Source: a bacterium
GTDB lineage: Bacteria; Vulcanimicrobiota; JABDET01
Length of the DNA: 64,000 bases
NCBI GenBank assembly: GCA_021817145.1
Contig: JAKAVV010000007.1
Span: forward strand, 66,957 to 130,956
Direction of reading: 5' to 3'
Shown here: in pieces, positions 1 to 64,000 of the stretch
Position numbering within the stretch: position 1 is the stretch's first letter
Layout: every line of letters starts with the position of its first letter
Notes under the pieces: generated by a model
What the model saw: only the letters and a program-made list of their open reading frames with translations
Told to the model about the DNA's origin: nothing
Database searches by the model: none
Program-made: the position numbers and the translations under genes

Positions 1-702
1 TGCATTGAAGAATTCGTGAACTCTGGGGAATCGCACTTGATTGTCACTTTAGGCGCTGAAATGGTCATGGCAGCACGGAAAAAACATGAGCTGCGGGAAA
101 TGCTGAAAAAAGCTTCTTTAATCGTTCCTGATGGAGGAGGAATTCTCTGGGCAGCAAAAAAATTAGGGGACCCTTTAAAAGAAAAAGTGGCAGGGATTGA
201 ACTAATTGAAAAAATCTCTTCCCAATCAGGGAGGAAAAACTGGAACCTTTTTTTCCTGGGAGGAAAACCAGGGATCTCTGAAAAAGCCGTTCAAAAACTG
301 AGAAATAAATTTCCTGATATGAGAGTTGCAGGATCTTATCATGGATATTTTAACCATAAGGAGATTCCTCCGATTTTAAAAAATGAAAAAATTGACATTC
401 TTTTTGTAGGAATGGGGTTTCCTTATCAAGAAAACTGGATCTTAAATCACTGTCAAGCCTTGCAGATTCCTGTTGGAATAGGGGTTGGAGGTAGTTTTGA
501 TGTGCTGAGCGGAGAATTAAAAAGAGCGCCTAAGTGGATGATTAATTTGAATTTGGAGTGGTTTTACCGCCTTATTCAAGAACCACGTAGATGGAAAAGG
601 ATGCTGGTCATCCCTCAATTCATGATTTTAGTTTATGCTTTATCCATCAAGAAACTCTTCAGTGACAAGACAGAAGAGGAAAAAGAGAATCGAATAACAT
701 GA
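1..702 (+). CDS. WecB/TagA/CpsF-family glycosyltransferase (N-acetylmannosaminyltransferase-like); 5' end probably truncated by the window edge
   Basis: An open frame runs to position 1 upstream of the GTG at 16. The protein is family-like throughout (PDGGGILWAAK, GGSFDV, EWFYRL) but lacks the roughly 40 N-terminal residues typical of TagA/WecG. Confidence 0.7.
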   Translation, partial: CIEEFVNSGESHLIVTLGAEMVMAARKKHELREMLKKASLIVPDGGGILWAAKKLGDPLKEKVAGIELIEKISSQSGRKNWNLFFLGGKPGISEKAVQKLRNKFPDMRVAGSYHGYFNHKEIPPILKNEKIDILFVGMGFPYQENWILNHCQALQIPVGIGVGGSFDVLSGELKRAPKWMINLNLEWFYRLIQEPRRWKRMLVIPQFMILVYALSIKKLFSDKTEEEKENRIT

Positions 703-1670
703 AAGCAATGATCCTGGCAGCTGGTGAAGGCACAAGACTCAAACCTTTAACCGATTACTTTCCAAAACCTCTTGTCCCTATTATGAACAAACCTGTTATG
801 GCGCATGTTTTATCCTGGCTTTTAGAGAATGAAATTCAAGACATTGTGATCAACACCCATTATCTGGCAGACCAAATCGAATCTTACTTTGGAGATGGAT
901 CTCGATTTAACGTTAAGATTCGATATTCCCGAGAAGAGAAACTTCTTGGAACAGCAGGAGGAGTAAAAAAAGTCAGCTCTTTATTTCAGGAAACATTTCT
1001 GGTGATTGGAGCTGATGACTTATCTGATGTTAATCTGAAAAAATTAGTTGAATCCCATAAAAGCGCCAAAGCTGTCGCAAGCATTGGTCTGAAGGAAGTT
1101 GAAAAAACTGAACAGTACGGCATTGTTGCAGCAGACAAAACAGGGAAGATTTTAGAGTTTCAAGAAAAGCCTGAAAGCGATAAAGCGATCAGCCAAATGG
1201 CTAATACAGGCATCTATGTTTTTGAACCAGAAATTTTTAATTTTATCCCCCCAAATGAGCTGTTTGACTTTGGTCGCCAGGTCTTCCCTCTTCTGCTTGA
1301 AAGAAAAGCTGCATTTTACGGTTTCCCTGTAGAAGGATACTGGTGTGACATCGGTTCTCTTGAAGAGTACAAAGAAAGCCACTGGAACATTTTGAAAAGG
1401 GGATGTAAAATTAAGCCTGAAGCTCAAGAAATCTCCCCTGGCTTATGGATTGAAGAGAAAGCGGAAATCCATCCCGAAGCAGTTCTGCGCCCACCCTGCT
1501 ATATTGGAAAAGGAACAGTAATTGAACAAGGAGCTGTTCTTAATGGATTGGTTGCTGCGGGAAGAAATGTGCGGATTAAAAAGAACAGCTGCCTGAATCA
1601 AGCGATTCTGTGGGATGGAGTTGTCGTCCCTGCTGGAACAACCTTACAAAACGATATTGTTACAGGTTGA
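699..1670 (+). CDS. Sugar-1-phosphate nucleotidyltransferase (GlmU/RmlA/ManC-like) with a C-terminal left-handed β-helix
   Basis: N-terminal MKAMILAAGEGTRLKPLT is the NTP-transferase signature. The C-terminus carries hexapeptide-like repeats. The start overlaps the upstream stop as ATGA. Confidence 0.75.
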   Translation: MKAMILAAGEGTRLKPLTDYFPKPLVPIMNKPVMAHVLSWLLENEIQDIVINTHYLADQIESYFGDGSRFNVKIRYSREEKLLGTAGGVKKVSSLFQETFLVIGADDLSDVNLKKLVESHKSAKAVASIGLKEVEKTEQYGIVAADKTGKILEFQEKPESDKAISQMANTGIYVFEPEIFNFIPPNELFDFGRQVFPLLLERKAAFYGFPVEGYWCDIGSLEEYKESHWNILKRGCKIKPEAQEISPGLWIEEKAEIHPEAVLRPPCYIGKGTVIEQGAVLNGLVAAGRNVRIKKNSCLNQAILWDGVVVPAGTTLQNDIVTG

Positions 1671-1702
1671 GTGCACAAACCGCAGTTTGCAAGAGGTTTG
1701 GG

Positions 1703-2713
1703 TTAGATATCTTCTGTTTTTCTCATAATATGGAATCGCTCTTTCTGGTATCCCCATTTTTCCATATAAGCTTCATAACCAGGAGGAAGATTTACAACCA
1801 AATAATCATGGCCGGAGTCATGGCAAATTTTTTCCATTTTTTTAAGAAGAAAATGAATCAGATTGGTTTCCCAAACCGATTGATCAAGAGAAATATCCAG
1901 AACAGTTCCCTGTTTTTCCCCTGTTGTTGCTTCATACTGATTTAAAGCCAGAACAGCATAACAAAATTTATTTTCCATCACAGCTGTGACAATGCCTGCT
2001 CCATGAGCATACAGCAGGTTGTTCAACACCTCCATCCACCATTTTCTCCATTTCAAAATTTCGTTCTGAGAATAATTCATCCAGTCAGGAAATCGGAAGA
2101 GGTAATTTCTCTCTATATAGGAAGAAACCTCTCCAATATTCTCGGTTATCGTATAAGATGGCTCTAAAGGAGCAGAAGAGCTGACTCCTGTATTATTCCT
2201 CTCGTCAGAATCAGGACAAGAGCAAGGCTTATTTGAAAAATTCATCCATTGATGTCCTATGATTTTAAATCCACCAAATCGAAGAGCGGTTTTTAAACTT
2301 CTTATATTCGTATTCGTAATCACTGCGCCCATCCACTGATACTCCTGCCGCGCATTCTTACAGGCTTCTTTTATAAGAGCAAGCCAGTAAAATTTTCCTC
2401 GATATTTCTCGCCAACTCCGATGTCTAAGAGATATGCCTGAGGCAGCAGAAGGATTGGATTACGATCTCTTAACTCCACGATGCAGTAACCTGCAGGCTC
2501 TTTTTTCTCCGCATCCCATAAAGATAAACAAAAAAAAGAAGAATCGAACTGCAAAATCCTTTCCAACTGATCAAGAGCAGTATGAATATTAGCATGGAAC
2601 GCCGCATCAGAAATTGAACGGGATGCGGGCCTGGAGAAACTCTGAAATTCAGCGATCATTTGCTTCAAAGAAACAAAATCGTTTCTCTTTGTTTTTCTAA
2701 TTTCGAGTTTCAT
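1703..2713 (-). CDS. Hypothetical protein, possibly GNAT-fold acetyltransferase-like
   Basis: The ORF is 336 aa. Its N-terminal half has a GNAT-like core (IGVGEKYRGK ... ALRFGGFKI). The call is weak. Confidence 0.35.
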   Translation of the reverse strand: MKLEIRKTKRNDFVSLKQMIAEFQSFSRPASRSISDAAFHANIHTALDQLERILQFDSSFFCLSLWDAEKKEPAGYCIVELRDRNPILLLPQAYLLDIGVGEKYRGKFYWLALIKEACKNARQEYQWMGAVITNTNIRSLKTALRFGGFKIIGHQWMNFSNKPCSCPDSDERNNTGVSSSAPLEPSYTITENIGEVSSYIERNYLFRFPDWMNYSQNEILKWRKWWMEVLNNLLYAHGAGIVTAVMENKFCYAVLALNQYEATTGEKQGTVLDISLDQSVWETNLIHFLLKKMEKICHDSGHDYLVVNLPPGYEAYMEKWGYQKERFHIMRKTEDI

Positions 2714-2738
2714 TCAACTTTCAAGCCTTATGTTTCAT

Positions 2739-4076
2739 TCAACCTTCATTCAGTTGAGAAGTAGAAAATTGATCCCCATGTTTCGCAGATTCGTCTTTAT
2801 TGGCTGATTCATATTCCTGAACAACTTTCTTCGCTAACACAGTCGCATCCTGCACTTTTTCAGCCCCTTGAAATAAAACCTCCATTCCTGAAGAACATTC
2901 CTGAATATTTTTAGAAGTGGACCAATCTCGCAACAGAGAAACTCCTTTTTTCATCTCTTCCAGTCCATTGGTGTAGGAATCCATGACAGCAAGGAAAATC
3001 ATCTTTCCCTCTTCAGCCCGAATTGGATCATAATCCAAAAAATTAGCGGGCAGTTTAGGAACAGATTGAATTTGTTTTGACACTAACCCAATCTTCTTGT
3101 CAAGCCAGTTTAAAACATCTAAAAACTCGCCGCTGCTAATGATCCCATCATAATAATCCTCCACTGCATTCACCAATTTTTCAAAAATTTCCCTAAAAAG
3201 ATTAATCTTTACAACCCCTTCAGATAAATCCAATTGAGGGAATACAATTCCCAGTTCAGGAAAGACCAATGAGCAGGAATGGCAAACCGATGATGCTTGA
3301 TGATTTTTGGCGCCGCATCGAGGACAAACTTTTTCTTGACTCCCAAACTTTTGAAATTCCGAAAGGGATTTCTCAAGAAATTCGTGATACAAATTCCAGT
3401 AATCGTGCAAAATCTTAAGCGCTGCCTGCAGCTCTTGGAACTTCTTTTGTTCAAAAAAGATGGGAAGCTGCTGGATCGCCTGTCTTGTATTGGGAAGCGA
3501 TTGATTTAACTTCTCTAATAGAGAATGCGCTTCTGGCCAAAGATTTTCTGCCTTATTAAACCTGCGAATCACTCGCTCCATTTCTGCGCAGTGATTTCCA
3601 TGGAACTGAATCATGCTTAAAGCAACTGATTCATCGCATTTCTGATTTTGGAAAGCTTGAAGAGCATTATACATGAGATTGAAAGTTTGATCTCTTGAAG
3701 GCTTAAGCGCGCTTTTTCTAAGCCCAAACTGCAGAATCCCTGCTTTCATTTCCTGAAAAGAGTCGCCAATCTTCTGAACTCCCTTATCCAGAGCTGCTTC
3801 ATCATAAGTTTTTAGATATTCTCGAATCAAGACGATTCCAGCATCAAATTGCGCGTAAGCAGATTCAAGGTGATTCACTTCTATTTTGAGTTCAGGACCG
3901 GACTCTTGTTTTGTTTCCTGAGCCGCTTTTTGAACCACAGTTTCTAGAGTTGTTAAATATGTTTCCAACGCGCTTTTAGAAGCTGTTTTGTTTTTTACCG
4001 CATCTGCAATTAAAAGTAAAGAATCAAAGAAAGGCATGGTTTCTTTTTTTTCAGCAGCCATGCCTTTCTTCTCCAA
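2739..4076 (-). CDS. Hypothetical helical protein with an internal zinc-ribbon (CPRCG...CHSC)
   Basis: The ORF is 445 aa with a CxxC...CxxC zinc-ribbon motif. No other recognisable domain was seen. Confidence 0.4.
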   Translation of the reverse strand: MEKKGMAAEKKETMPFFDSLLLIADAVKNKTASKSALETYLTTLETVVQKAAQETKQESGPELKIEVNHLESAYAQFDAGIVLIREYLKTYDEAALDKGVQKIGDSFQEMKAGILQFGLRKSALKPSRDQTFNLMYNALQAFQNQKCDESVALSMIQFHGNHCAEMERVIRRFNKAENLWPEAHSLLEKLNQSLPNTRQAIQQLPIFFEQKKFQELQAALKILHDYWNLYHEFLEKSLSEFQKFGSQEKVCPRCGAKNHQASSVCHSCSLVFPELGIVFPQLDLSEGVVKINLFREIFEKLVNAVEDYYDGIISSGEFLDVLNWLDKKIGLVSKQIQSVPKLPANFLDYDPIRAEEGKMIFLAVMDSYTNGLEEMKKGVSLLRDWSTSKNIQECSSGMEVLFQGAEKVQDATVLAKKVVQEYESANKDESAKHGDQFSTSQLNEG

Positions 4077-4107
4077 TCCTTACCAGTCCAATCAATTTTT
4101 TAAGAAA

Positions 4108-4950
4108 TCATACTTGGACAGCTTGATTTCCATTCAGAGTTTCAAGTCCTTGATCCCACTGTTGATAAGCTTGTTGAATCGTTGGTGGAAGTCCTTCTCC
4201 TTGACCGCACTGACAGCAGCACCCTGGCGGCATACTGATAGGCGGGAAGTATTGGTACGGAGAACCACCAATTGGAGGATAAGAATAAGGAGACCCGCCA
4301 AATCCATAAGGATTTATCCCTGCTCCTGGATAAAAGGGGTATCCCCCAAGCCCGGCGCCAGCTCCAAGACCAAGTCCTGTGCCAAGGGCTCCTGCTCCAG
4401 ATCCATAATAACCATTTCCACCAAGGTATTGTCCTAATTGGGGCTCCTGCCCACCATACTGCTGATAATACTGCTGTGGAACCTGCTGCTGCTGCGCCTG
4501 CTCACCAGCAGATGCGCCGAGAGTTCCTCCTAAAAGTCCACCTAAAATTGTGCCAACTCCAGGAAAAAGGAGGGTTCCTAAAGCAGCTCCGCCAAGTCCT
4601 CCAACCAATCCACCGCTGAGCGGATCGCTGAACAGATCTTTTACACCATTAACTGCTCCACCAAGAACATCACCTGCTCCATGGATGACTCCTCCGAAAG
4701 CATCTCCTACTCCTTTGAGCACCCCTTTGAAGGGAGAAACAATCGCTCCACCAATATCACCCAGAGCTTTTCCAGGATGACCTGACAACAAATCAATAGG
4801 AGCTTTTATTACATCTTCAGCTGAATGAATAACCCCACCGGCCACATCTCCAACAGCATGAACAGCCCCTCCAACAACACTTTCTGCTCCATGAACAACC
4901 CCTCCAATAGCGCTTCCTACAGCCTTAACAATGCCACCCATAACCAACAC
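4108..4950 (-). CDS. Glycine-rich, histidine-containing repeat protein with a Q/Y/G/P-rich prion-like C-terminus
   Basis: Roughly 10-residue repeats of the form G-G-V/A-V/I-H-x-A-x-D/S-V occupy the N-terminal part. The C-terminal region has a Q/Y/G/P-rich composition and a CCCQCGQGEG cluster. There is no signal peptide. Confidence 0.45.
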   Translation of the reverse strand: MLVMGGIVKAVGSAIGGVVHGAESVVGGAVHAVGDVAGGVIHSAEDVIKAPIDLLSGHPGKALGDIGGAIVSPFKGVLKGVGDAFGGVIHGAGDVLGGAVNGVKDLFSDPLSGGLVGGLGGAALGTLLFPGVGTILGGLLGGTLGASAGEQAQQQQVPQQYYQQYGGQEPQLGQYLGGNGYYGSGAGALGTGLGLGAGAGLGGYPFYPGAGINPYGFGGSPYSYPPIGGSPYQYFPPISMPPGCCCQCGQGEGLPPTIQQAYQQWDQGLETLNGNQAVQV

Positions 4951-5059
4951 CTCCAGAAATTTTATTATTATATATATCTCTTAAAAGGGAAAAATGTCTA
5001 GTGCGGAAAATGAAAGTTTACAATTATTTTACGAAAAATTTACAAAATTTTAACAATTA

Positions 5060-7534
5060 TTATTCTTCTTCATCATCTTCTTCAAGATGAGCCAGTGCAG
5101 TCACTTCATCCCCTTCATCCAGGCGGATGATCCGAACCCCCTGGGTATCCCTTCCAATTCTTGAAATTCCATTGACTAAGATTCGAATCAATTGTCCATT
5201 TTTAGTAATGACCATGACTTCATCATCTTCATTGACTGCTTCTACTCCAACAACATATCCTGTTTTATCATTGACTTTAATGTTTTTAACTCCTACCCCT
5301 CCACGTCCCTGAACTCGATATAAGTCTAAATCAGATCTTTTCCCATATCCATTTGACGTCACAACCAAAACCTCTTTTTTCCCTCTTAAACTATCCATGG
5401 CAACGACCCCATCATCGCTTCTTAAGCGAGCGCCTCGAACCCCCTGGGTTCTTCTTCCTGTTGGACGAACCATTTTTTCGTCAAAGCGAATAGCAAGTCC
5501 GTTTTTCGTTCCAAGCAGAACCTCTTCTTCTCCATCTGTTAACTGAACTCCAATTAAGCAGTCCTCTTCTTCCAGCTTAATCCCCATTAAGCCTGTTCTA
5601 AAGATATTAGTGTATTCTGAAATCGAGGTTTTTTTCACCTGTCCTTTTTTTGTCGCCATAAAAAGATAATGTTCTGTGTCAAAAGATTTTACAGGGAACA
5701 CAGAAGCAATCTTTTCCTCTTTTGGAATTTCAAGCAAATTGACAATAGCCGTTCCTTTTGCCTGTCTGCCTGCCTCTGGGAGCTCATGCACTTTCAACCT
5801 GAAAACCCTGCCTGTACCTGTAAAAATCATTAAATAATCATGGGTGTCAGCGACAAACATGTGCTCAATAAAATCCTCTGTTTTCAAACCCATGCCTTGA
5901 ACCCCTTTTCCCCCTCTTCTCTGACTCCGATAAGTGTCCAGCGGAATTCGTTTAATATATCCTGAATGAGAGACAGTAACAACCATGTCTTCATGAGGCA
6001 GCAGATCTTCTACCTGGAAATCAACAGGGGTTTCGTCAATAATTTGGGTTTTCCGCGAATCTCCAAATTTCTCTTTTAACTCTAAAATCTCTTTCTTTAT
6101 CACTCCTAAAATTTCCACTGAACTGCCTAAAATTTTCTCTAAATTCTTAATGGTTAGGAGCAGTTCTTGATGTTCTTCTTGAATTTTCTTCCTTTCTAAG
6201 CCCGTTAATCTCTGGAGTCTCATATCTAAAATTCCATTTGCCTGAGCTTCTGAAAGCTTAAACCGAGAAATCAATTTCTCTCGAGCCTCTTGCGGATCAT
6301 TAGAATTCCGAATTAAAGCAATCACTTCATCCAAATGATCCAGAGCGATCAAAAGACCTTCTAATAAATGAGCTCTTTCTTTTGCTTTCTTTAATTCAAA
6401 TCGGGTTCTCCGGTAAACGACTTGATAGCGGTGTTTCAGGTACTCGGAAATAATTTCTTTTAAAGTCAAAATTCGAGGAATGCCATCCACAAGGGCAAGC
6501 ATAATGACACCAAAATTAGCCTGCAAATCCGTATGTTTAAAGAGTTGATTTAAGACAATTTGCGGAATAGCATCTGTTCTTAGTTCAATAACAACTCTCA
6601 TCCCATGACGATCTGATTCATCTCGAATATCACTAATCCCATTAATCTTTTTGTCTCTGACCAGGTCAGCAATGGCTTCAATCAATCGGGCTTTATTGAC
6701 CTGATAAGGAATTTCAGTAACAATAATTGATTCATGCCTTCCTTTTTTCTGCTCAAATTGAGTTTTAGCCCTCATGGTTATTGAGCCTCTGCCTGTCAGG
6801 AGAGCCTGGCGAATCCCTTCTCTTCCCATGATCAATCCTGCTGTAGGAAAATCAGGACCAGGAATATATTTTAAAAGTTCTTCACCTTCAAGTTCAATCT
6901 GAAAATGAACCTCTAATCCTGAACCTGTAATCTTTGTTTTGTCAATGGCTGCGCAGATCCCATCTACCACTTCTGAAAGGTTGTGAGGAGGCATATTGGT
7001 TGCCATTCCAACAGCAATCCCAGAGGAACCATTAATTAGCAGATTAGGAAGTTTAGCGGGAAGAATAACAGGTTCTTCATGATTATTATCAAAATTAGGT
7101 CTGAAATCAACGGTTTCTTTATCCAAATCTTCCAACAAAGTCATGGCAATTTTAGAAAGTCTTGCCTCTGTGTAACGATAAGCTGCAGGAGGATCTCCAT
7201 CCACAGAACCGAAATTTCCATGCCCTTCAACCAGAGGGTATCTCATAGAGAAATCCTGAGCCATCCTTACCAGAGCATCATAAACAGCCACATCTCCATG
7301 GGGGTGGTATTTCCCGATCACATCCCCTACCACAGTCGCGCATTTTTTAAAGGGTTTATCAGGGGTTAATCCCAGGTTATCCATTGAGTAGAGAATGCGG
7401 CGGTGAACCGGTTTCAATCCATCTCTGACATCAGGCAGAGCCCTGGAAACGATGACACTCATAGCGTAATCCAGGTAAGAAACTTTCATTTCATCTGAAA
7501 TGCGAATAGGAAGAACAGTTTGAGCAATATTCAC
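5060..7534 (-). CDS. gyrA: DNA gyrase subunit A
   Basis: The N-terminus carries the canonical GyrA motifs [19 protein letters not shown] and the active-site region AAMRYTE-like YRYTEARL. The C-terminal β-pinwheel repeats are present. The ORF is 824 aa. Confidence 0.95.
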
Positions 7535-7549
7535 TGAGAAAACACCTCG

Positions 7550-8830
7550 TTAAATTTTTACGACTTCTTTTTTCCCGTAATGGGAATTCACATAATCATT
7601 TAAAATCTTTATAAACTCTTGAACAATTGTATTTCCTTTTAATGTGGTATATAATTTGCCATCCATAAAAACAGGAGCTTTCGGCTCTTCCCCTGTTCCT
7701 GGAAGAGAAATACCGATATGGGCATGCTTGGATTCACCCGGTCCATTCACAACACATCCCATAACCGCTACTTTCATCTCTTCAATTCCATGATATTCGT
7801 TTTTCCAGATTGGCATTTGAGTTTTAAGATATTCCTGAATCTCATGAGCCATCTCCTGGAAAAAAGTGCTGGTCGTTCTGCCGCAGCCAGGACAAGCGCT
7901 GACTTGAGGATTAAAGGAACGAATTTCAAGGGATTGCAAAATTTGCTGTCCTACTCTGACTTCTTCTGCTCGATCCCCACCAGGAGCAGGGGTTAAACTG
8001 ATCCGAATCGTATCCCCTATTCCTTCTTGAAGCAGTACAGCAAGGGCTGCTGCACTGGCAACAATCCCTTTTGCTCCCATTCCTGCTTCTGTTAATCCTA
8101 AATGCAGAGGGTAATCTCCTCTTCGGGAAAGTTCTCTGTACACATCAATCAAATTTTGAACTCCAGACAACTTTGCGCTTAAAGTAATCCGATTGTGAGA
8201 AAGCCCATGAGTTTCAGCTAACTCTGCTGATCTTAAAGCAGAGTCAACCATGGCTTCAAGAGTCACCTCTCTTGCGTCTTTAGGTTTTGCTTTACGAGCA
8301 TTTTCATCCATTAAATGAGTCAGCAGTTCTTGATCTAAAGAACCCCAGTTTACTCCAATTCTCACGGCTTTATCATAATGAACCGCCAGCTCAATGATCT
8401 TCAAAAAATTCTCATCTCTTCTTTTTCCTGTGCCGACGTTTCCCGGATTGATTCTATATTTATCCAGAAGTCTGGCGGTCTCAGGATATTCGCTCAGCAG
8501 AATATGTCCATTATAATGAAAATCTCCAATAATAGGGAGAAAATATCCCTTATCTCGAGCTCGTTTAATCATTTCAGGGACAGCCTGAGCAGCCTCTTTT
8601 GTATTCACTGTAACTCGGACCAACTCAGAGCCAGCTTTTGCCAGGTCCATAACTTGATTGGCTGTAGCAATTGGATCAGCGGTATCCGTATTAGTCATAG
8701 ACTGAACTCGAATCGGGTTCTCCCCACCAATTCCTACTCCGCCAACTTTGACTTCAACTGTTTTCTTTCGGTTAATAAAAGCCATTTTATATGATTTATT
8801 CGCTATTTTTTTATTTCCCCCCTTTTCCAC
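7550..8830 (-). CDS. ispG: 4-hydroxy-3-methylbut-2-enyl diphosphate synthase (GcpE/IspG), long form with an insertion domain
   Basis: GcpE motifs are present: [20 protein letters not shown] and a C-terminal CPGCGRT [4Fe-4S] motif. At 426 aa it is the insertion-containing form. Confidence 0.9.
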
Positions 8831-8901
8831 TAGACATTTTTTACCCTACAGAGTATAATAAGGCAGGAAACCACATCACATTTTTCCGGAGGTGAAGGAG
8901 C

Positions 8902-9363
8902 ATGGATGTTTCAGGAATTAACTCTATAGGAAGTTTCCCAGGTTCATCGGGAAGCTCTGGAAACCCTTATGGGGTATCAACCCAGGTATGGAATACAATG
9001 GTTAAGACATACCCCAATTTAACTCAAACTCTGCTGAGCATGCCTGAATCAGCAGTCAATCTTTATAAAAACATGAGCCTGAAAGACAAAGAGCTTTTCG
9101 CTAAAAAAATCCACGGTAAAACTCAATATATGTTTTGGACAATTGATAACAGGAAAGCTTTTATTCAAGGCACCTTTATGGGACAAAATATTTTTCCTCA
9201 TCTCGAAAACAAGATTGAGCAAGAGCAGCGGGATGGAAAAATTCCTAAGCAGGAAGCCTCTGAACTCCTGAAAGCAGTTTCAGTTTCACAAACCCTGACT
9301 CCAACCCAAAGAGAAGCGATTGTAACCCTGGATGAAACAGAGACTGGAATCCCACCCTCTTAA
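8902..9363 (+). CDS. Hypothetical protein
   Basis: The ORF is 153 aa and has a GGAGG-type RBS upstream. No recognisable motif was seen. Confidence 0.4.
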   Translation: MDVSGINSIGSFPGSSGSSGNPYGVSTQVWNTMVKTYPNLTQTLLSMPESAVNLYKNMSLKDKELFAKKIHGKTQYMFWTIDNRKAFIQGTFMGQNIFPHLENKIEQEQRDGKIPKQEASELLKAVSVSQTLTPTQREAIVTLDETETGIPPS

Positions 9364-9409
9364 CTTCTTCCCTATTTAAAAAAACAATGATCTATGATAT
9401 AATAAAGAG

Positions 9410-10372
9410 GTGAACTTTCATCTCCCAAAAGGGAAATCAATTGGAAAAGAGGTAACAAGGAGCTTAAAAATCCTTTTTGCGACTGCAGCAGTGTTTTTCC
9501 TCCTGTCATCAAGAAAATCCGCTGAAGGAATCCCTGCTGCGATACCCCTCTATCCTTTTAAGAAGATCGTTCTGCCTTTTTCAATTACCAATAAAAAGAA
9601 TATTGTTGTGCAAGGAGAGATCCGCGGGATTCCTGTCCATTTAATTATAGACACAGGAATGGATGCCCCTTTAATTCTCAGCAGATCCTTTTGTTCTGAA
9701 GTCGGGCTTCCACTCAAAAAAGATGCCAATCCTGACCAAAACTACAGCGCTGTCCTTCATCTTTTTGGCAGGAAACAAGAGGAAACAGGCCATGTTTTAA
9801 AAAGTTTTTCTCTCAGATTAAACAGGGAAAATTTTCGAATGAGGAAAAGTCTCGAAGTTTCTGATTTTTCTTATTTTACCCATCATCCTGACAAATATCA
9901 GGGGATTATAGGATGGGGATTTTTCCACGATTTTTTTGTCAAATTTGACTTCCCGAACCGAGAAATCATCCTCGAACACGCAGATTCTACCCCTCCTTCC
10001 TTTCAAAACGGAATACACATTTCTGATGGATTTATCCCAATTATTTCAGTCCGTATCCTTAATAAATCTATTCCATTCCTTCTGGATACAGGCTCACCTC
10101 AATCCTGGATCTCCTATAAATCCCTCAATAAACTGGTTAAAATTCCGATCTTTGCCTCTGTTCCTGGAAATTTAAAAGGAACCATAAAAGTGGACTCTTT
10201 ACAAGTGGGCAGGATCCATGTCCATGGTCTCTCCATCAATGTTATTGGGGGATTTTTCGCTCAAAGCCAGAATAAGAACTTTCAGGGGATCCTTGGACTA
10301 AATGCTTTAAAAACGACAGCAGTCATGTTAGACCCAACTCATAAAATAGCATTAATTAAAGAAAAATATTAA
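9410..10372 (+). CDS. Secreted aspartic protease, clan AA (two D-T-G lobes)
   Basis: Two D(T/S)G catalytic motifs are present (IDTGMDAPLIL and LDTGSPQSWIS). The N-terminus is hydrophobic. Confidence 0.55.
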   Translation: MNFHLPKGKSIGKEVTRSLKILFATAAVFFLLSSRKSAEGIPAAIPLYPFKKIVLPFSITNKKNIVVQGEIRGIPVHLIIDTGMDAPLILSRSFCSEVGLPLKKDANPDQNYSAVLHLFGRKQEETGHVLKSFSLRLNRENFRMRKSLEVSDFSYFTHHPDKYQGIIGWGFFHDFFVKFDFPNREIILEHADSTPPSFQNGIHISDGFIPIISVRILNKSIPFLLDTGSPQSWISYKSLNKLVKIPIFASVPGNLKGTIKVDSLQVGRIHVHGLSINVIGGFFAQSQNKNFQGILGLNALKTTAVMLDPTHKIALIKEKY

Positions 10373-10392
10373 GAGAAAAGAGGGGGAAAACC

Positions 10393-11289
10393 GTGCAAAA
10401 AATATTCACCCAGCGGCAAGTGAAAAAAATTTGGAAAAGTCTGCCAACAATTGAAGGAGCAGGGGTTCATCTCAACCGAGTGTTTGGGTTCCATCAAGTT
10501 CCCAAACTTGACCCTTTTCTGCTCTTAGATGATTTTCGTTCAGAAAATCCTGAAGAGTATAAAGCAGGTTTTCCCTGGCATCCACACCGCGGGATTGAGA
10601 CTATCACATACGTTTTAGATGGAGATGTGGAACATAAAGACAGCATTGGAAATTCAGGAGTTATTTCTGCAGGAGATATTCAATGGATGACTGCTGGCAG
10701 CGGAATCATTCATCAAGAAATGCCTCAGGGAAATCGCAGAGGAGAAATGTTTGGGTTTCAGCTCTGGGCAAATCTCCCCGCGAAATCAAAAATGATTCAT
10801 CCACGCTACCGCGATATTAAACAAAAAGATATCCCCCTTGTAAAAACTCAAGATGGAGCTGAAATACGAGTCATAGCAGGGGAGATTGAAGGGATAAAAG
10901 GACCAATTACAGAGGTTGTCATTAATCCTGAATATTTAGATGTAACCATTCCTCCAGGAAAACGATTTACTCATCCTGTCCAGGAAGGACATACTGTTTT
11001 CTCATACGTTATCGAAGGGGAAGGGGATTTCAACCCTGAGACAGACAAGACTCCTGTCAATTCTGAAAGATCTTTATGCGGAAACGGAACCCTTGTTTTA
11101 TATGGAGAGGGGGATGGTGTGACAATTGCTGCAAGCAGCCGCTCTGTTCGATTCCTGCTTATTTCTGGGAAGCCGATTCATGAACCGGTTGCCTGGTACG
11201 GGCCCATTGTCATGAATACTCAGGAAGAGCTGCGAAGAGCGTTTCAAGAGTATCATGATGGAAGTTTTACTGCGCGCCCATCGGAATAA
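10393..11289 (+). CDS. Pirin-family protein (cupin)
   Basis: The metal-binding pirin motif HPHRGIETITYVLDG is present. A 298-aa size is typical for pirin. Confidence 0.85.
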   Translation: MQKIFTQRQVKKIWKSLPTIEGAGVHLNRVFGFHQVPKLDPFLLLDDFRSENPEEYKAGFPWHPHRGIETITYVLDGDVEHKDSIGNSGVISAGDIQWMTAGSGIIHQEMPQGNRRGEMFGFQLWANLPAKSKMIHPRYRDIKQKDIPLVKTQDGAEIRVIAGEIEGIKGPITEVVINPEYLDVTIPPGKRFTHPVQEGHTVFSYVIEGEGDFNPETDKTPVNSERSLCGNGTLVLYGEGDGVTIAASSRSVRFLLISGKPIHEPVAWYGPIVMNTQEELRRAFQEYHDGSFTARPSE

Positions 11290-11307
11290 AGCAGCCGAAG
11301 CTTCCTT

Positions 11308-11715
11308 TTACTCATAAATAAATTCAATCGGAATCCTCACTTCAGGATGAAGGCTTTTATGAACAGGGCAGGTTTCAGCAACCCTTTCCAAAGTCTTTCT
11401 CATTTCACTTGAAACTTTCCCCGCAGGCATCCTCACTCTTGTTTTTAAGCTCCCAATGCGGCGAAGCGGTTCAGAAACCATTTCTTTGTGAACCTCTACT
11501 TCTGAACCACTCAAATCAATTCCATGGCGATCAGCGAACATTCCCATTGTTGTCAGGATACAGGAAGCAAGAGCAGCTGCCACTAAATCAGTTGGGCTGA
11601 AAGCAGAAGCATCCCCACCAATATCCTTTGGCGCATCTGTTCGAAGACTAACCCCTTCCTGGTGAACAGCCGTGCATTTTTTGCATCCATCATAAACAAC
11701 TTTTATCTTAACCAT
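11308..11715 (-). CDS. OsmC/Ohr-family peroxiredoxin-like protein
   Basis: The ORF is 135 aa with conserved Cys pairs (ASCILTT ... AETCPV) typical of OsmC. Confidence 0.7.
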   Translation of the reverse strand: MVKIKVVYDGCKKCTAVHQEGVSLRTDAPKDIGGDASAFSPTDLVAAALASCILTTMGMFADRHGIDLSGSEVEVHKEMVSEPLRRIGSLKTRVRMPAGKVSSEMRKTLERVAETCPVHKSLHPEVRIPIEFIYE

Positions 11716-12155
11716 TATGGCAGATCTTCTCCTGTGGCAGTAAGAGTAATTCCTCCATGTTTTACCCCTTTGACAGATCGGAGGGCATGATACAAAGCGC
11801 GTATTTGTTTGGGTTTCCCCTTTGCGGCAAGAAGCTCCAAGCAGTGGCTGTTCTCAAGATGGATGTGTTGAGCTGAGAGGACATAGCGGGAATATTCGTG
11901 CTGAATTTCGGTCAGTTTATTTACCAGTTCTCTTTGACTGTGGTCATAAAGGAGAGAGATCGTTCCTAGACTTTCTTTTTCTTCCTCCAACTCCTGTTTG
12001 ATCAGTTTTTCTCGAATTAGATCCCGAATTGCTTCTGAGCGGTTTGTGTATTTCTGCGCGCAGATTTCTTCATCAAACCGTTCTAAAAGATCCGATTCAA
12101 GAGAAACGCCAAATCTTACCACCTGTTTCATTTGATGGAGTATTCGGCGCAGCAT
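11715..12155 (-). CDS. nikR: Nickel-responsive transcriptional regulator NikR
   Basis: An N-terminal ribbon-helix-helix carries NRSEAIRDLIRE. The C-terminal region has the His/Cys nickel site (HIHLENSHC...H). The ORF is 146 aa. Confidence 0.85.
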   Translation of the reverse strand: MLRRILHQMKQVVRFGVSLESDLLERFDEEICAQKYTNRSEAIRDLIREKLIKQELEEEKESLGTISLLYDHSQRELVNKLTEIQHEYSRYVLSAQHIHLENSHCLELLAAKGKPKQIRALYHALRSVKGVKHGGITLTATGEDLP

Positions 12156-12175
12156 TAAAAAATCATGTTTTTCGT

Positions 12176-15124
12176 TTAAAATTTAAAGGTGGTTGTCATA
12201 AAGAATTCTCGGATCGGTTCTAATGCAATAGGGGGATACTTTCCTTTTACAGGGGAGTAATCCTGAGAAAAGGGGTATCCAAAAGAGCCCATAAATGTGG
12301 GGAAATAAGGGGTAGAATTGTAAGCCAGAATCTGACCATTATTAAACAAGTTGAACACTGAAAAAGTGGTGGAAAACCATCTGCTGGCATGATAAGTGAT
12401 CGCAAGATTCGCTAAAAACACAGAGGGGCCAGTTAAACTGTTCGGCAGAGTCTCACCAAGAGGATTGAAATCCCCATTTGCAGGCAGATCTTCTGCGCAG
12501 GCGGCAGGAGTTAGATAAGGATCATTGGGATTTGGAAGAGATCCGCACGCTGCTGCCATATTGACATAAAAACTCTTCAGCTGAGCGCTTCCCATGCCAT
12601 AAGGCTGCCCACTGGTAAACGTAAAATTCGGAGCAATTTCCCATTTTTTATTCGGTTTATAATCTAAGAGCAGATTAACCGTGTGTTTAATATTCCAGTC
12701 AGCTGGAATGGATTGGGTATTTGCCTGCTCGTAAAGAGAAGCCGCGTTTGGCAGAAGATTGGGCTGAAAAATTCCCGCTCCAGTCACTGTGCTGGTTGAA
12801 TTGTATTCTGGAAGAAAAGGGAAAATATATTCTGGATTTCCAACAATTGTGGAATTGTTGTAGGTGTAATTCAAGGTGCTGCTCAGATGATGCCAGTTTT
12901 GAGTATGGAGCTGAAATTCCACTCCTTCTGCCGTCAAAGAGGCTACATTAAAAGCCCCTCCTGCTTCTGCAATAGGAATATAAGTATAAATAATTGGATT
13001 TTTGACTGTCTTTAAATAGGGAGTGATCTTGAGATAGGTCTTTGAATTAGGAAAATATTCCATTGAAAATTCATAATTATCCCCAGATTCAGGAAGATTT
13101 CCGGCTGTTGTGTAACCTACATTTCCAATGACCTTGCAGGGTATGCCGTAAAGGGCTCCTGTTCTTGCTGCACAGAGGTTTGACACGCCAAACACTTCTG
13201 TATCACTTGTGAAGGTATTGAACTTCCCATACCCTGCTTTTAGGGCAAAGGAATGGGTTAACTGATAAGAAATTGAGATTCTCGGCTGAAAAAAAGAAGG
13301 GGATAAGATTCCTGAGTTAACACAAATATTAAACTGAGGTGTGCAGTGAGTAAACAATCCTTCTGGATCAGCAGGGTTATTGATCTGTAAATCAGGGGAG
13401 AATCCGGTGAATCCTTCAACAGCATAAGGAAGCCCATTGGGTTGGGTTATCATTCCTGGAAGATAAGGGGCTTGATAAATCATTTTGTCCCATCGGATTC
13501 CTGCATTCATGTCTAAGTCTGGAAGAGGGGTCCATTCATCATTCACCCAGAGAGATGGATTTTGATTATTTGCCCCTCCAAAATCCGGGTTTCCTGTTAA
13601 TGCCCCTAAGGGGTTTGGGTAAAGATTTGTCATCTCTTGAGTATCGTTGGTATAAATATACTCCCCTCCTAAAGTGATTTTGTTTTCTTTATTGATCTGG
13701 TCTTTGTATTCAAGTCTTACCCCTTTTTGGCGGGCAAGATCATATTGGGAGAAAAAACCATCTGCAGGGGTAGCGGAGTAAAAATCAGGGTTGCTGTCAT
13801 AGAGCCAGAATCGCAAACTTAAACTGCTGATTGGAGAAAAGTAGTGGTGATAGCGGAGACTTTCCAGATTGTAAAATTGATAATTAAAAGGAGGAACAGG
13901 GGAGAATTCTGCTTGAGTTCCACTAGGAGAATAGTAGGTGAATTCAGCAGATTCGAAATCAAATCCGTCTGCTAACAGGAGGGTGAGGATATTTTTCTCA
14001 TCCAAATTATAGGTTAGATTTAAGATTCCATCTCTTGCAACTTTTCGATAGATTTGCCCTCCAATGCCGGAGTAAGTCATAACCTCTTCTCCTGCTGAAT
14101 TTAAATATCCAGACATCCCTTCATTTTCAGAGATGGTGTTGAAAAAATAATGAAATCTCCCTGACTGCCCTTCTAATCTTAAGTCCCAGTTGTCGGGATT
14201 GGATGGACGAATTCCGCTGTATCCAATCCTACTCCCTATCTCTCCAGTGGCAGGGTCTGCTGAAAAAAGAGGGGAATTTTCCCCTTGATCCAGCCAAAAG
14301 CCGTAAGAAAACTGCAGTGAGCCATGCAGCCGCCCAAATCCTTCCGGTACAATCGTGTTTTCATACCCATCTATTCCACTTCCATATTGAACAGGATACA
14401 CTCCTGGGAAAAACTGGAGCGTCTCCATGCCTGTTGTCAATCCAAGATTTCCCGAATCCTCAAAAAGAGTGTAATTTGTGAGAGGAATTCCATCTAAAGC
14501 ATAAACTGTCCCAAATCCGCTTCCACCCCTGATATGAGGCCCTCCAGGCATGCTGAGAGCATAACCTCCACTTGCAGCATAGGTTTGAACCCCAGGAAGC
14601 TCTTCCATAATAGAGGTTGTGTTCAGAGAAGCTGGACCAGGCAGAAAGGCTTTCAGTTCTCTTTCTCCCATGGTGTAAGAGGTCATGGTTTGTCTTAAAT
14701 GGATAGTTTGATTTCTGGCACTGATGACTGTTAACCCTTTAACTGTATAGATGATTGGAAGAATACGAAGAACTTGATAAAAAGTTGTTCCTTTTTCCAA
14801 AGGAACTTTTGAGATAACCTTTGTTTTATATCCAACTCTTTGAATTTTAAGTGTGTAGTCCCCTGGAATTAAATGAATAAATGTAAAATACCCGTCTGCT
14901 CTACTTAATGTAATCCAGGTCTGCTTCTTTTTTATGACTGTAATGACTGCTCTTGAAACCGGTTTGCCTGTTCTTTTATTCACTACCCTGCCTGTTAGTA
15001 TTCCACCGCTCTGTTTCCCAAAGGCTGTTAGGGAGGTGGTGAAAAAATAAAGAATAAGGATGAAATATGATATTTTCCTCTGAAGCGGTTTCCTGCATAA
15101 TTGTGTTATTATTTTAATTTCCAT
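12176..15124 (-). CDS. TonB-dependent outer-membrane receptor with an N-terminal carboxypeptidase-regulatory-like domain
   Basis: The protein has a signal peptide, a CarbopepD_reg-like LTGRVVNKRTGKPVSRAVITV segment, and a long β-barrel region ending in an aromatic residue (...TTFKF). The ORF is 982 aa. Confidence 0.7.
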   Translation of the reverse strand: MEIKIITQLCRKPLQRKISYFILILYFFTTSLTAFGKQSGGILTGRVVNKRTGKPVSRAVITVIKKKQTWITLSRADGYFTFIHLIPGDYTLKIQRVGYKTKVISKVPLEKGTTFYQVLRILPIIYTVKGLTVISARNQTIHLRQTMTSYTMGERELKAFLPGPASLNTTSIMEELPGVQTYAASGGYALSMPGGPHIRGGSGFGTVYALDGIPLTNYTLFEDSGNLGLTTGMETLQFFPGVYPVQYGSGIDGYENTIVPEGFGRLHGSLQFSYGFWLDQGENSPLFSADPATGEIGSRIGYSGIRPSNPDNWDLRLEGQSGRFHYFFNTISENEGMSGYLNSAGEEVMTYSGIGGQIYRKVARDGILNLTYNLDEKNILTLLLADGFDFESAEFTYYSPSGTQAEFSPVPPFNYQFYNLESLRYHHYFSPISSLSLRFWLYDSNPDFYSATPADGFFSQYDLARQKGVRLEYKDQINKENKITLGGEYIYTNDTQEMTNLYPNPLGALTGNPDFGGANNQNPSLWVNDEWTPLPDLDMNAGIRWDKMIYQAPYLPGMITQPNGLPYAVEGFTGFSPDLQINNPADPEGLFTHCTPQFNICVNSGILSPSFFQPRISISYQLTHSFALKAGYGKFNTFTSDTEVFGVSNLCAARTGALYGIPCKVIGNVGYTTAGNLPESGDNYEFSMEYFPNSKTYLKITPYLKTVKNPIIYTYIPIAEAGGAFNVASLTAEGVEFQLHTQNWHHLSSTLNYTYNNSTIVGNPEYIFPFLPEYNSTSTVTGAGIFQPNLLPNAASLYEQANTQSIPADWNIKHTVNLLLDYKPNKKWEIAPNFTFTSGQPYGMGSAQLKSFYVNMAAACGSLPNPNDPYLTPAACAEDLPANGDFNPLGETLPNSLTGPSVFLANLAITYHASRWFSTTFSVFNLFNNGQILAYNSTPYFPTFMGSFGYPFSQDYSPVKGKYPPIALEPIREFFMTTTFKF

Positions 15125-15370
15125 GCTACCAAACTGGCTCCTTTATAAAAAAGCAGCTCCTCCTTCTATATGAGGGTGTAATATTATTATACAGAGTTTA
15201 CTATCAATTTTTAAAAGATATAGTCATTAATGAATCAGTAAAAGAGATGCTCCCTTCTCGTATACTCCATACAATGAAGAAAATTGTGTTATTTTTTTTA
15301 ATTTAGTGCTATTATAGCATGACAGGATCGATCTGTCAAGAGCCCGAATTGAAGCAGCTGACTGTTTAGA

Positions 15371-15496
15371 GTTTTCGAATATCCAACCCATTTCTTCCTA
15401 GATCCGCAGCAGCTTTTAAAGTGGTTCCAGTCCCAAGAAAAGGATCAAGAACAGTTTCATTTTTATAAGTAAAAGCTTTAATGATTCGATCAGAAG
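15371..15496 (-). pseudogene. Remnant of a β-class DNA methyltransferase, comprising only the motif I / C-terminal region
   Basis: About 125 bp are roughly 88% identical to 16121..16243 of the intact methyltransferase gene. It encodes ...LDPFLGTGTTLKAAADLGRK... on the minus strand. No upstream catalytic SPPY region is present. Confidence 0.5.
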
Positions 15497-15598
15497 GAGA
15501 ATATTTTCAATGATCGCAGGGGGTAAAATTTGATGATCGTCTGCATTCCATGGCAGAATGAAAAGGTAATTTAACGAGTTTCATATAACTTTTCAAAC

Positions 15599-15817
15599 AT
15601 GGTAAACACCATGAGGCAAGTAATTATTTATTCGGGGGAAGATGGTTATTGGATTGCCGAATGTCCTTCTCTTCCTGGCTGTATTAGCCAAGGATACACT
15701 AAAGAAGAAGCTATTGCCAACATAAAAGAAGCTATTCATGGTTATGTGGCAGCCTTGCAGCAGGACAAACTTCCTGTTCCCGAAGAGAAGTTTGAAGCAA
15801 TGCTTTTTGTGGTATGA
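15599..15817 (+). CDS. HicB-like (UPF0150) antitoxin, orphan
   Basis: The 72-aa product (MRQVIIYSGEDGYWIAECPSLPGCISQGYTKEEAIANIKEAIHGY) is paralogous to the hicB at 17371..17592. No hicA lies adjacent. Confidence 0.6.
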   Translation: MVNTMRQVIIYSGEDGYWIAECPSLPGCISQGYTKEEAIANIKEAIHGYVAALQQDKLPVPEEKFEAMLFVV

Positions 15818-16056
15818 GCAAGCTTCCACTCGTGGAATTATTCGATTGGCTGGTTTGACTGTGGAAGAGTTTGTGAATCTTCTTTGATTCGTTATTTTTT
15901 TACTTTCCTACCTTAAAAGTATCACTTTTCATCGTCGCTGTCAAGTTTTTGCGTGCTGCCGCTAGCTGAGCCTGGCACTAAGTTTTTTTTGGCATATTGA
16001 AATTCTACATATTTGGTTTCTCTAAGAGATTGTTTTTGTGTCTCGTGTTATAAAAT

Positions 16057-17124
16057 TTAAACGAATTTACTGTGGTGGTTTTTCAATCTTTTTACTGCCA
16101 GTTCCACAATTTCAGGAACGATTTCGTATCCTACCCCATTTCTTCCCAGATCCGCAGCAGCTTTTAAAGTGGTTCCACTCCCAAGAAAAGGATCAAGAAC
16201 ACTTTCACTTTTATAAGTAAAAGCTTTAATGAGTCGATAAGGCAGTTCATAAGGAAATGGTGCTGCATGGGAGCGGTGGTCTCCGCTTTTCTCGGGATTC
16301 ATTATCCAGACATCTGAGTTTTTGATCTTCAGCCAAAAATCCTTATCCAATTTTGAAGCCTCTTTCTGCTCTTTTGTTAAATGCCCATATTTATCGAACC
16401 CTTTTTTTTCGGGTTTATTAAACTCTAAAATAAATTCGTGCATGTTGTTGATTAAAATGCCGCCTGGGAAGGGATAGGTTCCAAAATGAGCTCTTACTCC
16501 ATTGGTTTTATGCCACACAATATCCCTTTTAAAAATAAATCCAATCTTTTCCATCAGATCAATGGTTCTACCTGCCAAATTTAAAGATTTAAACCCTTCT
16601 TTATTTCGCACAGGCAAATTCATGATATTAACAAAAGCCTTTCTCCCTGGCTGCAAAACCCTAAAGACCTCTTTCCACACCATTCCAATGGCTTCGAACC
16701 ATTCATCCAGTCCATGGATATCCCCAAGGTTATTTTCTATCGGATCTTTCGTGTACATTTTTGCGTTAAAATAAGGGGGTGAAGTGACCATTAAATGAAC
16801 AGAATCATCCTCTAATTCTTTCATGTTCATGGCATTGGCAGTATAAATTTTCTGTGTCGTATCATTGATCTTGAGAATGTTCTCCGCAGGAACTTCTTTT
16901 TTTGTTTCTTTATTTAACTTTGGCAGACTTTTTTCATGCTCGATCAGATCCTGCAGATCAAATCTCTTCTGCCCGCTGGCAGCTGTCAGGTATCGAATTT
17001 TTTCAGCTTTAGCCAGCCTATGCAAAATTTCAACGGAAATTCCAAGCCATTTCGCAGCTTCAATAGAAGATAAGTATTTTCTCTCTTCGTAATCCTTATA
17101 GCCATTCTTTACAGAAGCCTTCAC
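16057..17124 (-). CDS. DNA methyltransferase, β-class (N4-cytosine or N6-adenine) with an N-terminal HTH domain
   Basis: SPPY motif IV (MVTSPPYFN) precedes motif I (LDPFLGSGTT), which is the β-class order. An N-terminal HTH is present (LSSIEAAKWLGISVEILHRLAKAEKI). Confidence 0.85.
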   Translation of the reverse strand: MKASVKNGYKDYEERKYLSSIEAAKWLGISVEILHRLAKAEKIRYLTAASGQKRFDLQDLIEHEKSLPKLNKETKKEVPAENILKINDTTQKIYTANAMNMKELEDDSVHLMVTSPPYFNAKMYTKDPIENNLGDIHGLDEWFEAIGMVWKEVFRVLQPGRKAFVNIMNLPVRNKEGFKSLNLAGRTIDLMEKIGFIFKRDIVWHKTNGVRAHFGTYPFPGGILINNMHEFILEFNKPEKKGFDKYGHLTKEQKEASKLDKDFWLKIKNSDVWIMNPEKSGDHRSHAAPFPYELPYRLIKAFTYKSESVLDPFLGSGTTLKAAADLGRNGVGYEIVPEIVELAVKRLKNHHSKFV

Positions 17125-17281
17125 AGAAGCTGCTCCTCTTTGTTCTTAATGATACAACCGTTCTTTGCTTTGATAAATGGATCCTTCACTAAAACGTTTT
17201 CTTTCTTTAAGAAAAAAGCGCTGCAATTTGTATCCCCAACAAAACACTATTTCTTTTAGAAGCAGAAAATAGGAATGTTAG

Positions 17282-17348
17282 AGCAATCTCAAAAAAGTAA
17301 AAAAAAGCTTCTTTTTTCACGATAAAAGAAGTTCCAGATCCTGAACAG
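17282..17348. repeat. Direct repeat copy 1 (about 67 bp, containing the terminator hairpin)
   Basis: agcaatctcaaaaaagtaaaaaaaagcttcttttttcacgataaaagaagttccagatcctgaacag matches 19557..19623 with 3 mismatches. Confidence 0.8.
17298..17333 (-). terminator. Rho-independent terminator (hairpin plus U-run on the minus strand) downstream of hicB
   Basis: The stem agcttctttt/aaaagaagtt at 17306..17333 closes an 8-nt loop. On the plus strand an A7 run precedes it (17299..17305), which reads as a U-run after the hairpin on the minus strand. Confidence 0.5.
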
Positions 17349-17370
17349 CAGCAGTCATCGGGGTTAGTCC

Positions 17371-17592
17371 TTAAGCAGAGGTTTGGTAAATAAGAGGCTT
17401 ATATCTGGGGCGGGGTATTGGTTTTCCTTCTGCCTTTGCTGCTTCCAGCCAGGCTTCTTTGGCAACCTTTAACTGGGAAAGGGCTTCTTCAGGTGTTTTT
17501 CCAAAAGCTGAGCAAGCGGTTAGATCCGGAATATCAGCAATATACCCTTCATCTTTTTCACTGTAAAAAATGTTAATATGATAATCTCTCAT
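17371..17592 (-). CDS. hicB: HicB-family antitoxin
   Basis: The 73-aa product has the UPF0150 fold signature (YSEKDEGYIADIPDLTACSAFGKTPEEAL). It overlaps hicA by 4 bp. Confidence 0.7.
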   Translation of the reverse strand: MRDYHINIFYSEKDEGYIADIPDLTACSAFGKTPEEALSQLKVAKEAWLEAAKAEGKPIPRPRYKPLIYQTSA

Positions 17593-17843
17593 GACTGTTC
17601 CTCCAGCTTAAGATTATATTTTTCCAGCAGATGCAAAAATTGGCGAACTTGATATGGCTTGGCTTTACCATTTACTTCTTGCAAATTTATCAGTTCTTGA
17701 ACCTCGGGGTGGACAAAAATATGATGGCTCCCATTCACTCTTGAAAGATGAAATCCAAACGCTTGAACTAACACAATCATTTCCTCGAATCTTATATTTT
17801 TTGAACTAGAAAAAGCTTTCCTCAGCAATTTTCGCTTGTTCAT
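17589..17843 (-). CDS. hicA: HicA-family mRNA interferase toxin
   Basis: The 84-aa product is YcfA/HicA-like (LVQAFGFHLSRVNGSHHIFVHP). It lies immediately upstream of and overlaps hicB. Confidence 0.7.
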   Translation of the reverse strand: MNKRKLLRKAFSSSKNIRFEEMIVLVQAFGFHLSRVNGSHHIFVHPEVQELINLQEVNGKAKPYQVRQFLHLLEKYNLKLEEQS

Positions 17844-18322
17844 GCGCTGAGTGATAATTGATACAACATTTTCATAAATATATCATTCCAGAATTTAGAA
17901 GATTTTACCTGTGTGTTTTCTAAAAGGATGTGAAAAATCACAAAAATCTCATTCCAGCAAACACATTCTCAATCGGATTCGTGGTCTTCAAATGCTTCCA
18001 ATTGTAATTGACAAAAAGAAATAAATGGCAAGTATTGAGCTCAAAAAAGCATTCGAGAAAGGGGTTGGAACAATAAGGTCTAGCATAATCGCATTTTTCA
18101 ATTGTCCTATCCCAGCATAACAGGATTCACCAGGGTGGCAGAACAAATTTCCACACCTCTTGACAAGAACTCCGGGGGCATTGAAGAACGGTGTTTCCCT
18201 TTATCGGCTTTCGTCATTCCCTATGCTCCTGATCAGCGGCTTGATTGAGGTTCACTGATTTGCTTTGGGTTCGAGATTGAAGCGGGAATTACCTAATGCT
18301 TGGCTTTAAATAATGCCCTGCT

Positions 18323-19351
18323 TTGCTGGAGGAATCCATCATGCACACCAATAATTCCATACTCATGCCGCTCACAAACCGTTTAAAAGACGAGTCCAGC
18401 AGAGAATTTCGCTTTCTGGAGAATAAATTTCCAATCGTCAAACTGCTAACAGAAAAAACTCATCCTCTATCAGCGCTTAAAAGCTTCCATTTTATGAATT
18501 TATCCCGAGAAACTGTTCTCCCCTCAGAAGTCCCTTCTTCACAAAGAAGAGTTGTTGGAACAGCGATTGATTACCGAATTCGATATTATTTCGATATAAC
18601 GTCGTCCACAGAATTGGCTGCATATAGGGGGGCAAGAGTGGCAAATAAACTTTATTACCATCCTATGACTGGCGAATGTATCAGTCCTATTTTCCCTGCT
18701 GACTTTACTGCTAACTTCTTTAAGAATCTAGAGAATACCCTGAAAAGAATAAAGCCCGTTAATCGCTTGCTGGATCAAATAAGTGAAGAATTATTAGCTA
18801 GATACTGCGTTATTTTAGCCTACTTTGAAGCTTTATTTCGAGCTGGAAGATCCATCAATTCTCCTTTACGCACTCTTTCCCAGAAAGCAACGCTGCAAGA
18901 TCTCCTTAATTTGCCAGAACCATCATTCATAAAAGATGTCATGGATTTATCCAAGTCTTTTTATGAAGACGCCAAATCCTTATTTGATAAGCCTTGCAAA
19001 CTGAATCCAACTTTTGACGGAACCAATGACATAGGAGGGGCAGATGCTGATTTCATTCTAGAAGATACTCTTTATGAAATTAAGACTGTTTCAGATCTTA
19101 AGCCCAGCTGTTTTCGGGAAGCCATTTACCAATTGCTGGGTTATGTGCTGCTAGATTATTCGGATTCTCACCATATTCGAAAAATCGGCATTTATTTTAC
19201 AAGACAGCGTCAATTCTGGTCAATCCCCTTATATTTGTTCTTAATTCCGCATGCCAGCCTAAGTCAATCTTCTTCGTGGAAACCCGAATCAGAAAAAGAA
19301 ATAAAGAAACAGCTCAGCTTCTTGAGAAGAGAGTTCAAACAATTGCTTTAA
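18323..19351 (+). CDS. Hypothetical protein with a candidate PD-(D/E)xK nuclease motif
   Basis: The ORF is 342 aa. The segment GGADADFILEDTLYEIKTV fits D...E-x-K of the restriction-endonuclease fold. No other motif was recognised. Confidence 0.4.
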   Translation: MLEESIMHTNNSILMPLTNRLKDESSREFRFLENKFPIVKLLTEKTHPLSALKSFHFMNLSRETVLPSEVPSSQRRVVGTAIDYRIRYYFDITSSTELAAYRGARVANKLYYHPMTGECISPIFPADFTANFFKNLENTLKRIKPVNRLLDQISEELLARYCVILAYFEALFRAGRSINSPLRTLSQKATLQDLLNLPEPSFIKDVMDLSKSFYEDAKSLFDKPCKLNPTFDGTNDIGGADADFILEDTLYEIKTVSDLKPSCFREAIYQLLGYVLLDYSDSHHIRKIGIYFTRQRQFWSIPLYLFLIPHASLSQSSSWKPESEKEIKKQLSFLRREFKQLL

Positions 19352-19556
19352 AAATCAAAGCTAAATTGTTTGACCAAAGAAGCATTTTCAGAATATCGTA
19401 TGCGGAGAGAATTAAAAATGCGCGCACTGCCAAGCTCTTTGCAGAAATGTTAGATCCAAACCCAAAAATTTGATGAATCTGCAAACTCGTTTTGATTTAA
19501 AAGCTGCGCAGCGAGAACTCGGGGATTTTATTCGCGAAGATATACGACCCCTACAG

Positions 19557-19623
19557 AGCAATCTCAAAAAAGTAAAAAAAAGCTTCTTTTTTCACGATAA
19601 AAGAAGCTCCAGATCGTGAACAG
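19557..19623. repeat. Direct repeat copy 2 (about 67 bp, containing the terminator hairpin); overlaps the 3' end of the SNF2 helicase gene
   Basis: The sequence is near-identical to 17282..17348. The stop codon of the 19592..22873 CDS lies in the hairpin loop. Confidence 0.8.
19573..19608 (-). terminator. Rho-independent terminator for the SNF2 helicase gene
   Basis: The hairpin agcttctttt / aaaagaagct at 19581..19608 is perfect. A plus-strand A-run precedes it at 19574..19580. Confidence 0.5.
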
Positions 19624-22600
19624 TCATGTTCCTGATAAGGTTATCCCCTTCTTCAAGAATTGACTGAGCCAGCTCTTTTTTTGTTTTCTGCAGAGCCAGC
19701 ACTTTTTCTTCCACTGTTCCTTTTGCGATTAAACGGTAAGCAAAAACAGGTTTGGTCTGCCCAATTCGATGGGTTCGATCAACTGCCTGGGATTCTACTG
19801 CCGGGTTCCACCAGGGATCCAGGAGAAAAACGTACTCTGCTGAGGTAAGGTTTAAACCAAACCCTCCAGCCTTTAAACTGATTAAAAAGATTTTGCATTC
19901 TGGATCCTGCTCAAAATGATTGACTACTCCCTCTCTATCCGTGGTTTTCCCATCTAGATATTCATAAGGGATTTTTTCTTTTTCCAGATGATTTCGCACA
20001 AGGGCAAGAAATTTCGTGAATTGGGAAAAAACAAGGGCTTTGTGCCCTTCTTCAATAACCTCGAACAGTTGGGGGAAAAGGGCATCCAGCTTTGCGCTGC
20101 CTTGAAATGCAAGAGATTCGTCCAGTAAACCTGGATGACAGGCAGCCTGGCGAAGTCGCAGCAGGGCTTCTAAAATCTGGATTTTGGTTTTTGCTATTCC
20201 TTCTGTGTCAATCTGTTTAAGCAAGGAGCGCCGATAATATTCGCGCAGCTGAGCATACATTTCTTTCTGTTTCCCTTCCATTTCACAATAAATGAGCTGT
20301 TCTGTTTTAGCAGGGAGTTCAGGAGCCACATCTTCTTTTCTGCGGCGCAGTAGAAAAGGGCGAAGGGAACGGGATAGAAAGGGTTTGTTTTCTTCAGAAA
20401 CACTCCTCGTTTCGCCTCCTGACAATTTTTGGAATAAGGAGCTGTTCCCTAGAATGCTTGGATTTAAAAACTCGAACTGACTCCAGAGTTCACCTAGATG
20501 ATTTTCAACAGGAGTCCCTGTGAGGGCGACTCGATATTGTCCTGATAAAAGTCGAGCCGCTTTGGCTGAATCGCTGTTCGGGTTTTTAATTGCCTGTGAT
20601 TCATCCAGGATAAGATAATCAAATGGATAGTCTTTAAGAAAAAAAATATCTTTTCGAAGGGTTCCATAAGTTGTCAAAACAAGATCGTAATCTTTAAAAT
20701 GGTTTGTATTTTTTTCTCTGGAGGTTCCTGTGTGATCCAGAATCCGCAGATCAGGAGTAAATCTGCGGGCTTCTTGTTTCCAGTTAAAAATCAAGGATTT
20801 TGGAACTACAGCAAGAGAAGGGGGGATTCGTTTTTCTTTATTAGAATTTTTTCTGGCGGCAAGCAGAGCTAAAATCTGGATTGTTTTTCCAAGCCCCATA
20901 TCATCCGCTAAAATTCCCCCGAATCCAAACTCCTGTAGAAAGAAGAGCCATCCTAATCCGATTTTTTGATATTCTCGCAGTGTTCCTTGAAATGTTAAAG
21001 GGGGCTCTGCTCCTTTTATTCCTGTAAAATTTTGCAGTTTTTCACGGATTTTTGAAAATCGTTCATCGCTTTTTATTTCAGGTTGAAGAGAAAGGAGAGC
21101 ATCTAGAAAACCCGCCTGATTTTTTGAAAAAGTGACTGTTCCGTCTTTAATTTCGGCAAGGGATGAAAGCAGCCCGTACTGCTGCAGCCATTCTTCAGGA
21201 AGGATCCCAACTGTTCCATCATCTAAAACAACTGTATTTTCTTTTTTTCTTACCGCTTCCAGAATTTTAGGGAAAGGGACAGAGGATCCTTCAAAGTCCA
21301 CCTGCCCATCCAGCTCAAACCAGTCTATTTCTGTGGAGATTTTTAAAGTGGAAGAACGGAGGGGACGAAAGAGTTTCCCTTCTGCTTCCACATGCCACTC
21401 TTTTTCCACCAGAACTTTAACCGTTTTATTTAATTTTGAAATAGGGAGTTCCCATCCCTGTCCACCGTTTTTTCCTGTTAATCGAAATCCATGCTCCAGT
21501 AAAAGTTTCTGCGCCTGGTTTTCTTCAATAAAGTTTCTTTCATGAATTTCTCTTTCCCCTGCATGAAAAAGAACGTGTCTTGGATCCTGTGGATAGATCT
21601 CAAGACCATTGTATGAGAAAGATAACTTTGCAAAAACAGTGGGTCTGTATTTTAGATTTAGATCAGGGGATTTTAAGTGAAGGTTTGGTTTTGGGGGTGA
21701 AGAAACTTTTGTGATTTTAAATTCTTCAGGGAGCTCTAATAAAGGGAGTTGGGGTAAGGAGAGGAGTTCGGCTAGAAAATTTTCTTTTTCGTTTTCATGA
21801 ATTTGGATCTCATTTTTTTTACACAACATCACAATCCATGGGAAAACTCCTGAGTCTTCTAATAAGGCGGCGCGGTCGGGAAAGAAAACAGCCCCTCCTG
21901 CAGCCAGAAGTGAAGGCTGATCCAGTGGAATTTTTTCTCCCTTTCTGGAAAGCACTCCTTTGCCAATAAAATAAGGGGGATGTGATGAAAATTCTAGAGA
22001 AAATCCCCATGGTTTCCCTTCTTCCCACTGCAGGGGATGGGAATGAAGGGTATTAGTTTCTCGCAAAAAAGCTTTTCCACTTTGGCAAATTTGAGGAAGG
22101 ATTCTTTTTACTCGATCTGCTGGAATAATGTAATATCCCCCATAATAACCTCGATAAGAATAGTTTCGATAGGAGTAACTTTGATAAGAATAGGATGGAT
22201 TCTTTTTTGGAGATAGATTTTCTGGAATTGCTGCAAGATAACTTAACAAGGCTTGATCAGAATCTGGCAGTTCAGGGAAAGAGTCGTTTTTTATTCTTGC
22301 CATTTTTGTCTTCCCCCAGGTTCCGTCTTTCTTTTTCTCGCGGAAAGCTGCTTCAATAGTAAGAGTATGGTTGGAAAAAGTTTGAGTTACATCCACAATA
22401 TAGACAATTTCAGAGTTTATGAGTGGAGAGGAAGTGGAATGAAAAGAAGGGGAAGGAAGTTGATTTTTGATTCGGGCAATATCAATTTTCCAATCAGGAA
22501 GCTGGGGCTCTTTCACAGAGACAAGGTTGACTTCCTGGGGTTCTTCAAGTTCTCTGAAATAATGATTCCAGCTTGCCATTAATAGGACTGCTGAAATATG

Positions 22601-22873
22601 AGGGCAAACTTTAAATGTATCCTGAAAAGCTCGGCAGGTGCAGAATACTTGCAGGTTTTTTTGATCTGCTGTGACCATGACTTCAAAAGGGCTGCCGTCT
22701 AAAACATGAGCCGCAATAAATTCCCCTTCTTTTAAAACGAGAATTCTGACCGTATCGTAAAAATAGGCGAGTTTCCGACCAAGTTCGAAGTTTTCAAATG
22801 GAATTTGATGGGTGATGTTTTGGATTAAAAAAGGGCCTGGCACATTATGGAGTATTTTTTGGGGAAAATCCAA
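19592..22873 (-). CDS. SNF2-family helicase with an N-terminal SWIM zinc finger
   Basis: A SWIM finger (CTCRAFQDTFKVCPHISAV) is present. SNF2 motif I (ILADDMGLGKTIQ) and motif II (LILDESQAIKN) are present, and the C-terminal helicase domain ends in QAVDRTHRIGQ. The ORF is 1093 aa. Confidence 0.85.
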   Translation of the reverse strand: MDFPQKILHNVPGPFLIQNITHQIPFENFELGRKLAYFYDTVRILVLKEGEFIAAHVLDGSPFEVMVTADQKNLQVFCTCRAFQDTFKVCPHISAVLLMASWNHYFRELEEPQEVNLVSVKEPQLPDWKIDIARIKNQLPSPSFHSTSSPLINSEIVYIVDVTQTFSNHTLTIEAAFREKKKDGTWGKTKMARIKNDSFPELPDSDQALLSYLAAIPENLSPKKNPSYSYQSYSYRNYSYRGYYGGYYIIPADRVKRILPQICQSGKAFLRETNTLHSHPLQWEEGKPWGFSLEFSSHPPYFIGKGVLSRKGEKIPLDQPSLLAAGGAVFFPDRAALLEDSGVFPWIVMLCKKNEIQIHENEKENFLAELLSLPQLPLLELPEEFKITKVSSPPKPNLHLKSPDLNLKYRPTVFAKLSFSYNGLEIYPQDPRHVLFHAGEREIHERNFIEENQAQKLLLEHGFRLTGKNGGQGWELPISKLNKTVKVLVEKEWHVEAEGKLFRPLRSSTLKISTEIDWFELDGQVDFEGSSVPFPKILEAVRKKENTVVLDDGTVGILPEEWLQQYGLLSSLAEIKDGTVTFSKNQAGFLDALLSLQPEIKSDERFSKIREKLQNFTGIKGAEPPLTFQGTLREYQKIGLGWLFFLQEFGFGGILADDMGLGKTIQILALLAARKNSNKEKRIPPSLAVVPKSLIFNWKQEARRFTPDLRILDHTGTSREKNTNHFKDYDLVLTTYGTLRKDIFFLKDYPFDYLILDESQAIKNPNSDSAKAARLLSGQYRVALTGTPVENHLGELWSQFEFLNPSILGNSSLFQKLSGGETRSVSEENKPFLSRSLRPFLLRRRKEDVAPELPAKTEQLIYCEMEGKQKEMYAQLREYYRRSLLKQIDTEGIAKTKIQILEALLRLRQAACHPGLLDESLAFQGSAKLDALFPQLFEVIEEGHKALVFSQFTKFLALVRNHLEKEKIPYEYLDGKTTDREGVVNHFEQDPECKIFLISLKAGGFGLNLTSAEYVFLLDPWWNPAVESQAVDRTHRIGQTKPVFAYRLIAKGTVEEKVLALQKTKKELAQSILEEGDNLIRNMTVHDLELLLS

Positions 22874-23012
22874 ATCCTGCTTTGGAGTGAGTAAAGAAAA
22901 ACCCTGCCTTGGTTTCTGCAGGGTTTAAAAGTACTAAAGTGCCATCCTGTCTTGGGTGGCGCGTAATGCTGTTCTAACTAACTTTTTGATTCATGTTTTA
23001 TCTGTCCTCAAC

Positions 23013-23582
23013 TTATTTGCGGAAGACCCATGTTCCATAAGTTTTTTGTGTGCCCTGCATTCCATTATGGACCACATATTTTCCAGGGAATTCATGAGGG
23101 GCGACCCAAACATTGATGGTTTCCCCGTTAAGGAGGTAGAAAGGAGGTCTTGCGGTATGCGGCTCACGAGCGATGAAATCTCTTAAGACCCCTACTTTTC
23201 TAGCATCTGGGAGTTTTTCTACGGTAACATTTCTGACATTCCAAATTCTGATTCTGTGTCCCTGCCAGATGCCGGAAAAAAATCGAACAGGGGGGCGTTT
23301 CATGGCAAAGACCCATGTTCCATAAGTTTTTTGTGTGCCTTGCATTCCATTATGGACCACATATTTTCCAGGGAATTGGCGGGGGGCGACCCAAACATTG
23401 ATGGTTTCTCCATTAAGGAGGTAGAAAGGAGGTCTTGCAGTATGCGGCTCACGAGCGATGAAATCTCTTAAGACCCCTACTTTTCTAGCATCTGGGAGTT
23501 TTTCTACGGTAACATTTCTGACATTCCAAATTCTGATTCTGTGTCCCTGCCAGATGCCGGAAAAAAATCGAACAGGGGTTTT
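23013..23582. repeat. Tandem duplication, 2 x 285 bp
   Basis: Copy 1 spans about 23013..23297 and copy 2 about 23298..23582. For example gacccatgttccataagttttttgtgtgcc occurs at 23025 and 23310. Only a few substitutions differ (RQFPG versus HEFPG). Confidence 0.85.
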
Positions 23583-23699
23583 TGCAGAATAAGTATCAAA
23601 AGCGGCAAATGCCTTTTGAGGGGAACCTAGAAGCAGTAGTGAAAAAACAAATGATAATGCGAGAAACGATAAAAATCCACGAACAATAATTTTTTTCAT
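23013..23699 (-). CDS. Secreted protein of unknown function containing a near-perfect internal tandem duplication
   Basis: A signal peptide (MKKIIVRGFLSFLALSFVFSLLLLGSPQKAFA) is followed by two 95-aa units that are about 97% identical at the nucleotide level. Confidence 0.5.
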   Translation of the reverse strand: MKKIIVRGFLSFLALSFVFSLLLLGSPQKAFAAFDTYSAKTPVRFFSGIWQGHRIRIWNVRNVTVEKLPDARKVGVLRDFIAREPHTARPPFYLLNGETINVWVAPRQFPGKYVVHNGMQGTQKTYGTWVFAMKRPPVRFFSGIWQGHRIRIWNVRNVTVEKLPDARKVGVLRDFIAREPHTARPPFYLLNGETINVWVAPHEFPGKYVVHNGMQGTQKTYGTWVFRK

Positions 23700-23807
23700 T
23701 GACTCCTCCTTGCCTTTTTTTGTTTGTTATTTAACGCGCGCAGCGGTTTTCCTTCTCATGACTTCGTTGGTCTGTGCCTCTATTTGCAGCGATTTTAAAA
23801 AAGTATA

Positions 23808-23836
23808 TTGACAAATTATGAAGAATGTGATAACAT
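23808..23836 (+). promoter_or_regulatory. Putative sigma70-type promoter for dps
   Basis: TTGACA lies at 23808..23813 and TAACAT at 23831..23836 with a 17-nt spacer. AGGAGG lies at 23863..23868, 6 nt before the ATG at 23875. Confidence 0.45.
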
Positions 23837-23874
23837 AAAGAGTTAAATCAATTTAAAAAATAAGGAGGAAAAAA

Positions 23875-24372
23875 ATGCAAACAAATGCTGCTCATTATGA
23901 TAAACAGATTGGACTTTCAGAGGAAGAGAGAAAGGGCTCTGCTTCTATTTTGAATGCTCTGCTCTCAGATGAGTATCTGCTTTACACTAAAACCCGGAAT
24001 TACCACTGGAATGTTGTTGGACCCCAATTTAATGATCTTCATAAGTTTTTTGAAGCTCAGTACGAGGCGCTGAATGATATAGTGGATGATGTGGCTGAAA
24101 GAGCAAGAGCTTTAAATGAACCGGCTTTAGGCACAATGACTGAATTTTTAAAACAGGCTCGTTTAAAAGAGGAGCCCGGAAAATATCCGGATGCCAGAAC
24201 TATGATTTCGGATTTGCTCTCAGACCATGAAGCCATTATTCGAACTTTACGCTCTGATTTAGAAACCTGTTTAAATCGTTTCCATGATATGGGAACCAAC
24301 GATTTTCTAACCGGGCTTATGGAAAAACATGAGAAAATGGGATGGATGTTGAGGGCTTTTCTGCGGAATTAG
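23875..24372 (+). CDS. dps: Dps-family DNA-protection / ferritin-like protein
   Basis: YTKTRNYHWNVVGPQFNDLHKFFEAQYE is the Dps ferroxidase-site region. The ORF is 165 aa. Confidence 0.85.
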   Translation: MQTNAAHYDKQIGLSEEERKGSASILNALLSDEYLLYTKTRNYHWNVVGPQFNDLHKFFEAQYEALNDIVDDVAERARALNEPALGTMTEFLKQARLKEEPGKYPDARTMISDLLSDHEAIIRTLRSDLETCLNRFHDMGTNDFLTGLMEKHEKMGWMLRAFLRN

Positions 24373-25013
24373 CCTCTCAATTTTTGGATAGCGGTTTTGG
24401 GATCATCATGGCTTGAGAAAACAGCGCTTCCAGCAACCAGGACTGTGGCTCCAGCTTCTTTAACTAAAGGGGCTGTTTCAGGATGGATCCCTCCATCTAC
24501 CTCTAATTCAATGAGGTGATCCGCTTTTTTTATTAATTCTTTTGCTTTTTGAATTTTTGGAAGAGAGGATTTAATAAAAGACTGGGCGCCAAACCCTGGA
24601 TCAACAGTCATAATTAAAAGCAGATCCAGAACTTCTAAAACATTTTCGGCAAAAGCCAGAGGGGTTGCGGGATTTAACGCAAGCCCCGCTTTTTTCCCAA
24701 GAGAACGAATAGAAGATAACGTGCGGTAAAGGGTTGGACAGGTTTCTGCGTGGACGGTTAAAATATCTGCTCCTGAATCAGCATAAGTTTTTAAATACGG
24801 ATCAGGATTTGCGATCATAAGGTGAACATCAAAAGGGAGACCTGTTTTTCCCCTTACAGATTGAATAATCATGGGACCAATGGTAAGATTAGGAACGAAA
24901 TGCCCATCCATGACATCAAAATGAATATAGTCGGCATGGTCTTTAATGCGTTCGATCTCAGAGGAGAGGTTGGAAAAATCAGCGCTGAGAAGAGAGGGTG
25001 AGATTTTAATCAT
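24369..25013 (-). CDS. rpe: Ribulose-phosphate 3-epimerase
   Basis: ISPSLLSADFSNL...HFDVMDGHFVPNLTIGP is the canonical Rpe sequence. Confidence 0.9.
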   Translation of the reverse strand: MIKISPSLLSADFSNLSSEIERIKDHADYIHFDVMDGHFVPNLTIGPMIIQSVRGKTGLPFDVHLMIANPDPYLKTYADSGADILTVHAETCPTLYRTLSSIRSLGKKAGLALNPATPLAFAENVLEVLDLLLIMTVDPGFGAQSFIKSSLPKIQKAKELIKKADHLIELEVDGGIHPETAPLVKEAGATVLVAGSAVFSSHDDPKTAIQKLRG

Positions 25014-25807
25014 GATTCAATAATATTTTCTAGCCCAACCACAAGCCCTTTCAGCTCTCTTACCTTTCGGACAGCGATCAAAACTCCAGGCATAAATGAT
25101 TCTCGTGATAAACTGTCATGACGAAGCGTTAAAACTTCTCCTTCCCCCCCAAAGATGACTTCTTCATGGGCGACAAAACCAGGGAGTCGGACAGAATGAA
25201 TTCGAATCCCATTCACTTCTCCACCCCTGACTCCTGAAATTTTCTCTTCGCTGGGATGGTTTTCGAATTCTGCTCTTGCTTCTTTCATAAGGGAAGCGGT
25301 TCGAAGAGCTGTCCCAGAGGGGGCATCCAGTTTTTTATCATGATGCAGTTCAATAATTTCGCTTGAGCGGTAATATTTTGCCGCTTCTTTAGCGAATTTC
25401 ATCAATAGGACTGCCCCTATGGCAAAATTTGGGGCAATTAAAGCGGGTGTTTCGAACTTTTCACACCATTCCTGTATTTTTTTATAATCTTCCTCTCTGA
25501 ATCCTGTTGTTCCAATCACACAGGGGATTTTATGTTTTAATCCGATTTCTAGATGGGTTAAAGCAGCTTCATATCGAGTGAAATCCACGATGACATCTGT
25601 TTTTTTGGATAGGATTGCACTTTCAAGAAAAGGGGTGATGGAGATTCCTAGTGAGCCGATTCCAGCAAGAGATCCGGCATCTTGTCCTGAATGGCTGGCA
25701 TCAATAGCAGCTGACACCGCCATATCCTTTTCATGAGAAACCGCTTTTACCACTTCTCTTCCCATTTTGCCGGATGCTCCAGCAACAGCCACTAAGATTT
25801 TTTCCAT
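25010..25807 (-). CDS. dapB: 4-hydroxy-tetrahydrodipicolinate reductase
   Basis: An N-terminal Rossmann fold (VAVAGASGKMGREV) is present. A 265-aa size with DapB-like C-terminal tetramerisation region; the ORF overlaps rpe by 4 bp. Confidence 0.85.
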   Translation of the reverse strand: MEKILVAVAGASGKMGREVVKAVSHEKDMAVSAAIDASHSGQDAGSLAGIGSLGISITPFLESAILSKKTDVIVDFTRYEAALTHLEIGLKHKIPCVIGTTGFREEDYKKIQEWCEKFETPALIAPNFAIGAVLLMKFAKEAAKYYRSSEIIELHHDKKLDAPSGTALRTASLMKEARAEFENHPSEEKISGVRGGEVNGIRIHSVRLPGFVAHEEVIFGGEGEVLTLRHDSLSRESFMPGVLIAVRKVRELKGLVVGLENIIES

Positions 25808-25844
25808 ATTAGTATTCCCCTTGATTTATTTCTTGGATTACCAT

Positions 25845-27098
25845 TTAGCCCACTTTAATCTCTTGTTTTATCGGTCCTAAAACAGCCCATGTCAGGGCAT
25901 CCAGTTGAAAGATTTCTTGAGCAATATTTTTAATATCCTGAAGCCCTGCTTCTTGGATTTTCTTTAAAATTTCTTTGTGAGGAATGAATCGTTTGTGATA
26001 AACTTCATCTTTTGCCATTCGGATCATTCGGTTGGAGGAGCTTTCAAGAAACAAGGCAGTTCCTCCTTTGAGATGTTCTTTTGCTGTATGGAGTTCTTTT
26101 GCAGTAACCCCCTTATCTTTCACAGCAGCAAGATTTTCAAGAACCAGTTGTGTGACTGTTTCCAGATTAGAAGGGCTTGCCGCCCCATAAACTCCAAAAA
26201 TGGCGCTGTCTGCATAAGCTCCTTGAAATGTAGAAATCGAATAAACCAGCCCCCGCTTTTCTCTGATTTCCTGGAACAAGCGAGAACTGACACTCCCCCC
26301 TACAATGGTGTCTAAAAGAGAAAAAACATATCGCTTTTCATCGGTTTGGGGAACCCCTTTCATCCCAATACAGAAATGAACTTGTTCTGTGTCTTTGTAT
26401 TTTGTGATTTGTGATGGAGTAAATTGAGGAGGGGGAAGGTTAATCCTGGAATGATTGGATCTTCTTGAAAATTGAAAATATGTTTGGGTCAGTTTAACGA
26501 TTTCTTCATGCTTTACTTTTCCCGCGACAGAAATGATAATGTGTTCAGGTGTGTAAAATCGTTCTACAAATTGACGAAGTGTTTGACGATTAGTCTGAAG
26601 GATTGACTCTTTTGTTCCAAGAATGGGAAGCCCGAGAGGGTGGTTCTTCCAGGCTGTTTGAGCCATTAAATCAAAAACTAGTTCATCAGGGGAATCTTCG
26701 TACATTTTAATCTCTTCGAGAATGACCCCTTTTTCTCGCTCTACTTCAGGTTCGGGAAAATGCGAATTTAAGATCATGTCTCCCATGATCTCCATAGCGG
26801 TTGGAATATGTTTGTCCATGACTTTTGCATAAAAACAGGTTTGCTCTTTTTCCGTGAAAGCATTCAAGTTTCCCCCAATTCCATCCATTATTTCCGCGAT
26901 TTCTTTTGCGGAATGAGAGGGGGTTCCTTTAAACATTAGATGCTCGAGGAAATGAGAGACTCCTCGATTAGAATCCTCTTCATCCTGGCTGCCGACATTG
27001 ACCCAGATTCCAATAGAAGCGGATGGATATTGAGGAATTCGTTCTGTTACAATCCGAAGACCATTGGGCAAAACAGTTTTTTGAAAAGTTTCTTTCAT
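25845..27098 (-). CDS. M16-family zinc peptidase (pitrilysin/insulinase-like)
   Basis: The inverted zincin motif HFLEHLMFKGT (HxxEH) is present. The ORF is 417 aa. Confidence 0.8.
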   Translation of the reverse strand: MKETFQKTVLPNGLRIVTERIPQYPSASIGIWVNVGSQDEEDSNRGVSHFLEHLMFKGTPSHSAKEIAEIMDGIGGNLNAFTEKEQTCFYAKVMDKHIPTAMEIMGDMILNSHFPEPEVEREKGVILEEIKMYEDSPDELVFDLMAQTAWKNHPLGLPILGTKESILQTNRQTLRQFVERFYTPEHIIISVAGKVKHEEIVKLTQTYFQFSRRSNHSRINLPPPQFTPSQITKYKDTEQVHFCIGMKGVPQTDEKRYVFSLLDTIVGGSVSSRLFQEIREKRGLVYSISTFQGAYADSAIFGVYGAASPSNLETVTQLVLENLAAVKDKGVTAKELHTAKEHLKGGTALFLESSSNRMIRMAKDEVYHKRFIPHKEILKKIQEAGLQDIKNIAQEIFQLDALTWAVLGPIKQEIKVG

Positions 27099-27166
27099 GG
27101 GTGAAGTTTTAATTCTCTTTAGAAGGTCAGGTTCCTTTAGGGTTTGCCGTCAGTTAGAACTTGATC

Positions 27167-28600
27167 TCAATTTCTGACAAAGATCATCAGTCCATCTCTC
27201 GATATTTTTAGAATAAACTTTTTTTGATATGCGATTTTAGGGGTTACTTTAAAGTCTTGATACCACTGTTTAAAATTTGGATCCATGACAAGATACTGAG
27301 CGTTTTTTTGATAAAAAGGTTTAACAAAACATCCATGGGGAATAAGCCCTGTAAAATTTGGTTGAGCTGAGACAATGGAACCAGGAGGGATTTTGGAGAT
27401 AAGTTTTCTTATGGTTCGATCCTTTTGGGTGATCCAGGGGATTTTGAACGGGATTCTTAAAGGGGTTGAACTGAAAAGAAGAGTGCATAAAATTGTGAAA
27501 GTCAACTGAGTTTTTAAAATTTTATTCAGTGTTTTTTCAGGGGTTTTGGAACGAGTCATCATTTTTTTGGTTCCGTACATGGCAGAGATAAAGATAAAAG
27601 GAATTAAAACAGCGGGATAACGGTTCCCTGTCATACTCATCATCGAAGTTTTGCTGAGGAGATTTGCTGAAAGGGATGGAATGGTCATAAAAAGAGGGCC
27701 TGGAGCCATGAGAGACAAGAAAGCCAATGGAGCCAGAAGTTCAAGACAATAAAAAATTTTAGGACGAGTAAAAGCGGTTTGAATCGCGATGATGGGATGT
27801 GAAAGAATCCCTATGAGAAGAGATTGGAGAGTATTGGCGCCAAACATCGAGTATCGATCTTGGGATGAAAGATATTGATAAGGGGCATTTCTAAAAAAGG
27901 GGATTAAAACATCCACACACAGGAAAGACCATCCCATTCCTAAAATAAACAAAGAAAATCCTTGCAGAAGCAGTGATTTTTTAGATTCTTTATACCCCAA
28001 AAATGCCAAATAAAGTCCAAAGAATCCTACGGTTAAACCGATCTCTTCTTTGCACATCATCCCTAAAATCAACATGCTCCACATAAGGATATATTTTTCT
28101 TCTAAAAAGAAGTAATAGGCAAACAAAAGAAGAGGAATCACGTAAGCCAGCTCATTGATCAAGTCCCAGGTAACCCCTTGCAGAACGTGGTTAAGGGAAA
28201 ATAGAAGCGCGAAAAATAAAGCTGGCTTTTCATCTTTGAAAATTTTTCGAGCGATTAAAAAAAGAGGGATAATGCTGACGGCTCCTGCTGCAGCCTGACA
28301 GATAATAAGGGTGACAGGGGATGGGAATAAAGCATAAATTGGAGCGAGGAACCCAAAAATAGGAGAAAAGTGAACTCCTAAATGATTATAACCTTCAATA
28401 CTGTCATAAAACCCTTTTCCATGAATAAAATACCACATTGCTTGATCAAAAACCGCCACATCATTTGACATTTGAGTGAAAGAGAAAAATCTTAAAAGGT
28501 CAAGCGCGCAGAAAACCAAAAAATAGCTGAGAACAATAAGAGTCAGTTTCCAGGAATTGGATTTATTAGTCTTGAATTTATTTATCATTAGTTTGCACAA
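27167..28600 (-). CDS. Polytopic integral membrane protein of unknown function
   Basis: The ORF is 477 aa with at least 9 predicted hydrophobic helices. No catalytic motif was recognised. Confidence 0.4.
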   Translation of the reverse strand: MCKLMINKFKTNKSNSWKLTLIVLSYFLVFCALDLLRFFSFTQMSNDVAVFDQAMWYFIHGKGFYDSIEGYNHLGVHFSPIFGFLAPIYALFPSPVTLIICQAAAGAVSIIPLFLIARKIFKDEKPALFFALLFSLNHVLQGVTWDLINELAYVIPLLLFAYYFFLEEKYILMWSMLILGMMCKEEIGLTVGFFGLYLAFLGYKESKKSLLLQGFSLFILGMGWSFLCVDVLIPFFRNAPYQYLSSQDRYSMFGANTLQSLLIGILSHPIIAIQTAFTRPKIFYCLELLAPLAFLSLMAPGPLFMTIPSLSANLLSKTSMMSMTGNRYPAVLIPFIFISAMYGTKKMMTRSKTPEKTLNKILKTQLTFTILCTLLFSSTPLRIPFKIPWITQKDRTIRKLISKIPPGSIVSAQPNFTGLIPHGCFVKPFYQKNAQYLVMDPNFKQWYQDFKVTPKIAYQKKFILKISRDGLMIFVRN

Positions 28601-28639
28601 ACTGTTTTTACTTTTTCATGGTTTTACCTTTTTAAAAAT

Positions 28640-29110
28640 GTGAGATGCATCAGGGTGAGTTTGAAGTTTTTAATCCGTAAAGCCAAATTGTCAGATGCCG
28701 ATTTTCTTGCCGATCTGTCAGGAGAATTAGGGTATCCTGCCTCTAAAAAAGAGATGACTGTCAGGTTGAAGTCAATTTTACCTGATTCTTCACATGCTGT
28801 ATTTGCCGCAGAAACCGCGCGAAAACGGATTGTGGGTTGGATTCATGTCTGTGTTAGAAAGTGTGTGGAATCAAACTCCTTCCCTGAAATTGTAGGTCTG
28901 GTTGTATCTCGCGAATTCAGAGGAAAAGGGATAGGGAAGGCTCTCCTGCAGAAAGCGGAAGAATGGGCATTAAGCGGAAATTTTCAGACAATTTGTTTGA
29001 GGTCAAGAACGACCCGCAGAGAGGCGCATCAGTTTTATGAACATTCAGGTTATAAAATTGTCAAAACTCAAAAGGTCTTTAAAAGGGTTTTAAACACCTT
29101 CATCGAATAA
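28640..29110 (+). CDS. GNAT-family N-acetyltransferase
   Basis: An acetyl-CoA-binding motif is present (VVSREFRGKGIGKALLQKAEEWA). Confidence 0.75.
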   Translation: MRCIRVSLKFLIRKAKLSDADFLADLSGELGYPASKKEMTVRLKSILPDSSHAVFAAETARKRIVGWIHVCVRKCVESNSFPEIVGLVVSREFRGKGIGKALLQKAEEWALSGNFQTICLRSRTTRREAHQFYEHSGYKIVKTQKVFKRVLNTFIE

Positions 29111-29133
29111 AGTAAGCTTGGCGCAAAGTCGTT

Positions 29134-30471
29134 ATGCATAGACAGCCTGTTGGCAGCATCAATGATTCTGGCCACCTGGTTATCGGTGGCTGTGATACAG
29201 TAGAACTTACGAAGCAGTTTGGGACACCCCTTATTGTTCTGGATGAAGCTGTAATTCGTGAAAGCTGTCGGTTATATCGAGAAGCTTTCCGAAAACATTA
29301 TCCTCAAGGTCAAGTGGTTTACGCTGGGAAAGCGTTTTTGTGTACAGCCATGTGCCGCTTGGTAGAACAAGAAGGACTTTTCCTGGATGTGGTCAGTGGG
29401 GGGGAACTTTATACTGCCATGAAAGCGGAGTTTTCTCCCGAGAAGATCTTTTTTCATGGAAACAATAAAACTCAGGAAGAATTAGAAGCAGCGATTCAAT
29501 ATGGAGTTGGCAGAATTGTTGTGGACAATCCGTATGAATTAAGATTGCTCGAACCGTTAACCAAAAAGAAAAAAAAGCCAATTATTATTCATTTTAGAGT
29601 TACTCCAGGGGTTGAGGCTCATACCCATCATTCTATTCAAACAGGACAGTCAGACTCTAAGTTTGGTTTTTCTCTGCTGGATGATACTTTATTTAAAGAG
29701 ATTCGGAATGTGATACGGTTTCCAAGATTGAAATTAACAGGACTTCACTGTCATATCGGAAGCCAGATTTTTGACCAGAAAGCCTATCAGAAATCTATTG
29801 AAGTGATGCTGCGTTTAATCAAAAATATTAAAGTTAAAACAGGGGCAGTTGTCCAGGAATTGAATTTTGGCGGAGGACTTGGAGTTCGTTATACTCAAGA
29901 TGACGCCCCTCCCAGCATTGAAGAACATATTGAAATTGTTACTAAAACCGTTCGCCGTGAATCAACAGCCTTAGGGCTTCCCATGCCTATTTTGTATGAT
30001 GAACCTGGCCGTTCTATTGTTGCTAGAGCTGGGGTTACTCTTTATACAATTGGATCCATTAAAGAAATCCCCAAAATCAGGAAATACGTGTCTGTGGATG
30101 GAGGAATGTCAGATAATCCCAGGGTGGCTCTTTATGATGCGAAATATGAATCTGTTTTAGCGAATCGTTTTAAAGAATCCCAGACAGAAAAAGTAACAAT
30201 AGCAGGGAAATGCTGTGAATCAGGAGATATTTTGCAAAAAGACGTCATGCTTCCAAAAGTGAAGTCAGGGGATATTCTGGCGCTTTTCTCGACAGGCGCT
30301 TATCATTATGCTATGGCAAGCAATTACAATCGCCTTCCCAGACCTGCGGTAGTTCTTTGCAAAGAAGGGAAAGCTGAAGTTATTATTCGCCGCGAAACGT
30401 ATGATGATTTAATTGCTCGTGATGTGGTTCCTGATCACTTAAACCACAAAGTTCGAATCCGCAGCCGATGA
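29134..30471 (+). CDS. lysA: Diaminopimelate decarboxylase
   Basis: It is a fold-III PLP decarboxylase (YAGKAF..., GGGLGVRY, CESGD). At 445 aa it is LysA-like. Confidence 0.85.
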   Translation: MHRQPVGSINDSGHLVIGGCDTVELTKQFGTPLIVLDEAVIRESCRLYREAFRKHYPQGQVVYAGKAFLCTAMCRLVEQEGLFLDVVSGGELYTAMKAEFSPEKIFFHGNNKTQEELEAAIQYGVGRIVVDNPYELRLLEPLTKKKKKPIIIHFRVTPGVEAHTHHSIQTGQSDSKFGFSLLDDTLFKEIRNVIRFPRLKLTGLHCHIGSQIFDQKAYQKSIEVMLRLIKNIKVKTGAVVQELNFGGGLGVRYTQDDAPPSIEEHIEIVTKTVRRESTALGLPMPILYDEPGRSIVARAGVTLYTIGSIKEIPKIRKYVSVDGGMSDNPRVALYDAKYESVLANRFKESQTEKVTIAGKCCESGDILQKDVMLPKVKSGDILALFSTGAYHYAMASNYNRLPRPAVVLCKEGKAEVIIRRETYDDLIARDVVPDHLNHKVRIRSR

Positions 30472-30534
30472 AAATTGACGCCCTTTTTCCCCCGAAATCT
30501 TGATTTTGTTTTAGTTTTGTGAGATAATAGAAGG

Positions 30535-31164
30535 ATGAGGGTTCACTCTTTTGGTTTTACTCTTTTAGAGCTTATTGTGGTGATTGCTATTGTTGGGATT
30601 ATACTTTCCATTGCGATCCCTGAATGGAACCATCACGTCCAAATGGAAAATCTTCAGGATTCGACAAAATTGTTTGTTTCAGATCTGCAGAGGGCCGAAG
30701 CAAAAGCCAGGCAGCTTGAGGTTTCAGGAACAATTACATCGGCCCAGTCCAATCAGATTTTCAAGAATTTTCCCCATTCTATTGTCGCGATTAACGCTTT
30801 AACTGGACAAGTTTTGTTTTCTCAAGAGATTCCCGATAATATTGCCATGAATTTCAGCCCTACAACAGCCTTCCCTTGTTCTGGTTCTGTTGTTCTTCAA
30901 TTTCCAGAAGGAAATGGCGGAGCCTCTGTTCCTGGAGGGATCGGACTTTCTGCAAATGGAGGGGTATATGTATCCCCCAATGGTCTTCCTAATCTCTGCG
31001 GGTCCAATGAGAAAGCTGCTCCCTTTCGTGGTCCAAATCAGAATCAAACCTCAATTCAGATCACCTCTACTTATGGGTACCAGGTTCCTGTAATGTTAAC
31101 TCTTCAAAGTGGGAGTGTAATCCTTGGATCTCTGCAGATCGCAGTAGGGGGCGGTGGACCTTAA
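30535..31164 (+). CDS. Type IV pilin / pseudopilin-like protein (prepilin N-terminal domain)
   Basis: A prepilin peptidase site G|FTLLELIVV is followed by a hydrophobic helix. Confidence 0.65.
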   Translation: MRVHSFGFTLLELIVVIAIVGIILSIAIPEWNHHVQMENLQDSTKLFVSDLQRAEAKARQLEVSGTITSAQSNQIFKNFPHSIVAINALTGQVLFSQEIPDNIAMNFSPTTAFPCSGSVVLQFPEGNGGASVPGGIGLSANGGVYVSPNGLPNLCGSNEKAAPFRGPNQNQTSIQITSTYGYQVPVMLTLQSGSVILGSLQIAVGGGGP

Positions 31165-31171
31165 CTTTTTA

Positions 31172-32950
31172 TCAAGGCTCCCTTTGTTCTCTAGAATTTT
31201 CACTCACTCCATACAGTTGTATAGGGGTTTTTCTCCCGCGAAGCGAGATTTCTCCTAAAGATTGGCATTGAGACTGAAGAGCTGTCTCAAGTTTTTGGAA
31301 AGTGGCAGATGATAGAAGAATCGGATAATGAGGAAATCGTTTTGTTACATCTTGAATTCGTGAAGCCGTATTTACTGTATCTCCGATAACTGTGAATTCA
31401 GAGTGCTGTCTGCTTCCCACATCCCCCCATAAAACAGCCCCTGTATGGATTCCAATCCCAATTGAAAACTCAGGTTTTCCCGCTCCTCTCCAGATTTTGT
31501 TTTGGTCTTCAAGGATTTTAACCATTTCTTCTGCTGCTTGAAGAGCTTGTTCAGCATGCCTCTCAGTTTCTGTTAACCCGAATACTGCAAGGAACCCATC
31601 TCCTAAAAATTTATTGATATATCCTTTGTGGATCATAATGACAGTCCCCATGATTTCAAAAAACTCTTTGAGCTGAGTGACCAGGGCTTCAGGATTTGAA
31701 GATTCTGAAAGGGTTGTGAATCCTCTGATATCCAGAAACAGGATGGTTAACTCTTTTTTTGTTCCTGAGGGTGATAATAAATCCCGCTTCTGCGTAAGTT
31801 CTTTCATTACCTCAGGTCCCACATAATGAGTAAAAGCCCCCTTAATCCATGTTGATTCTTTCTCGGTTTGAAGATGTTTATAAATAAAAACAGGAAAATA
31901 ACTGATGATCAACCCTGACCAGAAAAATGCCACATTTACAAAAATCCCTTTTGAATGTTCCAGATATTCTGCTCCAAAATAAAGGTAATATCCGATGATC
32001 AGAACAAGAAGGCTGGTTAGAAATCCTCTCCCCTTTTTTTCTTCTAAAAGCATAACGGTTAAAGCCAAATTAAGGAAAAGCAAAAGCAGCAGCTGCCCTT
32101 TCCAGGAAGCCAGGTGAATAAAGTTTTTGTTTAAGAAATTTTCAGCTGCAAGAGCCTGAATAAAAACCCCTGGAACTCTCCCAACAGGGGTTAAATGAAC
32201 ATCATGGGCAGAAGGGTTTGTAAAACCGATAAAAACAAGTTTGTTTTTAAAAAATTGCGGTGAAACTTGATGCTTCATGACTTCCCTAAAAGAGTAACTG
32301 GGAAACAAGGTTGTCAAATTTTTTGAAAACCTGAGATGGAGCTGCTTCTGTAATAACGTTTCTGGATGGCGGGATAGGTACTGCCTTGCAGCTTCAAATC
32401 CAAAAGGGGCTAAATAAAAATTAGGATAAATGAGAATACTTCTTACCACCCCATCTGAATCAGGCTGGAAATTAGCATATCCAATTTTGCAGACTTTTGC
32501 AAAAATCTTATTATCAACCGAATATTGGATGGATACGATTTTCCCGCGATAAATTACAGGTCCAATAACAGTGGCTAAAACGATATTTCCGCATTTTTTA
32601 AAAATATGGGTTAGTTTTGCGTCATACGAAGTTTTTGCTGTGAAAAACATATCTAGAGCAGTGGTCTCAGCTCCTGCTTTTTTGAGCCACAAACATACTT
32701 TTCCGATTGTATGATATTCTAATTTTGGGGACCCGCCATGCTTCATGAACCACACGTTTGTGCCTGGTCCCCATTTGATAATCACAATATTGGAACTTGG
32801 TTTTCCAACATAACTTTTTTGAAACTTATCCCAAAGCGGCCAGTTCCAGGAATGGAGTAAACTTCGATAAGGGGAAGGGTAGAAAAACAGGAAACCCGAT
32901 AATAGGGTGGCAAAAATCCCCCAACTGAAAGTAAACCGCCATTTTTTCAT
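31172..32950 (-). CDS. CHASE2-sensor class III adenylate/guanylate cyclase
   Basis: An N-terminal periplasmic and transmembrane CHASE2-like region is present. The C-terminal cyclase core carries FLDIRGFTTLSE ... KFLGDGFLAVFG. Confidence 0.75.
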   Translation of the reverse strand: MKKWRFTFSWGIFATLLSGFLFFYPSPYRSLLHSWNWPLWDKFQKSYVGKPSSNIVIIKWGPGTNVWFMKHGGSPKLEYHTIGKVCLWLKKAGAETTALDMFFTAKTSYDAKLTHIFKKCGNIVLATVIGPVIYRGKIVSIQYSVDNKIFAKVCKIGYANFQPDSDGVVRSILIYPNFYLAPFGFEAARQYLSRHPETLLQKQLHLRFSKNLTTLFPSYSFREVMKHQVSPQFFKNKLVFIGFTNPSAHDVHLTPVGRVPGVFIQALAAENFLNKNFIHLASWKGQLLLLLFLNLALTVMLLEEKKGRGFLTSLLVLIIGYYLYFGAEYLEHSKGIFVNVAFFWSGLIISYFPVFIYKHLQTEKESTWIKGAFTHYVGPEVMKELTQKRDLLSPSGTKKELTILFLDIRGFTTLSESSNPEALVTQLKEFFEIMGTVIMIHKGYINKFLGDGFLAVFGLTETERHAEQALQAAEEMVKILEDQNKIWRGAGKPEFSIGIGIHTGAVLWGDVGSRQHSEFTVIGDTVNTASRIQDVTKRFPHYPILLSSATFQKLETALQSQCQSLGEISLRGRKTPIQLYGVSENSREQREP

Positions 32951-33099
32951 GTTTAGAAGAAATTCTCTAGGATTTAAAGATTTATCCTTTAAGTCAGTTT
33001 GGATTTAACTTGTCTGTTTGGATCTCAAGATACCTCCTTTAGGAGGATTTTCAATCTAGTGTGTGATAGATTATAATCAGAGTAGTAAGGAGGGATGAC

Positions 33100-34059
33100 A
33101 TGAAAAGGTTGATATTGTTCTTTTTATGCGTAGTTTTTTTAGGCGCATTTGCTCCTAAGGCAAAAGCAGGAGTTAACGTGAACATAAATGTGAATTTATT
33201 CCCTCAGTATGATGGCTTTGTTTCAGGGTATTATGGAATCCCTGAACCTGAGGTGGTCTATTATCAGGATAGACTCCACAGCTGGCAGGATGCAGCTACT
33301 TTATTTTTCTTGTCTCGGCTGACAGGATGTTATCCTCGAGTAATTTTAGGTTGGAGATTGGGAGGGATGCCCTGGGTCAGTATTGTTGCAAGACTGGGTG
33401 TGCCCTATAATGTTTTTTACGTCCCCTATGGTCCTTATGGTGATTATTTCATGAATCATGATGGTCCTCCTTATGGGAATGCTTGGGGATACTGGAGGAG
33501 AGGTCCTCGTGGAAGATTTCTTGCGCTTAATGATCAAGCAATTCGAAATCGAGTTTCTTTAATTATGACTTCTCAGTATTATCACATTCCTGTGCAGCAA
33601 GAGGCGGGATGGATTACAGAACACAGGGTTGGTTTTGGGAGATTAGTCCAGGAGCATTGGAGAGAAAGGAACCCTGGGTTTCGATTTGATAGAAGCGCAT
33701 TCGAGCATGGAGCGCGGATCCCTTTTTATAATGGGCGTGGTCCGCAAGGGCGTGGAAACCGTGGTCCGCAGTGGCAGAGGAATCAGGGTCCGCAAGGGCG
33801 TGGAAACCGTGGTCCGCAAGGTCGTGGAAATCGCGGTCCCCAGGGGCATGGAAATCATGGTCCCCAAGGTCGTGGAAATCATGGTCCCCAAGGGCATGGA
33901 AATCATGGTCCCCAAGGGCACGGAAATCGTGGTCCTCAAGGGCATGGAAATCGTGGTCCTCAAGGGCATGGAAATCGTGGTCCTCAAGGGCATGGAAATC
34001 GTGGTCCTCAAGGGCATGGAAATCGTGGTCCCCAGGGGCATGGAAATCATGGACATTAA
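33100..34059 (+). CDS. Secreted protein with a C-terminal GPQG(H/R)GN(R/H) octapeptide repeat array
   Basis: A signal peptide and a roughly 200-aa globular region precede about 14 tandem 8-aa repeats. Confidence 0.5.
   Translation: MKRLILFFLCVVFLGAFAPKAKAGVNVNINVNLFPQYDGFVSGYYGIPEPEVVYYQDRLHSWQDAATLFFLSRLTGCYPRVILGWRLGGMPWVSIVARLGVPYNVFYVPYGPYGDYFMNHDGPPYGNAWGYWRRGPRGRFLALNDQAIRNRVSLIMTSQYYHIPVQQEAGWITEHRVGFGRLVQEHWRERNPGFRFDRSAFEHGARIPFYNGRGPQGRGNRGPQWQRNQGPQGRGNRGPQGRGNRGPQGHGNHGPQGRGNHGPQGHGNHGPQGHGNRGPQGHGNRGPQGHGNRGPQGHGNRGPQGHGNRGPQGHGNHGH
33721..34056. repeat. 24-bp tandem repeat array (about 14 units) encoding GPQGHGNR
   Basis: Units such as ggtcctcaagggcatggaaatcgt are directly visible and carry small substitutions (H/R, cct/ccc). 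Confidence 0.85.
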
Positions 34060-34079
34060 CTTTAATTAGAAAAAATAGG

Positions 34080-34583
34080 CTAAACTAAAGGGGCAGGAGT
34101 TTGTTCCTGCTCCTTTTCTATTTCATGAGTCCCCGTCCCCTCATTATCGGGTTGGCGCTTTGCAAAAAGCCAGCGTTCTCCTCCGATAAGGCAGGCAAAA
34201 AATAAGAAAAAATAAGCCTGGTCAAGCCCTAGCAAACTGATAGGGGACCCATGCATCATCCAGTAGTTTGCCATCATTGTCATTCCCATCAATGCTGCAA
34301 ATCTTGCGAATACTCCTGCGGCAAGAGCAAGTCCAACCGCTGTTTCTCCTCCTGCAACTAGGACAGAGAATATCACAGGATGAGGTAAAACGGTTTTTGT
34401 CAAAAAATGTCTGTAAAATGGGAAAATTGTCGGAGTTTTTAAGCTGTATTGAATCATTCCAGTTAGAATTTTAGGATGAACAAGCCATCCCCCCATTATT
34501 TTTTGTATTCCATGAATGAGAAAAGCCATTCCTGTGTAAAATTGGATGAGTCGAATCCCCCAAACTGATGCTTTATTTGTCAT
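34080..34583 (-). CDS. DoxX-family membrane protein
   Basis: The ORF is 167 aa with 4 TM segments. LIHGIQKIMGGW is DoxX-like. Confidence 0.55.
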   Translation of the reverse strand: MTNKASVWGIRLIQFYTGMAFLIHGIQKIMGGWLVHPKILTGMIQYSLKTPTIFPFYRHFLTKTVLPHPVIFSVLVAGGETAVGLALAAGVFARFAALMGMTMMANYWMMHGSPISLLGLDQAYFFLFFACLIGGERWLFAKRQPDNEGTGTHEIEKEQEQTPAPLV

Positions 34584-34633
34584 AGATCACCTTTCTGTTT
34601 TAATATCGTTTATACTTCATCTATACTTCATCT

Positions 34634-34957
34634 TCATAAGTTTGCCATTTCTTTTTCAAGGCAGGGAAAACAGAAGTCAGAGTGGGCAGATGGATGAGTT
34701 TCAAAACTTTCCCCGCAAGATCTGCATACTCTCCATTCCAACAGTTTTTTTTCAGCAGTGAATGGTTCGCTCAAGGATGAGGGGGGGGGCAGATTAAAAA
34801 AGGTGAACCATTTTTCATCTAGCGGTGGGAAAATAGCTGGGAAAAATGCAAGTTTTTCTTCAAGACATTCAGGGCATAAAAGAGATAGAATCTCTCCTAT
34901 TTTAGTTCGGGATGAAATAAAGACTTCACCACACTCAATGCAAGGTCTTTCTTTCAC
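34634..34957 (-). CDS. Small zinc-ribbon protein (four CxxC pairs)
   Basis: The pairs are CIECG, CPEC, CRSCG and CFPC. The ORF is 107 aa. Confidence 0.4.
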   Translation of the reverse strand: MKERPCIECGEVFISSRTKIGEILSLLCPECLEEKLAFFPAIFPPLDEKWFTFFNLPPPSSLSEPFTAEKKLLEWRVCRSCGESFETHPSAHSDFCFPCLEKEMANL

Positions 34958-35735
34958 TTTTTTTAGTCACCTCTCGAAATACAGCATCTACGTAATCACA
35001 AGCCAGCGTTTTTTCACCTGGTGTGAAAAAACTATTTTTAAAAATCTCCTGGCAAAAATTTAAATAATAGAGATAAAATTCCTTTTCTAGAGTTTTGGTT
35101 CTGTCATCCAGGTTTACTGGCGTTGTTTTAAAACGATTTTTGAAAGACTCAAACGCTTCTTTTAAAGTGGCGGGATAGAGCTTTCTGTTGATCTTCATTG
35201 TTTTTGTTTTGAATTCTGACAGAGAAGAAGCAAGTGCAGAGAAATTGGTTTCTTGATTTGGATTTGAGGCAGCGCTTTCCCAGATAGAATCCAGAAGTTC
35301 TTTTGCCGCTTTTTTGTCTTCATCCAGGCTTTTGGGGCTGGTCCACAAAACCCATGCAAGGCGATGGTAAAATTCGGCAGTTGTTAGATCGCAGTCTTTT
35401 TGAACTTTTAAAATCAGTTCATTCAGGTTTTGCAGAAGTTTTTCAGTGGTTGTATTTTCAGCGGCATGGATCCCATATTCATTCATCACATTCGTTAAAC
35501 TTTTTTTTATTTTGGATAACACTGCAGGGTTTAAGATTTCTTTTGTTCTTTTCAAGCGCAGAAGTGCATTTAGGTTTTCTTTTAGATTTTTATACTCGTC
35601 AAGTTTAGTTTTAAGGCTTAAATCTCCACTTAAAATTTCCATTAAGCTGTTTTTTTTAGAAGAATCTTGATCCGATCTTCTTGAAAGGATATAATCGACA
35701 AATTGATTTCTGTTTTTAGGAGTATCGAATTTCAT
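34935..35735 (-). CDS. Hypothetical helical protein
   Basis: The ORF is 266 aa with no motif. It overlaps the downstream zinc-ribbon gene by 23 bp. Confidence 0.4.
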   Translation of the reverse strand: MKFDTPKNRNQFVDYILSRRSDQDSSKKNSLMEILSGDLSLKTKLDEYKNLKENLNALLRLKRTKEILNPAVLSKIKKSLTNVMNEYGIHAAENTTTEKLLQNLNELILKVQKDCDLTTAEFYHRLAWVLWTSPKSLDEDKKAAKELLDSIWESAASNPNQETNFSALASSLSEFKTKTMKINRKLYPATLKEAFESFKNRFKTTPVNLDDRTKTLEKEFYLYYLNFCQEIFKNSFFTPGEKTLACDYVDAVFREVTKKSERKTLH

Positions 35736-35791
35736 TGAATTTTACTATATTATACCATGGAAAAGGGATTCTGTAAAGTTAGGCGAAAAAA

Positions 35792-37366
35792 GTGATTCCT
35801 ATGAAAATGATAAAAAATATATCTCTTAAAATTCAAGTTTTTCTTTTATTTTTCTTCTCTTTTTCTCTGATTCTCCCTGGTGTTTTGCAAGCTGCTCCAC
35901 ATTCGCATCCGCGCAAAAAGAAACCATTTTCTTCTAAACTCAAAGAGCGCGAAGTCATCACTCAGCATAAAGTGGTGATTAATGGGGATGTTGTTCACTA
36001 CACAGCAGTTGCGGGAACGATTCTTTTAAGAAACAAGAAGTTAAAACCCATGGCAAGTATTTTTTACATTGCTTATTTTAAAAATGGAGTCAGAGATAAG
36101 AGTAACAGACCCATTACTTTTGCTTACAATGGTGGTCCTGGCTCTTCTTCAGTCTGGCTGCAGTTTGGAGGGATTGGACCAAGAAGATTAGCGCTTCCAA
36201 ATGCAAAATTTGAGCCCCCTCCTCCTTATACTCTTCAAAATAATAATGACTGTCTTTTAAATAAAACCGATCTGGTTTTTATCGATCCGGTTGGAACAGG
36301 GTACAGTCATACCATTGGGAAAGTAAGCCCCAAAAAATTTTGGGGGGTTGATCAAGATGTCCGCTCTTTTGGAGAGTTCATCCAAGATTTTTTAACTAAA
36401 TTTAATCGCTGGAATTCTCCAAAGTTTATTCTAGGTGAAAGTTATGGAACGACCCGTTCTGCTGCCCTGTCTTATTATCTTCAAGAACAAGGGATCCCAT
36501 TAAATGGAGTGATTCTCCTCTCTTCAATTTTAAACTGGGAAACCGCTTCTTTTGCTCCTGGGAATGATCTCCCTTATATTCTTTACCTCCCTTCTTATGC
36601 TTCAGTGGCATGGTATCACCATAAATTAACCCCTCGACCTAAAAATCTCCCCTTATTTTTGAATCAGGTAGAAAGATTTGCAACAGGGGAATATGCCAAA
36701 GCATTAATGGATGGAAACACTGTTCCCAAAGCTTTGGAGGAGAATGTTCTTGGCAAACTGACAAAGTACACAGGGCTTAAACGATCTTTCTGGAAAGAAG
36801 CCGATCTTCGTGTCAATAATTCAGAGTTTGAAAAGCAGCTGCTCCACAACCAGGGTTTTGAGCTGGGAAGATTAGATGCCAGATTTGAAGGGTATGCCCG
36901 CAGACCTGTTCTTCCATTCCGAACTTATTCCGTTCTAGGGGAAGCGATTTCAGGAGCTTTTACAACAGCAGCGAATAGCTACATTCGAAACAATTTAAAA
37001 TATATCAGTAAAAGACCGTATGTGGTGATGAGTAATAAAGCAATCGAGGAGTGGAGTTGGAAACATAAAATTCCGAACCAACTTTTTTACCATTCAGGTG
37101 GTTTTTTAAATGTGGCTCCTGATCTGGCTGTTGCGATGACACGAAACCCTCATCTGCAGTTAATGCAGAATAATGGGTATTTTGATCTGGGCACCCCTTT
37201 TTATGCGACTGTTTATACCTTGAATCATTTGCTTCTTCCAAAACCCTTAATTTCTCACATCCATATTTACAATTATTATTCAGGGCACATGATTTATTTA
37301 AACACTCAGGCTCTAAAACAGCTGCACCAGAACATCGATCATTTTATCGGTGCAGCAGCAAGATAA
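35792..37366 (+). CDS. Secreted S10-family serine carboxypeptidase-like protein
   Basis: A signal peptide is present. NGGPGSSS and GESYG match the S10 oxyanion and catalytic-Ser motifs GGPGCSS and GESYAG. Confidence 0.55.
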   Translation: MIPMKMIKNISLKIQVFLLFFFSFSLILPGVLQAAPHSHPRKKKPFSSKLKEREVITQHKVVINGDVVHYTAVAGTILLRNKKLKPMASIFYIAYFKNGVRDKSNRPITFAYNGGPGSSSVWLQFGGIGPRRLALPNAKFEPPPPYTLQNNNDCLLNKTDLVFIDPVGTGYSHTIGKVSPKKFWGVDQDVRSFGEFIQDFLTKFNRWNSPKFILGESYGTTRSAALSYYLQEQGIPLNGVILLSSILNWETASFAPGNDLPYILYLPSYASVAWYHHKLTPRPKNLPLFLNQVERFATGEYAKALMDGNTVPKALEENVLGKLTKYTGLKRSFWKEADLRVNNSEFEKQLLHNQGFELGRLDARFEGYARRPVLPFRTYSVLGEAISGAFTTAANSYIRNNLKYISKRPYVVMSNKAIEEWSWKHKIPNQLFYHSGGFLNVAPDLAVAMTRNPHLQLMQNNGYFDLGTPFYATVYTLNHLLLPKPLISHIHIYNYYSGHMIYLNTQALKQLHQNIDHFIGAAAR

Positions 37367-37398
37367 GAGTATAAAGCCGTCTATTTTCGTCAATTAAG

Positions 37399-37878
37399 CT
37401 ATTCTGACTGTTCGATGATGGCTACTGCGCCAGATGTCATCAGATCGCCAGCATGCCGTTTTTCAATTCGGATCAATTTTTCCGATTTGTTTCCTGTTCT
37501 TGTCCATTCAAGTGAACTTTTTTCCTGGCTGCTGGCAGTGATTCCAATTTCCAGAATATTGGTTTGATCATTTCGGAGGCTGCGATTCAATACAGCAGCA
37601 GTGAATCCTTTGGATAAAAGGGTAGAAGCTTGAATTTGTTCGTTATTCTGCAGCAAATCAAGTATTTCTTGCGTGGATCTGGCAGCATCCTCTGTTGTAA
37701 TTTTCCCATCTTTATCCATGTCTGTGAAAAGGGCAACATCTGATTCGTTCAGATATCCCTCTGGAGAATAGTCAATCCATGTAAGGATAACCCCATCTTT
37801 AATATTGATTTTATCTCGTGCTGCAACTCCTCCCATAAGAGGGAAAAAGCGGACAGGTCGTTCCACGGTTTTAGCCAT
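37399..37878 (-). CDS. Hypothetical protein
   Basis: The ORF is 159 aa. No motif was recognised. Confidence 0.35.
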   Translation of the reverse strand: MAKTVERPVRFFPLMGGVAARDKINIKDGVILTWIDYSPEGYLNESDVALFTDMDKDGKITTEDAARSTQEILDLLQNNEQIQASTLLSKGFTAAVLNRSLRNDQTNILEIGITASSQEKSSLEWTRTGNKSEKLIRIEKRHAGDLMTSGAVAIIEQSE

Positions 37879-37998
37879 TTTTGCTTCCTCCTTTATCTTG
37901 GTTTAATGGATTAGTTTCTAAGCAGGTCTTTCCATTCCTTTTCTGCAGTTGATTTGTCTTGGAGGGAGACGATCTCGGGGCCTGGAAATATTCTTTGA

Positions 37999-39432
37999 AT
38001 GAATAAAGATCTGCAAGAAATCTTAAAAGGGATTGTTGGGGGAAAAAATGCTCTTCTAGCGCCTGAAGAGATTCTGGTTTATGAAAGCGACGGCGTTAGT
38101 TTAATTAAAGGGAAAGCAGATGCTGTTTTGCTCCCTGGGTCTCCCGAAGAAGTCATGCAGATCGTGAAACTGGCAAATCAGCATCAAATTCCTTTTGTCG
38201 CAAGAGGAGCAGGAACAGGATTAAGTGGAGGATGTTCTGCGCAGCAGGGGGGATGGATTATTTCAACCGCTCGACTGGATAAAATTTTAGAAATAGACAC
38301 TGTAAATCGGACTGCAAGAGTTCAGCCAGGGGTTGTGAATGCCGCTTTATCGGAAACGCTCTATCCTTATGGATATCAGTTTGCCCCTGATCCATCCAGC
38401 CAATCAGCTTGCACTTTGGGAGGGAATTTTGCTGAAAATTCGGGGGGACCGCACTGCTTGAAATACGGGATGACTTCCCCTCATATTTTAGGCGCAAAGA
38501 TAATTATGCCCAATGGGGAGCTTGTCAGTTTAGGGGGAAAGGTTCCAGGGAACACGGGTTATGATCTTCTTGGATTAATGGTTGGTTCAGAAGGCACATT
38601 AGGAATTGCTGTTGAGTTTACAGTAAAATTAACCCCTCTGCCAGAAGCTGTAGAAACTTTTTTGGCAGTTTTCCCGACCATTGAAAAAGCTTCTCAAACT
38701 GTTTCTGAAATAATCGCTTCAGGAATCACTCCCGCAGCTCTGGAAATGCTGGATAAATTGACTCTTGAAGTGGTGGAAAAGTTTGTTCATGCTGGATATC
38801 CTCAAAATGCAGGTGCTGCTCTTTTAATTGAGTTGGATGGAGTTCAACTTCAAATTGTTGAGGAATCTGAATGGGTAAAAAAAATCTGCCAGAGAAATGG
38901 AGTTCTCTCACTTGAAAAAGCTGAGGAGGAAGAACATCGAAAAAAGCTGTGGCTTGGCAGGAAAAGCGCTTTCGGAGCTTTTGGAAGAGTCACACACGAT
39001 TTTTTTGTGATGGATGGAGTTGTTCCTCCTTCAAAACTTCCGGTTATCATGAAAAAAATAGAAGAAATCTCAGTGAAATACCAGGTTCAGATTGCCAATG
39101 TATTTCATGCTGGGGATGGGAATCTTCACCCTAACATTCTTTTCGATATTCGTGATAAAGAGATGGTGAAAAGGGTTCTTTCAGCAGGGGAAGAAATTTT
39201 GGAAGAGTGTGTTTCATTAGGAGGGGCTGTCAGCGGTGAGCATGGAATCGGTGTCGAAAAACAGAATTTAATGCCCCTTATGTTTACGGAAGTGGATCTA
39301 AATACCATGCAAAAAGTTCATGATTTTTTTAATCCACAGAATTTGTGCAATCCTGGGAAGATCTTTCCGACAGGGAAGACCTGTGGGGAAGCCCTGCCAG
39401 GCAGATATCTGAGTGTGGCATCCTGGATTTAA
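37999..39432 (+). CDS. FAD-linked oxidase (glycolate oxidase GlcD / D-lactate dehydrogenase family)
   Basis: FAD_binding_4 motifs are present (FVARGAGTGLSGG, GSEGTLG), followed by the C-terminal FAD-oxidase domain. Confidence 0.8.
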   Translation: MNKDLQEILKGIVGGKNALLAPEEILVYESDGVSLIKGKADAVLLPGSPEEVMQIVKLANQHQIPFVARGAGTGLSGGCSAQQGGWIISTARLDKILEIDTVNRTARVQPGVVNAALSETLYPYGYQFAPDPSSQSACTLGGNFAENSGGPHCLKYGMTSPHILGAKIIMPNGELVSLGGKVPGNTGYDLLGLMVGSEGTLGIAVEFTVKLTPLPEAVETFLAVFPTIEKASQTVSEIIASGITPAALEMLDKLTLEVVEKFVHAGYPQNAGAALLIELDGVQLQIVEESEWVKKICQRNGVLSLEKAEEEEHRKKLWLGRKSAFGAFGRVTHDFFVMDGVVPPSKLPVIMKKIEEISVKYQVQIANVFHAGDGNLHPNILFDIRDKEMVKRVLSAGEEILEECVSLGGAVSGEHGIGVEKQNLMPLMFTEVDLNTMQKVHDFFNPQNLCNPGKIFPTGKTCGEALPGRYLSVASWI

Positions 39433-39472
39433 GGGAACTGATTTAAAAAAAGAGTAAGGAAGGTGTTGAAAA

Positions 39473-40471
39473 ATGGACAGGAATTTAGCTCTTGAAATGG
39501 TTCGAGTCACAGAAGCAGCTGCTTTATCTTCTGCCCGACTGATGGGAAGGGGGAATGAAAAAGCGGCGGATCAGGCGGCTGTTAATGCCATGAGGCGAGC
39601 CTTTAATGATATTTCTTTTTCTGGCACTATTGTGATTGGTGAAGGAGAAAGAGATGAAGCGCCGATGCTGTATATTGGAGAAAAAGTTGGCGCAGGAGAT
39701 GGACCTGAAGTGGATATTGCCGTTGATCCGCTTGAAGGGACAACAATCTGCGCGCGCGGAGGGGATAATGCCCTTTCTGTGATTGCCATTGGAGATAAGG
39801 GGATGTTTTTACACTGCCCTGATGTTTATATGGAAAAGATTGCAGCAGGGAGAGAAGTCGCTCATGCTCTTGATCTTCGAAAATCTCCGACCGAAAATCT
39901 TCAAGCTGTCGCTAAAGCAAAAGGGGAACCTGTTGAAAATTTAACTGTGATTATTTTAGATCGACCTCGACATCAGGAGTTAATAACCGAAGTTCGAAGA
40001 TCAGGCGCCAGAATTCGCTTAATTACAGATGGGGATGTGTCTGGAGCTCTGGCTACCTGCTGGAAAGAGACTGGAGTTGATTTATTAATTGGAACAGGAG
40101 GAGCTCCAGAAGGGGTTTTGGCTGCAGCTGCATTAAGGTGCATTGGTGGGGAAATGCAGGGCAGACTTGTTTTTAGAAATGAAGATGAAAAAGCAAGAGC
40201 GAGAAAAATGGGAATCCAGAATTTTGAGAAGATTTACACAACAGAAGAATTAGCCGGCGGATCAGTCATGTTCTGCGCCACAGGAGTGACCAGCGGAGAT
40301 TTCTTAAAAGGAGTTCGGTTTTTTTCTGGTGGGGCTGAAACTCATTCTGTTGTCATGAGATCAGCCAGCGGCACAGTTCGATTTGTTGAAACAACTCACC
40401 GCTTTGATTTGAAGCCGAATTATGGGTGGGAGTCTGATGCCAATTTAATTTCTTCTGCAAAAAAACGATAG
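39473..40471 (+). CDS. glpX: Fructose-1,6-bisphosphatase class II
   Basis: The N-terminus MDRNLALEMVRVTEAAALSSARLMGRGNEKAADQAAV and the motif DPLEGTT are GlpX signatures. Confidence 0.9.
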   Translation: MDRNLALEMVRVTEAAALSSARLMGRGNEKAADQAAVNAMRRAFNDISFSGTIVIGEGERDEAPMLYIGEKVGAGDGPEVDIAVDPLEGTTICARGGDNALSVIAIGDKGMFLHCPDVYMEKIAAGREVAHALDLRKSPTENLQAVAKAKGEPVENLTVIILDRPRHQELITEVRRSGARIRLITDGDVSGALATCWKETGVDLLIGTGGAPEGVLAAAALRCIGGEMQGRLVFRNEDEKARARKMGIQNFEKIYTTEELAGGSVMFCATGVTSGDFLKGVRFFSGGAETHSVVMRSASGTVRFVETTHRFDLKPNYGWESDANLISSAKKR

Positions 40472-40477
40472 GAGGGT

Positions 40478-41641
40478 ATGATGAATCATCAGAGTTTTAT
40501 TAATCGTGAAAGAATGATCCAACATGTTGAGGATTTGTTCCGTGTTTCCAGCGAATCAAGAGAAGAGAGGGAGATTGCAGTAAAATTAAAAGAAGAATTG
40601 GAGAATTTGGGAGCAGAAGTTTTTGTGGATGATGCGGACAAAGCAGTGAATGGAAATTCGGGAAATGTGATTGCTTATGTAAAAGGGAATAAGCCTGATG
40701 CTCCTCCATTTCTGTTAAGCGCCCACATGGATACTGTTGTTCCAGGAAAAGGGGTTCGCCCTATCAGAAACGGGAAAGTTTTAAAAACCAGCGGGGACAC
40801 TGTGCTGGGTGGAGATGATAAATCAGGATTAAGCATTATTATGGAAGTCTTGCGAACGTTGAAAGAAAAAGATCTGCCTTACGGAGATCTGGAAATTGCA
40901 TTTACCGTTTGTGAAGAAATAGGGCTTTTAGGGGCAAAAGCTCTTGATCCGAAAAGGCTTAAATCAAAAGATGGACTGGTTTTAGACAGCGAGGAAGCCT
41001 GCATTTTGACAACAAAAGGTCCTGCTGCTGTCAGGATGGATGTAGACGTCATAGGGCTTGAATCCCATGCAGGGGTTGCTCCTGAAAAAGGTGTTTCTGC
41101 GATTAAAATAGCGGCTGAAGCGATTTCGAAAATGAAGTTAGGAAGAATTGACAAAGAAACAACGGCTAATATTGGAGTGATTCAAGGAGGAGCTGCTACC
41201 AATATTATCCCTAATCATGTTCATTTAAAAGGTGAAGCCCGAAGTCTTGAACCGGCAAAATTAAAAGTTCAGACCGCCCATATGAAAAAGTGCTTTGAGG
41301 ATGCGGCTAAAAAGTTTTTCGTTAAAACAAAAGGGAAGAAGATTACGGGTAAAGTAAAGCTTGATATTGATCATGATTATACAAGATTAAACCTAAGCAA
41401 AAACAGCCAGGTTGTAAAATTGGGAATTGAAGCTGCGCGGGAACTGGGTTATTCCTTAAAAGAAGGAGCAACAGGAGGAGGAAGCGATGCCAACGTTTAT
41501 AACCTCTGGAAAATTCGCTCCGCTAATTTAGGAACAGGTATGAGAGATATTCATACTGTAAAAGAATGGCTTGATCTGGATGATTTTGAACGATCGGCAA
41601 ATCTCGTTGCCCAGATGATTTTGCTGCATGCCGTTCATTAG
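40478..41641 (+). CDS. M20-family metallopeptidase (PepT/ArgE/DapE-like)
   Basis: Metal-binding motifs are present (LSAHMDTVVPG, GGDDKSGLS, CEEIGLLGA). Confidence 0.75.
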   Translation: MMNHQSFINRERMIQHVEDLFRVSSESREEREIAVKLKEELENLGAEVFVDDADKAVNGNSGNVIAYVKGNKPDAPPFLLSAHMDTVVPGKGVRPIRNGKVLKTSGDTVLGGDDKSGLSIIMEVLRTLKEKDLPYGDLEIAFTVCEEIGLLGAKALDPKRLKSKDGLVLDSEEACILTTKGPAAVRMDVDVIGLESHAGVAPEKGVSAIKIAAEAISKMKLGRIDKETTANIGVIQGGAATNIIPNHVHLKGEARSLEPAKLKVQTAHMKKCFEDAAKKFFVKTKGKKITGKVKLDIDHDYTRLNLSKNSQVVKLGIEAARELGYSLKEGATGGGSDANVYNLWKIRSANLGTGMRDIHTVKEWLDLDDFERSANLVAQMILLHAVH

Positions 41642-42087
41642 CCTTGAATTTTAGCCTGAGAAGCTTTGAGCTCTTTTTGAAGCGTGTCTAATTCAGCGAG
41701 ATGAGTGTCAGCCTGTTCAGCCAACTTAAGGGCTTGGGCTGAATCTTTTGCCTCCCCTAAAGCGGTAAGAGCTTCTTGATAAAAAGAGAGCGCCTGTATC
41801 AAACAAGAGCATATTGGCGCCAGTTCAGGCAGCGAGTTTTGCGAGTATTTATCAAGCATGGCTTGGGTCAATTCTAATTCCTGATTTAATCGTGATATAA
41901 ATTCATCTTCAGAAATGCTTTGAGCTTCGTATTCTTGAATAAAATCTTGGGTTTTTACATAAAGACTTCCTGACAAAAGAGCGTTATTAGTGAATTTTTG
42001 AAAGGTTTGAAGATTCAAACCGCAGCCAGGGCAGGCTTTCATCTCTGATGATAAAGGAGACCCGCAGCGAAGGCAGGCAGTGATCAT
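41638..42087 (-). CDS. Zinc-ribbon protein with a C-terminal coiled coil
   Basis: The N-terminus is CLRCGSPL...CPGCG. It sits immediately downstream of 42091..42912. Confidence 0.4.
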   Translation of the reverse strand: MITACLRCGSPLSSEMKACPGCGLNLQTFQKFTNNALLSGSLYVKTQDFIQEYEAQSISEDEFISRLNQELELTQAMLDKYSQNSLPELAPICSCLIQALSFYQEALTALGEAKDSAQALKLAEQADTHLAELDTLQKELKASQAKIQG

Positions 42088-42090
42088 TGT

Positions 42091-42912
42091 TTACAGGAAG
42101 AATCCTAATCCTACCCCTAGAGCGCTTCCTAATACAGGAGACATCCCGAGCGACCCTAGAGCAAATGGAGCAAAATCCGAGACCAGCCCTGGAACAATAC
42201 TGGTATAGCGAGAAGTGTTTAATTTGCTTAAATACTGTTCTGTCTGCTGGGTGCTCTGCGCCGCATTTTGTTCTAGCGAATTGAAGTAGTTCTGACTAAA
42301 AATAGATCCTGTATTATTAGCCCCAATCCCTGTTGAAATATTAGAGGGGTTAGATGAGTAGGATCCGCTTGAATAGGATCCACTTGAGTAAGATCCGCTT
42401 GAAACGGCAGGATTGTATGCCTCAGGACTACTTGAATTTTCAAAATTAGTGAACCCTAATAATGGATTGAAAACAGGGCTGATTCCATCACCATCTCCGT
42501 CTCCATCCCCATTCCCAGGGATTGTCCCTGTGGAATTTCCTTCAGAAGCCTGAACATTAACAGCCGGATTATTCTGCCAGTTCTGCCAAGTAATGAGTTC
42601 AGGTGGTTCCCCATTAGGAGATCCCGGCAAGTTTGTGCCAAGAGAATTGTGTCTGAGAGAATAAATATCTCGATTCATTTCCCCTAACTGCTGCCATAAT
42701 TGCTGGGTTTGTCCATAATTAACCTGTCCGGACTGCAGATCTGTTTGTTCAAGCTGCTGGATTTGAGAAAGTTCAGGATTTAAAACCTGCTGCTCAGCCT
42801 GGGTCAGGCTGCCATCTTGGGTGCCTGCTGCAATTCTCTGCTGAAACCACTGAATATTCGCGTTGAGGAAAGGAAGTTGTCCGCCGAAGTTGATGGTAAT
42901 ATTTCCGCTCAT
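42091..42912 (-). CDS. Q/N/S-rich low-complexity protein with a C-terminal hydrophobic tail
   Basis: GDGDGDGDG and (SSGSY)x3 repeats are present. The protein ends in PFALGSLGMSPVLGSALGVGLGFFL. Confidence 0.4.
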   Translation of the reverse strand: MSGNITINFGGQLPFLNANIQWFQQRIAAGTQDGSLTQAEQQVLNPELSQIQQLEQTDLQSGQVNYGQTQQLWQQLGEMNRDIYSLRHNSLGTNLPGSPNGEPPELITWQNWQNNPAVNVQASEGNSTGTIPGNGDGDGDGDGISPVFNPLLGFTNFENSSSPEAYNPAVSSGSYSSGSYSSGSYSSNPSNISTGIGANNTGSIFSQNYFNSLEQNAAQSTQQTEQYLSKLNTSRYTSIVPGLVSDFAPFALGSLGMSPVLGSALGVGLGFFL

Positions 42913-43207
42913 ATTTTTTCACCTGAGACTATTTTAGCACATAATTTGGAAACAATGTTGAACAAATTGTTAACATTTCTTTAAAAAAAAGTAAATTTTT
43001 TATTGGGTTATAGAGAAAAGTAAAAATTCCCTACCAAACAAGGATTGGTAGGGATGTCAATCCTTATTCACCAGCTCTTGCTGTTTTTTTCTTCTTTTTG
43101 CAAGCTTTTCTCTAAAAGTTTCTTTTTTTTGTTTGGTATGATTCTCTCGGGAGGACAATTCAGTCTCCCGACTGCCTTTTTTACTTGTTTTGTTTTTGGA
43201 ATTTTTT

Positions 43208-44260
43208 TCATAAAGATTGGCGGTGTCCTGGCACACGAATAGAGAGGGATGCCATCATTCGGTTTTCGTACTCTGAGTCAATGGGATGCTCTCTCCTATA
43301 AGAGTTAAAGGTCATGATGTTTCTAATGGGTGAGTTCCAATAATCCGCAAAGCGGTAAATGAGACCCAGACGGTCTGCAGATGCTTTTACAAGAAGGGGG
43401 TTTGTCATGTCATCTGTATTGATAGTTTTCAAGTTTTTTCCAGGGGCAGCAGCATTCTCAGACAATGCTTCCTCTGCTGTTTTCCCCGCCATGATGCTGT
43501 TCAGCACCATCGCTGTAGTGGTTCTTCCTTTTCCATGGCTGCAGTGGAAGTAAATTCCTTTTCCAGAAGCAGCGGCTTTTTCGTGGATGGATATGAGCTT
43601 GTCCACTGCTGCAGGGGTGGGAGGCAAGCCATCCAGGATAGGGATGCGGTGGTATTCAATAGGATCTACCCCTTTTGCCGCACGTTCCTTATTCATACGA
43701 TTCACTGCCTCTTCTTCTGTTTCTGCGTTTTTTACACGGATTGTAGATTTTTTAATTTCGCCATTCCGAGAGATATGAAAATAAGTCATTTTTCCCTTTT
43801 TTATCTTGTGGAGAAATAGTTTTTGCTCTGATTCCATAAGCTTTTTCGTTTTGACTCCCGGTTCGGGCAAATTGCTGATATTTGTATGAGCGACTTTGAG
43901 CCATCGATCAGGGGAAACCTTTTCGGGAACCTTTATAAGTCCATGCGGTTCCTGGCGCAGATCTACATCAAATCCGATGGTGTGGTTGTCGAAAATTTGA
44001 CGGAGCTCTTCTGGATCTGGTTGGGATGATCCAGCAATAACGATATTTCCTGTAGGGATGACACGAAAATTTTGCCATTTTCGGTCTTGCTGCCAAAAGA
44101 CGCTCTCGTCCTGTCTGGAAACCTCAAATGCCTCATGCTCGAGATTTTTCAGCTCATTGAGCGATTTGTCCTTTGGGTAAAGGGGAATTCTTACATTTTG
44201 CGGTGAGGTTTCAAGTTTCATATAGACTTTATTATACTCAATAGAATGGAGCGTCTTCAA
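43208..44260 (-). CDS. Protein-tyrosine/dual-specificity phosphatase-like protein
   Basis: The CX5R P-loop HCSHGKGRTT is present. Confidence 0.6.
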   Translation of the reverse strand: MKTLHSIEYNKVYMKLETSPQNVRIPLYPKDKSLNELKNLEHEAFEVSRQDESVFWQQDRKWQNFRVIPTGNIVIAGSSQPDPEELRQIFDNHTIGFDVDLRQEPHGLIKVPEKVSPDRWLKVAHTNISNLPEPGVKTKKLMESEQKLFLHKIKKGKMTYFHISRNGEIKKSTIRVKNAETEEEAVNRMNKERAAKGVDPIEYHRIPILDGLPPTPAAVDKLISIHEKAAASGKGIYFHCSHGKGRTTTAMVLNSIMAGKTAEEALSENAAAPGKNLKTINTDDMTNPLLVKASADRLGLIYRFADYWNSPIRNIMTFNSYRREHPIDSEYENRMMASLSIRVPGHRQSL

Positions 44261-44309
44261 GGTGGAAAAGTTTCCAATATGTTAATTCGTCTTCAAGGGT
44301 TACGCCTGT

Positions 44310-44708
44310 TTAGTTCTCTTTTTCTAGGTAGCGATAAGCCAGGAGAACTGCGGCAAAATCGTCGTAGGGAACAGGGGGAACTTGAAGTCCTAAAGGAATA
44401 AGTTTCCAGATCCCCTTTGGAGGATGGTGTTTAAAATACAATTTTCGGGCAAGATAAGTCGAATTGCGTTCATCTACGCTGATAACAGAGATCCCTTTTG
44501 AGAGAGCGAGAGTTTTTGTTTTAATGTTTTTCGAGCAAGTTCCATCCCCTACCAGGATGATTTCTGGATTCCACTGATTAATCTTTTCAGCAAGTTTTAT
44601 TTCGAAACTGCTGGTTGGAACAACGGCTTGATCTAGAATTGCTTTGTTATCCCCTATCACTGCTAAGCCGCATTTTTCTTTCCCTGGATCAACTGCCAGT
44701 AAAATCAT
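44310..44708 (-). CDS. ruvX: RuvX/YqgF-type RNase H-like nuclease (putative pre-16S rRNA nuclease / Holliday junction resolvase-like)
   Basis: MILLAVDPGKEKCGLAVIG, ILVGDG and VDERNSTYLARK match the YqgF pattern, including DERxST. The ORF is 132 aa. Confidence 0.7.
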   Translation of the reverse strand: MILLAVDPGKEKCGLAVIGDNKAILDQAVVPTSSFEIKLAEKINQWNPEIILVGDGTCSKNIKTKTLALSKGISVISVDERNSTYLARKLYFKHHPPKGIWKLIPLGLQVPPVPYDDFAAVLLAYRYLEKEN

Positions 44709-45652
44709 TCTGATGGAATACCGGCATGCCCAACCTGGAATACGACATCCAGTGGACCTGTGATGTAGAGGTCTTTTTTAGCCACTACTCGAACAATGGT
44801 TGGAGCATCAATGGTCTTGATTTCAGCCTTTTTATCCAGAAGAGTGGCGACTAAGATTTTCCCTCCAAAATTATTGGTTGCGGGATCCGGGATCATCCCC
44901 GCTTTTAAAGCGGATTTTTGAACCCTGCTCAATAATTTGAATAGGTCGACTAAAATTTGGTTCCCTGATTGGCTTCCATTGATTTCCATACTGGTGATAA
45001 TCTGTCCTGAGCGAAATACTCTTCTGTTTATGATAAGACCCATTTTTACGGATACAGGTTCCGTAAGATAAGTATTACGGGCTGCAGAGAGAATAACCAC
45101 ATAGCTTTTAGGGGTATTTGAAAGGAACTGAATAACCTGATGATATTTTGCTTTCTTGATAGAAATTAAATGTTCATTCAAGGGGATTTGATTTTCCCCT
45201 TGAAGAGCTCCGATTCGATCATAATCTTTAATGGTTTGCGCATTCGCTTTGTTGAACAAATGCTGCAGTTGAGCGGTGATCGCTTGAACAGACTCTCCTC
45301 CTTGCACAACCCCCATGACAAGAGGTTGGTTTAGGTGAAAAACAAGCTGGCTCTTGGCCGTCACGTTTGTCAGCTGCTGGACTTCATTTTCCAGTTTGTT
45401 TTTAGCTGTTTCAAGGGCATGGACGCCCCATAATGAGATTCGCACATTTCCTGAAACAAGAATAAGAAATCCGATTGTGATAAGGCTGATCGCCATCCCA
45501 TAAAGGAAAGTGAAGATCATGGAGGTATAGCGGGGTCTGATGTTAAAAATCGTCAATCTCTTTTTCCCAAAATATTTACCAATCCGATCTCCAATAAGGG
45601 CGATACCCCCTCCCATAAACATCAAAAACAAAATTTTTGCTAATCCTTCCAT
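44705..45652 (-). CDS. Membrane-anchored protein of unknown function
   Basis: N-terminal TM helices are followed by a coiled-coil and β-rich region. Confidence 0.4.
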   Translation of the reverse strand: MEGLAKILFLMFMGGGIALIGDRIGKYFGKKRLTIFNIRPRYTSMIFTFLYGMAISLITIGFLILVSGNVRISLWGVHALETAKNKLENEVQQLTNVTAKSQLVFHLNQPLVMGVVQGGESVQAITAQLQHLFNKANAQTIKDYDRIGALQGENQIPLNEHLISIKKAKYHQVIQFLSNTPKSYVVILSAARNTYLTEPVSVKMGLIINRRVFRSGQIITSMEINGSQSGNQILVDLFKLLSRVQKSALKAGMIPDPATNNFGGKILVATLLDKKAEIKTIDAPTIVRVVAKKDLYITGPLDVVFQVGHAGIPSE

Positions 45653-45707
45653 TATGCTTGCTCTCTATTAAAAATTCATCCGATTTTCCAGGAATCCTTG
45701 GAGGGAT

Positions 45708-46232
45708 TTGAATCTTGAATCGAATTTATCTTGCTGGAGGATGATATGTCCCATGATTGAAACCCATTCGTTTGAACAGACTCAGGAATTAGGTGAAAAG
45801 ATAGCAGCTTTTTTAACTCCAGGAACTGTGCTTGGATTAAAAGGGGAACTTGGCTCAGGGAAAACCACTTTTATTCAGGGGATCTGTAAAGGTCTGAGAG
45901 TTTCTGAACAAGTAGTGAGCCCAACCTTTGTGCTGATGCATGTGTATAAAGGGAGGATTCCTGTTTATCATTTTGATCTTTATCGCCTGGGTCCTAAAGA
46001 TTTTCCAGATTTAGGGTGGGAAGATTATTTGTGCGGGAATGGTGTTTCTCTGCTGGAATGGATTGATCGGACAGAAAACCATTTCCCTTTTCCACATCTG
46101 GAAATTTCGATTGATTATGGAGAAGAAACGAATTGCAGAATATTTTCTTTTACTCCAAAAGGAGGGGGTTTTGAATGGCTTCCTCAATTCTTTGAAGAAG
46201 CATCTTTATTGAACTCAAAAGGAGAAAAGTGA
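45708..46232 (+). CDS. tsaE: tRNA t6A37 biosynthesis ATPase TsaE
   Basis: The P-loop LKGELGSGKTTFIQG is present. A 174-aa size is typical for YjeE. Confidence 0.8.
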   Translation: MNLESNLSCWRMICPMIETHSFEQTQELGEKIAAFLTPGTVLGLKGELGSGKTTFIQGICKGLRVSEQVVSPTFVLMHVYKGRIPVYHFDLYRLGPKDFPDLGWEDYLCGNGVSLLEWIDRTENHFPFPHLEISIDYGEETNCRIFSFTPKGGGFEWLPQFFEEASLLNSKGEK

Positions 46233-46358
46233 TGAAAAACCTCCCTGTGCCAAGATTAGATAAAAACCCTGATTTAAGAAAACATCTTTTAAAGTACTGC
46301 AGATTCAAAGACAGAACAGCAGCCCGTTTGAACAAGAGGTTCAACAAGAGGGGCTAGC

Positions 46359-47039
46359 ATGAATCTTTTAGCGTTTGATACTTCAACTGATGTCGGAAGT
46401 GTGGCTCTTGTTCAAGATGGAATTCTTTTGGCAGAGCAGATGATTCGCTCTCCCATGAATTTACTGACATGGCTTTCTCCGACGATTCAGAAAATGTTAA
46501 AAGAAGCGGGTATTTCCCCCGATAAGCTGAATGGTCTGGCTGTTGGGATTGGTCCGGGATCTTTTACTGGAATTCGTCTGCAGATGTCAACAGCCCGCGC
46601 TTTTGCTCAAGTTCGAAAAGTACCTTTATATGGAATTTCAGGGCTTGAAACCCTTGCCTATCAGATTCTGCCTTATCGAGGTTATATTTTATCCTGTATT
46701 GATGCGAGAAGAGGGGAATTGTTTTACGGCATTTTTGAAGCCAATGGGGATGCTTTAACCATAAAGGAGGAGTTTGGCTGTCTTCCTCCGGACAGGGTTC
46801 TCGAAAAAGCGCAGAAATATCAGGGAGAGTGGATTATTGTGGGAGAGACTAACCCATATCTGGAGTTTTTGCTGAAAGGGCTGCCTCACTCTTTGTATGC
46901 CGATAGGATTGGAATAATAAGAGCTTCTACGATAGGGATTTTAGCTTATCAGAAGAAAGATCAATTAAATGGGGATCCTTTTTCAGTTCAGCCGCTTTAT
47001 TTGAGAGCTTCGAACGCGGAAATAGAAAAAAGAGCCTAA
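46359..47039 (+). CDS. tsaB: tRNA t6A37 biosynthesis protein TsaB
   Basis: The N-terminus is YeaZ-like (MNLLAFDTSTDVGSVALV). Confidence 0.8.
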   Translation: MNLLAFDTSTDVGSVALVQDGILLAEQMIRSPMNLLTWLSPTIQKMLKEAGISPDKLNGLAVGIGPGSFTGIRLQMSTARAFAQVRKVPLYGISGLETLAYQILPYRGYILSCIDARRGELFYGIFEANGDALTIKEEFGCLPPDRVLEKAQKYQGEWIIVGETNPYLEFLLKGLPHSLYADRIGIIRASTIGILAYQKKDQLNGDPFSVQPLYLRASNAEIEKRA

Positions 47040-47060
47040 AAAAGTAGGAAGAAGAAGATC

Positions 47061-47612
47061 TTGGCTATGTCAGATATTTTAAAAGTTTCAATTCAACCCC
47101 TTGTGGAAAGCGATCTGGATGAAGTGATGGCTATTGAAAAACAAACTTTTAAAACTTATTGGCCCTCTACCGCTTTTTTAAATGAAATATCAAACAATCG
47201 GCTTGCTTTTTACTTTGCGGCTCGGCATGAAAACGTATTGGTTGGTTATACAGGGATCTGGGTTGTTCTGGATGAAGCTCATATTACAACCATTGCTGTC
47301 CACCCTGAATATAGAGGGAAAAAGATTGGAGACCAGCTCCTGTTTCATCTCATGACATTTGCTTCTTCAAAAGGGGCGAGATGGGCGACTCTTGAGGTTA
47401 GAGAATCCAATCTGTCTGCTCAGAATCTGTATAAAAAGTACGGATTTATATCTGTTGGAATCAGGAAAAATTATTATATGGAAGAAAGTGAAAATGCCGT
47501 CATCATGTGGGCGGGAAATTTGAGAGGAGAAAATTTTAAATTAAAACTTCAAAAATTGAAGGAGTCTCTGGAAAAAGGTGAATCTAACCTTCAAGAGATG
47601 CAGCAGACATGA
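47061..47612 (+). CDS. rimI: Ribosomal-protein-alanine N-acetyltransferase (GNAT)
   Basis: A GNAT motif (IAVHPEYRGKKIGDQLL) is present. The gene sits in the conserved tsaB-rimI-tsaD position. Confidence 0.7.
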   Translation: MAMSDILKVSIQPLVESDLDEVMAIEKQTFKTYWPSTAFLNEISNNRLAFYFAARHENVLVGYTGIWVVLDEAHITTIAVHPEYRGKKIGDQLLFHLMTFASSKGARWATLEVRESNLSAQNLYKKYGFISVGIRKNYYMEESENAVIMWAGNLRGENFKLKLQKLKESLEKGESNLQEMQQT

Positions 47613-48613
47613 TAAGTTTTGGAATTGAAACCAGCTGTGATGAAACTTCAGTCGCTTTTGTTGAAGATGCCGTTAAAATAAAGGTGAATTTAATTTCATC
47701 TCAGGTGAAGATCCATCAAGAATATGGAGGGGTTGTTCCTGAGATCGCTTCTCGCAAACACCTGGAAAATATTAATGTTTTGATTGATCAGGCTTTGGAG
47801 CAAACAGGAATATCCTGGGATCAGGTTGATTTAATTTCAGCTACAAAAGGACCAGGATTGGTTGGAGCTTTACTGGTGGGTGTGGCAGCAGCCAAAAGTT
47901 TGTCTGTTGCATTAGATCTTCCATTGATTGGAGTCAATCATCTGGTTGCTCATGTTTATGCCAACTTTTTAGAGCATCCTGATCTGCGGTTTCCTTTCCT
48001 TGCTCTGATTGTTTCAGGAGGACATACTTGTCTGGTGGAAATGAAAGAGCATTTTTCCTGGAAAACACTCGGCGCAACTCGTGATGATGCAGCAGGGGAG
48101 GCTTTTGACAAGGTGGCACGGATCTTGGATTTGGGGTATCCAGGCGGACCAGTGATTGATCAATTGGCGAAAAAAGGGGATCCTGAAAAAATCCGATTTC
48201 CACGTAGTTATTTAGAACCCGATTCTCTAGGTTTCAGCTACAGCGGATTAAAAACATCTGTGATGAATGCTCAAAAAAGAGGAGATTTAAAGGGTTTTCG
48301 CATTGAAGATATCGCTGCTTCTTTCCAGGAAGCAGTGGTGGATCCTCTGGTTGAAAAAACCAGAAGAGCTGTGTTGAAAACTGGAATCAAGCAGGTTTTA
48401 CTGGCAGGTGGAGTGGCTTGCAACAGCCGTTTAAGAGAGCGATTAAAACAGGCTTCCGAAAAATTTGATTTTGCGCTGTATTATCCAAGTCCAAAGCTCT
48501 GCACAGACAATGCGGCAATGATTGCCTGCGCGGGCAGTTTTTTATATCAAAAAGGGGTTCGGGAAGATCTGGGCATGGATGTGATTCCTCAATTGGAAGG
48601 TTTTTTGAATTGA
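47609..48613 (+). CDS. tsaD: tRNA N6-adenosine threonylcarbamoyltransferase TsaD
   Basis: MISFGIETSCDETSVAF is present, with metal-binding His residues (VNHLVAH). The ORF is 334 aa. Confidence 0.9.
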   Translation: MISFGIETSCDETSVAFVEDAVKIKVNLISSQVKIHQEYGGVVPEIASRKHLENINVLIDQALEQTGISWDQVDLISATKGPGLVGALLVGVAAAKSLSVALDLPLIGVNHLVAHVYANFLEHPDLRFPFLALIVSGGHTCLVEMKEHFSWKTLGATRDDAAGEAFDKVARILDLGYPGGPVIDQLAKKGDPEKIRFPRSYLEPDSLGFSYSGLKTSVMNAQKRGDLKGFRIEDIAASFQEAVVDPLVEKTRRAVLKTGIKQVLLAGGVACNSRLRERLKQASEKFDFALYYPSPKLCTDNAAMIACAGSFLYQKGVREDLGMDVIPQLEGFLN

Positions 48614-48656
48614 CGCAGAGAAAGAAACCCATGGAGAAAAAAATAAAATAAAAACA

Positions 48657-51600
48657 ATGAAGCGCTCTTTCCTTTTTATCTTTTGGGTTCTTTTTTTTGT
48701 ATTTCCTGTTTTTATGGCTTATGGAAAGCTGGATAGATCAGGTTTTATCTCCCCTCGCGATCTGCGCCCAGGGATGGTTGGATACGGCAAAACGGTTTTT
48801 GAAGGAACTAAAATTTCAACCTTTAAAGTTGTCGTTTTAGGGGTTATTCCGAAATTTATTTCAGGAGCAGATTTGATTCTTGTTAAAGTGGAAAGCCCTT
48901 ATCTTCTCAAAAGAGGAATTGGTCTTGTTGCTGGAATGAGCGGATCTCCTGTGTATTTTGACGGGAAATTAGCAGGGGCTGTCGCTTATGGATGGCCCTT
49001 TACAAAAGCCGCGATCGCAGGGGTTGTCCCAATTAATGCCATGCTGACCACGAATCTTCCCGAAAAAGCTCCCAATCTTGCTTATGGAGGAACCTATCAT
49101 CTTGGAAAAGCAATGAGTATTGAAGGGAAAAAGGTCAATACGATTGTGGCTCAGCTCCCTGGGGAAGGAAATCAAGAAAATTCAGAAAGTTTGCCGAATT
49201 CTTTATCACTGGTTCCATTAAGCGGAATTCTAGCTGCTTCAGGATTTAACCCATCAGGATTTGCGGCTCTTGGGAAGATTTTCCCTATGGCTGAAATTGT
49301 TCCAGGCGGGGGGAAAATGAAGATTAAAGATCCTCCTCCTGTTGAACCAGGACAGTCTGTTGGGGTTGCTTTAATGGAAGGGGACATGAATCTGATTGCA
49401 ACCGGCACTTTGACTTATCGCAGTGGATCTCGGATTTTAGCTTTTGGGCATCCTTTTCTTTTTCTTGGGAACGTGGATTTCCCAATGGTCCAAACCTACG
49501 TCCACTATATCCTTCCCAGCATGGAACTCCCTTTTAAATTTGCCTCTCCTATTCGACCTGTTGGGCAGATTGCTCAAGATAGACTGTATGGGATTGGAGG
49601 AGTTTTAGGTAAATCCGCTTCTCTTGTTCCTATTAACATTACTGTTTTTGATAAAGAGAGAAAAGTCAGAAAAGAGTTTCATGTTAGAATTATTCGATCT
49701 CCAATCTTAACTCCGAGACTGGCTACATTGGCTATCAGCCAGGCGATTCCCGCTGTCACAAAGCTGCTGGGAGGAGCGACTGCATCTGTTGATTACACGA
49801 TTCAATTTCAGGGATATCCACCAATTAGAAAGAGAAATTTACTTTTTTCTCAAGCGAGCATTTCAGCGATAACCACTTTTGACGTGCTTGATCCACTACA
49901 GAAAATTTTGGAGAATAATTTTAAAAAGGTTCATTTAGTGAAAATCAATGTGAAAGTTAATGTGAAACCAGGGATTATGGCAGCCACTATTCAAAAAGTG
50001 GTTTTAGACAGGCATACCATAAAACCAGGAGGACTCCTGGGGATAAGGGTCTGGCTGAAGCCCTATGACAAAAAAGTTGTTGAAAAGCGGTTCAGAATAA
50101 GAATCCCTGCCGATGTTCAAGGGATAGTTCAGGTTGGTATTGCTGGTGGACCTGCGAATAATTTGTTGAAAAGAAATATGAGTATTCCCCCTCCTGCTCC
50201 ATTAAATGTAAAAGAGATGATCCAGCAGGTTCAGGAGGCTCCTCCTTTTAATTCTTTGATTATTCGTCTTTCACTTCCTAGAGGGGCTCTTAATTGGAAA
50301 GGGGAGTCTTTCTCCAATTTCCCTTCTGCTTATGCCAATTTGCTGAAGGCGTCTGGCTCAGGCTCTTTAACCCTTCATTCTGACAGCTTGAAACAGGTGT
50401 ACAGGATGCCCTGGGTTATTTTAGGAAGCACAATTAAACATGTCATGATTGAAGTGAGCCCTCAGCCAAAGCTGAAGCAGACTCCTATCCCACCGGTTCA
50501 ACCCCATCCTGTTTTCTTTGATCCAGCAGATAGTTTGCATCCTCTTTTTATAGACACTTCTTATTCTGCGGCTGCTCCTCTGGTTACTAATCATAAAGTG
50601 ATCCACAATCCGCAGCAAACAGTAACAAAAAGAGTTCTCCCTCCTTTGCCATCTCTGCCTACTGCGAATTCGCTGATCCCAAGCAATTTAGTGACAGTGT
50701 CATTTGATCAGTTGCAGAACTGGCAGCAAGGAACTTTGAAGAATCTGGCTGTTTCTCCAAAAGGGGATCTTTTTGCAGCTCCTGCCGTAAAAATTCTTGG
50801 GCATTTTAAAGAAAATAACCTTTTATCCATCACTGGATTCAAGGGAGCGCAGTATGTGGGCACTGCTGATCCTGGAAGAATTTATAAAGTGGCAAATGGA
50901 AAAAAAGTTTTATTTTTTAACCCTAAAACCATGGGTGTTCTGAGCATGGCATCTCTTTCAAATGGAGATCTGCTGGCAGGCACGATGAATGGAAGGATTT
51001 TCTGGCTTAATTCAAAGGGGAAGATAATCCACTGGTATCATCTTCCCGAGAAATACATTTGGGATATTGTACCCTATCGAAAAAAGATTTATATTGCTGC
51101 TGGGAATCCAAGTGGGGTTGTTTATGAGTTAAATCTTCTTGCTCCCAGTCACCCCCCTGTTCTTCTTGCAAAAACGGAGGAATCTCATATTACAGCCATC
51201 TATCCTGAGAAACATTACCTTTATGCTGGAACAGCAAATAATGGACTGCTGCTGAGAATTTATCCGGATGGGGTGGTTCAAACTGCTGCTGATTTGAATG
51301 CTCAGGAAATTCTTTCTCTTACAGGAAATTCTGCTGGGGATCTGTATATTGGCGTTTCAGGGAATGGGATGATCTATTGTCTGAGTCCAGATGGCAGTCT
51401 GCGCCTTTTAACCCAGCTCCCATCAAAAGATATAACCTGGCTTGGAGAAAGAAAAGGAAATCTTTTTGCTGGAACAGGAATTCCAGCCAGGCTTTATGCT
51501 GTCCAATCTGATGGTTCTGTATCTCTTTTATGGGATGGCAGTCCTTCACATAAAAGCATGCCTGAGATCGGATTGAAAGGGAATAAAAGCGGAAAGGATT

Positions 51601-52574
51601 TTATTGTTTCGGGAAATTCATCATCCCTTTTCCATTTTTCAGAGAAAGAATTTAAGAAAGGAGTCTTTTTATCTCAAATTTTGGATGCGGGGAATGGTTC
51701 TTTATGGGGAAGATTACTCTGGTATGGGAAAACGCCTCCAGGCTCCAGAATTCTCGTTAAAACCAGGACAGGGAATACTCCTTTTCCTGATTCTACCTGG
51801 AGTTCGTGGTCATCCCCTTATCCATCTTCAGGGAAAACGATTCTGAGTTCGGGAAGATATTTGCAGTTTAAGGTTTCTCTTTTTAGAGATTCAGAAGGAA
51901 GATCTCCTGTGATGAAAGGAGTGCAGCTGTTTTGGAAGCCTGAAAACTTACCCCCTGTGATCAATGTTCTGCTGCCAAAATCAGGAGATGTGATTGATTC
52001 CAAGTCCCTTCTGCGAGGAACACTGCAAGATGCAGAGGGGAACACTTTATTATTTGAAATCTGGACTGAAAGAAAAGGGATAGAGAAAAAAGTTTATTCG
52101 AATCTTTTTTCCACTCCTGTAAAAGGGGTAACCCCCTTTATGATCCCATTGAGTTTTATCCATCAGAATGGAATTTTAAACTTGAAAATTCTGGTTTCCA
52201 ATTCCCCTTCTAATTTGCCTGGTAATATTTTAAAAAAAGAGATGACCATTAAAAATTTAACGTTTGATTCCACAACTCCTGAGGTTGTTTTAACTAAAAT
52301 TTATACTCGAAATCAAACCCTTCATCTCCAGGGGAAAGCGTATGATTTCGGAAGTTATGTTAAAAATATTCAGGTGCGCATGAATGAAGGCCCGTGGTTT
52401 GAGACTGTTCCTGAAAATGGAATTTTTGATTCGAAAAAAGAAAGATTTTACTTTAATTTTTCAGGGATCCCTGTTTCAACCATCAAGCAGATTCAAGTCC
52501 GAGCTTCTAATGCTGCAGGGAATCAATTTACAGTTACAAAGCAGCTCAAAGAGCTGCTGGCAAAAGGAGGATAA
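48657..52574 (+). CDS. Large secreted multidomain protein with an N-terminal trypsin-fold (S55/SpoIVB-like) protease domain, β-propeller repeats and C-terminal Ig-like region
   Basis: A signal peptide is present. GMSGSPVY matches the GxSGSP Ser-protease motif. Repeated NG(R/L)I...DG blades lie around aa 860-1000. The ORF is 1305 aa. Confidence 0.55.
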   Translation: MKRSFLFIFWVLFFVFPVFMAYGKLDRSGFISPRDLRPGMVGYGKTVFEGTKISTFKVVVLGVIPKFISGADLILVKVESPYLLKRGIGLVAGMSGSPVYFDGKLAGAVAYGWPFTKAAIAGVVPINAMLTTNLPEKAPNLAYGGTYHLGKAMSIEGKKVNTIVAQLPGEGNQENSESLPNSLSLVPLSGILAASGFNPSGFAALGKIFPMAEIVPGGGKMKIKDPPPVEPGQSVGVALMEGDMNLIATGTLTYRSGSRILAFGHPFLFLGNVDFPMVQTYVHYILPSMELPFKFASPIRPVGQIAQDRLYGIGGVLGKSASLVPINITVFDKERKVRKEFHVRIIRSPILTPRLATLAISQAIPAVTKLLGGATASVDYTIQFQGYPPIRKRNLLFSQASISAITTFDVLDPLQKILENNFKKVHLVKINVKVNVKPGIMAATIQKVVLDRHTIKPGGLLGIRVWLKPYDKKVVEKRFRIRIPADVQGIVQVGIAGGPANNLLKRNMSIPPPAPLNVKEMIQQVQEAPPFNSLIIRLSLPRGALNWKGESFSNFPSAYANLLKASGSGSLTLHSDSLKQVYRMPWVILGSTIKHVMIEVSPQPKLKQTPIPPVQPHPVFFDPADSLHPLFIDTSYSAAAPLVTNHKVIHNPQQTVTKRVLPPLPSLPTANSLIPSNLVTVSFDQLQNWQQGTLKNLAVSPKGDLFAAPAVKILGHFKENNLLSITGFKGAQYVGTADPGRIYKVANGKKVLFFNPKTMGVLSMASLSNGDLLAGTMNGRIFWLNSKGKIIHWYHLPEKYIWDIVPYRKKIYIAAGNPSGVVYELNLLAPSHPPVLLAKTEESHITAIYPEKHYLYAGTANNGLLLRIYPDGVVQTAADLNAQEILSLTGNSAGDLYIGVSGNGMIYCLSPDGSLRLLTQLPSKDITWLGERKGNLFAGTGIPARLYAVQSDGSVSLLWDGSPSHKSMPEIGLKGNKSGKDFIVSGNSSSLFHFSEKEFKKGVFLSQILDAGNGSLWGRLLWYGKTPPGSRILVKTRTGNTPFPDSTWSSWSSPYPSSGKTILSSGRYLQFKVSLFRDSEGRSPVMKGVQLFWKPENLPPVINVLLPKSGDVIDSKSLLRGTLQDAEGNTLLFEIWTERKGIEKKVYSNLFSTPVKGVTPFMIPLSFIHQNGILNLKILVSNSPSNLPGNILKKEMTIKNLTFDSTTPEVVLTKIYTRNQTLHLQGKAYDFGSYVKNIQVRMNEGPWFETVPENGIFDSKKERFYFNFSGIPVSTIKQIQVRASNAAGNQFTVTKQLKELLAKGG

Positions 52575-52577
52575 ACA

Positions 52578-53510
52578 ATGACTGCTTCTTTAACAGATGA
52601 AACAACAAGAATAAAAACAGTGGTGGTTTTAGGATCAGGGGCAATGGGTTCTGGAATTGCTCAGGTTCTTGCTCAAACTGGATATTCTGTCATTGTTCGT
52701 GATACAGAAGAGCGGTTTTTAAAAAAAGGGAAAGAAGGGATTGAAGACAGCCTTTCTCGACTTGTAAAAAAAGGGGCAGTGTCCTCATCTGAAAAAGAAA
52801 CGGTTTTAAATCGCCTGTTACTGACAACTGAGATTGAAAAAGTAAAAGAAGGAGATTTTATTATTGAGGCTGTAACAGAAGATCTTGAAATAAAGAAAGA
52901 ACTGTTTCGAAAGATTGATTCAGTGGCAAAACCGGGCGCGATTATTGCGACGAATACTTCCAGTCTTTCTGTAACAGAGCTGGCTCTCTGCACAAAAAGA
53001 GCGGATAAAGTTGTGGGGATGCACTTTTTTAATCCTGTGCCTGTGATGAAACTGGTAGAGGTCGTAAAGACAGCTTATACGTCTAAAGAAACGTTTCAAA
53101 TCACCTGGGACCTTGCAAAAAGAATGGGGAAAGAGCCGATTGAAGCAAAAGATACTCCAGGGTTTATTTTTAATCGTCTGATTATTCCTTATTTAAATGA
53201 AGCTTTCTGGGCTGTTTATGAAGGAGTTGGAAAAGTTGAAGATATTGATAAAGCCATGAAATTAGGTGGAAATATGCCGATTGGACCTCTGCAGCTTCTG
53301 GATCTGGTTGGTCTGGATGTGCAGCTCCATGCCTGCGAAACGTTTTATCGAGAGTTTGGAGATCCGAAATTTAGACCCTGCCCTTTAAATCGCCAAATGG
53401 TGAGAGCGGGATACTTAGGAAGAAAAGTGAAAAAAGGATTTTACGATTATACAGTTGATCCTCCAACCCCTTATTCTTTTGATTTAAGGTCATGGGGACT
53501 GCCTGCTTGA
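52578..53510 (+). CDS. hbd: 3-hydroxyacyl-CoA (3-hydroxybutyryl-CoA) dehydrogenase
   Basis: A Rossmann fold (VVVLGSGAMGSGIAQV) and the HFFNPVPVMKLVEV motif are present. Confidence 0.85.
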   Translation: MTASLTDETTRIKTVVVLGSGAMGSGIAQVLAQTGYSVIVRDTEERFLKKGKEGIEDSLSRLVKKGAVSSSEKETVLNRLLLTTEIEKVKEGDFIIEAVTEDLEIKKELFRKIDSVAKPGAIIATNTSSLSVTELALCTKRADKVVGMHFFNPVPVMKLVEVVKTAYTSKETFQITWDLAKRMGKEPIEAKDTPGFIFNRLIIPYLNEAFWAVYEGVGKVEDIDKAMKLGGNMPIGPLQLLDLVGLDVQLHACETFYREFGDPKFRPCPLNRQMVRAGYLGRKVKKGFYDYTVDPPTPYSFDLRSWGLPA

Positions 53511-53560
53511 CCTTGCTGGATCACGGCAGACTGTTATCGTAAAAATTTACATCATAAAAT

Positions 53561-55219
53561 ATGTCAGTTGGACTTGTTCTTGGAACCAGAGAATCTTCTC
53601 CCCTTGAGTTTTGGGTCGGAGTGGAAGAAGGGGAGTATCTTCAGCTCGATGATCTGGTAACTGTTCAAACAGAAGTTCCTGGAAAAAATGAAACGGTCAC
53701 ATTTTATGGAGTAGTGGATTTTGTCGCTAAAAAATTTGAAGGGACGCAGTTTGACTCAGATACCGCTTTAGCAGTAGGCGGGGTTTTGCCTGTTACCCTT
53801 TCTCATGCAGCCCATGTGGTGGTTACCAGGATTGAACCTGAACGATACATCCCTCCCCATCCAGGAAATAAAGTTTACCGCTGCACAGGGGACCAGGTCA
53901 GCCATGGGCTTTATTTTGATAGAATGGAGAAAAAGATCCCTGTTGGATTAAGCAAAACAGGGGATCCGATTTACTTAAATTGGGAGTTTTTAAATGGAGA
54001 AAAAGGGGCTCATGTCAGTATTTCAGGGATATCGGGGATTGCCACAAAAACGACGTTTGCCACTTTTCTTTTGTACAGTTTATTTCACTCAGGAGTTTTA
54101 GGAAATGAAGCTCCTAATACCCATGCTATTATTTTCAATGTTAAAGGGGAGGATCTGCTTTTTTTAGATAGGAAAAACAAAAAGTTTTCGGAAGAAGAGA
54201 AAAAAAAGTATGAGAGATTGAATTTAAGCCTTTCCCCTTTTGAATCTGTCTCCTTCCATGCCCCTGCAAAACCTCATGAATCTCTTTTAATCCCTGCCAC
54301 AACAACAAGAACCCAGGATGTCAAACCATTTTTCTGGACATTAAGACAGGTTGCCAGAGAAAGACTGCTTGGGTATTTCTTTGAAGAAGGGGGGGAAGAC
54401 CTGGGAATGATGGAACACGCGATCTCTGTTTTAATGGAAAAGCTGTTCCAGTTAGCTCAAGATGATAAACCAGATGATACCCCTTTGGTTTCGCAGTCTG
54501 GTTCTATGATGAATTCTCTGGATGATTTGCTAAATGATTTGCGTGACCATCCGGATGACTGGTATGGTTCAACACAAGTCGCTTCTCAAACTCAAAGAGC
54601 AATTTTTAGAAGACTGAGCCAGGCTCTGCAGCATGGCGGTTCACTGGTTAGACCCCTGCCCCCTGCCAGCAAATTATCCGATTATCAAATCTCCTGGAAA
54701 GAAAAACAGTTGACTGTGATTGACCTGCATACCCTGCAGTCAGGAGCAAAAATGTTTGTGGTAGGATCTGTTTTAAAGAAAGTTTTCGAAGAAAAAGAAA
54801 AAACAGGGACTGCTCTTCCCCGCGTTTTTATTGTTGTGGATGAATTGAACAAATACGCTCCAAGAGATGGCTGGAGCCCGATTAAAAACAAACTGCTGGA
54901 TATTGCTGAAAGAGGGAGAAGTCTTGGGATTATTTTAATTGGAGCCCAGCAGACAGCCAGTGAAGTGGAGCGAAGGATCTTTGGAAATGCCGCGATTAAA
55001 GTGGCGGGAAGACTGGATGCTTCAGAAGCAGAACACTCGGAGTACGATTTTTTAACCACGACTTTCAGGAAAAGAGCGATCATGCTGAATCCAGGAACCA
55101 TGATTATCACTCAACCCGATGTTCCAACCCCTGTTTTGATCCAGACCCCTTTCCCCTTATGGGCAACTCGTCCTCAAGAAGCCGAAGTTCCTGAAGATTT
55201 GTTTGAAAAGATTTTTTAA
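53561..55219 (+). CDS. HerA/DUF87-family ATPase (HAS-barrel plus RecA-like core), solitary
   Basis: An N-terminal HAS-barrel-like region is present. The Walker B is VFIVVDELNKYAP and the C-terminal motif is ILIGAQQTASEV ... IKVAGRL. The Walker A is atypical, reading GISGIATKTT. Confidence 0.6.
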   Translation: MSVGLVLGTRESSPLEFWVGVEEGEYLQLDDLVTVQTEVPGKNETVTFYGVVDFVAKKFEGTQFDSDTALAVGGVLPVTLSHAAHVVVTRIEPERYIPPHPGNKVYRCTGDQVSHGLYFDRMEKKIPVGLSKTGDPIYLNWEFLNGEKGAHVSISGISGIATKTTFATFLLYSLFHSGVLGNEAPNTHAIIFNVKGEDLLFLDRKNKKFSEEEKKKYERLNLSLSPFESVSFHAPAKPHESLLIPATTTRTQDVKPFFWTLRQVARERLLGYFFEEGGEDLGMMEHAISVLMEKLFQLAQDDKPDDTPLVSQSGSMMNSLDDLLNDLRDHPDDWYGSTQVASQTQRAIFRRLSQALQHGGSLVRPLPPASKLSDYQISWKEKQLTVIDLHTLQSGAKMFVVGSVLKKVFEEKEKTGTALPRVFIVVDELNKYAPRDGWSPIKNKLLDIAERGRSLGIILIGAQQTASEVERRIFGNAAIKVAGRLDASEAEHSEYDFLTTTFRKRAIMLNPGTMIITQPDVPTPVLIQTPFPLWATRPQEAEVPEDLFEKIF

Positions 55220-55314
55220 GGGAATTTGAAAGGTTTTTAAAAGAAGGACACATAATATTTGGGAAAAGGATTTTATCTTTAAATGAAATTACTGAATGGA
55301 AAGGAGTAACAATC

Positions 55315-55530
55315 ATGGACGCTAGTGTGCCCTCCTGTAGGATGCCTGAAACTTGGTGCGGTTATAACTGCGATGCGCAATGCCTGCATTGTTGCCCTAT
55401 ACATGGCTGTTGTGATCATTGTAATGATGCTTGCATGTGTCGTTTGGGCAATTGCTGCTCAGGAATACCTCCAGGAACCATACACTCAACTGCAACTTCC
55501 TGTCGAAACAGCTGTCTTTGCCCTGATTAG
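55315..55530 (+). CDS. Very Cys-rich 71-aa ORF; alternatively the overlapping +1 frame 55325..55546 encodes a single-TM peptide
   Basis: TG-rich DNA gives Cys codons in one frame and a VVIIVMMLACVVWAIAA helix in the other. The true coding frame is unresolved. Confidence 0.2.
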   Translation: MDASVPSCRMPETWCGYNCDAQCLHCCPIHGCCDHCNDACMCRLGNCCSGIPPGTIHSTATSCRNSCLCPD

Positions 55531-55650
55531 AGCGTCTCCTGTTTAATTCAAAACTGCATGTTCTGCATCTTTCTCTTTTTCTTGTTTAAAGTTTCAGAAG
55601 GATTTAATCCTTTTTTGACAAAATTTTCGGGGTAGGATCTAGGAGGTGAT

Positions 55651-56616
55651 TTGGGGATCAGAACTCTCGATCTTTTTGCAGGGTGTGGTGGGAGCAGTCA
55701 GGGTGCCCGCTATGCAGGGTGTGAGATTGTTTCAGCCATTGATAAATGGAAACTGGCTGAGACTACTTTTAAGGATAATTTCCCAAAAACGCGTTTTTAC
55801 TGTGAGGAGATGGACTCCTTTACTTCAAAGCGGATACGCGCCGAGTTTAATAACATTGATTTGATTCTGGCGTCTCCTGAGTGTACAAATCATACCTGTG
55901 CTAAAGGAGGTGTTCGACGCTCTGAGGATATACGCTCTGAGGATAGCAGAAAGACGGCATTTCACGTTCTTAAGTTCGCCAAAGAGTTAATGCCTCGCTG
56001 GATTGTTATCGAAAATGTAACCCAGATGAGATCATGGTCCAGATATGCCGAATTTATCGAGAGTTTGCGCAGGGCGGGATCGGGGTATCAGGTCCGTGAG
56101 CAGGTTCTAAATTCGGCCGATTTCGGTGTGCCGCAGCGGAGGGTACGCCTGTTCATCCTTTGTGATCGAAAAAGAAAACCTCCTGAGGTGTTGCCGACTA
56201 GAAGAAGATGGGTCCCTATTGGTAAGTTTCTTGAAATGAACGGGAAATATTCATTAACGCCGCTTTATAGTAAGGGGCGTGCTGAGCGTACTATAGAACG
56301 TGCGAGACGAGCCATTAAGGAGCTCGAGAGAGATACACCCTTTCTCATTGTGTATTACGGCAACGATTCAGCGGGTGGCTGGCAGAGGCTGGATGCCCCG
56401 CTTCGCACGATTACGACGCTGGATCGTTTTGCCCTTGTCAGAAAGGAGGGTCGGTACTTAATGAGAATGCTGCAGGTTCCGGAACTGCAGGCTGCCATGG
56501 GATTTCCTGACAATTACAAATTTGAATTTGGGAGCAGGAGAGAAAAAATTCACTTACTGGGCAACGCCGTCTGTCCACCTGTTATGAAGGCGGTTGTTTC
56601 TCGCCTTACACATTGA
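55651..56616 (+). CDS. DNA (cytosine-5)-methyltransferase
   Basis: Motif I is LDLFAGCGG, motif IV is the PC-like ASPEC, motif VI is VIENV and motif VIII is VPQRRVRLFI. This gene marks the start of the higher-G+C island. Confidence 0.8.
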   Translation: MGIRTLDLFAGCGGSSQGARYAGCEIVSAIDKWKLAETTFKDNFPKTRFYCEEMDSFTSKRIRAEFNNIDLILASPECTNHTCAKGGVRRSEDIRSEDSRKTAFHVLKFAKELMPRWIVIENVTQMRSWSRYAEFIESLRRAGSGYQVREQVLNSADFGVPQRRVRLFILCDRKRKPPEVLPTRRRWVPIGKFLEMNGKYSLTPLYSKGRAERTIERARRAIKELERDTPFLIVYYGNDSAGGWQRLDAPLRTITTLDRFALVRKEGRYLMRMLQVPELQAAMGFPDNYKFEFGSRREKIHLLGNAVCPPVMKAVVSRLTH

Positions 56617-57305
56617 GGCAACTGGACGAGGCTAAGCTCAGGTTTTTCACCAGGAAATTGCTGGCCTGGTCCAGAGACAATCTTCGTAGCTATCCCTGGC
56701 GGAGAACCCGTAGTCCGTATCGCGTACTTATTGCGGAGCTCATGCTTCGGAGGACGCGGGCAGATCAGGTATTACCAGTCTATCGCCTTTTCATGCGTCG
56801 GTTTCCAACCCTGCGAGATTTCCTTGGCGGCACCGCGCAGGAGATACTAAAATTACTGAAACCGCTCGGGTTGCGCTGGAGGGCCAGGAATTTTATTTCC
56901 TTGCGCGATTATCTTGAAAAACATTCTATAAAGGTGTTGCCTCTCGAGTATCGCCTGCTGACGGCAATGCCCGGCATCGGCGATTATGTGGCCCGTGCCT
57001 TGCTTTGTTTTACAGGTGAATCGCCCGTTTACTTAGTGGACGTGAACGTAATCAGGCTTGTATGTAGATTCTTTGGATACCAAAATAATCCGGAACTCAG
57101 ACGGCGGAAATGGTTCCGTGAAATCATGGAGGCTTTGACCCTGCGGAAAAGGTGCCGCGAGTTTGTGCAGGTGACTCTGGATTTACCTGCCACGGTTTGC
57201 TTACCGAAAAAGCCAAAATGTGGGATATGTCCCTTGTTCCGGCGATGCTCTTATGGAGCTATGCTGTCGGTACCGCCGGATAACATGGGAAAGACCATTC
57301 TTTAA
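56613..57305 (+). CDS. HhH-GPD superfamily DNA glycosylase (EndoIII/MutY/Mig family) with a [4Fe-4S] cluster loop
   Basis: The helix-hairpin-helix is LTAMPGIGDYVARALL and the catalytic Asp region is LVDVNVIRL. The FCL motif is C-x6-C-x2-C-x5-C (CLPKKPKCGICPLFRRC). A TTG start overlaps the methyltransferase stop. Confidence 0.75.
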   Translation: MRQLDEAKLRFFTRKLLAWSRDNLRSYPWRRTRSPYRVLIAELMLRRTRADQVLPVYRLFMRRFPTLRDFLGGTAQEILKLLKPLGLRWRARNFISLRDYLEKHSIKVLPLEYRLLTAMPGIGDYVARALLCFTGESPVYLVDVNVIRLVCRFFGYQNNPELRRRKWFREIMEALTLRKRCREFVQVTLDLPATVCLPKKPKCGICPLFRRCSYGAMLSVPPDNMGKTIL

Positions 57306-57574
57306 GCGTTCGATTTCCCTATGCAGACGATTATATTCCTTGCTTCCACAACCACCCAGGCCAACTTGGATACCCATAGGCAATGAAGGAATAGTCTCGT
57401 CTGAGCAGGAATGATCGTTTAAAGCGTTTAATTCAGCAGGAAATCGGGAGGCCGGGAATACCTGAATCACCCTGAATGGAACGTGACCACTCCCCGGAAA
57501 AATCAGGTCAGTTCGCCGGCGGATTCAGGAGGTTGGACGTATTCCTGGCCAAGGAAATTGGAGGGTCATAGAGG

Positions 57575-58669
57575 GTGGCAGAAAACCCGGACGCGGCTTC
57601 ACTAAAATTTGCAGACCTCCTTTCCCAGAGGAAGTGGGAGAGTTATGAGCAATTTGTCTCCGAGGCGCCCGGATTCTATCAACAGGAACTCGAAGAGGAC
57701 ATCAAGCGCGAAGAAGGTCTGCGCGAAAAGATCAGGAAAGACCTTCTCCTTCACAAGTTCGAAGTAAAGAGCTACCGCGATCAGCTTGGTGAGGCAGAGA
57801 AGCTTCTTTTCTCAGGACGTGTTATAGCCATAGACGGGACCGTCTCAAAATTTAAAACCCTCTCAGGCCTGCGCTGCCAGATCGGCGTGGTGGCGGTAAA
57901 CTACTTCAATGATATGGTAAGGAAAGCTTACTTCATCTCAGAAGCCAGCCTCCGCAATGAGGAAAGCGAAGTCCTGGAAATCATCAAGAACCGCGAACAG
58001 CGCAATCGTCTCCTCTCTGACATGGTGGTCAGGGCACTTATGCTTTACCGCGAAAGGGAAGTTGCCATGAGGTCCGAGTATCTGGAAAGTTTCAGAATGC
58101 TGCACGGCCCTCTCCTTCCATTTGAGCTCATGACAGGCCTCGGACGCTTAAGGGCCCTGGAAGCAACGCTGGGGATACTCCAGTCGGTGGCAGCCGATCC
58201 AAAGTGCTTCAGCATTATTTCGGCCTCCACCCACGATGACTACCTGACGCTCGGGATGGCTCTTGAGCCGGGCGAATATATGCGGGACCCGAATTTCTCG
58301 CTCGGAGATGAGATAGCAGAAAACAAGGACTTCATGGTGGCTGAAAAATGGCGAGAATCTGAATTCGAAAGAGTAAAGGGTTTCTTGAGGACATTCGCTG
58401 ATAAGATTCACATAGGAATAATCCGGGTGTCCGGACACCCTTACGTGTTTTACGCCCACAAGGACACGTTTGATCTTGCAGTAGCCATTATCGCAAGAGA
58501 CTCCTTGCTCCAGAAGGAAAAAGGCTTCCCGTTGCTGGTGGACTATGCAGACACACTTTGCTCCGAATTCTTCCCTCCAGGGGACTTCACCGGTCAACTT
58601 TTATACAAACTTGCACAGGAAGGACACTTCCTTTCCGAAATAAGTGAAAGGGCTTTGCGTCAAAAATAA
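57575..58669 (+). CDS. NurA-like nuclease (putative)
   Basis: RVIAIDGTVSKF resembles the NurA catalytic 'hhAIDGS' motif. The ORF overlaps the downstream HerA-like gene by 26 bp. Confidence 0.45.
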   Translation: MAENPDAASLKFADLLSQRKWESYEQFVSEAPGFYQQELEEDIKREEGLREKIRKDLLLHKFEVKSYRDQLGEAEKLLFSGRVIAIDGTVSKFKTLSGLRCQIGVVAVNYFNDMVRKAYFISEASLRNEESEVLEIIKNREQRNRLLSDMVVRALMLYREREVAMRSEYLESFRMLHGPLLPFELMTGLGRLRALEATLGILQSVAADPKCFSIISASTHDDYLTLGMALEPGEYMRDPNFSLGDEIAENKDFMVAEKWRESEFERVKGFLRTFADKIHIGIIRVSGHPYVFYAHKDTFDLAVAIIARDSLLQKEKGFPLLVDYADTLCSEFFPPGDFTGQLLYKLAQEGHFLSEISERALRQK

Positions 58670-60368
58670 GGAGGACTTCATGACCGAAATCATAACAGGG
58701 GAAGCGCAGAAAGGTACCGATAAAACAACCCCCTCGCAGCAGCGAAAGGATCCCCTCGGGTTCGTGAATTTTGACGGGTCTTCTGGAGACAACAGCCTCG
58801 TCGATGTGCGGGTACCCCAGGATAGAATCGAAAGAATAAGGCGGGGGCAGTACGTGTTATTGATTGAGTCCAAAGGGGGAGATTCCTACCTGGGGCGCGT
58901 AACCAAAGGCCCCTTCTATAACCCGGACGCGGTCGGGCGTGACTCGGGCTTTGCGAAAGCCTCAATCCTCATGGGAGACAAAGTAAAATTCCTGCCGGAC
59001 TACCACGCAGTTTGCATGGTGGAAATCCTGGGAAGCGTATATCTGGACACCCTGTCGCTGAGCGGCCATACAACACGTCCCCTTCCAAAGACATTCGTCT
59101 GGGAACTCGATGAAAATAAGATTGAGGAATTACTGAATCTCAGGGGAAACATGTACCTGGGACACCTCGCGGGCTACGAGGGTGTCCGAGTTCACTTCCA
59201 GGCAGGCGACAAAAGGGTATTGCCTCGAAACGTCGGCATTTTCGGGACAGTGGGTTCCGGAAAAACCAACACCTCTCAGGTCCTGATCGAAGAGGCCTCT
59301 GCAGCAGGGTATGCTGTCGCCGTCCTTGACGTGGAAGGCGAGTACGTTTCCATGGACAGATCGAGCGAAGAGTTATCCGTCAGTCCCAGGTTGCGGGAAG
59401 CCGCCAGTCGCTTTGGAATTTCCCCTCGCGGAATCGACAGCCTGCGCGTTTACCGGGTGACGGGAACCGAGTCAAAGAGAAAGGATGCCATCGAGTTCTG
59501 CATAAAATTCGGAGACATTTCCCCGTACACACTGTGCGAGATAATGGGGCTCAACGAAGCTCAGGAACATAGATTTCTTGAACTCTACGACACTGCAGTG
59601 GAATCAGTGAGATCCGGCAAACAGCAACCCGGCGCGAAATCAAAGTGGGACAGACTCAAGGGTGGAGAAGCGGTGGTAGGGTTGGATCGCATCCCGGAAC
59701 TTACGTTGCAACTTCTCATTGATAAACTGCGAACAGACTTTCTCACGGGATCAAAGGGAGCCGACCGGTCCTCCTGGCTTAAGGTGAACCAGTTGCTCCA
59801 TAAACTGAAGCGATACCAGATTTTTGATACACACGAACAGGGATTGAACGTAAACGACCTTCTGACGCCAGGTCGGGTGAGCATATTTGATCTGAGCGAT
59901 TCCACCAACACGAGAATCAATAACATTGTCATCGCAGACATTCTCAGGCGCGTTTTTGATCACAAACTGAACAACGAAGATGCTCCTCCGACCCTGATCA
60001 TGATTGAGGAAGCGCATACTTTTGTAAGCCGCGAAAACGTATCGAAAATGGAATTTACAGTGGATCAGCTTCGGGAAATCAGCAGAAGAGGGCGCAAGCG
60101 ATGGCTGGGACTCTGCTTCATCTCCCAGCAGCCTGCTCATCTTCCTGACGAGCTGTACGAGCTCTGCAACACAAAAATCATTCACCAGACGACCGGCAAG
60201 AAAAACCTGGATGCCCTTCGCACTTCTGCAGGAAATGTGAACGAAGCGGTCTGGAGCGAAGTCCCGATCCTGGGCCAAGGTCGTAGCGTGATCATCAGCC
60301 CGCAGTTCACGCACCCCGTTCTCTGCGACATGAGGCCATGTCAGACGCACAGGGAATACACGGATTGA
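58644..60368 (+). CDS. HerA/DUF87-family ATPase
   Basis: The Walker A GIFGTVGSGKTNTSQ and Walker B LIMIEEAHTFVS are present. The C-terminal motif is CFISQQPAHL...CNTKIIHQ. Confidence 0.75.
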   Translation: MKGLCVKNKEDFMTEIITGEAQKGTDKTTPSQQRKDPLGFVNFDGSSGDNSLVDVRVPQDRIERIRRGQYVLLIESKGGDSYLGRVTKGPFYNPDAVGRDSGFAKASILMGDKVKFLPDYHAVCMVEILGSVYLDTLSLSGHTTRPLPKTFVWELDENKIEELLNLRGNMYLGHLAGYEGVRVHFQAGDKRVLPRNVGIFGTVGSGKTNTSQVLIEEASAAGYAVAVLDVEGEYVSMDRSSEELSVSPRLREAASRFGISPRGIDSLRVYRVTGTESKRKDAIEFCIKFGDISPYTLCEIMGLNEAQEHRFLELYDTAVESVRSGKQQPGAKSKWDRLKGGEAVVGLDRIPELTLQLLIDKLRTDFLTGSKGADRSSWLKVNQLLHKLKRYQIFDTHEQGLNVNDLLTPGRVSIFDLSDSTNTRINNIVIADILRRVFDHKLNNEDAPPTLIMIEEAHTFVSRENVSKMEFTVDQLREISRRGRKRWLGLCFISQQPAHLPDELYELCNTKIIHQTTGKKNLDALRTSAGNVNEAVWSEVPILGQGRSVIISPQFTHPVLCDMRPCQTHREYTD

Positions 60369-60372
60369 CAGG

Positions 60373-62625
60373 ATGAAGCAGCAGACAGAAACGGGCTCTG
60401 GTCAGGCGAAATTCAGGCCAAAGGCGCGGCTGGTTTCGATCCTCGGTGAGCATCTCATCCGGGATGGAACGGTTGGAATACTCGAGCTGGTCAAAAATGG
60501 TTACGATGCCGACGCATGCACGGTGAACGTGGAGCTACACGATCTCCAAAATCCCGAAGCAACGCGAATCATTGTAAAGGATGACGGGGTAGGAATGACC
60601 CTCAATCAGTTTTTGCATGAATGGCTGGAACCGGCATCTGGTCATAAGGAGCTCCAGAAGAAAAGAGGGCAGAGAACACAAAAAGGGCGCCTGCCTCTTG
60701 GCGAAAAAGGGGTAGGCCGGTTTGCCGCACACAAGCTGGGAAAATCCCTACACCTGATCACAAGGGCGAAGAATTCGCCGGTGGAGGTGGTGGTTGAAAT
60801 CGACTGGGGAGACTTTGATGATCCGGAAAAATTCCTCGACGATGTTACGGTGAATTGGGTCGAACGAAAGCCCGATGAATTTCCAGGAGATAGCAGCGGC
60901 ACATCGCTGGATATGCGCGGGGCGCGGGAAGCCTGGAGCCAGAAAGACCTCAAGCGACTTCATCGCGCCCTGACGACCCTTATGAGTCCCTTTAAAGGCC
61001 CGAAGAATTTCACCGTTAACCTCAAGTGTCCAGAATATCCACAGTATGAAAGCCTCGTGCCAGCAGCAATTTTCGACCGGGCTCATTACGTTTTTACGGG
61101 AATTATTGACGAACGCGGCACCCTCGAATACGAATACGCTTGCAGGCTACCCCAGTTCAAACCTCGCAATGAAAAGGGTAAAGTGAACCTTCCTCAATCC
61201 ATTAAAGGATGGCTTCCCTCCGATCGCCAGAGCCAATGCGGACCATTTATCCTTCAGCTTTACTACTGGGACCGCAGGAAAGAATATCTGGATCCAGTCG
61301 GCCTCAACAAGAAGGATATCGATCGAATCAATGGTGTCACAATATTCAGAGATGGAATCCGAATTCTGCCATACGGGGATCCAGAGGATGACTGGCTTGG
61401 CCTGAACGCGAGGCGTGTTGACATCCCAACAGAGCGTATCAGCACAGACGGTGTTGTTGCCTCAGTGGAAATAAATCAGGCAGAGAACCCGGGTCTGCGT
61501 GATAAGACAAATCGGGAGGGCCTGATAGAAAACGCTGCCTTCGTGGACATGAAGGATCTCGTGTTTGAAGCCATCACTACCGTATTCGAAGAAGAATGGT
61601 TCAGAGACAGACCCAGGAAAGAGAGCAATCCTGCAAGCACAGTAGAGGCAGCCAGTGGAAAGCTTAAAGAAAACGTCAGGGAGCTGTCATTGCAGAAGAG
61701 CAAAATAACAGAAATCGCCGGTCAGGTTGAAAGCATCGTCAAAGGCGGCGGGAAGATTCCGAAGCCCGTTCACGAACTGCTGGAGACCGTAAATCCACTG
61801 ATCATAACCACATCCACACTCGCAGCAAGTGCAAACGAGTTGAAGACCGCCCATGAAGAGATAGCTCGGGAGTTTGATCTTGAAAGAGATGTACTCCTCG
61901 GGATGGCTGGTCTGGGCCTTGCAGCCGAACGCTTTACCCACGAGTTTGCAAGGCTCACGAGGGAAGCTTCGCAGAATCTGAAGAAACTCAAGACATCGCT
62001 GGGACAGGCAAGTCCGGAGGCCTCAAGATACCTTGAAGCCCTTGAAGCAGCGCTCGATGCCCTTCGAAATGACATCCTTTCTCTCGGTCCCCTGTTCTAC
62101 GTAAGGCGGCCGACGAGGGAGAAATCCCTTTCCGTCAAAAGAGTTATAGATAACGTGTTGCTCCTCAATGCACAGCAAATCAAAGAAGCAAGGATACAGG
62201 TAGAAGTGAAGGAGAAGTTTCCCATTACAGTCGTCATGCGCGAAGGGCAGTGCACGCAGGTATTTAACAACCTCGTTGACAACGCAGTTTTCTGGCTTTC
62301 GAGAAAATCTCAGCAAGACGACAGGAAACTCAAAATCGTGATTGATGGCGACAGCCGTTCCGTCCTGGTCACGGATAACGGTCCCGGTGTCCTTCCGAAA
62401 TATGTCGACCGGCTCTTCCAGCCATTTTTCTCGACTAAACCGGAAGCCAGGGCAGAAGGAAGAGGCCTCGGTCTTTATATATCACGGGAAACATTGAAGC
62501 TTGTTGGAGGGACAATTTCTCTGACAGGCAGTAGTTCAGATGAAGAAGCATTCCCAACAGGAGCAGCGTTCGAGGTGATTTTTCCTGAGACAGCAACCCG
62601 CGAGACGGAAGGTCGAGGAGCATGA
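60373..62625 (+). CDS. Hybrid protein: N-terminal GHKL (MORC/Hsp90-type HATPase) domain plus C-terminal histidine-kinase core (DHp-like region plus HATPase_c)
   Basis: The N-terminal region has ILELVKNGYDADA (N-box), VKDDGVGMT (G1) and GEKGVGRFAAHKLG (G2). The C-terminal region has ERFTHEFARLT (candidate H-box), NLVDNAVFW (N), VTDNGPGV (G1) and GRGLGLYISRETLKLVGG (G2). Confidence 0.65.
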   Translation: MKQQTETGSGQAKFRPKARLVSILGEHLIRDGTVGILELVKNGYDADACTVNVELHDLQNPEATRIIVKDDGVGMTLNQFLHEWLEPASGHKELQKKRGQRTQKGRLPLGEKGVGRFAAHKLGKSLHLITRAKNSPVEVVVEIDWGDFDDPEKFLDDVTVNWVERKPDEFPGDSSGTSLDMRGAREAWSQKDLKRLHRALTTLMSPFKGPKNFTVNLKCPEYPQYESLVPAAIFDRAHYVFTGIIDERGTLEYEYACRLPQFKPRNEKGKVNLPQSIKGWLPSDRQSQCGPFILQLYYWDRRKEYLDPVGLNKKDIDRINGVTIFRDGIRILPYGDPEDDWLGLNARRVDIPTERISTDGVVASVEINQAENPGLRDKTNREGLIENAAFVDMKDLVFEAITTVFEEEWFRDRPRKESNPASTVEAASGKLKENVRELSLQKSKITEIAGQVESIVKGGGKIPKPVHELLETVNPLIITTSTLAASANELKTAHEEIAREFDLERDVLLGMAGLGLAAERFTHEFARLTREASQNLKKLKTSLGQASPEASRYLEALEAALDALRNDILSLGPLFYVRRPTREKSLSVKRVIDNVLLLNAQQIKEARIQVEVKEKFPITVVMREGQCTQVFNNLVDNAVFWLSRKSQQDDRKLKIVIDGDSRSVLVTDNGPGVLPKYVDRLFQPFFSTKPEARAEGRGLGLYISRETLKLVGGTISLTGSSSDEEAFPTGAAFEVIFPETATRETEGRGA

Positions 62626-63791
62626 AAGTCATCTTGCTGGATGATCACGCCGATACAATGGAGGAAGCTATCAGGTCCATTCGTGATTCGGGTGTGCAAT
62701 GTGAGCCCCTCAGGAACATCAGCGAACTCGAAAACTTACTGAACAAAGGTGAACCCTTTGATGGTGTAATCCTCGACTGGTTCCTGGACGACGAACCGGA
62801 CTCCAACCTTGCTAAAATTAGTCTGCAGAAGATAAGGGAGCATAGATTCGTCCCCGTCTTCGTTTACACCGAACACCGTACAGAATATGAAAGAGAAGCT
62901 GACTCGATTGATTTTCCTAGATCCTGCATAAGCTCCTTCAGCAAGAAAGCTTTGCCCGAGTCCAATCTTGGCGCGAAGATCAAGGAATGGCTTGACGGGT
63001 TTTTCGCAGGAAAAATTTCCAGAAGCTGGCGGAAAGCAAACCAGGGCGCAATCGAGAAGGTTCTCTATGAACTGGCCAGCATGGACGATGACGGAGTTGT
63101 AGGCTCCCTACAACGCATGATCCAGAGTGAAAATGGAGAAGCATACGACGTTGATCACGCCCTTGAGTTGCTGCACCGAATCAGCGTGCGAGTGCTGTCG
63201 AATGATGCGAAACTGCGGAGCATCCTTAAAAGTTGCTTAAAGTCCAAAACAAACAATAAAAAAGCGACTGAAATGAAAATTTGGCAATTCCACATGTATT
63301 ACCAGCCAGGCGGCGACATCGTCAGGGCTGGTGACATTGTTCAGAGCAAACGGGACAGTCATGAGGAAATGGAATATTTCGTAATCCTTACCCCGGCCTG
63401 CGATCTCGCCCAGTTTAAAACCACATACCTGCGTCTCGTGAGAATGATCCCACATAACTTCGCTGATGGAGAACCACCTCGACACCTTTATTTCCTCCCG
63501 TTCGTTCCGCTGGATGCCACGAAGATCGCTGATTTTGCAATTGACTTTCATCAGTCCTTTGCGGTTCGCAATGAGAGCATCGAACAGGAATGGCAAAAGC
63601 TACAGAAGGAGAAAGGTCAGAAAAAACTGCCAAAGATCAACATGGCTTACAGCCACAAGTATCAAGAGATGTCTGGAGAAGGAATCGTCTTGAAGTGCAT
63701 TGCCCGCCTGGATGATCCTTACAGATCCGATCTTTTCCAAAAATTCTCCTCCCACGCAAGCAGAATTGGAGTACCAGATGTGTCGAGCTAA
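62622..63791 (+). CDS. Receiver (REC)-domain protein with an uncharacterised roughly 260-aa C-terminal domain
   Basis: The N-terminus MKVILLDDHADTMEE...FDGVILDWFL has the acidic pocket and a phospho-acceptor Asp candidate. The start overlaps the kinase stop as ATGA. Confidence 0.5.
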   Translation: MKVILLDDHADTMEEAIRSIRDSGVQCEPLRNISELENLLNKGEPFDGVILDWFLDDEPDSNLAKISLQKIREHRFVPVFVYTEHRTEYEREADSIDFPRSCISSFSKKALPESNLGAKIKEWLDGFFAGKISRSWRKANQGAIEKVLYELASMDDDGVVGSLQRMIQSENGEAYDVDHALELLHRISVRVLSNDAKLRSILKSCLKSKTNNKKATEMKIWQFHMYYQPGGDIVRAGDIVQSKRDSHEEMEYFVILTPACDLAQFKTTYLRLVRMIPHNFADGEPPRHLYFLPFVPLDATKIADFAIDFHQSFAVRNESIEQEWQKLQKEKGQKKLPKINMAYSHKYQEMSGEGIVLKCIARLDDPYRSDLFQKFSSHASRIGVPDVSS

Positions 63792-64000
63792 CACGAATTC
63801 CAAATGAGGCTCACCATGAGGTGTGATCGTGAAATTTTCAAGCATTAAAATAAAACCTGACGTAAGTAACCTTCCTGACCTGCGGCATCCCTTCTGGATA
63901 GCATCCAGTCACCTGACGCAAACCGAAAGTGCCATCGATAGGTGGGCAGAGTATGAGCCAGCTGCTCTCACCCTCAAGACAAGCATGAAAACTCCAACTC

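Follow-up and report, generated by a model that had tools for sequence, protein, structure and literature searches.

The window that we analysed is a stretch of 64,000 nucleotides, within which a high-GC block at 55.6–63.8 kb (~8 kb) has boundaries that enclose exactly six genes. This agrees with the compositionally foreign island noted in the preliminary description; the block is of foreign origin and was horizontally acquired. The four-gene locus reported there was confirmed as real, and the unit proved to be larger, as the block also includes genes for a C5 cytosine methylase and for a glycosylase acting on T:G mismatches. Its features are as follows.

55651..56616, + strand: C5 cytosine DNA methyltransferase, which opens the high-GC block
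56613..57305, + strand: MutY/Mig-type HhH-GPD glycosylase with a 4Fe-4S motif
57306..57574, no strand: 270-bp intergenic leader, 5' of the NurA-like gene
57575..58669, + strand: gene 1, NurA-like nuclease with an RNase H-like fold
58680..60368, + strand: gene 2, HerA-family ATPase
60373..62625, + strand: gene 3, paraMORC-type GHKL ATPase joined to a histidine-kinase core
62622..63791, + strand: gene 4, receiver protein

The first 4 bp of the glycosylase gene coincide with the end of the methylase gene, and a 4-bp overlap also joins genes 3 and 4 in the window. The overlap previously reported between genes 1 and 2 (58644/58669) was an artefact of a wrong start codon; with the start of gene 2 corrected to 58680 the two are separated by a 10-bp spacer. 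Gene 1 itself starts with a GTG codon located 10 nt 3' of a GGAGG sequence. The leader, which is likely to serve the four-gene operon as promoter or regulatory region, contains two imperfect inverted repeats (57324-57403 and 57450-57550); in searches of it neither a consensus sigma-70 promoter nor a terminator stood out from background, and there was no match to any Rfam family. A PhdYeFM antitoxin and an rve transposase are encoded 3' of the block.

The methylase had strong matches to Pfam DNA_methylase (E-value of 1.6e-40) and to the PADLOC DrmMII model (1.6e-105, over the full model length), and contains the motifs FAGCGG, PEC (with the catalytic Cys), ENV and QRR; no other modification domain was found in the six genes of the locus. 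The glycosylase matched Pfam HhH-GPD (3.4e-8) and EndIII_4Fe-2S, NCBIfam mutY (2.5e-45, under the equivalog cut-off) and a PADLOC 'type II nicking endonuclease' model (2.2e-33). C5-methylase R-M systems usually come with a Vsr, and Vsr (PF03852) is found in place of the glycosylase at three of the related loci described below (L006/L007 and L021); the glycosylase is probably a functional analogue of Vsr that carries out T:G repair after 5mC deamination.

As had been proposed, gene 2 encodes a HerA-family ATPase; it is predicted to be a hexameric translocase. It matched Pfam DUF87 (PF01935; 4.8e-21, 76.3 bits against a cut-off of 23.2) and HerA_C (PF05872; 3.1e-8, 33.2 bits against 22), its top PDB matches were to archaeal HerA (9x1l, 5.5e-17; 4d2i, 1.4e-16), and it has a Walker A motif, GTVGSGKT, at residue 189 and a Walker B motif, LIMIEEAH, at residue 439. 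By these Pfam and PDB matches it is a HerA and not a generic FtsK/VirB4 ATPase. Further matches were to PADLOC HerA models (down to 2.2e-22), PADLOC mad8 (7.9e-19) and TdpA in the PDB (5.4e-4). Gene 2 is the most conserved of the set, with a mean pairwise identity of 0.67.

The NurA-like assignment of gene 1 also held at the level of fold: the protein has a NurA-type RNase H-like fold, its best fold match being to the archaeal/Deinococcus HerA-NurA nucleases, and D87 (the DGT in strand 1), E160, H177-G178, D309 and D323 are invariant. The resemblance is absent at the sequence-profile level, as gene 1 had no Pfam, NCBIfam, PADLOC or PHROGs match at E<=0.01-0.1, and a profile of 53 gene 1 homologues, searched against the PDB at E<=10, did not pick up NurA. 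Strand 4 ends in the invariant H177 rather than the acidic residue (Asp) expected of an RNase H-like fold, a position that was mapped from secondary structure, and nuclease activity is therefore not assured.

Gene 3 had been described as a sensorless kinase carrying a MORC-type GHKL domain, and this is what we found. The protein is soluble and has no sensor or membrane domain; it consists of a GHKL domain (residues 36-177; 60478-60903), a conserved middle region (181-400), a variable linker (401-505), a DHp domain with an invariant H523-E-F (His codon 61939-61941) and a CA domain (residues 626-740; 62248-62592). Pfam matches to HATPase_c_3 (4.8e-20) and HATPase_c (PF02518; 3.9e-22) were accompanied by an NCBIfam match to the N-terminal region of the BbrUII/HgiDII restriction enzyme (3.4e-15) and PDB matches to histidine kinases (down to 3.2e-12), while Pfam HEF_HK (PF19191) scored under its gathering cut-off (0.0027, 18.6 bits against 24.1) and PADLOC gave just weak PDC-M43B and REase_II matches. 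Across 21 loci the N-box and G2 box of the GHKL domain, the H-E-F of the DHp domain, and the N-box (N633/N637) and G2 box (GRGLG) of the CA domain are invariant; the two G1 boxes vary (D[DN]GxGM and, for the variable CA G1 box, [DN][NS]Gxx).

Gene 4 has the fold of a receiver, complete with acidic pocket, conserved Lys and phospho-acceptor Asp: D52 (codon 62775-62777) is the phospho-acceptor in a REC domain spanning residues 1-125, in which D8 and K108 are invariant. A helical linker (126-225) leads to a beta-rich C-terminal domain (226-389; 63297-63788) with its own invariant residues (Y226, G237-D238, P258, C260-D261, P366, R381, G383 and P385). The protein scored under the gathering cut-off of Pfam Response_reg_2 (PF19192; 18.2 bits against 27), Pfam searches gave no recognisable DNA-binding output domain, and neither gene 1 nor gene 4 had a match in PADLOC-DB v2. 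For the C-terminal domain, called novel earlier, we found no identifiable fold relative, weak PemK-like hints aside, in structure searches that were run on the full protein and were all swamped by the REC domain; any role given to this domain is consequently a guess. Gene 4 is strongly divergent even between loci with methylases that are 88% identical, so it is unlikely to be a reader of sequence specificity.

We identified 24 related loci in GTDB species genomes of bacteria and archaea. A C5 methylase is present at all 24, directly 5' of the NurA-like gene in 22; the methylase is truncated at one exception (L030) and rearranged at the other (L008). The preliminary description was right to point to a methyltransferase but not in placing it merely next to the locus, since a C5 methylase accompanies all of the related loci and that of the window is inside the same foreign-GC block with the glycosylase. 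HerA follows the NurA-like gene at every locus with enough sequence, the degraded L030 excepted, and the kinase is present at 19/19 loci that extend far enough. The receiver was found, adjacent to the kinase, at 14 of the 18 informative loci; an archaeal-type clade has no receiver gene nearby, and its kinase keeps its His. Co-conservation of the four genes, as put forward earlier, thus holds across bacteria and archaea for NurA, HerA and the kinase but only in part for the receiver, and the constant core is methylase-NurA-HerA-kinase. The loci are from Acidobacteriota, Chloroflexota, Bacteroidota, Ignavibacteria, Verrucomicrobiota, Proteobacteria, Woesearchaeota, Thaumarchaeota and Methanosarcinales, and this patchy spread with NurA identities of 41-65% points to lateral transfer as a unit. 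Neighbours at other loci include conjugation and defence genes (TrbC, VirB4-like, SLFN_AlbA_2 and HEPN AbiV).

Part of this arrangement has been described before. Triads of a methylase, a HEF_HK protein (a paraMORC-histidine kinase) and a Response_reg_2 protein were described in silico by Bellieny-Rabelo et al. 2021 (PMC8011034), and these share with our locus a soluble kinase composed of HATPase_c_3, an H-E-F DHp and HATPase_c, an adjacent receiver and an upstream C5 methylase, often with Vsr or HNH_2 genes nearby. In our locus, by contrast, the NurA-HerA pair sits between methylase and kinase; HerA, DUF87 and NurA are not mentioned in the main text of that paper, we found no description of the NurA-HerA variant, and this insertion appears to be undescribed. 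Among the distant relatives of genes 3 and 4 we also found methylase-kinase-receiver triads without NurA-HerA or any other nuclease, some of them on conjugative plasmids. As these triad relatives had no match to PF19191/PF19192 and the window proteins fell under the cut-offs, the locus is a sister branch of that family. The N-terminal GHKL domain with intact ATP-binding motifs, and the genomic linkage to cytosine methylases, Vsr and HNH nucleases, are shared with the paraMORC ATPases of R-M systems (BbrUII/HgiDII-type enzymes), whose partners are superfamily II helicases and RE-fold, TIR or HNH domains (Iyer et al. 2008, PMC2292703); the main text of that paper mentions no histidine-kinase fusion, receiver, HerA or NurA.

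PADLOC v2 did not recognise the system, just generic HerA and methylase parts matching, and among its models none related to genes 3 or 4 came up beyond weak generic matches. With the archaeal/Deinococcus HerA-NurA resection complexes (PDB 2ygk, 4d2i, 7f6d and 9x1l) the locus shares a HerA-family gene 2 and two adjacent, co-directional genes; it differs in the missing sequence-level similarity of gene 1 to NurA, in having no Mre11/Rad50 linkage, and in being laterally mobile, foreign-GC DNA linked to a methylase and a kinase. SIR2-HerA and DUF4297-HerA systems (PDB 8xau, 8j4u, 9c1m and others) likewise combine a HerA hexamer with an effector encoded alongside, and gene 2 matched their HerA at about 1e-10, as it did PADLOC HerA models; their partner, however, is a SIR2 or Cap4-like nuclease rather than one of NurA fold, and they have no methylase or kinase/receiver genes. 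Detocs (bioRxiv 10.1101/2023.01.24.525353) shows that a His-Asp phosphorelay can serve as a switch against phage, its receiver domain being fused to an effector domain. A parallel to the nuclease pair, TdpABC (TdpA/TdpB complex PDB 8wet; PMC12914056), has a HerA-like TdpA with a NurA-like TdpB, its modification being phosphorothioate made by TdpC as opposed to 5-methylcytosine made by a Dcm-type enzyme. TdpABC is not known to have a kinase or receiver pair, and Detocs is not known to have a methylase, HerA-NurA or a GHKL/MORC module; the effector of Detocs is reportedly a nucleosidase that depletes ATP.

As in R-M systems, a modifying enzyme shows conserved linkage to a module with a nuclease (a C5 methylase is present at 24/24 loci), and in the window both are inside the foreign-GC block; the defence or mobile-element function suggested earlier is supported. 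We consider it reasonably probable that the six genes make up a horizontally mobile, R-M-like defence island based on methylation, with a NurA-HerA effector and a His-Asp relay as its switch. The C5 methylase would mark host DNA as self and the Mig/MutY-like glycosylase would mend T:G mismatches arising from 5mC deamination. The NurA-like nuclease and HerA hexamer may form a translocase-nuclease machine for processive degradation of unprotected invader DNA, paralleling TdpAB, the HerA-like/NurA-like pair by which the phosphorothioate system restricts DNA. In the direction of signalling that we infer, the paraMORC-kinase hybrid, as an ATP-dependent DNA sensor or clamp, would autophosphorylate on H523 and pass the phosphate to D52 of the receiver, which could then act through its C-terminal domain by making the first cut, by licensing NurA-HerA or as a second, toxin-like effector. 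The triads without other nuclease, matching those of PMC8011034, imply that kinase and receiver have a function in restriction itself and are not an accessory regulator; since the archaeal-type clade keeps the kinase His with no receiver gene nearby, the relay cannot be essential in the form proposed.

Those same nuclease-free triads would also fit abortive infection, in which the C-terminal domain of gene 4 would be a MazF/PemK/CcdB-like toxin restrained by the REC and helical domains and freed by phosphorylation when the paraMORC-kinase detects unmethylated DNA, the NurA-HerA add-on destroying DNA afterwards. Gene 4 evolves fastest of the set, like arms-race effectors, the order of secondary structure in its residues 238-381 fits the MazF topology, and five 'PemK-like' viral models were among the top 50 BFVD Foldseek matches (probabilities of 0.72-1.00), although with poor rmsd and TM-scores and with the C-terminal domain seen only within those REC-dominated full-protein searches. 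A deep-profile hhalign comparison placed R-x-GDIV...VVLTPxCD in register with MazF GDLIWV...RPAVVLSP (39 columns, pairwise P of 0.029), but the hhalign probability was just 0.4-1.7%, Pfam PemK_toxin had no match even at an E-value of 10, and the catalytic Arg and Thr of MazF are not conserved; we regard this explanation as unlikely. That the kinase and receiver are a mere transcriptional or post-translational regulator timing the expression of methylase and NurA-HerA, like R-M controller (C) proteins, seems to us more improbable still. Two-component systems usually control transcription, members of the archaeal-type clade do without a receiver, and the leader with its inverted repeats lies 5' of the operon; however, the receiver lacks a recognisable DNA-binding output domain, the kinase has in place of a sensor or membrane domain an intact paraMORC ATPase such as is found fused to BbrUII/HgiDII restriction enzymes, and in the methylase-kinase-receiver triads there is nothing else to regulate.

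We give very little credence to housekeeping or stress-induced double-strand-break repair, with HerA-NurA end resection under two-component control. HerA-NurA is the classical archaeal/Deinococcus end-resection complex and its nucleases are the best fold match of gene 1, but no Mre11/Rad50 Pfam family was found among the neighbours of loci L001-L007, the linkage to a C5 methylase is strict, the DNA has a foreign GC content and a patchy distribution across lineages, and a Deinococcus-type HerA of the host's own is encoded a short way upstream (4.1e-135 to 7f6d_B); the locus is not a known repair operon. None of the outcomes named in the preliminary description as refuting it came about. A selfish addiction module, in which the R-M-like unit stabilises a mobile element by post-segregational killing and does not serve primarily against phage, would agree with the mobility of the block (foreign GC, with the transposase and antitoxin nearby) and with the location of relatives next to T4SS genes or on conjugative plasmids. 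As R-M systems in general have both roles, however, this is compatible with defence and nothing here separates the two; as the sole function we think it highly improbable.

Returning to the defence island, we speculate, tentatively and with some doubt, that it works by phosphorelay-gated restriction, in which a MORC-like ATPase clamp would read methylation and, on detecting non-self DNA, give a His-Asp signal that would activate both the receiver-fused effector, of a fold not known before and possibly MazF-like, and a HerA-NurA shredder. If true, this immune system would be the first in which the epigenetic distinction of self from non-self is combined with two-component signalling and the archaeal end-resection machine, and it would assign a function to a domain family of >1100 protein clusters.

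The NurA-HerA and two-component genes run on one strand behind a methylase gene and a glycosylase gene, with the following coordinates in the window.

Genes of the six-gene block (55.6-63.8 kb)
55651-56616, C5 methylase, in the high-GC block
56613-57305, + strand, MutY/Mig-like HhH-GPD glycosylase, overlapping the methylase stop by 4 bp
57575-58669, + strand, gene 1, NurA-like nuclease
58680-60368, + strand, gene 2, HerA ATPase, ATG start
60373-62625, + strand, gene 3, paraMORC-histidine kinase
62622-63791, + strand, gene 4, receiver protein

The co-direction of genes 1-4, the 4 bp separating genes 2 and 3 and the 4-bp overlap (ATGA) shared by genes 3 and 4 agree with the tightly packed operon of the preliminary description; however, the overlap it gave for genes 1 and 2 was lost on closer inspection, as the start at 58644 is an upstream GTG. 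The ATG at 58680 lies 5 nt 3' of a perfect GGAGG, was also chosen by independent gene calls on the same genome and agrees with homologues, so that HerA spans 58680-60368 and begins after a 10-bp spacer. GC content climbs from ~0.42 to 0.48-0.54 at ~55.6 kb and, on a longer contig from this genome (MAG assembly GCA_027421685.1), returns to ~0.42 right after gene 4; the foreign block therefore comprises exactly six genes. The description of a foreign island holds in this respect, but the methylase does not merely lie alongside it, as both methylase and glycosylase belong to the unit. We found no tRNA or Rfam element at the island borders, scans for consensus promoters and terminators gave background level only, and no membrane-like segment occurs in the products of genes 1-4. 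The glycosylase and NurA-like genes are separated by a 270-bp leader with two imperfect inverted repeats (57324-57403 and 57450-57550; 18 nt with 83% complementarity and 28 nt with 75%), which have no Rfam match and may form a regulatory or attenuator structure.

Several features of the surroundings were also recorded.

Features flanking the block
48657-52574, + strand, very large Peptidase_S55 (SpoIVB-like) protein of 1305 residues, extended at the C-terminus by a long beta-propeller-like region
53561-55219, + strand, second HerA, immediately upstream of the island, with host-like GC
55315-55546, + strand, between the host HerA and the island, two overlapping small ORFs without family match
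13029-13269 of L032 (~3 kb past the window end), AT-rich unit of 71-72 nt repeated three times in tandem

The Peptidase_S55 protein is a host gene unconnected with the NurA-HerA system. The upstream HerA closely resembles that of Deinococcus radiodurans (7f6d_B, E 4.1e-135), has no Pfam match, and has no host NurA beside it or within 10 kb past the island. One small ORF encodes a hydrophobic 73-residue protein, the one that gene finders call, and the other a 71-residue Cys-rich peptide (CCPIHGCCDHCNDACMC). Each L032 tandem unit holds an ATG-led 'MEKINKIY' start, and the array lies just 5' of an rve-family transposase gene and near a PhdYeFM antitoxin gene whose toxin partner was not called.

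Gene 1 was identified as NurA-like by structure search alone; sequence searches of Pfam, NCBIfam, PADLOC, PHROGs and PDB sequence profiles returned nothing. A confident AlphaFold model (pLDDT 89.8, pTM 0.87) was obtained from 53 homologues, and the invariant residues, including D87 (DGT motif, first core strand), E160, H177-G178, D309 and D323, are compatible with an RNase H-like active site, though His replaces the expected strand-4 Asp. The roughly 196 homologue clusters are bacterial and archaeal and all named 'hypothetical', and collections of plasmids, phages and viral contigs yielded no relatives. The earlier assignments of gene 2 as HerA, gene 3 as a GHKL-histidine kinase hybrid and gene 4 as a receiver with a novel C-terminal domain were all borne out. 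Gene 2 matches Pfam DUF87 (E 4.8e-21) and HerA_C, carries Walker A and Walker B motifs, and has PDB matches to HerA (E 5.5e-17 and 1.4e-16) and to TdpA (5.4e-4). TdpAB is the restriction half of TdpABC. The latter is a phosphorothioate modification gene cluster (PMC12914056), and the structure of TdpA/TdpB, a HerA-like/NurA-like pair, has been solved as a complex (PDB 8wet).

The N-terminal GHKL domain of gene 3 is of the HATPase_c_3 (MORC/MutL) type, similar to the N-terminus of the restriction enzymes BbrUII/HgiDII, and the C-terminal half is a complete histidine-kinase core. Across 21 loci the N-box and G2 box of both the GHKL and the HATPase_c (CA) domains are invariant, as is the DHp motif ERF[TS]-H523-E-F with the phospho-acceptor His; both G1 boxes are variable, and the 105-residue linker between the halves is highly so (mean identity 25%). 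Two phage families of uncharacterised function resemble parts of this protein: phrog_8137 matches its residues 492-717 (E 1.4e-40; window 61846-62523) and phrog_6203 its residues 36-215 (E 1.9e-21; window 60478-61017). As each half is matched by a separate family, HEF-type kinase cores as well as paraMORC ATPases are encoded by phages.

In gene 4 the receiver residues D8, D52 (the phospho-acceptor) and K108 are invariant, and the REC domain is followed by a helical linker and a beta-rich C-terminal domain (residues 226-389; invariant Y226, G237-D238, P258, C260-D261, P366, R381, G383 and P385) that has no relative in Pfam (to E 10), PDB profile search or PHROGs. This domain is carried by 1147 representative proteins, usually as the C-terminal part of sequences ~360-440 residues long, and REC was detected in 3 of 10 such proteins scanned. 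A viral structure library, searched in the hope that REC would be rarer there, yielded weak PemK-like matches; an hhalign comparison of the domain with a small PemK alignment, its sequences first confirmed by Pfam, was not significant, and the related loci contained no PemK genes with which to deepen the template. The only hints, all weak, are of a MazF/PemK-like barrel. No plasmid relatives of gene 4 were identified by tblastn.

A pattern scan of ~186,000 species genomes, one genome per species, yielded 24 loci, whose ORFs were then profiled.

Gene content of the related loci (L numbers denote individual loci)
C5 methylase: 24/24 loci; immediately 5' of NurA in 22, with a truncated gene in L030 and a rearranged one beside gene 4 in L008
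HerA: next gene after NurA on every contig that continues, apart from the degraded L030
Kinase: 19/19 loci reaching that far
Receiver: 14/18 loci; absent from four Woesearchaeota/Thaumarchaeota-type loci, whose kinases retain H523
Mismatch repair gene: Vsr or HhH-GPD glycosylase beside the methylase in many loci
HNH_2 (PF13391), directly after the receiver in a Bacteroidota subgroup: L020 16021-16797, L021 15998-16801, L025 16009-16812, L030 14134-14790
HNH_2 (PF13391), weaker match, after the receiver in one Anaerolineae locus: L011 16408-17454

Of the four genes, NurA, HerA and the kinase are conserved together, but the receiver is missing from the archaeal-type clade. No conserved substitute follows the kinase there: the downstream genes differ in every locus (L013, L015/L006, L016 and L019) and include a 1090-residue AAA_22/NPHP3-like NTPase, a HEPN AbiV protein, a wHTH protein and DUF4238. 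From its position directly after the receiver, HNH_2 is an optional extra nuclease of the system. Vsr takes the place of the glycosylase (window 56613-57305) in L006 (8221-8664) and L021 (8351-8785), which looks like non-orthologous displacement of a 5mC-deamination repair function. With NurA identities of 41-65%, the cluster occurs in at least six bacterial phyla and in several archaeal lineages, which indicates that it spread laterally as a unit. Mean pairwise identity falls from HerA (0.67) and NurA (0.61) through the kinase (0.51) and methylase (0.44) to the receiver (0.35), and members of the Bacteroidota/Ignavibacteria group share 76-100% identity in NurA and HerA, whereas their methylase, kinase and receiver genes are reshuffled.

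Distant relatives of gene 4 sharing both REC and the C-terminal domain (E 1e-9 to 1e-24) sit in triads of C5 methylase, paraMORC-kinase and receiver that have neither NurA nor HerA, for example in Pseudonocardia, in metagenomes and on pREB1, a conjugative plasmid of Acaryochloris marina; on a plasmid of Enterobacter mori the kinase-receiver pair is present, with no adjoining methylase detected. Bellieny-Rabelo et al. (PMC8011034) described in silico 644 loci combining HEF_HK, Response_reg_2 and a C5 methylase, often with Vsr or HNH_2. The window proteins and their triad relatives score below, or miss, the Pfam models of that study and belong to a sister branch that shares the architecture. The kinase/receiver/methylase core is already known from comparative genomics; the NurA-HerA insertion appears to be an undescribed, rare variant, with about 200 NurA-like homologue clusters among 5.8 billion proteins. 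Neither HerA nor NurA, both present here, features in the main text of PMC8011034 or in that of Iyer et al. 2008 on paraMORCs (PMC2292703). The Dnd/HerA 'capture system' paper mentions no NurA, histidine kinase or receiver domain, and the MADS preprint and a BREX-related survey describe a HerA-like ATPase in other contexts; as only that ATPase is in common, we rejected MADS and the BREX-related and Dnd/HerA capture systems as the same system. Targeted literature searches found no description of the methylase-NurA-HerA-kinase-receiver cluster, and genes 1 and 4 have no model in PADLOC v2.

The strict linkage to the methylase, the companion genes for deamination repair, the mobility and the conjugation and defence genes nearby point to an R-M-like defence system, in which NurA-HerA would be the obvious candidate for a DNA-degrading effector. 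Because triads without another nuclease exist, the kinase and receiver probably belong to the restriction logic and are not mere regulators. The paraMORC module may sense or clamp DNA in an ATP-dependent manner, as Iyer et al. (PMC2292703) suggested for paraMORCs of R-M systems; the kinase half would signal from H523 to D52 of the receiver, whose C-terminal domain would carry out or license the response. His-Asp relays can act as anti-phage switches, as in Detocs (bioRxiv 10.1101/2023.01.24.525353). We also considered gene 4 as a specificity reader matched to the methylase and dropped the idea; its partial correlation with the methylase is 0.38, and between loci L022 and L028 the methylases are 88% identical and gene 4 38%. 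Broken NurA/HerA genes in methylase-less loci, as a sign of toxicity, were likewise rejected, since L021 and L008 have C5 methylases that a single-sequence HMM had missed; fragmented NurA/HerA genes occur in MFD-labelled MAGs, which we take to be nanopore assemblies prone to frameshift errors.

The finding of the preliminary description is accordingly real and its interpretation essentially right after three adjustments: methylase and glycosylase belong to the unit, the core is known, and the NurA-HerA insertion appears to be the undescribed part. Bacterial immunity recombines a few modules (methylases, HerA motors, nucleases and sensor switches) into new systems, and the joining of Dcm-type methylation with a HerA-NurA machine and a histidine kinase/receiver relay was unreported in the literature searched. 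The work also flags the uncharacterised receiver-linked C-terminal domain, with more than 1100 protein clusters. One locus (L023) comes from a strain in culture, Hydrotalea flava CCUG 51397, which makes the idea directly testable. If the relay gates restriction, two-component signalling can be coupled to a nucleic-acid sensor inside the cell instead of an environmental sensor, MORC-type ATPases would gain a concrete prokaryotic signalling output that bears on chromatin-state reading by eukaryotic MORCs, and NurA-HerA, best known from DNA repair, would have been recruited for defence repeatedly.

Follow-up and report, generated by a model that had tools for sequence, protein, structure and literature searches.

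The HEF_HK family of histidine kinases (PF19191) was described by Bellieny-Rabelo, Pretorius & Moleleki (2021, Genome Biol Evol, PMC8011034). In its group 1, HATPase_c_3, HEF_HK and HATPase_c domains are combined in one protein. Family members are paired with a Response_reg_2 receiver protein (PF19192) and a C5 DNA methylase, with an RR-like linkage of 91.6%, and the GHKL domain at the N-terminus was proposed as sensor by the family authors. The paraMORCs (Iyer, Abhiman & Aravind 2008, PMC2292703) consist of GHKL and S5 modules to which nuclease or TIR effectors are fused, and they are encoded beside DCM/Vsr genes. Experimental precedent for a phosphorelay as a direct switch of phage defense comes from Detocs (Rousset et al. 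2023, bioRxiv 10.1101/2023.01.24.525353), where TPR-repeat sensing is combined with a buffering stand-alone receiver (DtcB) and, mostly, a PNP ATP-nucleosidase effector.

Here, we analyzed a 64,000-nucleotide window of bacterial DNA (the whole stretch under study) that encodes a kinase with two GHKL-class ATPase modules. We lean towards the view that this protein is a divergent HEF_HK/paraMORC-kinase which provides the signaling function in a cassette of restriction-modification-like type, and that this cassette is borne by a GC-rich mobile island. As the most probable function we infer a restriction-like defense module on that island, and we likewise infer the mechanism, with DNA sensing and phosphotransfer as its presumed components.

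Domain architecture and family of the kinase

The open reading frame at 60373..62625 on the forward strand, correctly delimited in an initial annotation of the window, encodes 750 residues. Based on the ORF list, Pfam, homologues, a structural model and Foldseek, a paraMORC-type ATPase module is followed by a HEF_HK-type histidine kinase core. The initial annotation had read the protein as a single polypeptide with two GHKL-class modules, a candidate phospho-His in the FTHEF motif and neither TM segment nor classical sensor, and this reading was borne out throughout. Both modules score above the Pfam cutoffs and give separate Foldseek matches. The N-terminal GHKL (Bergerat) ATPase domain (residues ~30-185, 60460..60927) was assigned to HATPase_c_3 (residues 36-177, E 4.8e-20, 72 bits, cutoff 25) and carries E38/N42, D70xG72xG74 and G110EKGVGRF117. 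The kinase catalytic (CA) GHKL domain (residues ~580-742, 62110..62598), delimited additionally by comparison with solved kinases and by conservation, matches HATPase_c (residues 626-740, E 3.9e-22, 79 bits, cutoff 26.4). All motifs given in the initial annotation were confirmed in the sequence, namely E38-LVK-N42-GYDADA, D70-D-G72-V-G74-MT, G110-EKGVGRFAAHKLG and F521-T-H523-E-F525, as were the CA boxes N (N633, N637), G1 (D668xG670), F (F682, F685) and G2 (G696xG698LG700).

Between the two ATPase domains lie three further segments. An alpha/beta, transducer-like middle domain (residues ~186-387, 60928..61533), delimited by Foldseek and family conservation, contains the conserved motifs R326-D327, P333-Y-G335, D340-W-L342 and N380-R381-E382-G383. 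It is followed by a long helical/coiled-coil linker (residues ~388-510, 61534..61902), seen in the AlphaFold2 model and in the family alignment, where conservation within the kinase is lowest, with low identity, many gaps and variable length. The HEF_HK-type DHp hairpin (residues ~511-575, 61903..62097) was recognized by H-box alignment, conservation and a sub-threshold HEF_HK match which spans FTHEF (residues 514-574, 18.6 bits versus a cutoff of 24.1, E 0.0027). H523 falls in register with the H-box His ("AHELNQPL") of the solved kinase YF1/FixL (4gcz), and this alignment also brings together boxes N, G1, F and G2.

The N-terminal GHKL motifs are invariant in the A1 alignment, and E38, N42, D70xGxG and G110xKGxGR are each kept in at least 95% of 104 diverse homologues. 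The same level of conservation was observed for H523 and for the ATP site of the CA domain in these homologues, and H523-E524-F525 is invariant in all 24 subclade sequences. Both ATP sites and His523 are under strong purifying selection. As the hydropathy of the kinase peaks at 1.09 (Kyte-Doolittle, 19-residue window), no TM helix is present; Pfam and NCBIfam scans returned no PAS, GAF or other sensor domain, and a plain reader domain for DNA sequence or methylation state was likewise not identified. The kinase is a soluble protein in which a complete MORC/Hsp90-type ATPase module (GHKL plus transducer-like domain) is joined through a coiled coil to the DHp domain, which carries His523, and to the CA domain.

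The two ATPase folds and the DHp hairpin anticipated by the initial annotation are all present in the AlphaFold2 model (pLDDT 79), together with the alpha/beta middle domain. Helices were modeled at residues 388-412, 420-457, 464-543 and 548-570, the last two of which form the hairpin around H523. Foldseek matched the DHp and CA domains to HK853, YF1 and ZraS with E values of about 1e-11. For the N-terminal ~450 residues, matches to MORC3 (5ix2), MORC4 (7k7t), SMCHD1 (6mw7), TRAP1 and GRP94 were obtained in which ~445-472 columns align with the whole ATPase modules of these proteins; the middle domain resembles a transducer at the level of fold, and the TM-scores are modest (0.41-0.48). The kinase is best classed as paraMORC-like and not as MORC.

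Homologues of the full-length type number more than 1,800, relatives occur in at least 578 species-representative genomes, and the architecture is far beyond chance. Family members are widespread both on chromosomes and on conjugative plasmids; phage carriage was essentially absent, uncultured fragments excepted. HATPase_c_3 and HATPase_c are both present in all 24 subclade relatives, and 14 of the 24 aligned subclade kinases match HEF_HK (PF19191) at E<=0.01 (best 8.3e-7). The protein is 27-34% identical to most of the HEF_HK family and represents a divergent branch. The features of group 1 (N-terminal HATPase_c_3, C-terminal HATPase_c, no TM segments) are present, and sequence comparison thus points to a divergent member of the known HEF_HK/paraMORC-kinase family. 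The initial annotation had seen an unusual signaling logic, and the implied singularity of the protein is not supported: group 1 is the commonest HEF_HK form (174 of 222 proteins), and a role of HATPase_c_3 as an intracellular sensor had already been proposed for this family (PMC8011034). The two-GHKL architecture was described in 2021 and is not a discovery.

The receiver-effector partner and the surrounding cassette

The kinase gene is followed by a gene for a cognate receiver-effector of 389 residues (62622..63791, forward strand), recognized from the ORF list, a REC profile, a structural model, Foldseek and gene linkage. Its start overlaps the kinase stop codon (ATGA), and the two proteins are translationally coupled. 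A REC domain (residues 1-126, with D8, D52 and K108) is followed by a helical linker (residues 128-225) and a beta-rich, family-specific domain (residues 226-389) with conserved G237, C260-D261 and R381xG383. The REC profile matches solved receivers (E 1.6e-5); the Pfam match to Response_reg_2 stays below the gathering score (18.2 versus 27 bits). An iterated profile ties the protein to RR-like proteins across the whole kinase family, and an RR-like gene was adjacent in 75 of 84 loci. D8, D52 and K108 are 91-97% conserved and the Cys-Asp pair is conserved family-wide; the RR-like protein evolves fastest. Conservation of the three receiver residues and of H523 suggests that the kinase may autophosphorylate on His and transfer the phosphoryl group to an Asp of its partner.

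The C-terminal domain of the partner is confined to the REC plus C-terminal-domain architecture. Pfam gave no match in residues 127-389, including any HTH or other DNA-binding output domain, and Foldseek with the model (pLDDT 87) returned receiver matches only; neither these searches nor a profile search against solved-structure sequences yielded a fold relative or family for the effector domain. A MazF/PemK-like toxin was considered because of the motif GD(I/V)V...VVLTPxCDL and four weak "PemK-like" Foldseek matches (BFVD, E 0.015-0.07). Alignment to E. coli MazF (hhalign, approximate query sequence) gave a probability of 0.65%, the domain profile returned nothing relevant among solved-structure sequences and Pfam nothing at all, making this a weak lead only.

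Upstream of the kinase, four forward-strand genes complete the cassette. The first encodes a C5 cytosine DNA methyltransferase of 321 residues (55651..56616; Pfam DNA_methylase, E 1.6e-40; PADLOC DrmMII-like, E 1.6e-105). It is followed by a HhH-GPD/Fe-S DNA glycosylase resembling MutY and EndoIII (56613..57305; Pfam HhH-GPD and EndIII_4Fe-2S; TIGR mutY, E 2.5e-45), which also matches the PADLOC model "Type II nicking endonuclease" (E 2.2e-33) and, by analogy with Vsr, presumably repairs T:G mismatches alongside the C5 methylase. The glycosylase is optional and varies in position; some cassettes lack it, and Thermincola has it fused to the methylase. The third gene (57575..58669) encodes a conserved 364-residue protein with the invariant motifs IDGT (D87), YRERE, HGPLLPFEL and EKGFPLLxDYAD. 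Pfam gave no match for the protein of the window itself. NurA matches were obtained in 3 of 23 homologues, the best of which scores 20.9 bits versus a cutoff of 21 and spans the N-terminal half of the model; a search of solved-structure sequences with the family profile and one member returned no NurA. These borderline matches and the linkage to HerA tentatively suggest that the protein is probably a NurA-like nuclease. The fourth gene encodes a HerA/FtsK-type hexameric ATPase with a Walker A motif (GTVGSGKT), of 574 residues from the first start codon (58644..60368) or 562 residues from the start preferred by gene callers (58680); a gap of 4 nt separates its end from the kinase gene (DUF87/HerA, E 4.8e-21; PADLOC HerA, E 2e-22; NCBIfam HerA/CedD).

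The order of C5 methylase, optional T:G-type glycosylase, NurA-like protein, HerA, kinase and receiver-effector is kept in the subclade, with genes tightly packed or overlapping. Among loci with a NurA-like gene, HerA lay downstream in 34 of 36, the kinase likewise in 25 of 26, and a methylase lay upstream in 27 of 28. The NurA-like family was found only in this methylase-linked cassette, in bacteria as well as archaea, and hosts include Chloroflexota, Ignavibacteria, Acidobacteria, Bacteroidota, Firmicutes, Woesearchaeota and Thaumarchaeota. Cassettes have exchanged their methylases (median identity 24%), and the RR-like gene is absent or replaced in 6 of 22 HerA-type cassettes, so that the phosphorelay partner is either not strictly required there or encoded elsewhere. 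The GC content of the window climbs from 0.41 to 0.51 near 56 kb, an antitoxin and an rve integrase are encoded downstream of the cassette, and integrase or conjugation genes lie beside it at other loci. No tRNA was found at the island edge, and promoter and terminator sites predicted in 55-64 kb were no more numerous than in shuffled sequence.

The initial annotation had proposed that the MORC-like domain senses DNA or a nucleic-acid state relayed by the adjacent HerA/NurA. HerA and a probable NurA-like protein are indeed conserved partners in the subclade; a general input role did not hold up, since ~65 of 80 sampled loci of the kinase family contain only methylase, kinase and RR-like genes, without HerA, NurA or another nuclease gene. 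This core triad is also located on conjugative plasmids, including those of Campylobacter. Overall, the earlier interpretation is partly supported. It had missed the cognate receiver downstream (62622-63791, ATGA overlap) and the C5 methylase and glycosylase upstream. With these neighbors, the kinase is reframed as part of a restriction-modification-like cassette and not as a free-standing signaling protein.

Possible functions and mechanism

In the mechanism we propose, self DNA would be marked by the methylase, and the kinase would be held as a constitutive dimer by its coiled coil and DHp domain. ATP-dependent closure of the two GHKL modules at the N-termini, of the kind seen with MORC, MutL and GyrB, would take place on DNA or on a DNA state that signals non-self. 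The coiled coil would pass this closure on, so that the DHp/CA core changes over between its kinase and its phosphatase state. Transfer of the phosphoryl group from His523 to Asp52 of the partner would free the effector domain, and target DNA would then be degraded by the HerA translocase and the NurA-like nuclease. Related paraMORCs fuse a nuclease or TIR effector directly to GHKL-S5, whereas here a His-Asp relay would be inserted between sensor and effector. By analogy, methylase swapping and fast evolution of the RR-like protein would be the behavior of specificity or arms-race components.

The most complete version of this scheme is possible rather than probable: the cassette may be an unrecognized restriction-like immunity in which an ATP-gated MORC-type clamp detects unmodified or foreign DNA and acts, through a His-to-Asp phosphorelay, on a Cys-dependent effector of new fold and a HerA/NurA-like shredder. 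If true, restriction would here be gated by a phosphorelay for the first time, and the cassette would offer a tractable model in prokaryotes for the coupling of MORC ATPase closure to downstream signaling. Should the logic hold, the use of two-component phosphorelays in immunity would extend from Detocs to methylation-based self/non-self discrimination, it would become clear what a MORC-type ATPase can signal to, and a new family of HerA-partner nucleases would be defined, along with a novel effector fold that carries the conserved Cys-Asp pair. The HerA/NurA-like variant is compact (about 8 kb) with a gene order strictly conserved across bacteria and archaea, which makes it well suited to cloning and testing.

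An alternative that we regard as unlikely would make the paraMORC ATPase the mechanical part of restriction, which clamps or remodels DNA and hands it to HerA and the NurA-like protein, while kinase and receiver report or limit this activity. The relay might in this case hold the effector phosphorylated and off, similar to DtcB buffering in Detocs, or set the timing of the response, with no activating signal involved. Sensor kinases are often bifunctional kinase/phosphatases, a common property that would suit such a brake. The persistence of a NurA-like/HerA/kinase core in cassettes without an RR-like gene points in the same direction, as do a phosphate-buffering receiver in Detocs (bioRxiv 10.1101/2023.01.24.525353) and the role of MORC, MutL and GyrB-type GHKL-S5 proteins as engines of DNA and protein rearrangement in restriction-modification systems (PMC2292703). 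However, most family loci contain only methylase, kinase and RR-like genes, so that the RR-like protein must supply the output, and family-wide conservation of its receiver pocket and Cys-Asp pair also argues against a purely limiting role.

Less probable still is an ordinary regulatory two-component system that controls the neighboring methylase or restriction-modification genes according to intracellular nucleotide levels. Cascades that control restriction-modification and sensing of intracellular NTPs by HATPase_c_3 were discussed by the family authors (PMC8011034), and both genes carry plain PGAP labels, "sensor histidine kinase" for one and "response regulator" for the other. Yet the RR-like protein lacks an HTH or DNA-binding output, with nothing in residues 127-389 by Pfam and receiver matches only by Foldseek, and a conserved Cys-Asp pair is more typical of an enzyme. 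The N-terminal module is moreover a full ATPase of GHKL plus transducer-like domain with conserved catalytic Glu, and thus more than a nucleotide pocket, and the kinase/receiver pair is horizontally mobile with swapped methylases. We rate slightly lower again a function in DNA repair or maintenance of the mobile element, with end resection by HerA and the NurA-like protein as in archaeal double-strand-break repair, a glycosylase acting on 5mC deamination and a kinase that signals damage, or with the cassette serving the island as a module of post-segregational addiction. The best-known role of HerA-NurA is end resection (PMC12977600), the cassette contains a MutY/EndoIII-like glycosylase, antitoxin and integrase genes are located on the island, and restriction-modification systems can act as selfish addiction modules (PMC8011034). 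Against this reading, no Mre11/Rad50 genes were found nearby in the examined loci, the NurA-like family is confined to the methylase-linked cassette, and distribution over bacteria, archaea and plasmids is patchy and horizontal; addiction and defense are in any case compatible in modules of this type.

Comparison with known systems

The cassette was not assigned to MADS or another PADLOC system; HerA alone matched the mad8 and HerA models. PADLOC gave no model specific to the kinase, RR-like or NurA-like protein; the kinase showed a weak CA-domain match to PDC-M43B and GHKL-region matches to REase_II models. The latter reflect a sequence similarity with the GHKL region of the BbrUII/HgiDII restriction enzymes. 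The corresponding model NF050001 scored 55.6 bits versus a cutoff of 550, with residues 36-215 aligned to positions 25-196 of 659, and membership was rejected as only the GHKL part and not the C-terminal nuclease part is matched.

Archaeal HerA-NurA and the antiphage systems SIR2-HerA and DUF4297-HerA share with the cassette a HerA/FtsK-type ATPase beside a probable partner nuclease or effector, and the HerA of the window matches the antiphage HerA models of PADLOC and NCBIfam. The partner here is a distinct 364-residue family with borderline NurA similarity, and the pair is embedded in a methylase/kinase/receiver cassette with neither SIR2 nor DUF4297. The resemblance to Detocs, so far the only phosphorelay experimentally shown to be used directly for phage defense, is one of logic: a cytoplasmic kinase His and a receiver Asp would gate a non-transcriptional effector domain. 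Homology is limited to the generic kinase and receiver domains, and Detocs has no methylase, MORC-like module, HerA or NurA. In turn, the cassette contains no TPR or PNP domains (Pfam), no stand-alone receiver gene and no specific PADLOC match, and it was not assigned to Detocs.

The paraMORC GHKL-S5 ATPases (PMC2292703) share with the kinase an arrangement in which a GHKL domain at the N-terminus, its ATP motifs intact, precedes a transducer-like domain, as well as linkage to a cytosine methylase and deamination repair, a patchy and laterally mobile distribution, and C-terminal add-on domains. In the kinase, this add-on is a histidine kinase core (DHp plus second GHKL) and not an RE-fold nuclease or TIR domain, and the effector is a separate receiver protein. 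The closest described system is the predicted two-component-like one of HEF_HK paired with Response_reg_2 (PMC8011034), which shares the three-part architecture, solubility, a downstream receiver without known output domain, a nearby C5 methylase and 5mC-deamination repair gene, and the paraMORC affinity. We found no paper that links a GHKL kinase with HerA or NurA, and the cassette of the subclade (methylase, NurA-like/HerA, kinase and receiver) looks undescribed. It differs from the HEF_HK/Response_reg_2 system in that kinase and partner fall below the Pfam gathering scores (18.6 versus 24.1 and 18.2 versus 27 bits), in that a HhH-GPD glycosylase takes the place of Vsr, and in that NurA-like and HerA genes, unmentioned in PMC8011034, are inserted between methylase and kinase.

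Domain architecture of the kinase

The ORF at 60373-62625 (+ strand) encodes a protein of 750 aa in which Pfam detected HATPase_c_3 at residues 36-177 (E 4.8e-20) and HATPase_c at residues 626-740 (E 3.9e-22), both far over cutoff. A sub-threshold HEF_HK match at residues 514-574 spans the FTHEF motif, and residues ~510-745 resemble many sensor kinases in NCBIfam and in a search against the sequences of solved structures. When aligned to YF1/FixL (4gcz), H523 coincides with the histidine of the H-box, and the N, G1, F and G2 boxes line up as well. An AlphaFold2 model, built from 24 homologues (pLDDT 79), comprises an N-terminal alpha/beta ATPase domain (residues ~30-185), an alpha/beta middle domain (~186-387), very long helices (388-570) that terminate in a hairpin containing H523, and a C-terminal ATPase domain (584-740). 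These results are in good agreement with the initial annotation, which had proposed two separate GHKL modules in a single polypeptide, the N-terminal one included, and FTHEF as the candidate phospho-His site. The claimed lack of transmembrane and sensor regions was likewise borne out, as the peak 19-residue Kyte-Doolittle value of 1.09 indicates no hydrophobic segment and neither PAS, GAF nor any other sensor domain was found using Pfam and NCBIfam.

Foldseek searches of the model against the PDB returned two separate sets of matches. The DHp and CA domains match HK853, YF1 and ZraS (E about 1e-11), and a second set consists of MORC3, MORC4, SMCHD1, TRAP1 and GRP94 over ~445-472 columns. As modeled, the latter matches span the whole GHKL-plus-transducer ATPase module, which extends the earlier assignment of a MORC/Hsp90-type domain by fold-level evidence that the entire N-terminal half of the kinase probably forms such a module.

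Conservation was assessed in 24 sequences of the kinase's own subclade (40-52% identity) and in a wider set of 104 unique homologues, some as low as 27% in identity. Invariant within the subclade are the N-terminal ATP site (E38, N42, D70xG72xG74, G110-E-K-G-V-G-R-F), middle domain residues R326-D327, P333-Y-G, D340-W-L and D377-K-x-N-R-E-G, the H-box H523-E-F and the CA site (N633, N637, G670, F682, G696xG698-L-G700). The core of every motif set is at least 95% conserved across the 104 homologues and therefore both ATP sites and the phospho-acceptor histidine are under selection. The same conservation data rule out a reading of the protein as a 'dead' pseudokinase.

The receiver partner and the HEF_HK family

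The start of the following gene (62622-63791, +) overlaps the kinase stop. Its 389-aa product is a receiver protein, here called RR-like: a profile search against solved-structure sequences yielded receiver domains (E 1.6e-5), and the model (pLDDT 87) shows a (beta-alpha)5 receiver at residues 1-126, which a helical linker (128-225) joins to a beta-rich domain (226-389). In a taxonomically very diverse set of 78 unique partners, the residues of the receiver pocket are kept (D8 91%, D52 97%, K108 97%), and the only conserved positions of the C-terminal domain are G237, C260, D261, R381 and G383. This C-terminal domain matches no Pfam family and has no solved-structure relative by sequence; a search of 1.84 billion representative proteins yielded just 70 that contain it, almost without exception in the same architecture. 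It was also seen at ~320-500 within proteins of ~510-530 aa.

Such gene pairs were used by Bellieny-Rabelo, Pretorius and Moleleki (Genome Biol Evol 2021, PMC8011034) to define HEF_HK (PF19191) and Response_reg_2 (PF19192). The authors describe the HEF_HK proteins as soluble, report 91.6% linkage of kinase-like and receiver-like genes and an over-representation of C5 methylase and Vsr genes nearby, derive the family from paraMORC ATPases and propose HATPase_c_3 as a possible sensor. Based on sequence comparison, our kinase is best placed as a divergent member of this family, with HEF_HK matched by 14 of its 24 close relatives; an iterated profile ties its partner to the RR-like genes, located directly 3' of the kinase in 75/84 loci. 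The architecture, initially considered unusual, is in fact common and already published, with HATPase_c_3, HEF_HK and HATPase_c forming the dominant arrangement (174/222 proteins, PMC8011034). The interpretation offered along with it is supported in part: the domain call and a MORC-like input are reasonable, but both were already in the literature. Missing from the initial annotation, and added here, are the receiver protein that partners this kinase and its methylase context.

The kinase family is widespread, comprising more than 1,800 protein clusters in our homologue search, with relatives in at least 578 species-representative genomes and near-full-length copies on 67 plasmid records. In conjugative plasmids of Campylobacter jejuni/coli, as in Acaryochloris pREB1, the genes carry the PGAP annotations 'sensor histidine kinase', 'response regulator' and dcm. 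In both C. jejuni and C. coli, conjugative MOBP/MPF_T plasmids bear a minimal triad of kinase, RR-like and convergent dcm genes; on C. jejuni plasmid pAR-0413-1 (locus L091, record 12064-16529) it is flanked by type IV secretion genes on one side and a recombinase/VapD region on the other. Six loci (L016, L019, L030, L031, L062, L073) hold a longer variant, in which the kinases measure about 900 aa and the RR-like proteins 480-512 aa, and the C5 methylase lies downstream, not upstream.

A methylase, NurA-like and HerA cassette

Closely packed + strand genes start at 55651 with a C5 cytosine methylase (55651-56616; Pfam, PADLOC), followed by a MutY/EndoIII-like HhH-GPD Fe-S glycosylase (56613-57305; Pfam, PADLOC, NCBIfam), of a family labeled type II 'nicking endonuclease' by PADLOC and a Vsr-like companion of C5 methylases, a conserved 364-aa ORF product (57575-58669), HerA (58644-60368; Pfam, PADLOC, NCBIfam), the kinase and the RR-like gene. 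Conservation of the 364-aa protein is strong and includes four invariant motifs, IDGT, YRERE, HGPLLPFEL and EKGFPLLxDYAD. The window copy has no Pfam match. Pfam NurA is matched by 3/23 homologues. The best of these, from Thermincola, reaches 20.9 bits where the cutoff is 21 and aligns to the N-terminal half of the model; we therefore tentatively call the protein NurA-like.

Among the sampled genomic loci, HerA and NurA-like genes occur with the kinase in the window's subclade alone (kinases at least ~39% identical), and the unit at the remaining ~65 loci consists of methylase, kinase and RR-like genes only. Linkage was counted in 42 metagenomic loci seeded with the NurA-like protein, using loci with sufficient contig as denominators. 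HerA lies directly downstream in 34/36 loci, the dual-GHKL kinase is next in 25/26 (the sole exception being inverted yet adjacent), a C5 methylase is located upstream of the NurA-like gene in 27/28 and an RR-like gene is present in 16/22. The same order recurs in Caldilinea, Ignavibacteria, Pyrinomonadaceae, Bacteroidota, Thermincola, a Woesearchaeote (adjoining conjugation genes) and Nitrosotenuis (adjoining an integrase). Given this consistent linkage and order, the NurA-like family seems to exist only within this cassette. The kinase and HerA/NurA-like combination is not mentioned in the 2021 HEF_HK paper, the Dnd/HerA 'capture system' paper or the BREX survey, nor was it found in a full-text GHKL/HerA/NurA literature search. 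The strictly conserved methylase/NurA-like/HerA/kinase(/receiver) cassette delineated here, which goes beyond the initial annotation, thus appears not to have been described previously.

Median identities to the window proteins across 33 cassettes were 54% for HerA, 46% for the NurA-like protein, 40% for the kinase, 26% for RR-like and 24% for the methylase; the methylase is exchanged between cassettes and RR-like is the fastest-evolving linked component. The RR-like gene is absent from 6/22 HerA-type cassettes, some of which carry an HNH gene (122-aa protein after the kinase; L089 7953-8321) or large unrelated genes instead; other such post-kinase regions are L090 8357-9318, L106 8182-11121 and L123 5844-8111. 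Besides small ORFs, the replacements include a 755-aa protein and an ORF, at least 979 aa long, that contains a helicase-like DELH motif. In the Thermincola locus L089 (858-2828), glycosylase and C5 methylase are fused into a single 656-aa protein, and methylase ORFs of 657-746 aa, including those of L093, L098 and L099, may be similar fusions. An Ignavibacteria metagenome contig (L007; 5504-7170, 9298-10520), where HerA and RR-like are each split in two ORFs, and L128, where HerA is split, carry cassettes that look decayed.

The cassette lies in a GC-rich block (~55600-64000, 0.49-0.52). Elsewhere in the window GC content is about 0.41, and near 56 kb it climbs to about 0.51. The window belongs to the 785-kb contig DAIBGO010000001.1 (GCA_027421685.1), where a PhdYeFM antitoxin and an rve-family integrase are found downstream of the cassette (locus L001, 14824-17002). 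Together, these features suggest a mobile island; a search for a tRNA at its edge gave none. At the GC jump, immediately ahead of the methylase, a 71-aa ORF (55315-55530, +) with an ATG start, 17 cysteines (MDASVPSCRMPETWCGYNCDAQCLHCCPIHGCCDHCNDACMCRLGNCC...) and an AGGAG box 7 nt upstream overlaps a publicly called 73-aa hydrophobic ORF in another frame (55325-55546, +). The low-GC flank contains a second, divergent HerA/FtsK-like ATPase (53561-55219, +, 552 aa) with no Pfam match and only weak PADLOC matches (mad8 2.6e-11, HerA 2e-5), adjoining a 3-hydroxyacyl-CoA dehydrogenase gene and having no NurA-like partner close by. Further upstream, a 1305-aa protein unrelated to the cassette (48657-52574, +) has a signal-like segment at its N-terminus and a Peptidase_S55 (SpoIVB-type) domain ahead of long repeat-rich regions.

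Proposed mechanism and alternatives

Domain anatomy, conservation of catalytic residues, gene linkage and mobile context of the cassette are direct observations, and we propose the following as the most likely mechanism. Self DNA would be marked by the methylase, with 5mC deamination damage repaired by the glycosylase. The kinase would be dimeric via DHp and coiled coil, and its paired MORC-like GHKL modules, like those of MORC, MutL and GyrB, would close on ATP in response to DNA or to a state of the DNA; no methylation or sequence reader was found in the cassette. The coiled coil, ~120 residues long, would transmit closure to the DHp/CA core, and the phosphoryl group would pass from His523 to Asp52 of the RR-like partner, whose Cys-Asp domain would provide the output. 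In this subclade, HerA and the NurA-like nuclease would carry out processive DNA degradation.

The relay might alternatively act as a brake or buffer and not as a trigger, with the MORC-like ATPase serving as a mechanical restriction component, which we regard as unlikely. A conventional two-component system controlling restriction-modification genes, as speculated by the 2021 authors (PMC8011034), is less probable still and is weakened by the lack, in Pfam and Foldseek searches, of any DNA-binding output domain in the RR-like protein. Least probable, in our estimation, is a repair or addiction module instead of immunity.

The proposed phosphorelay-gated immunity parallels known systems in its logic. 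In the paraMORCs, a GHKL-S5 module is followed at the C-terminus by nuclease or TIR domains, and the genes lie beside DCM and Vsr genes (Iyer, Abhiman and Aravind 2008, PMC2292703); paraMORC3 and paraMORC4 carry the effector as a direct fusion to this module. Detocs, in which kinase His and receiver Asp are both needed for phage defence (bioRxiv 10.1101/2023.01.24.525353), offers a further parallel, namely gating of a non-transcriptional effector through a kinase histidine and a receiver aspartate.
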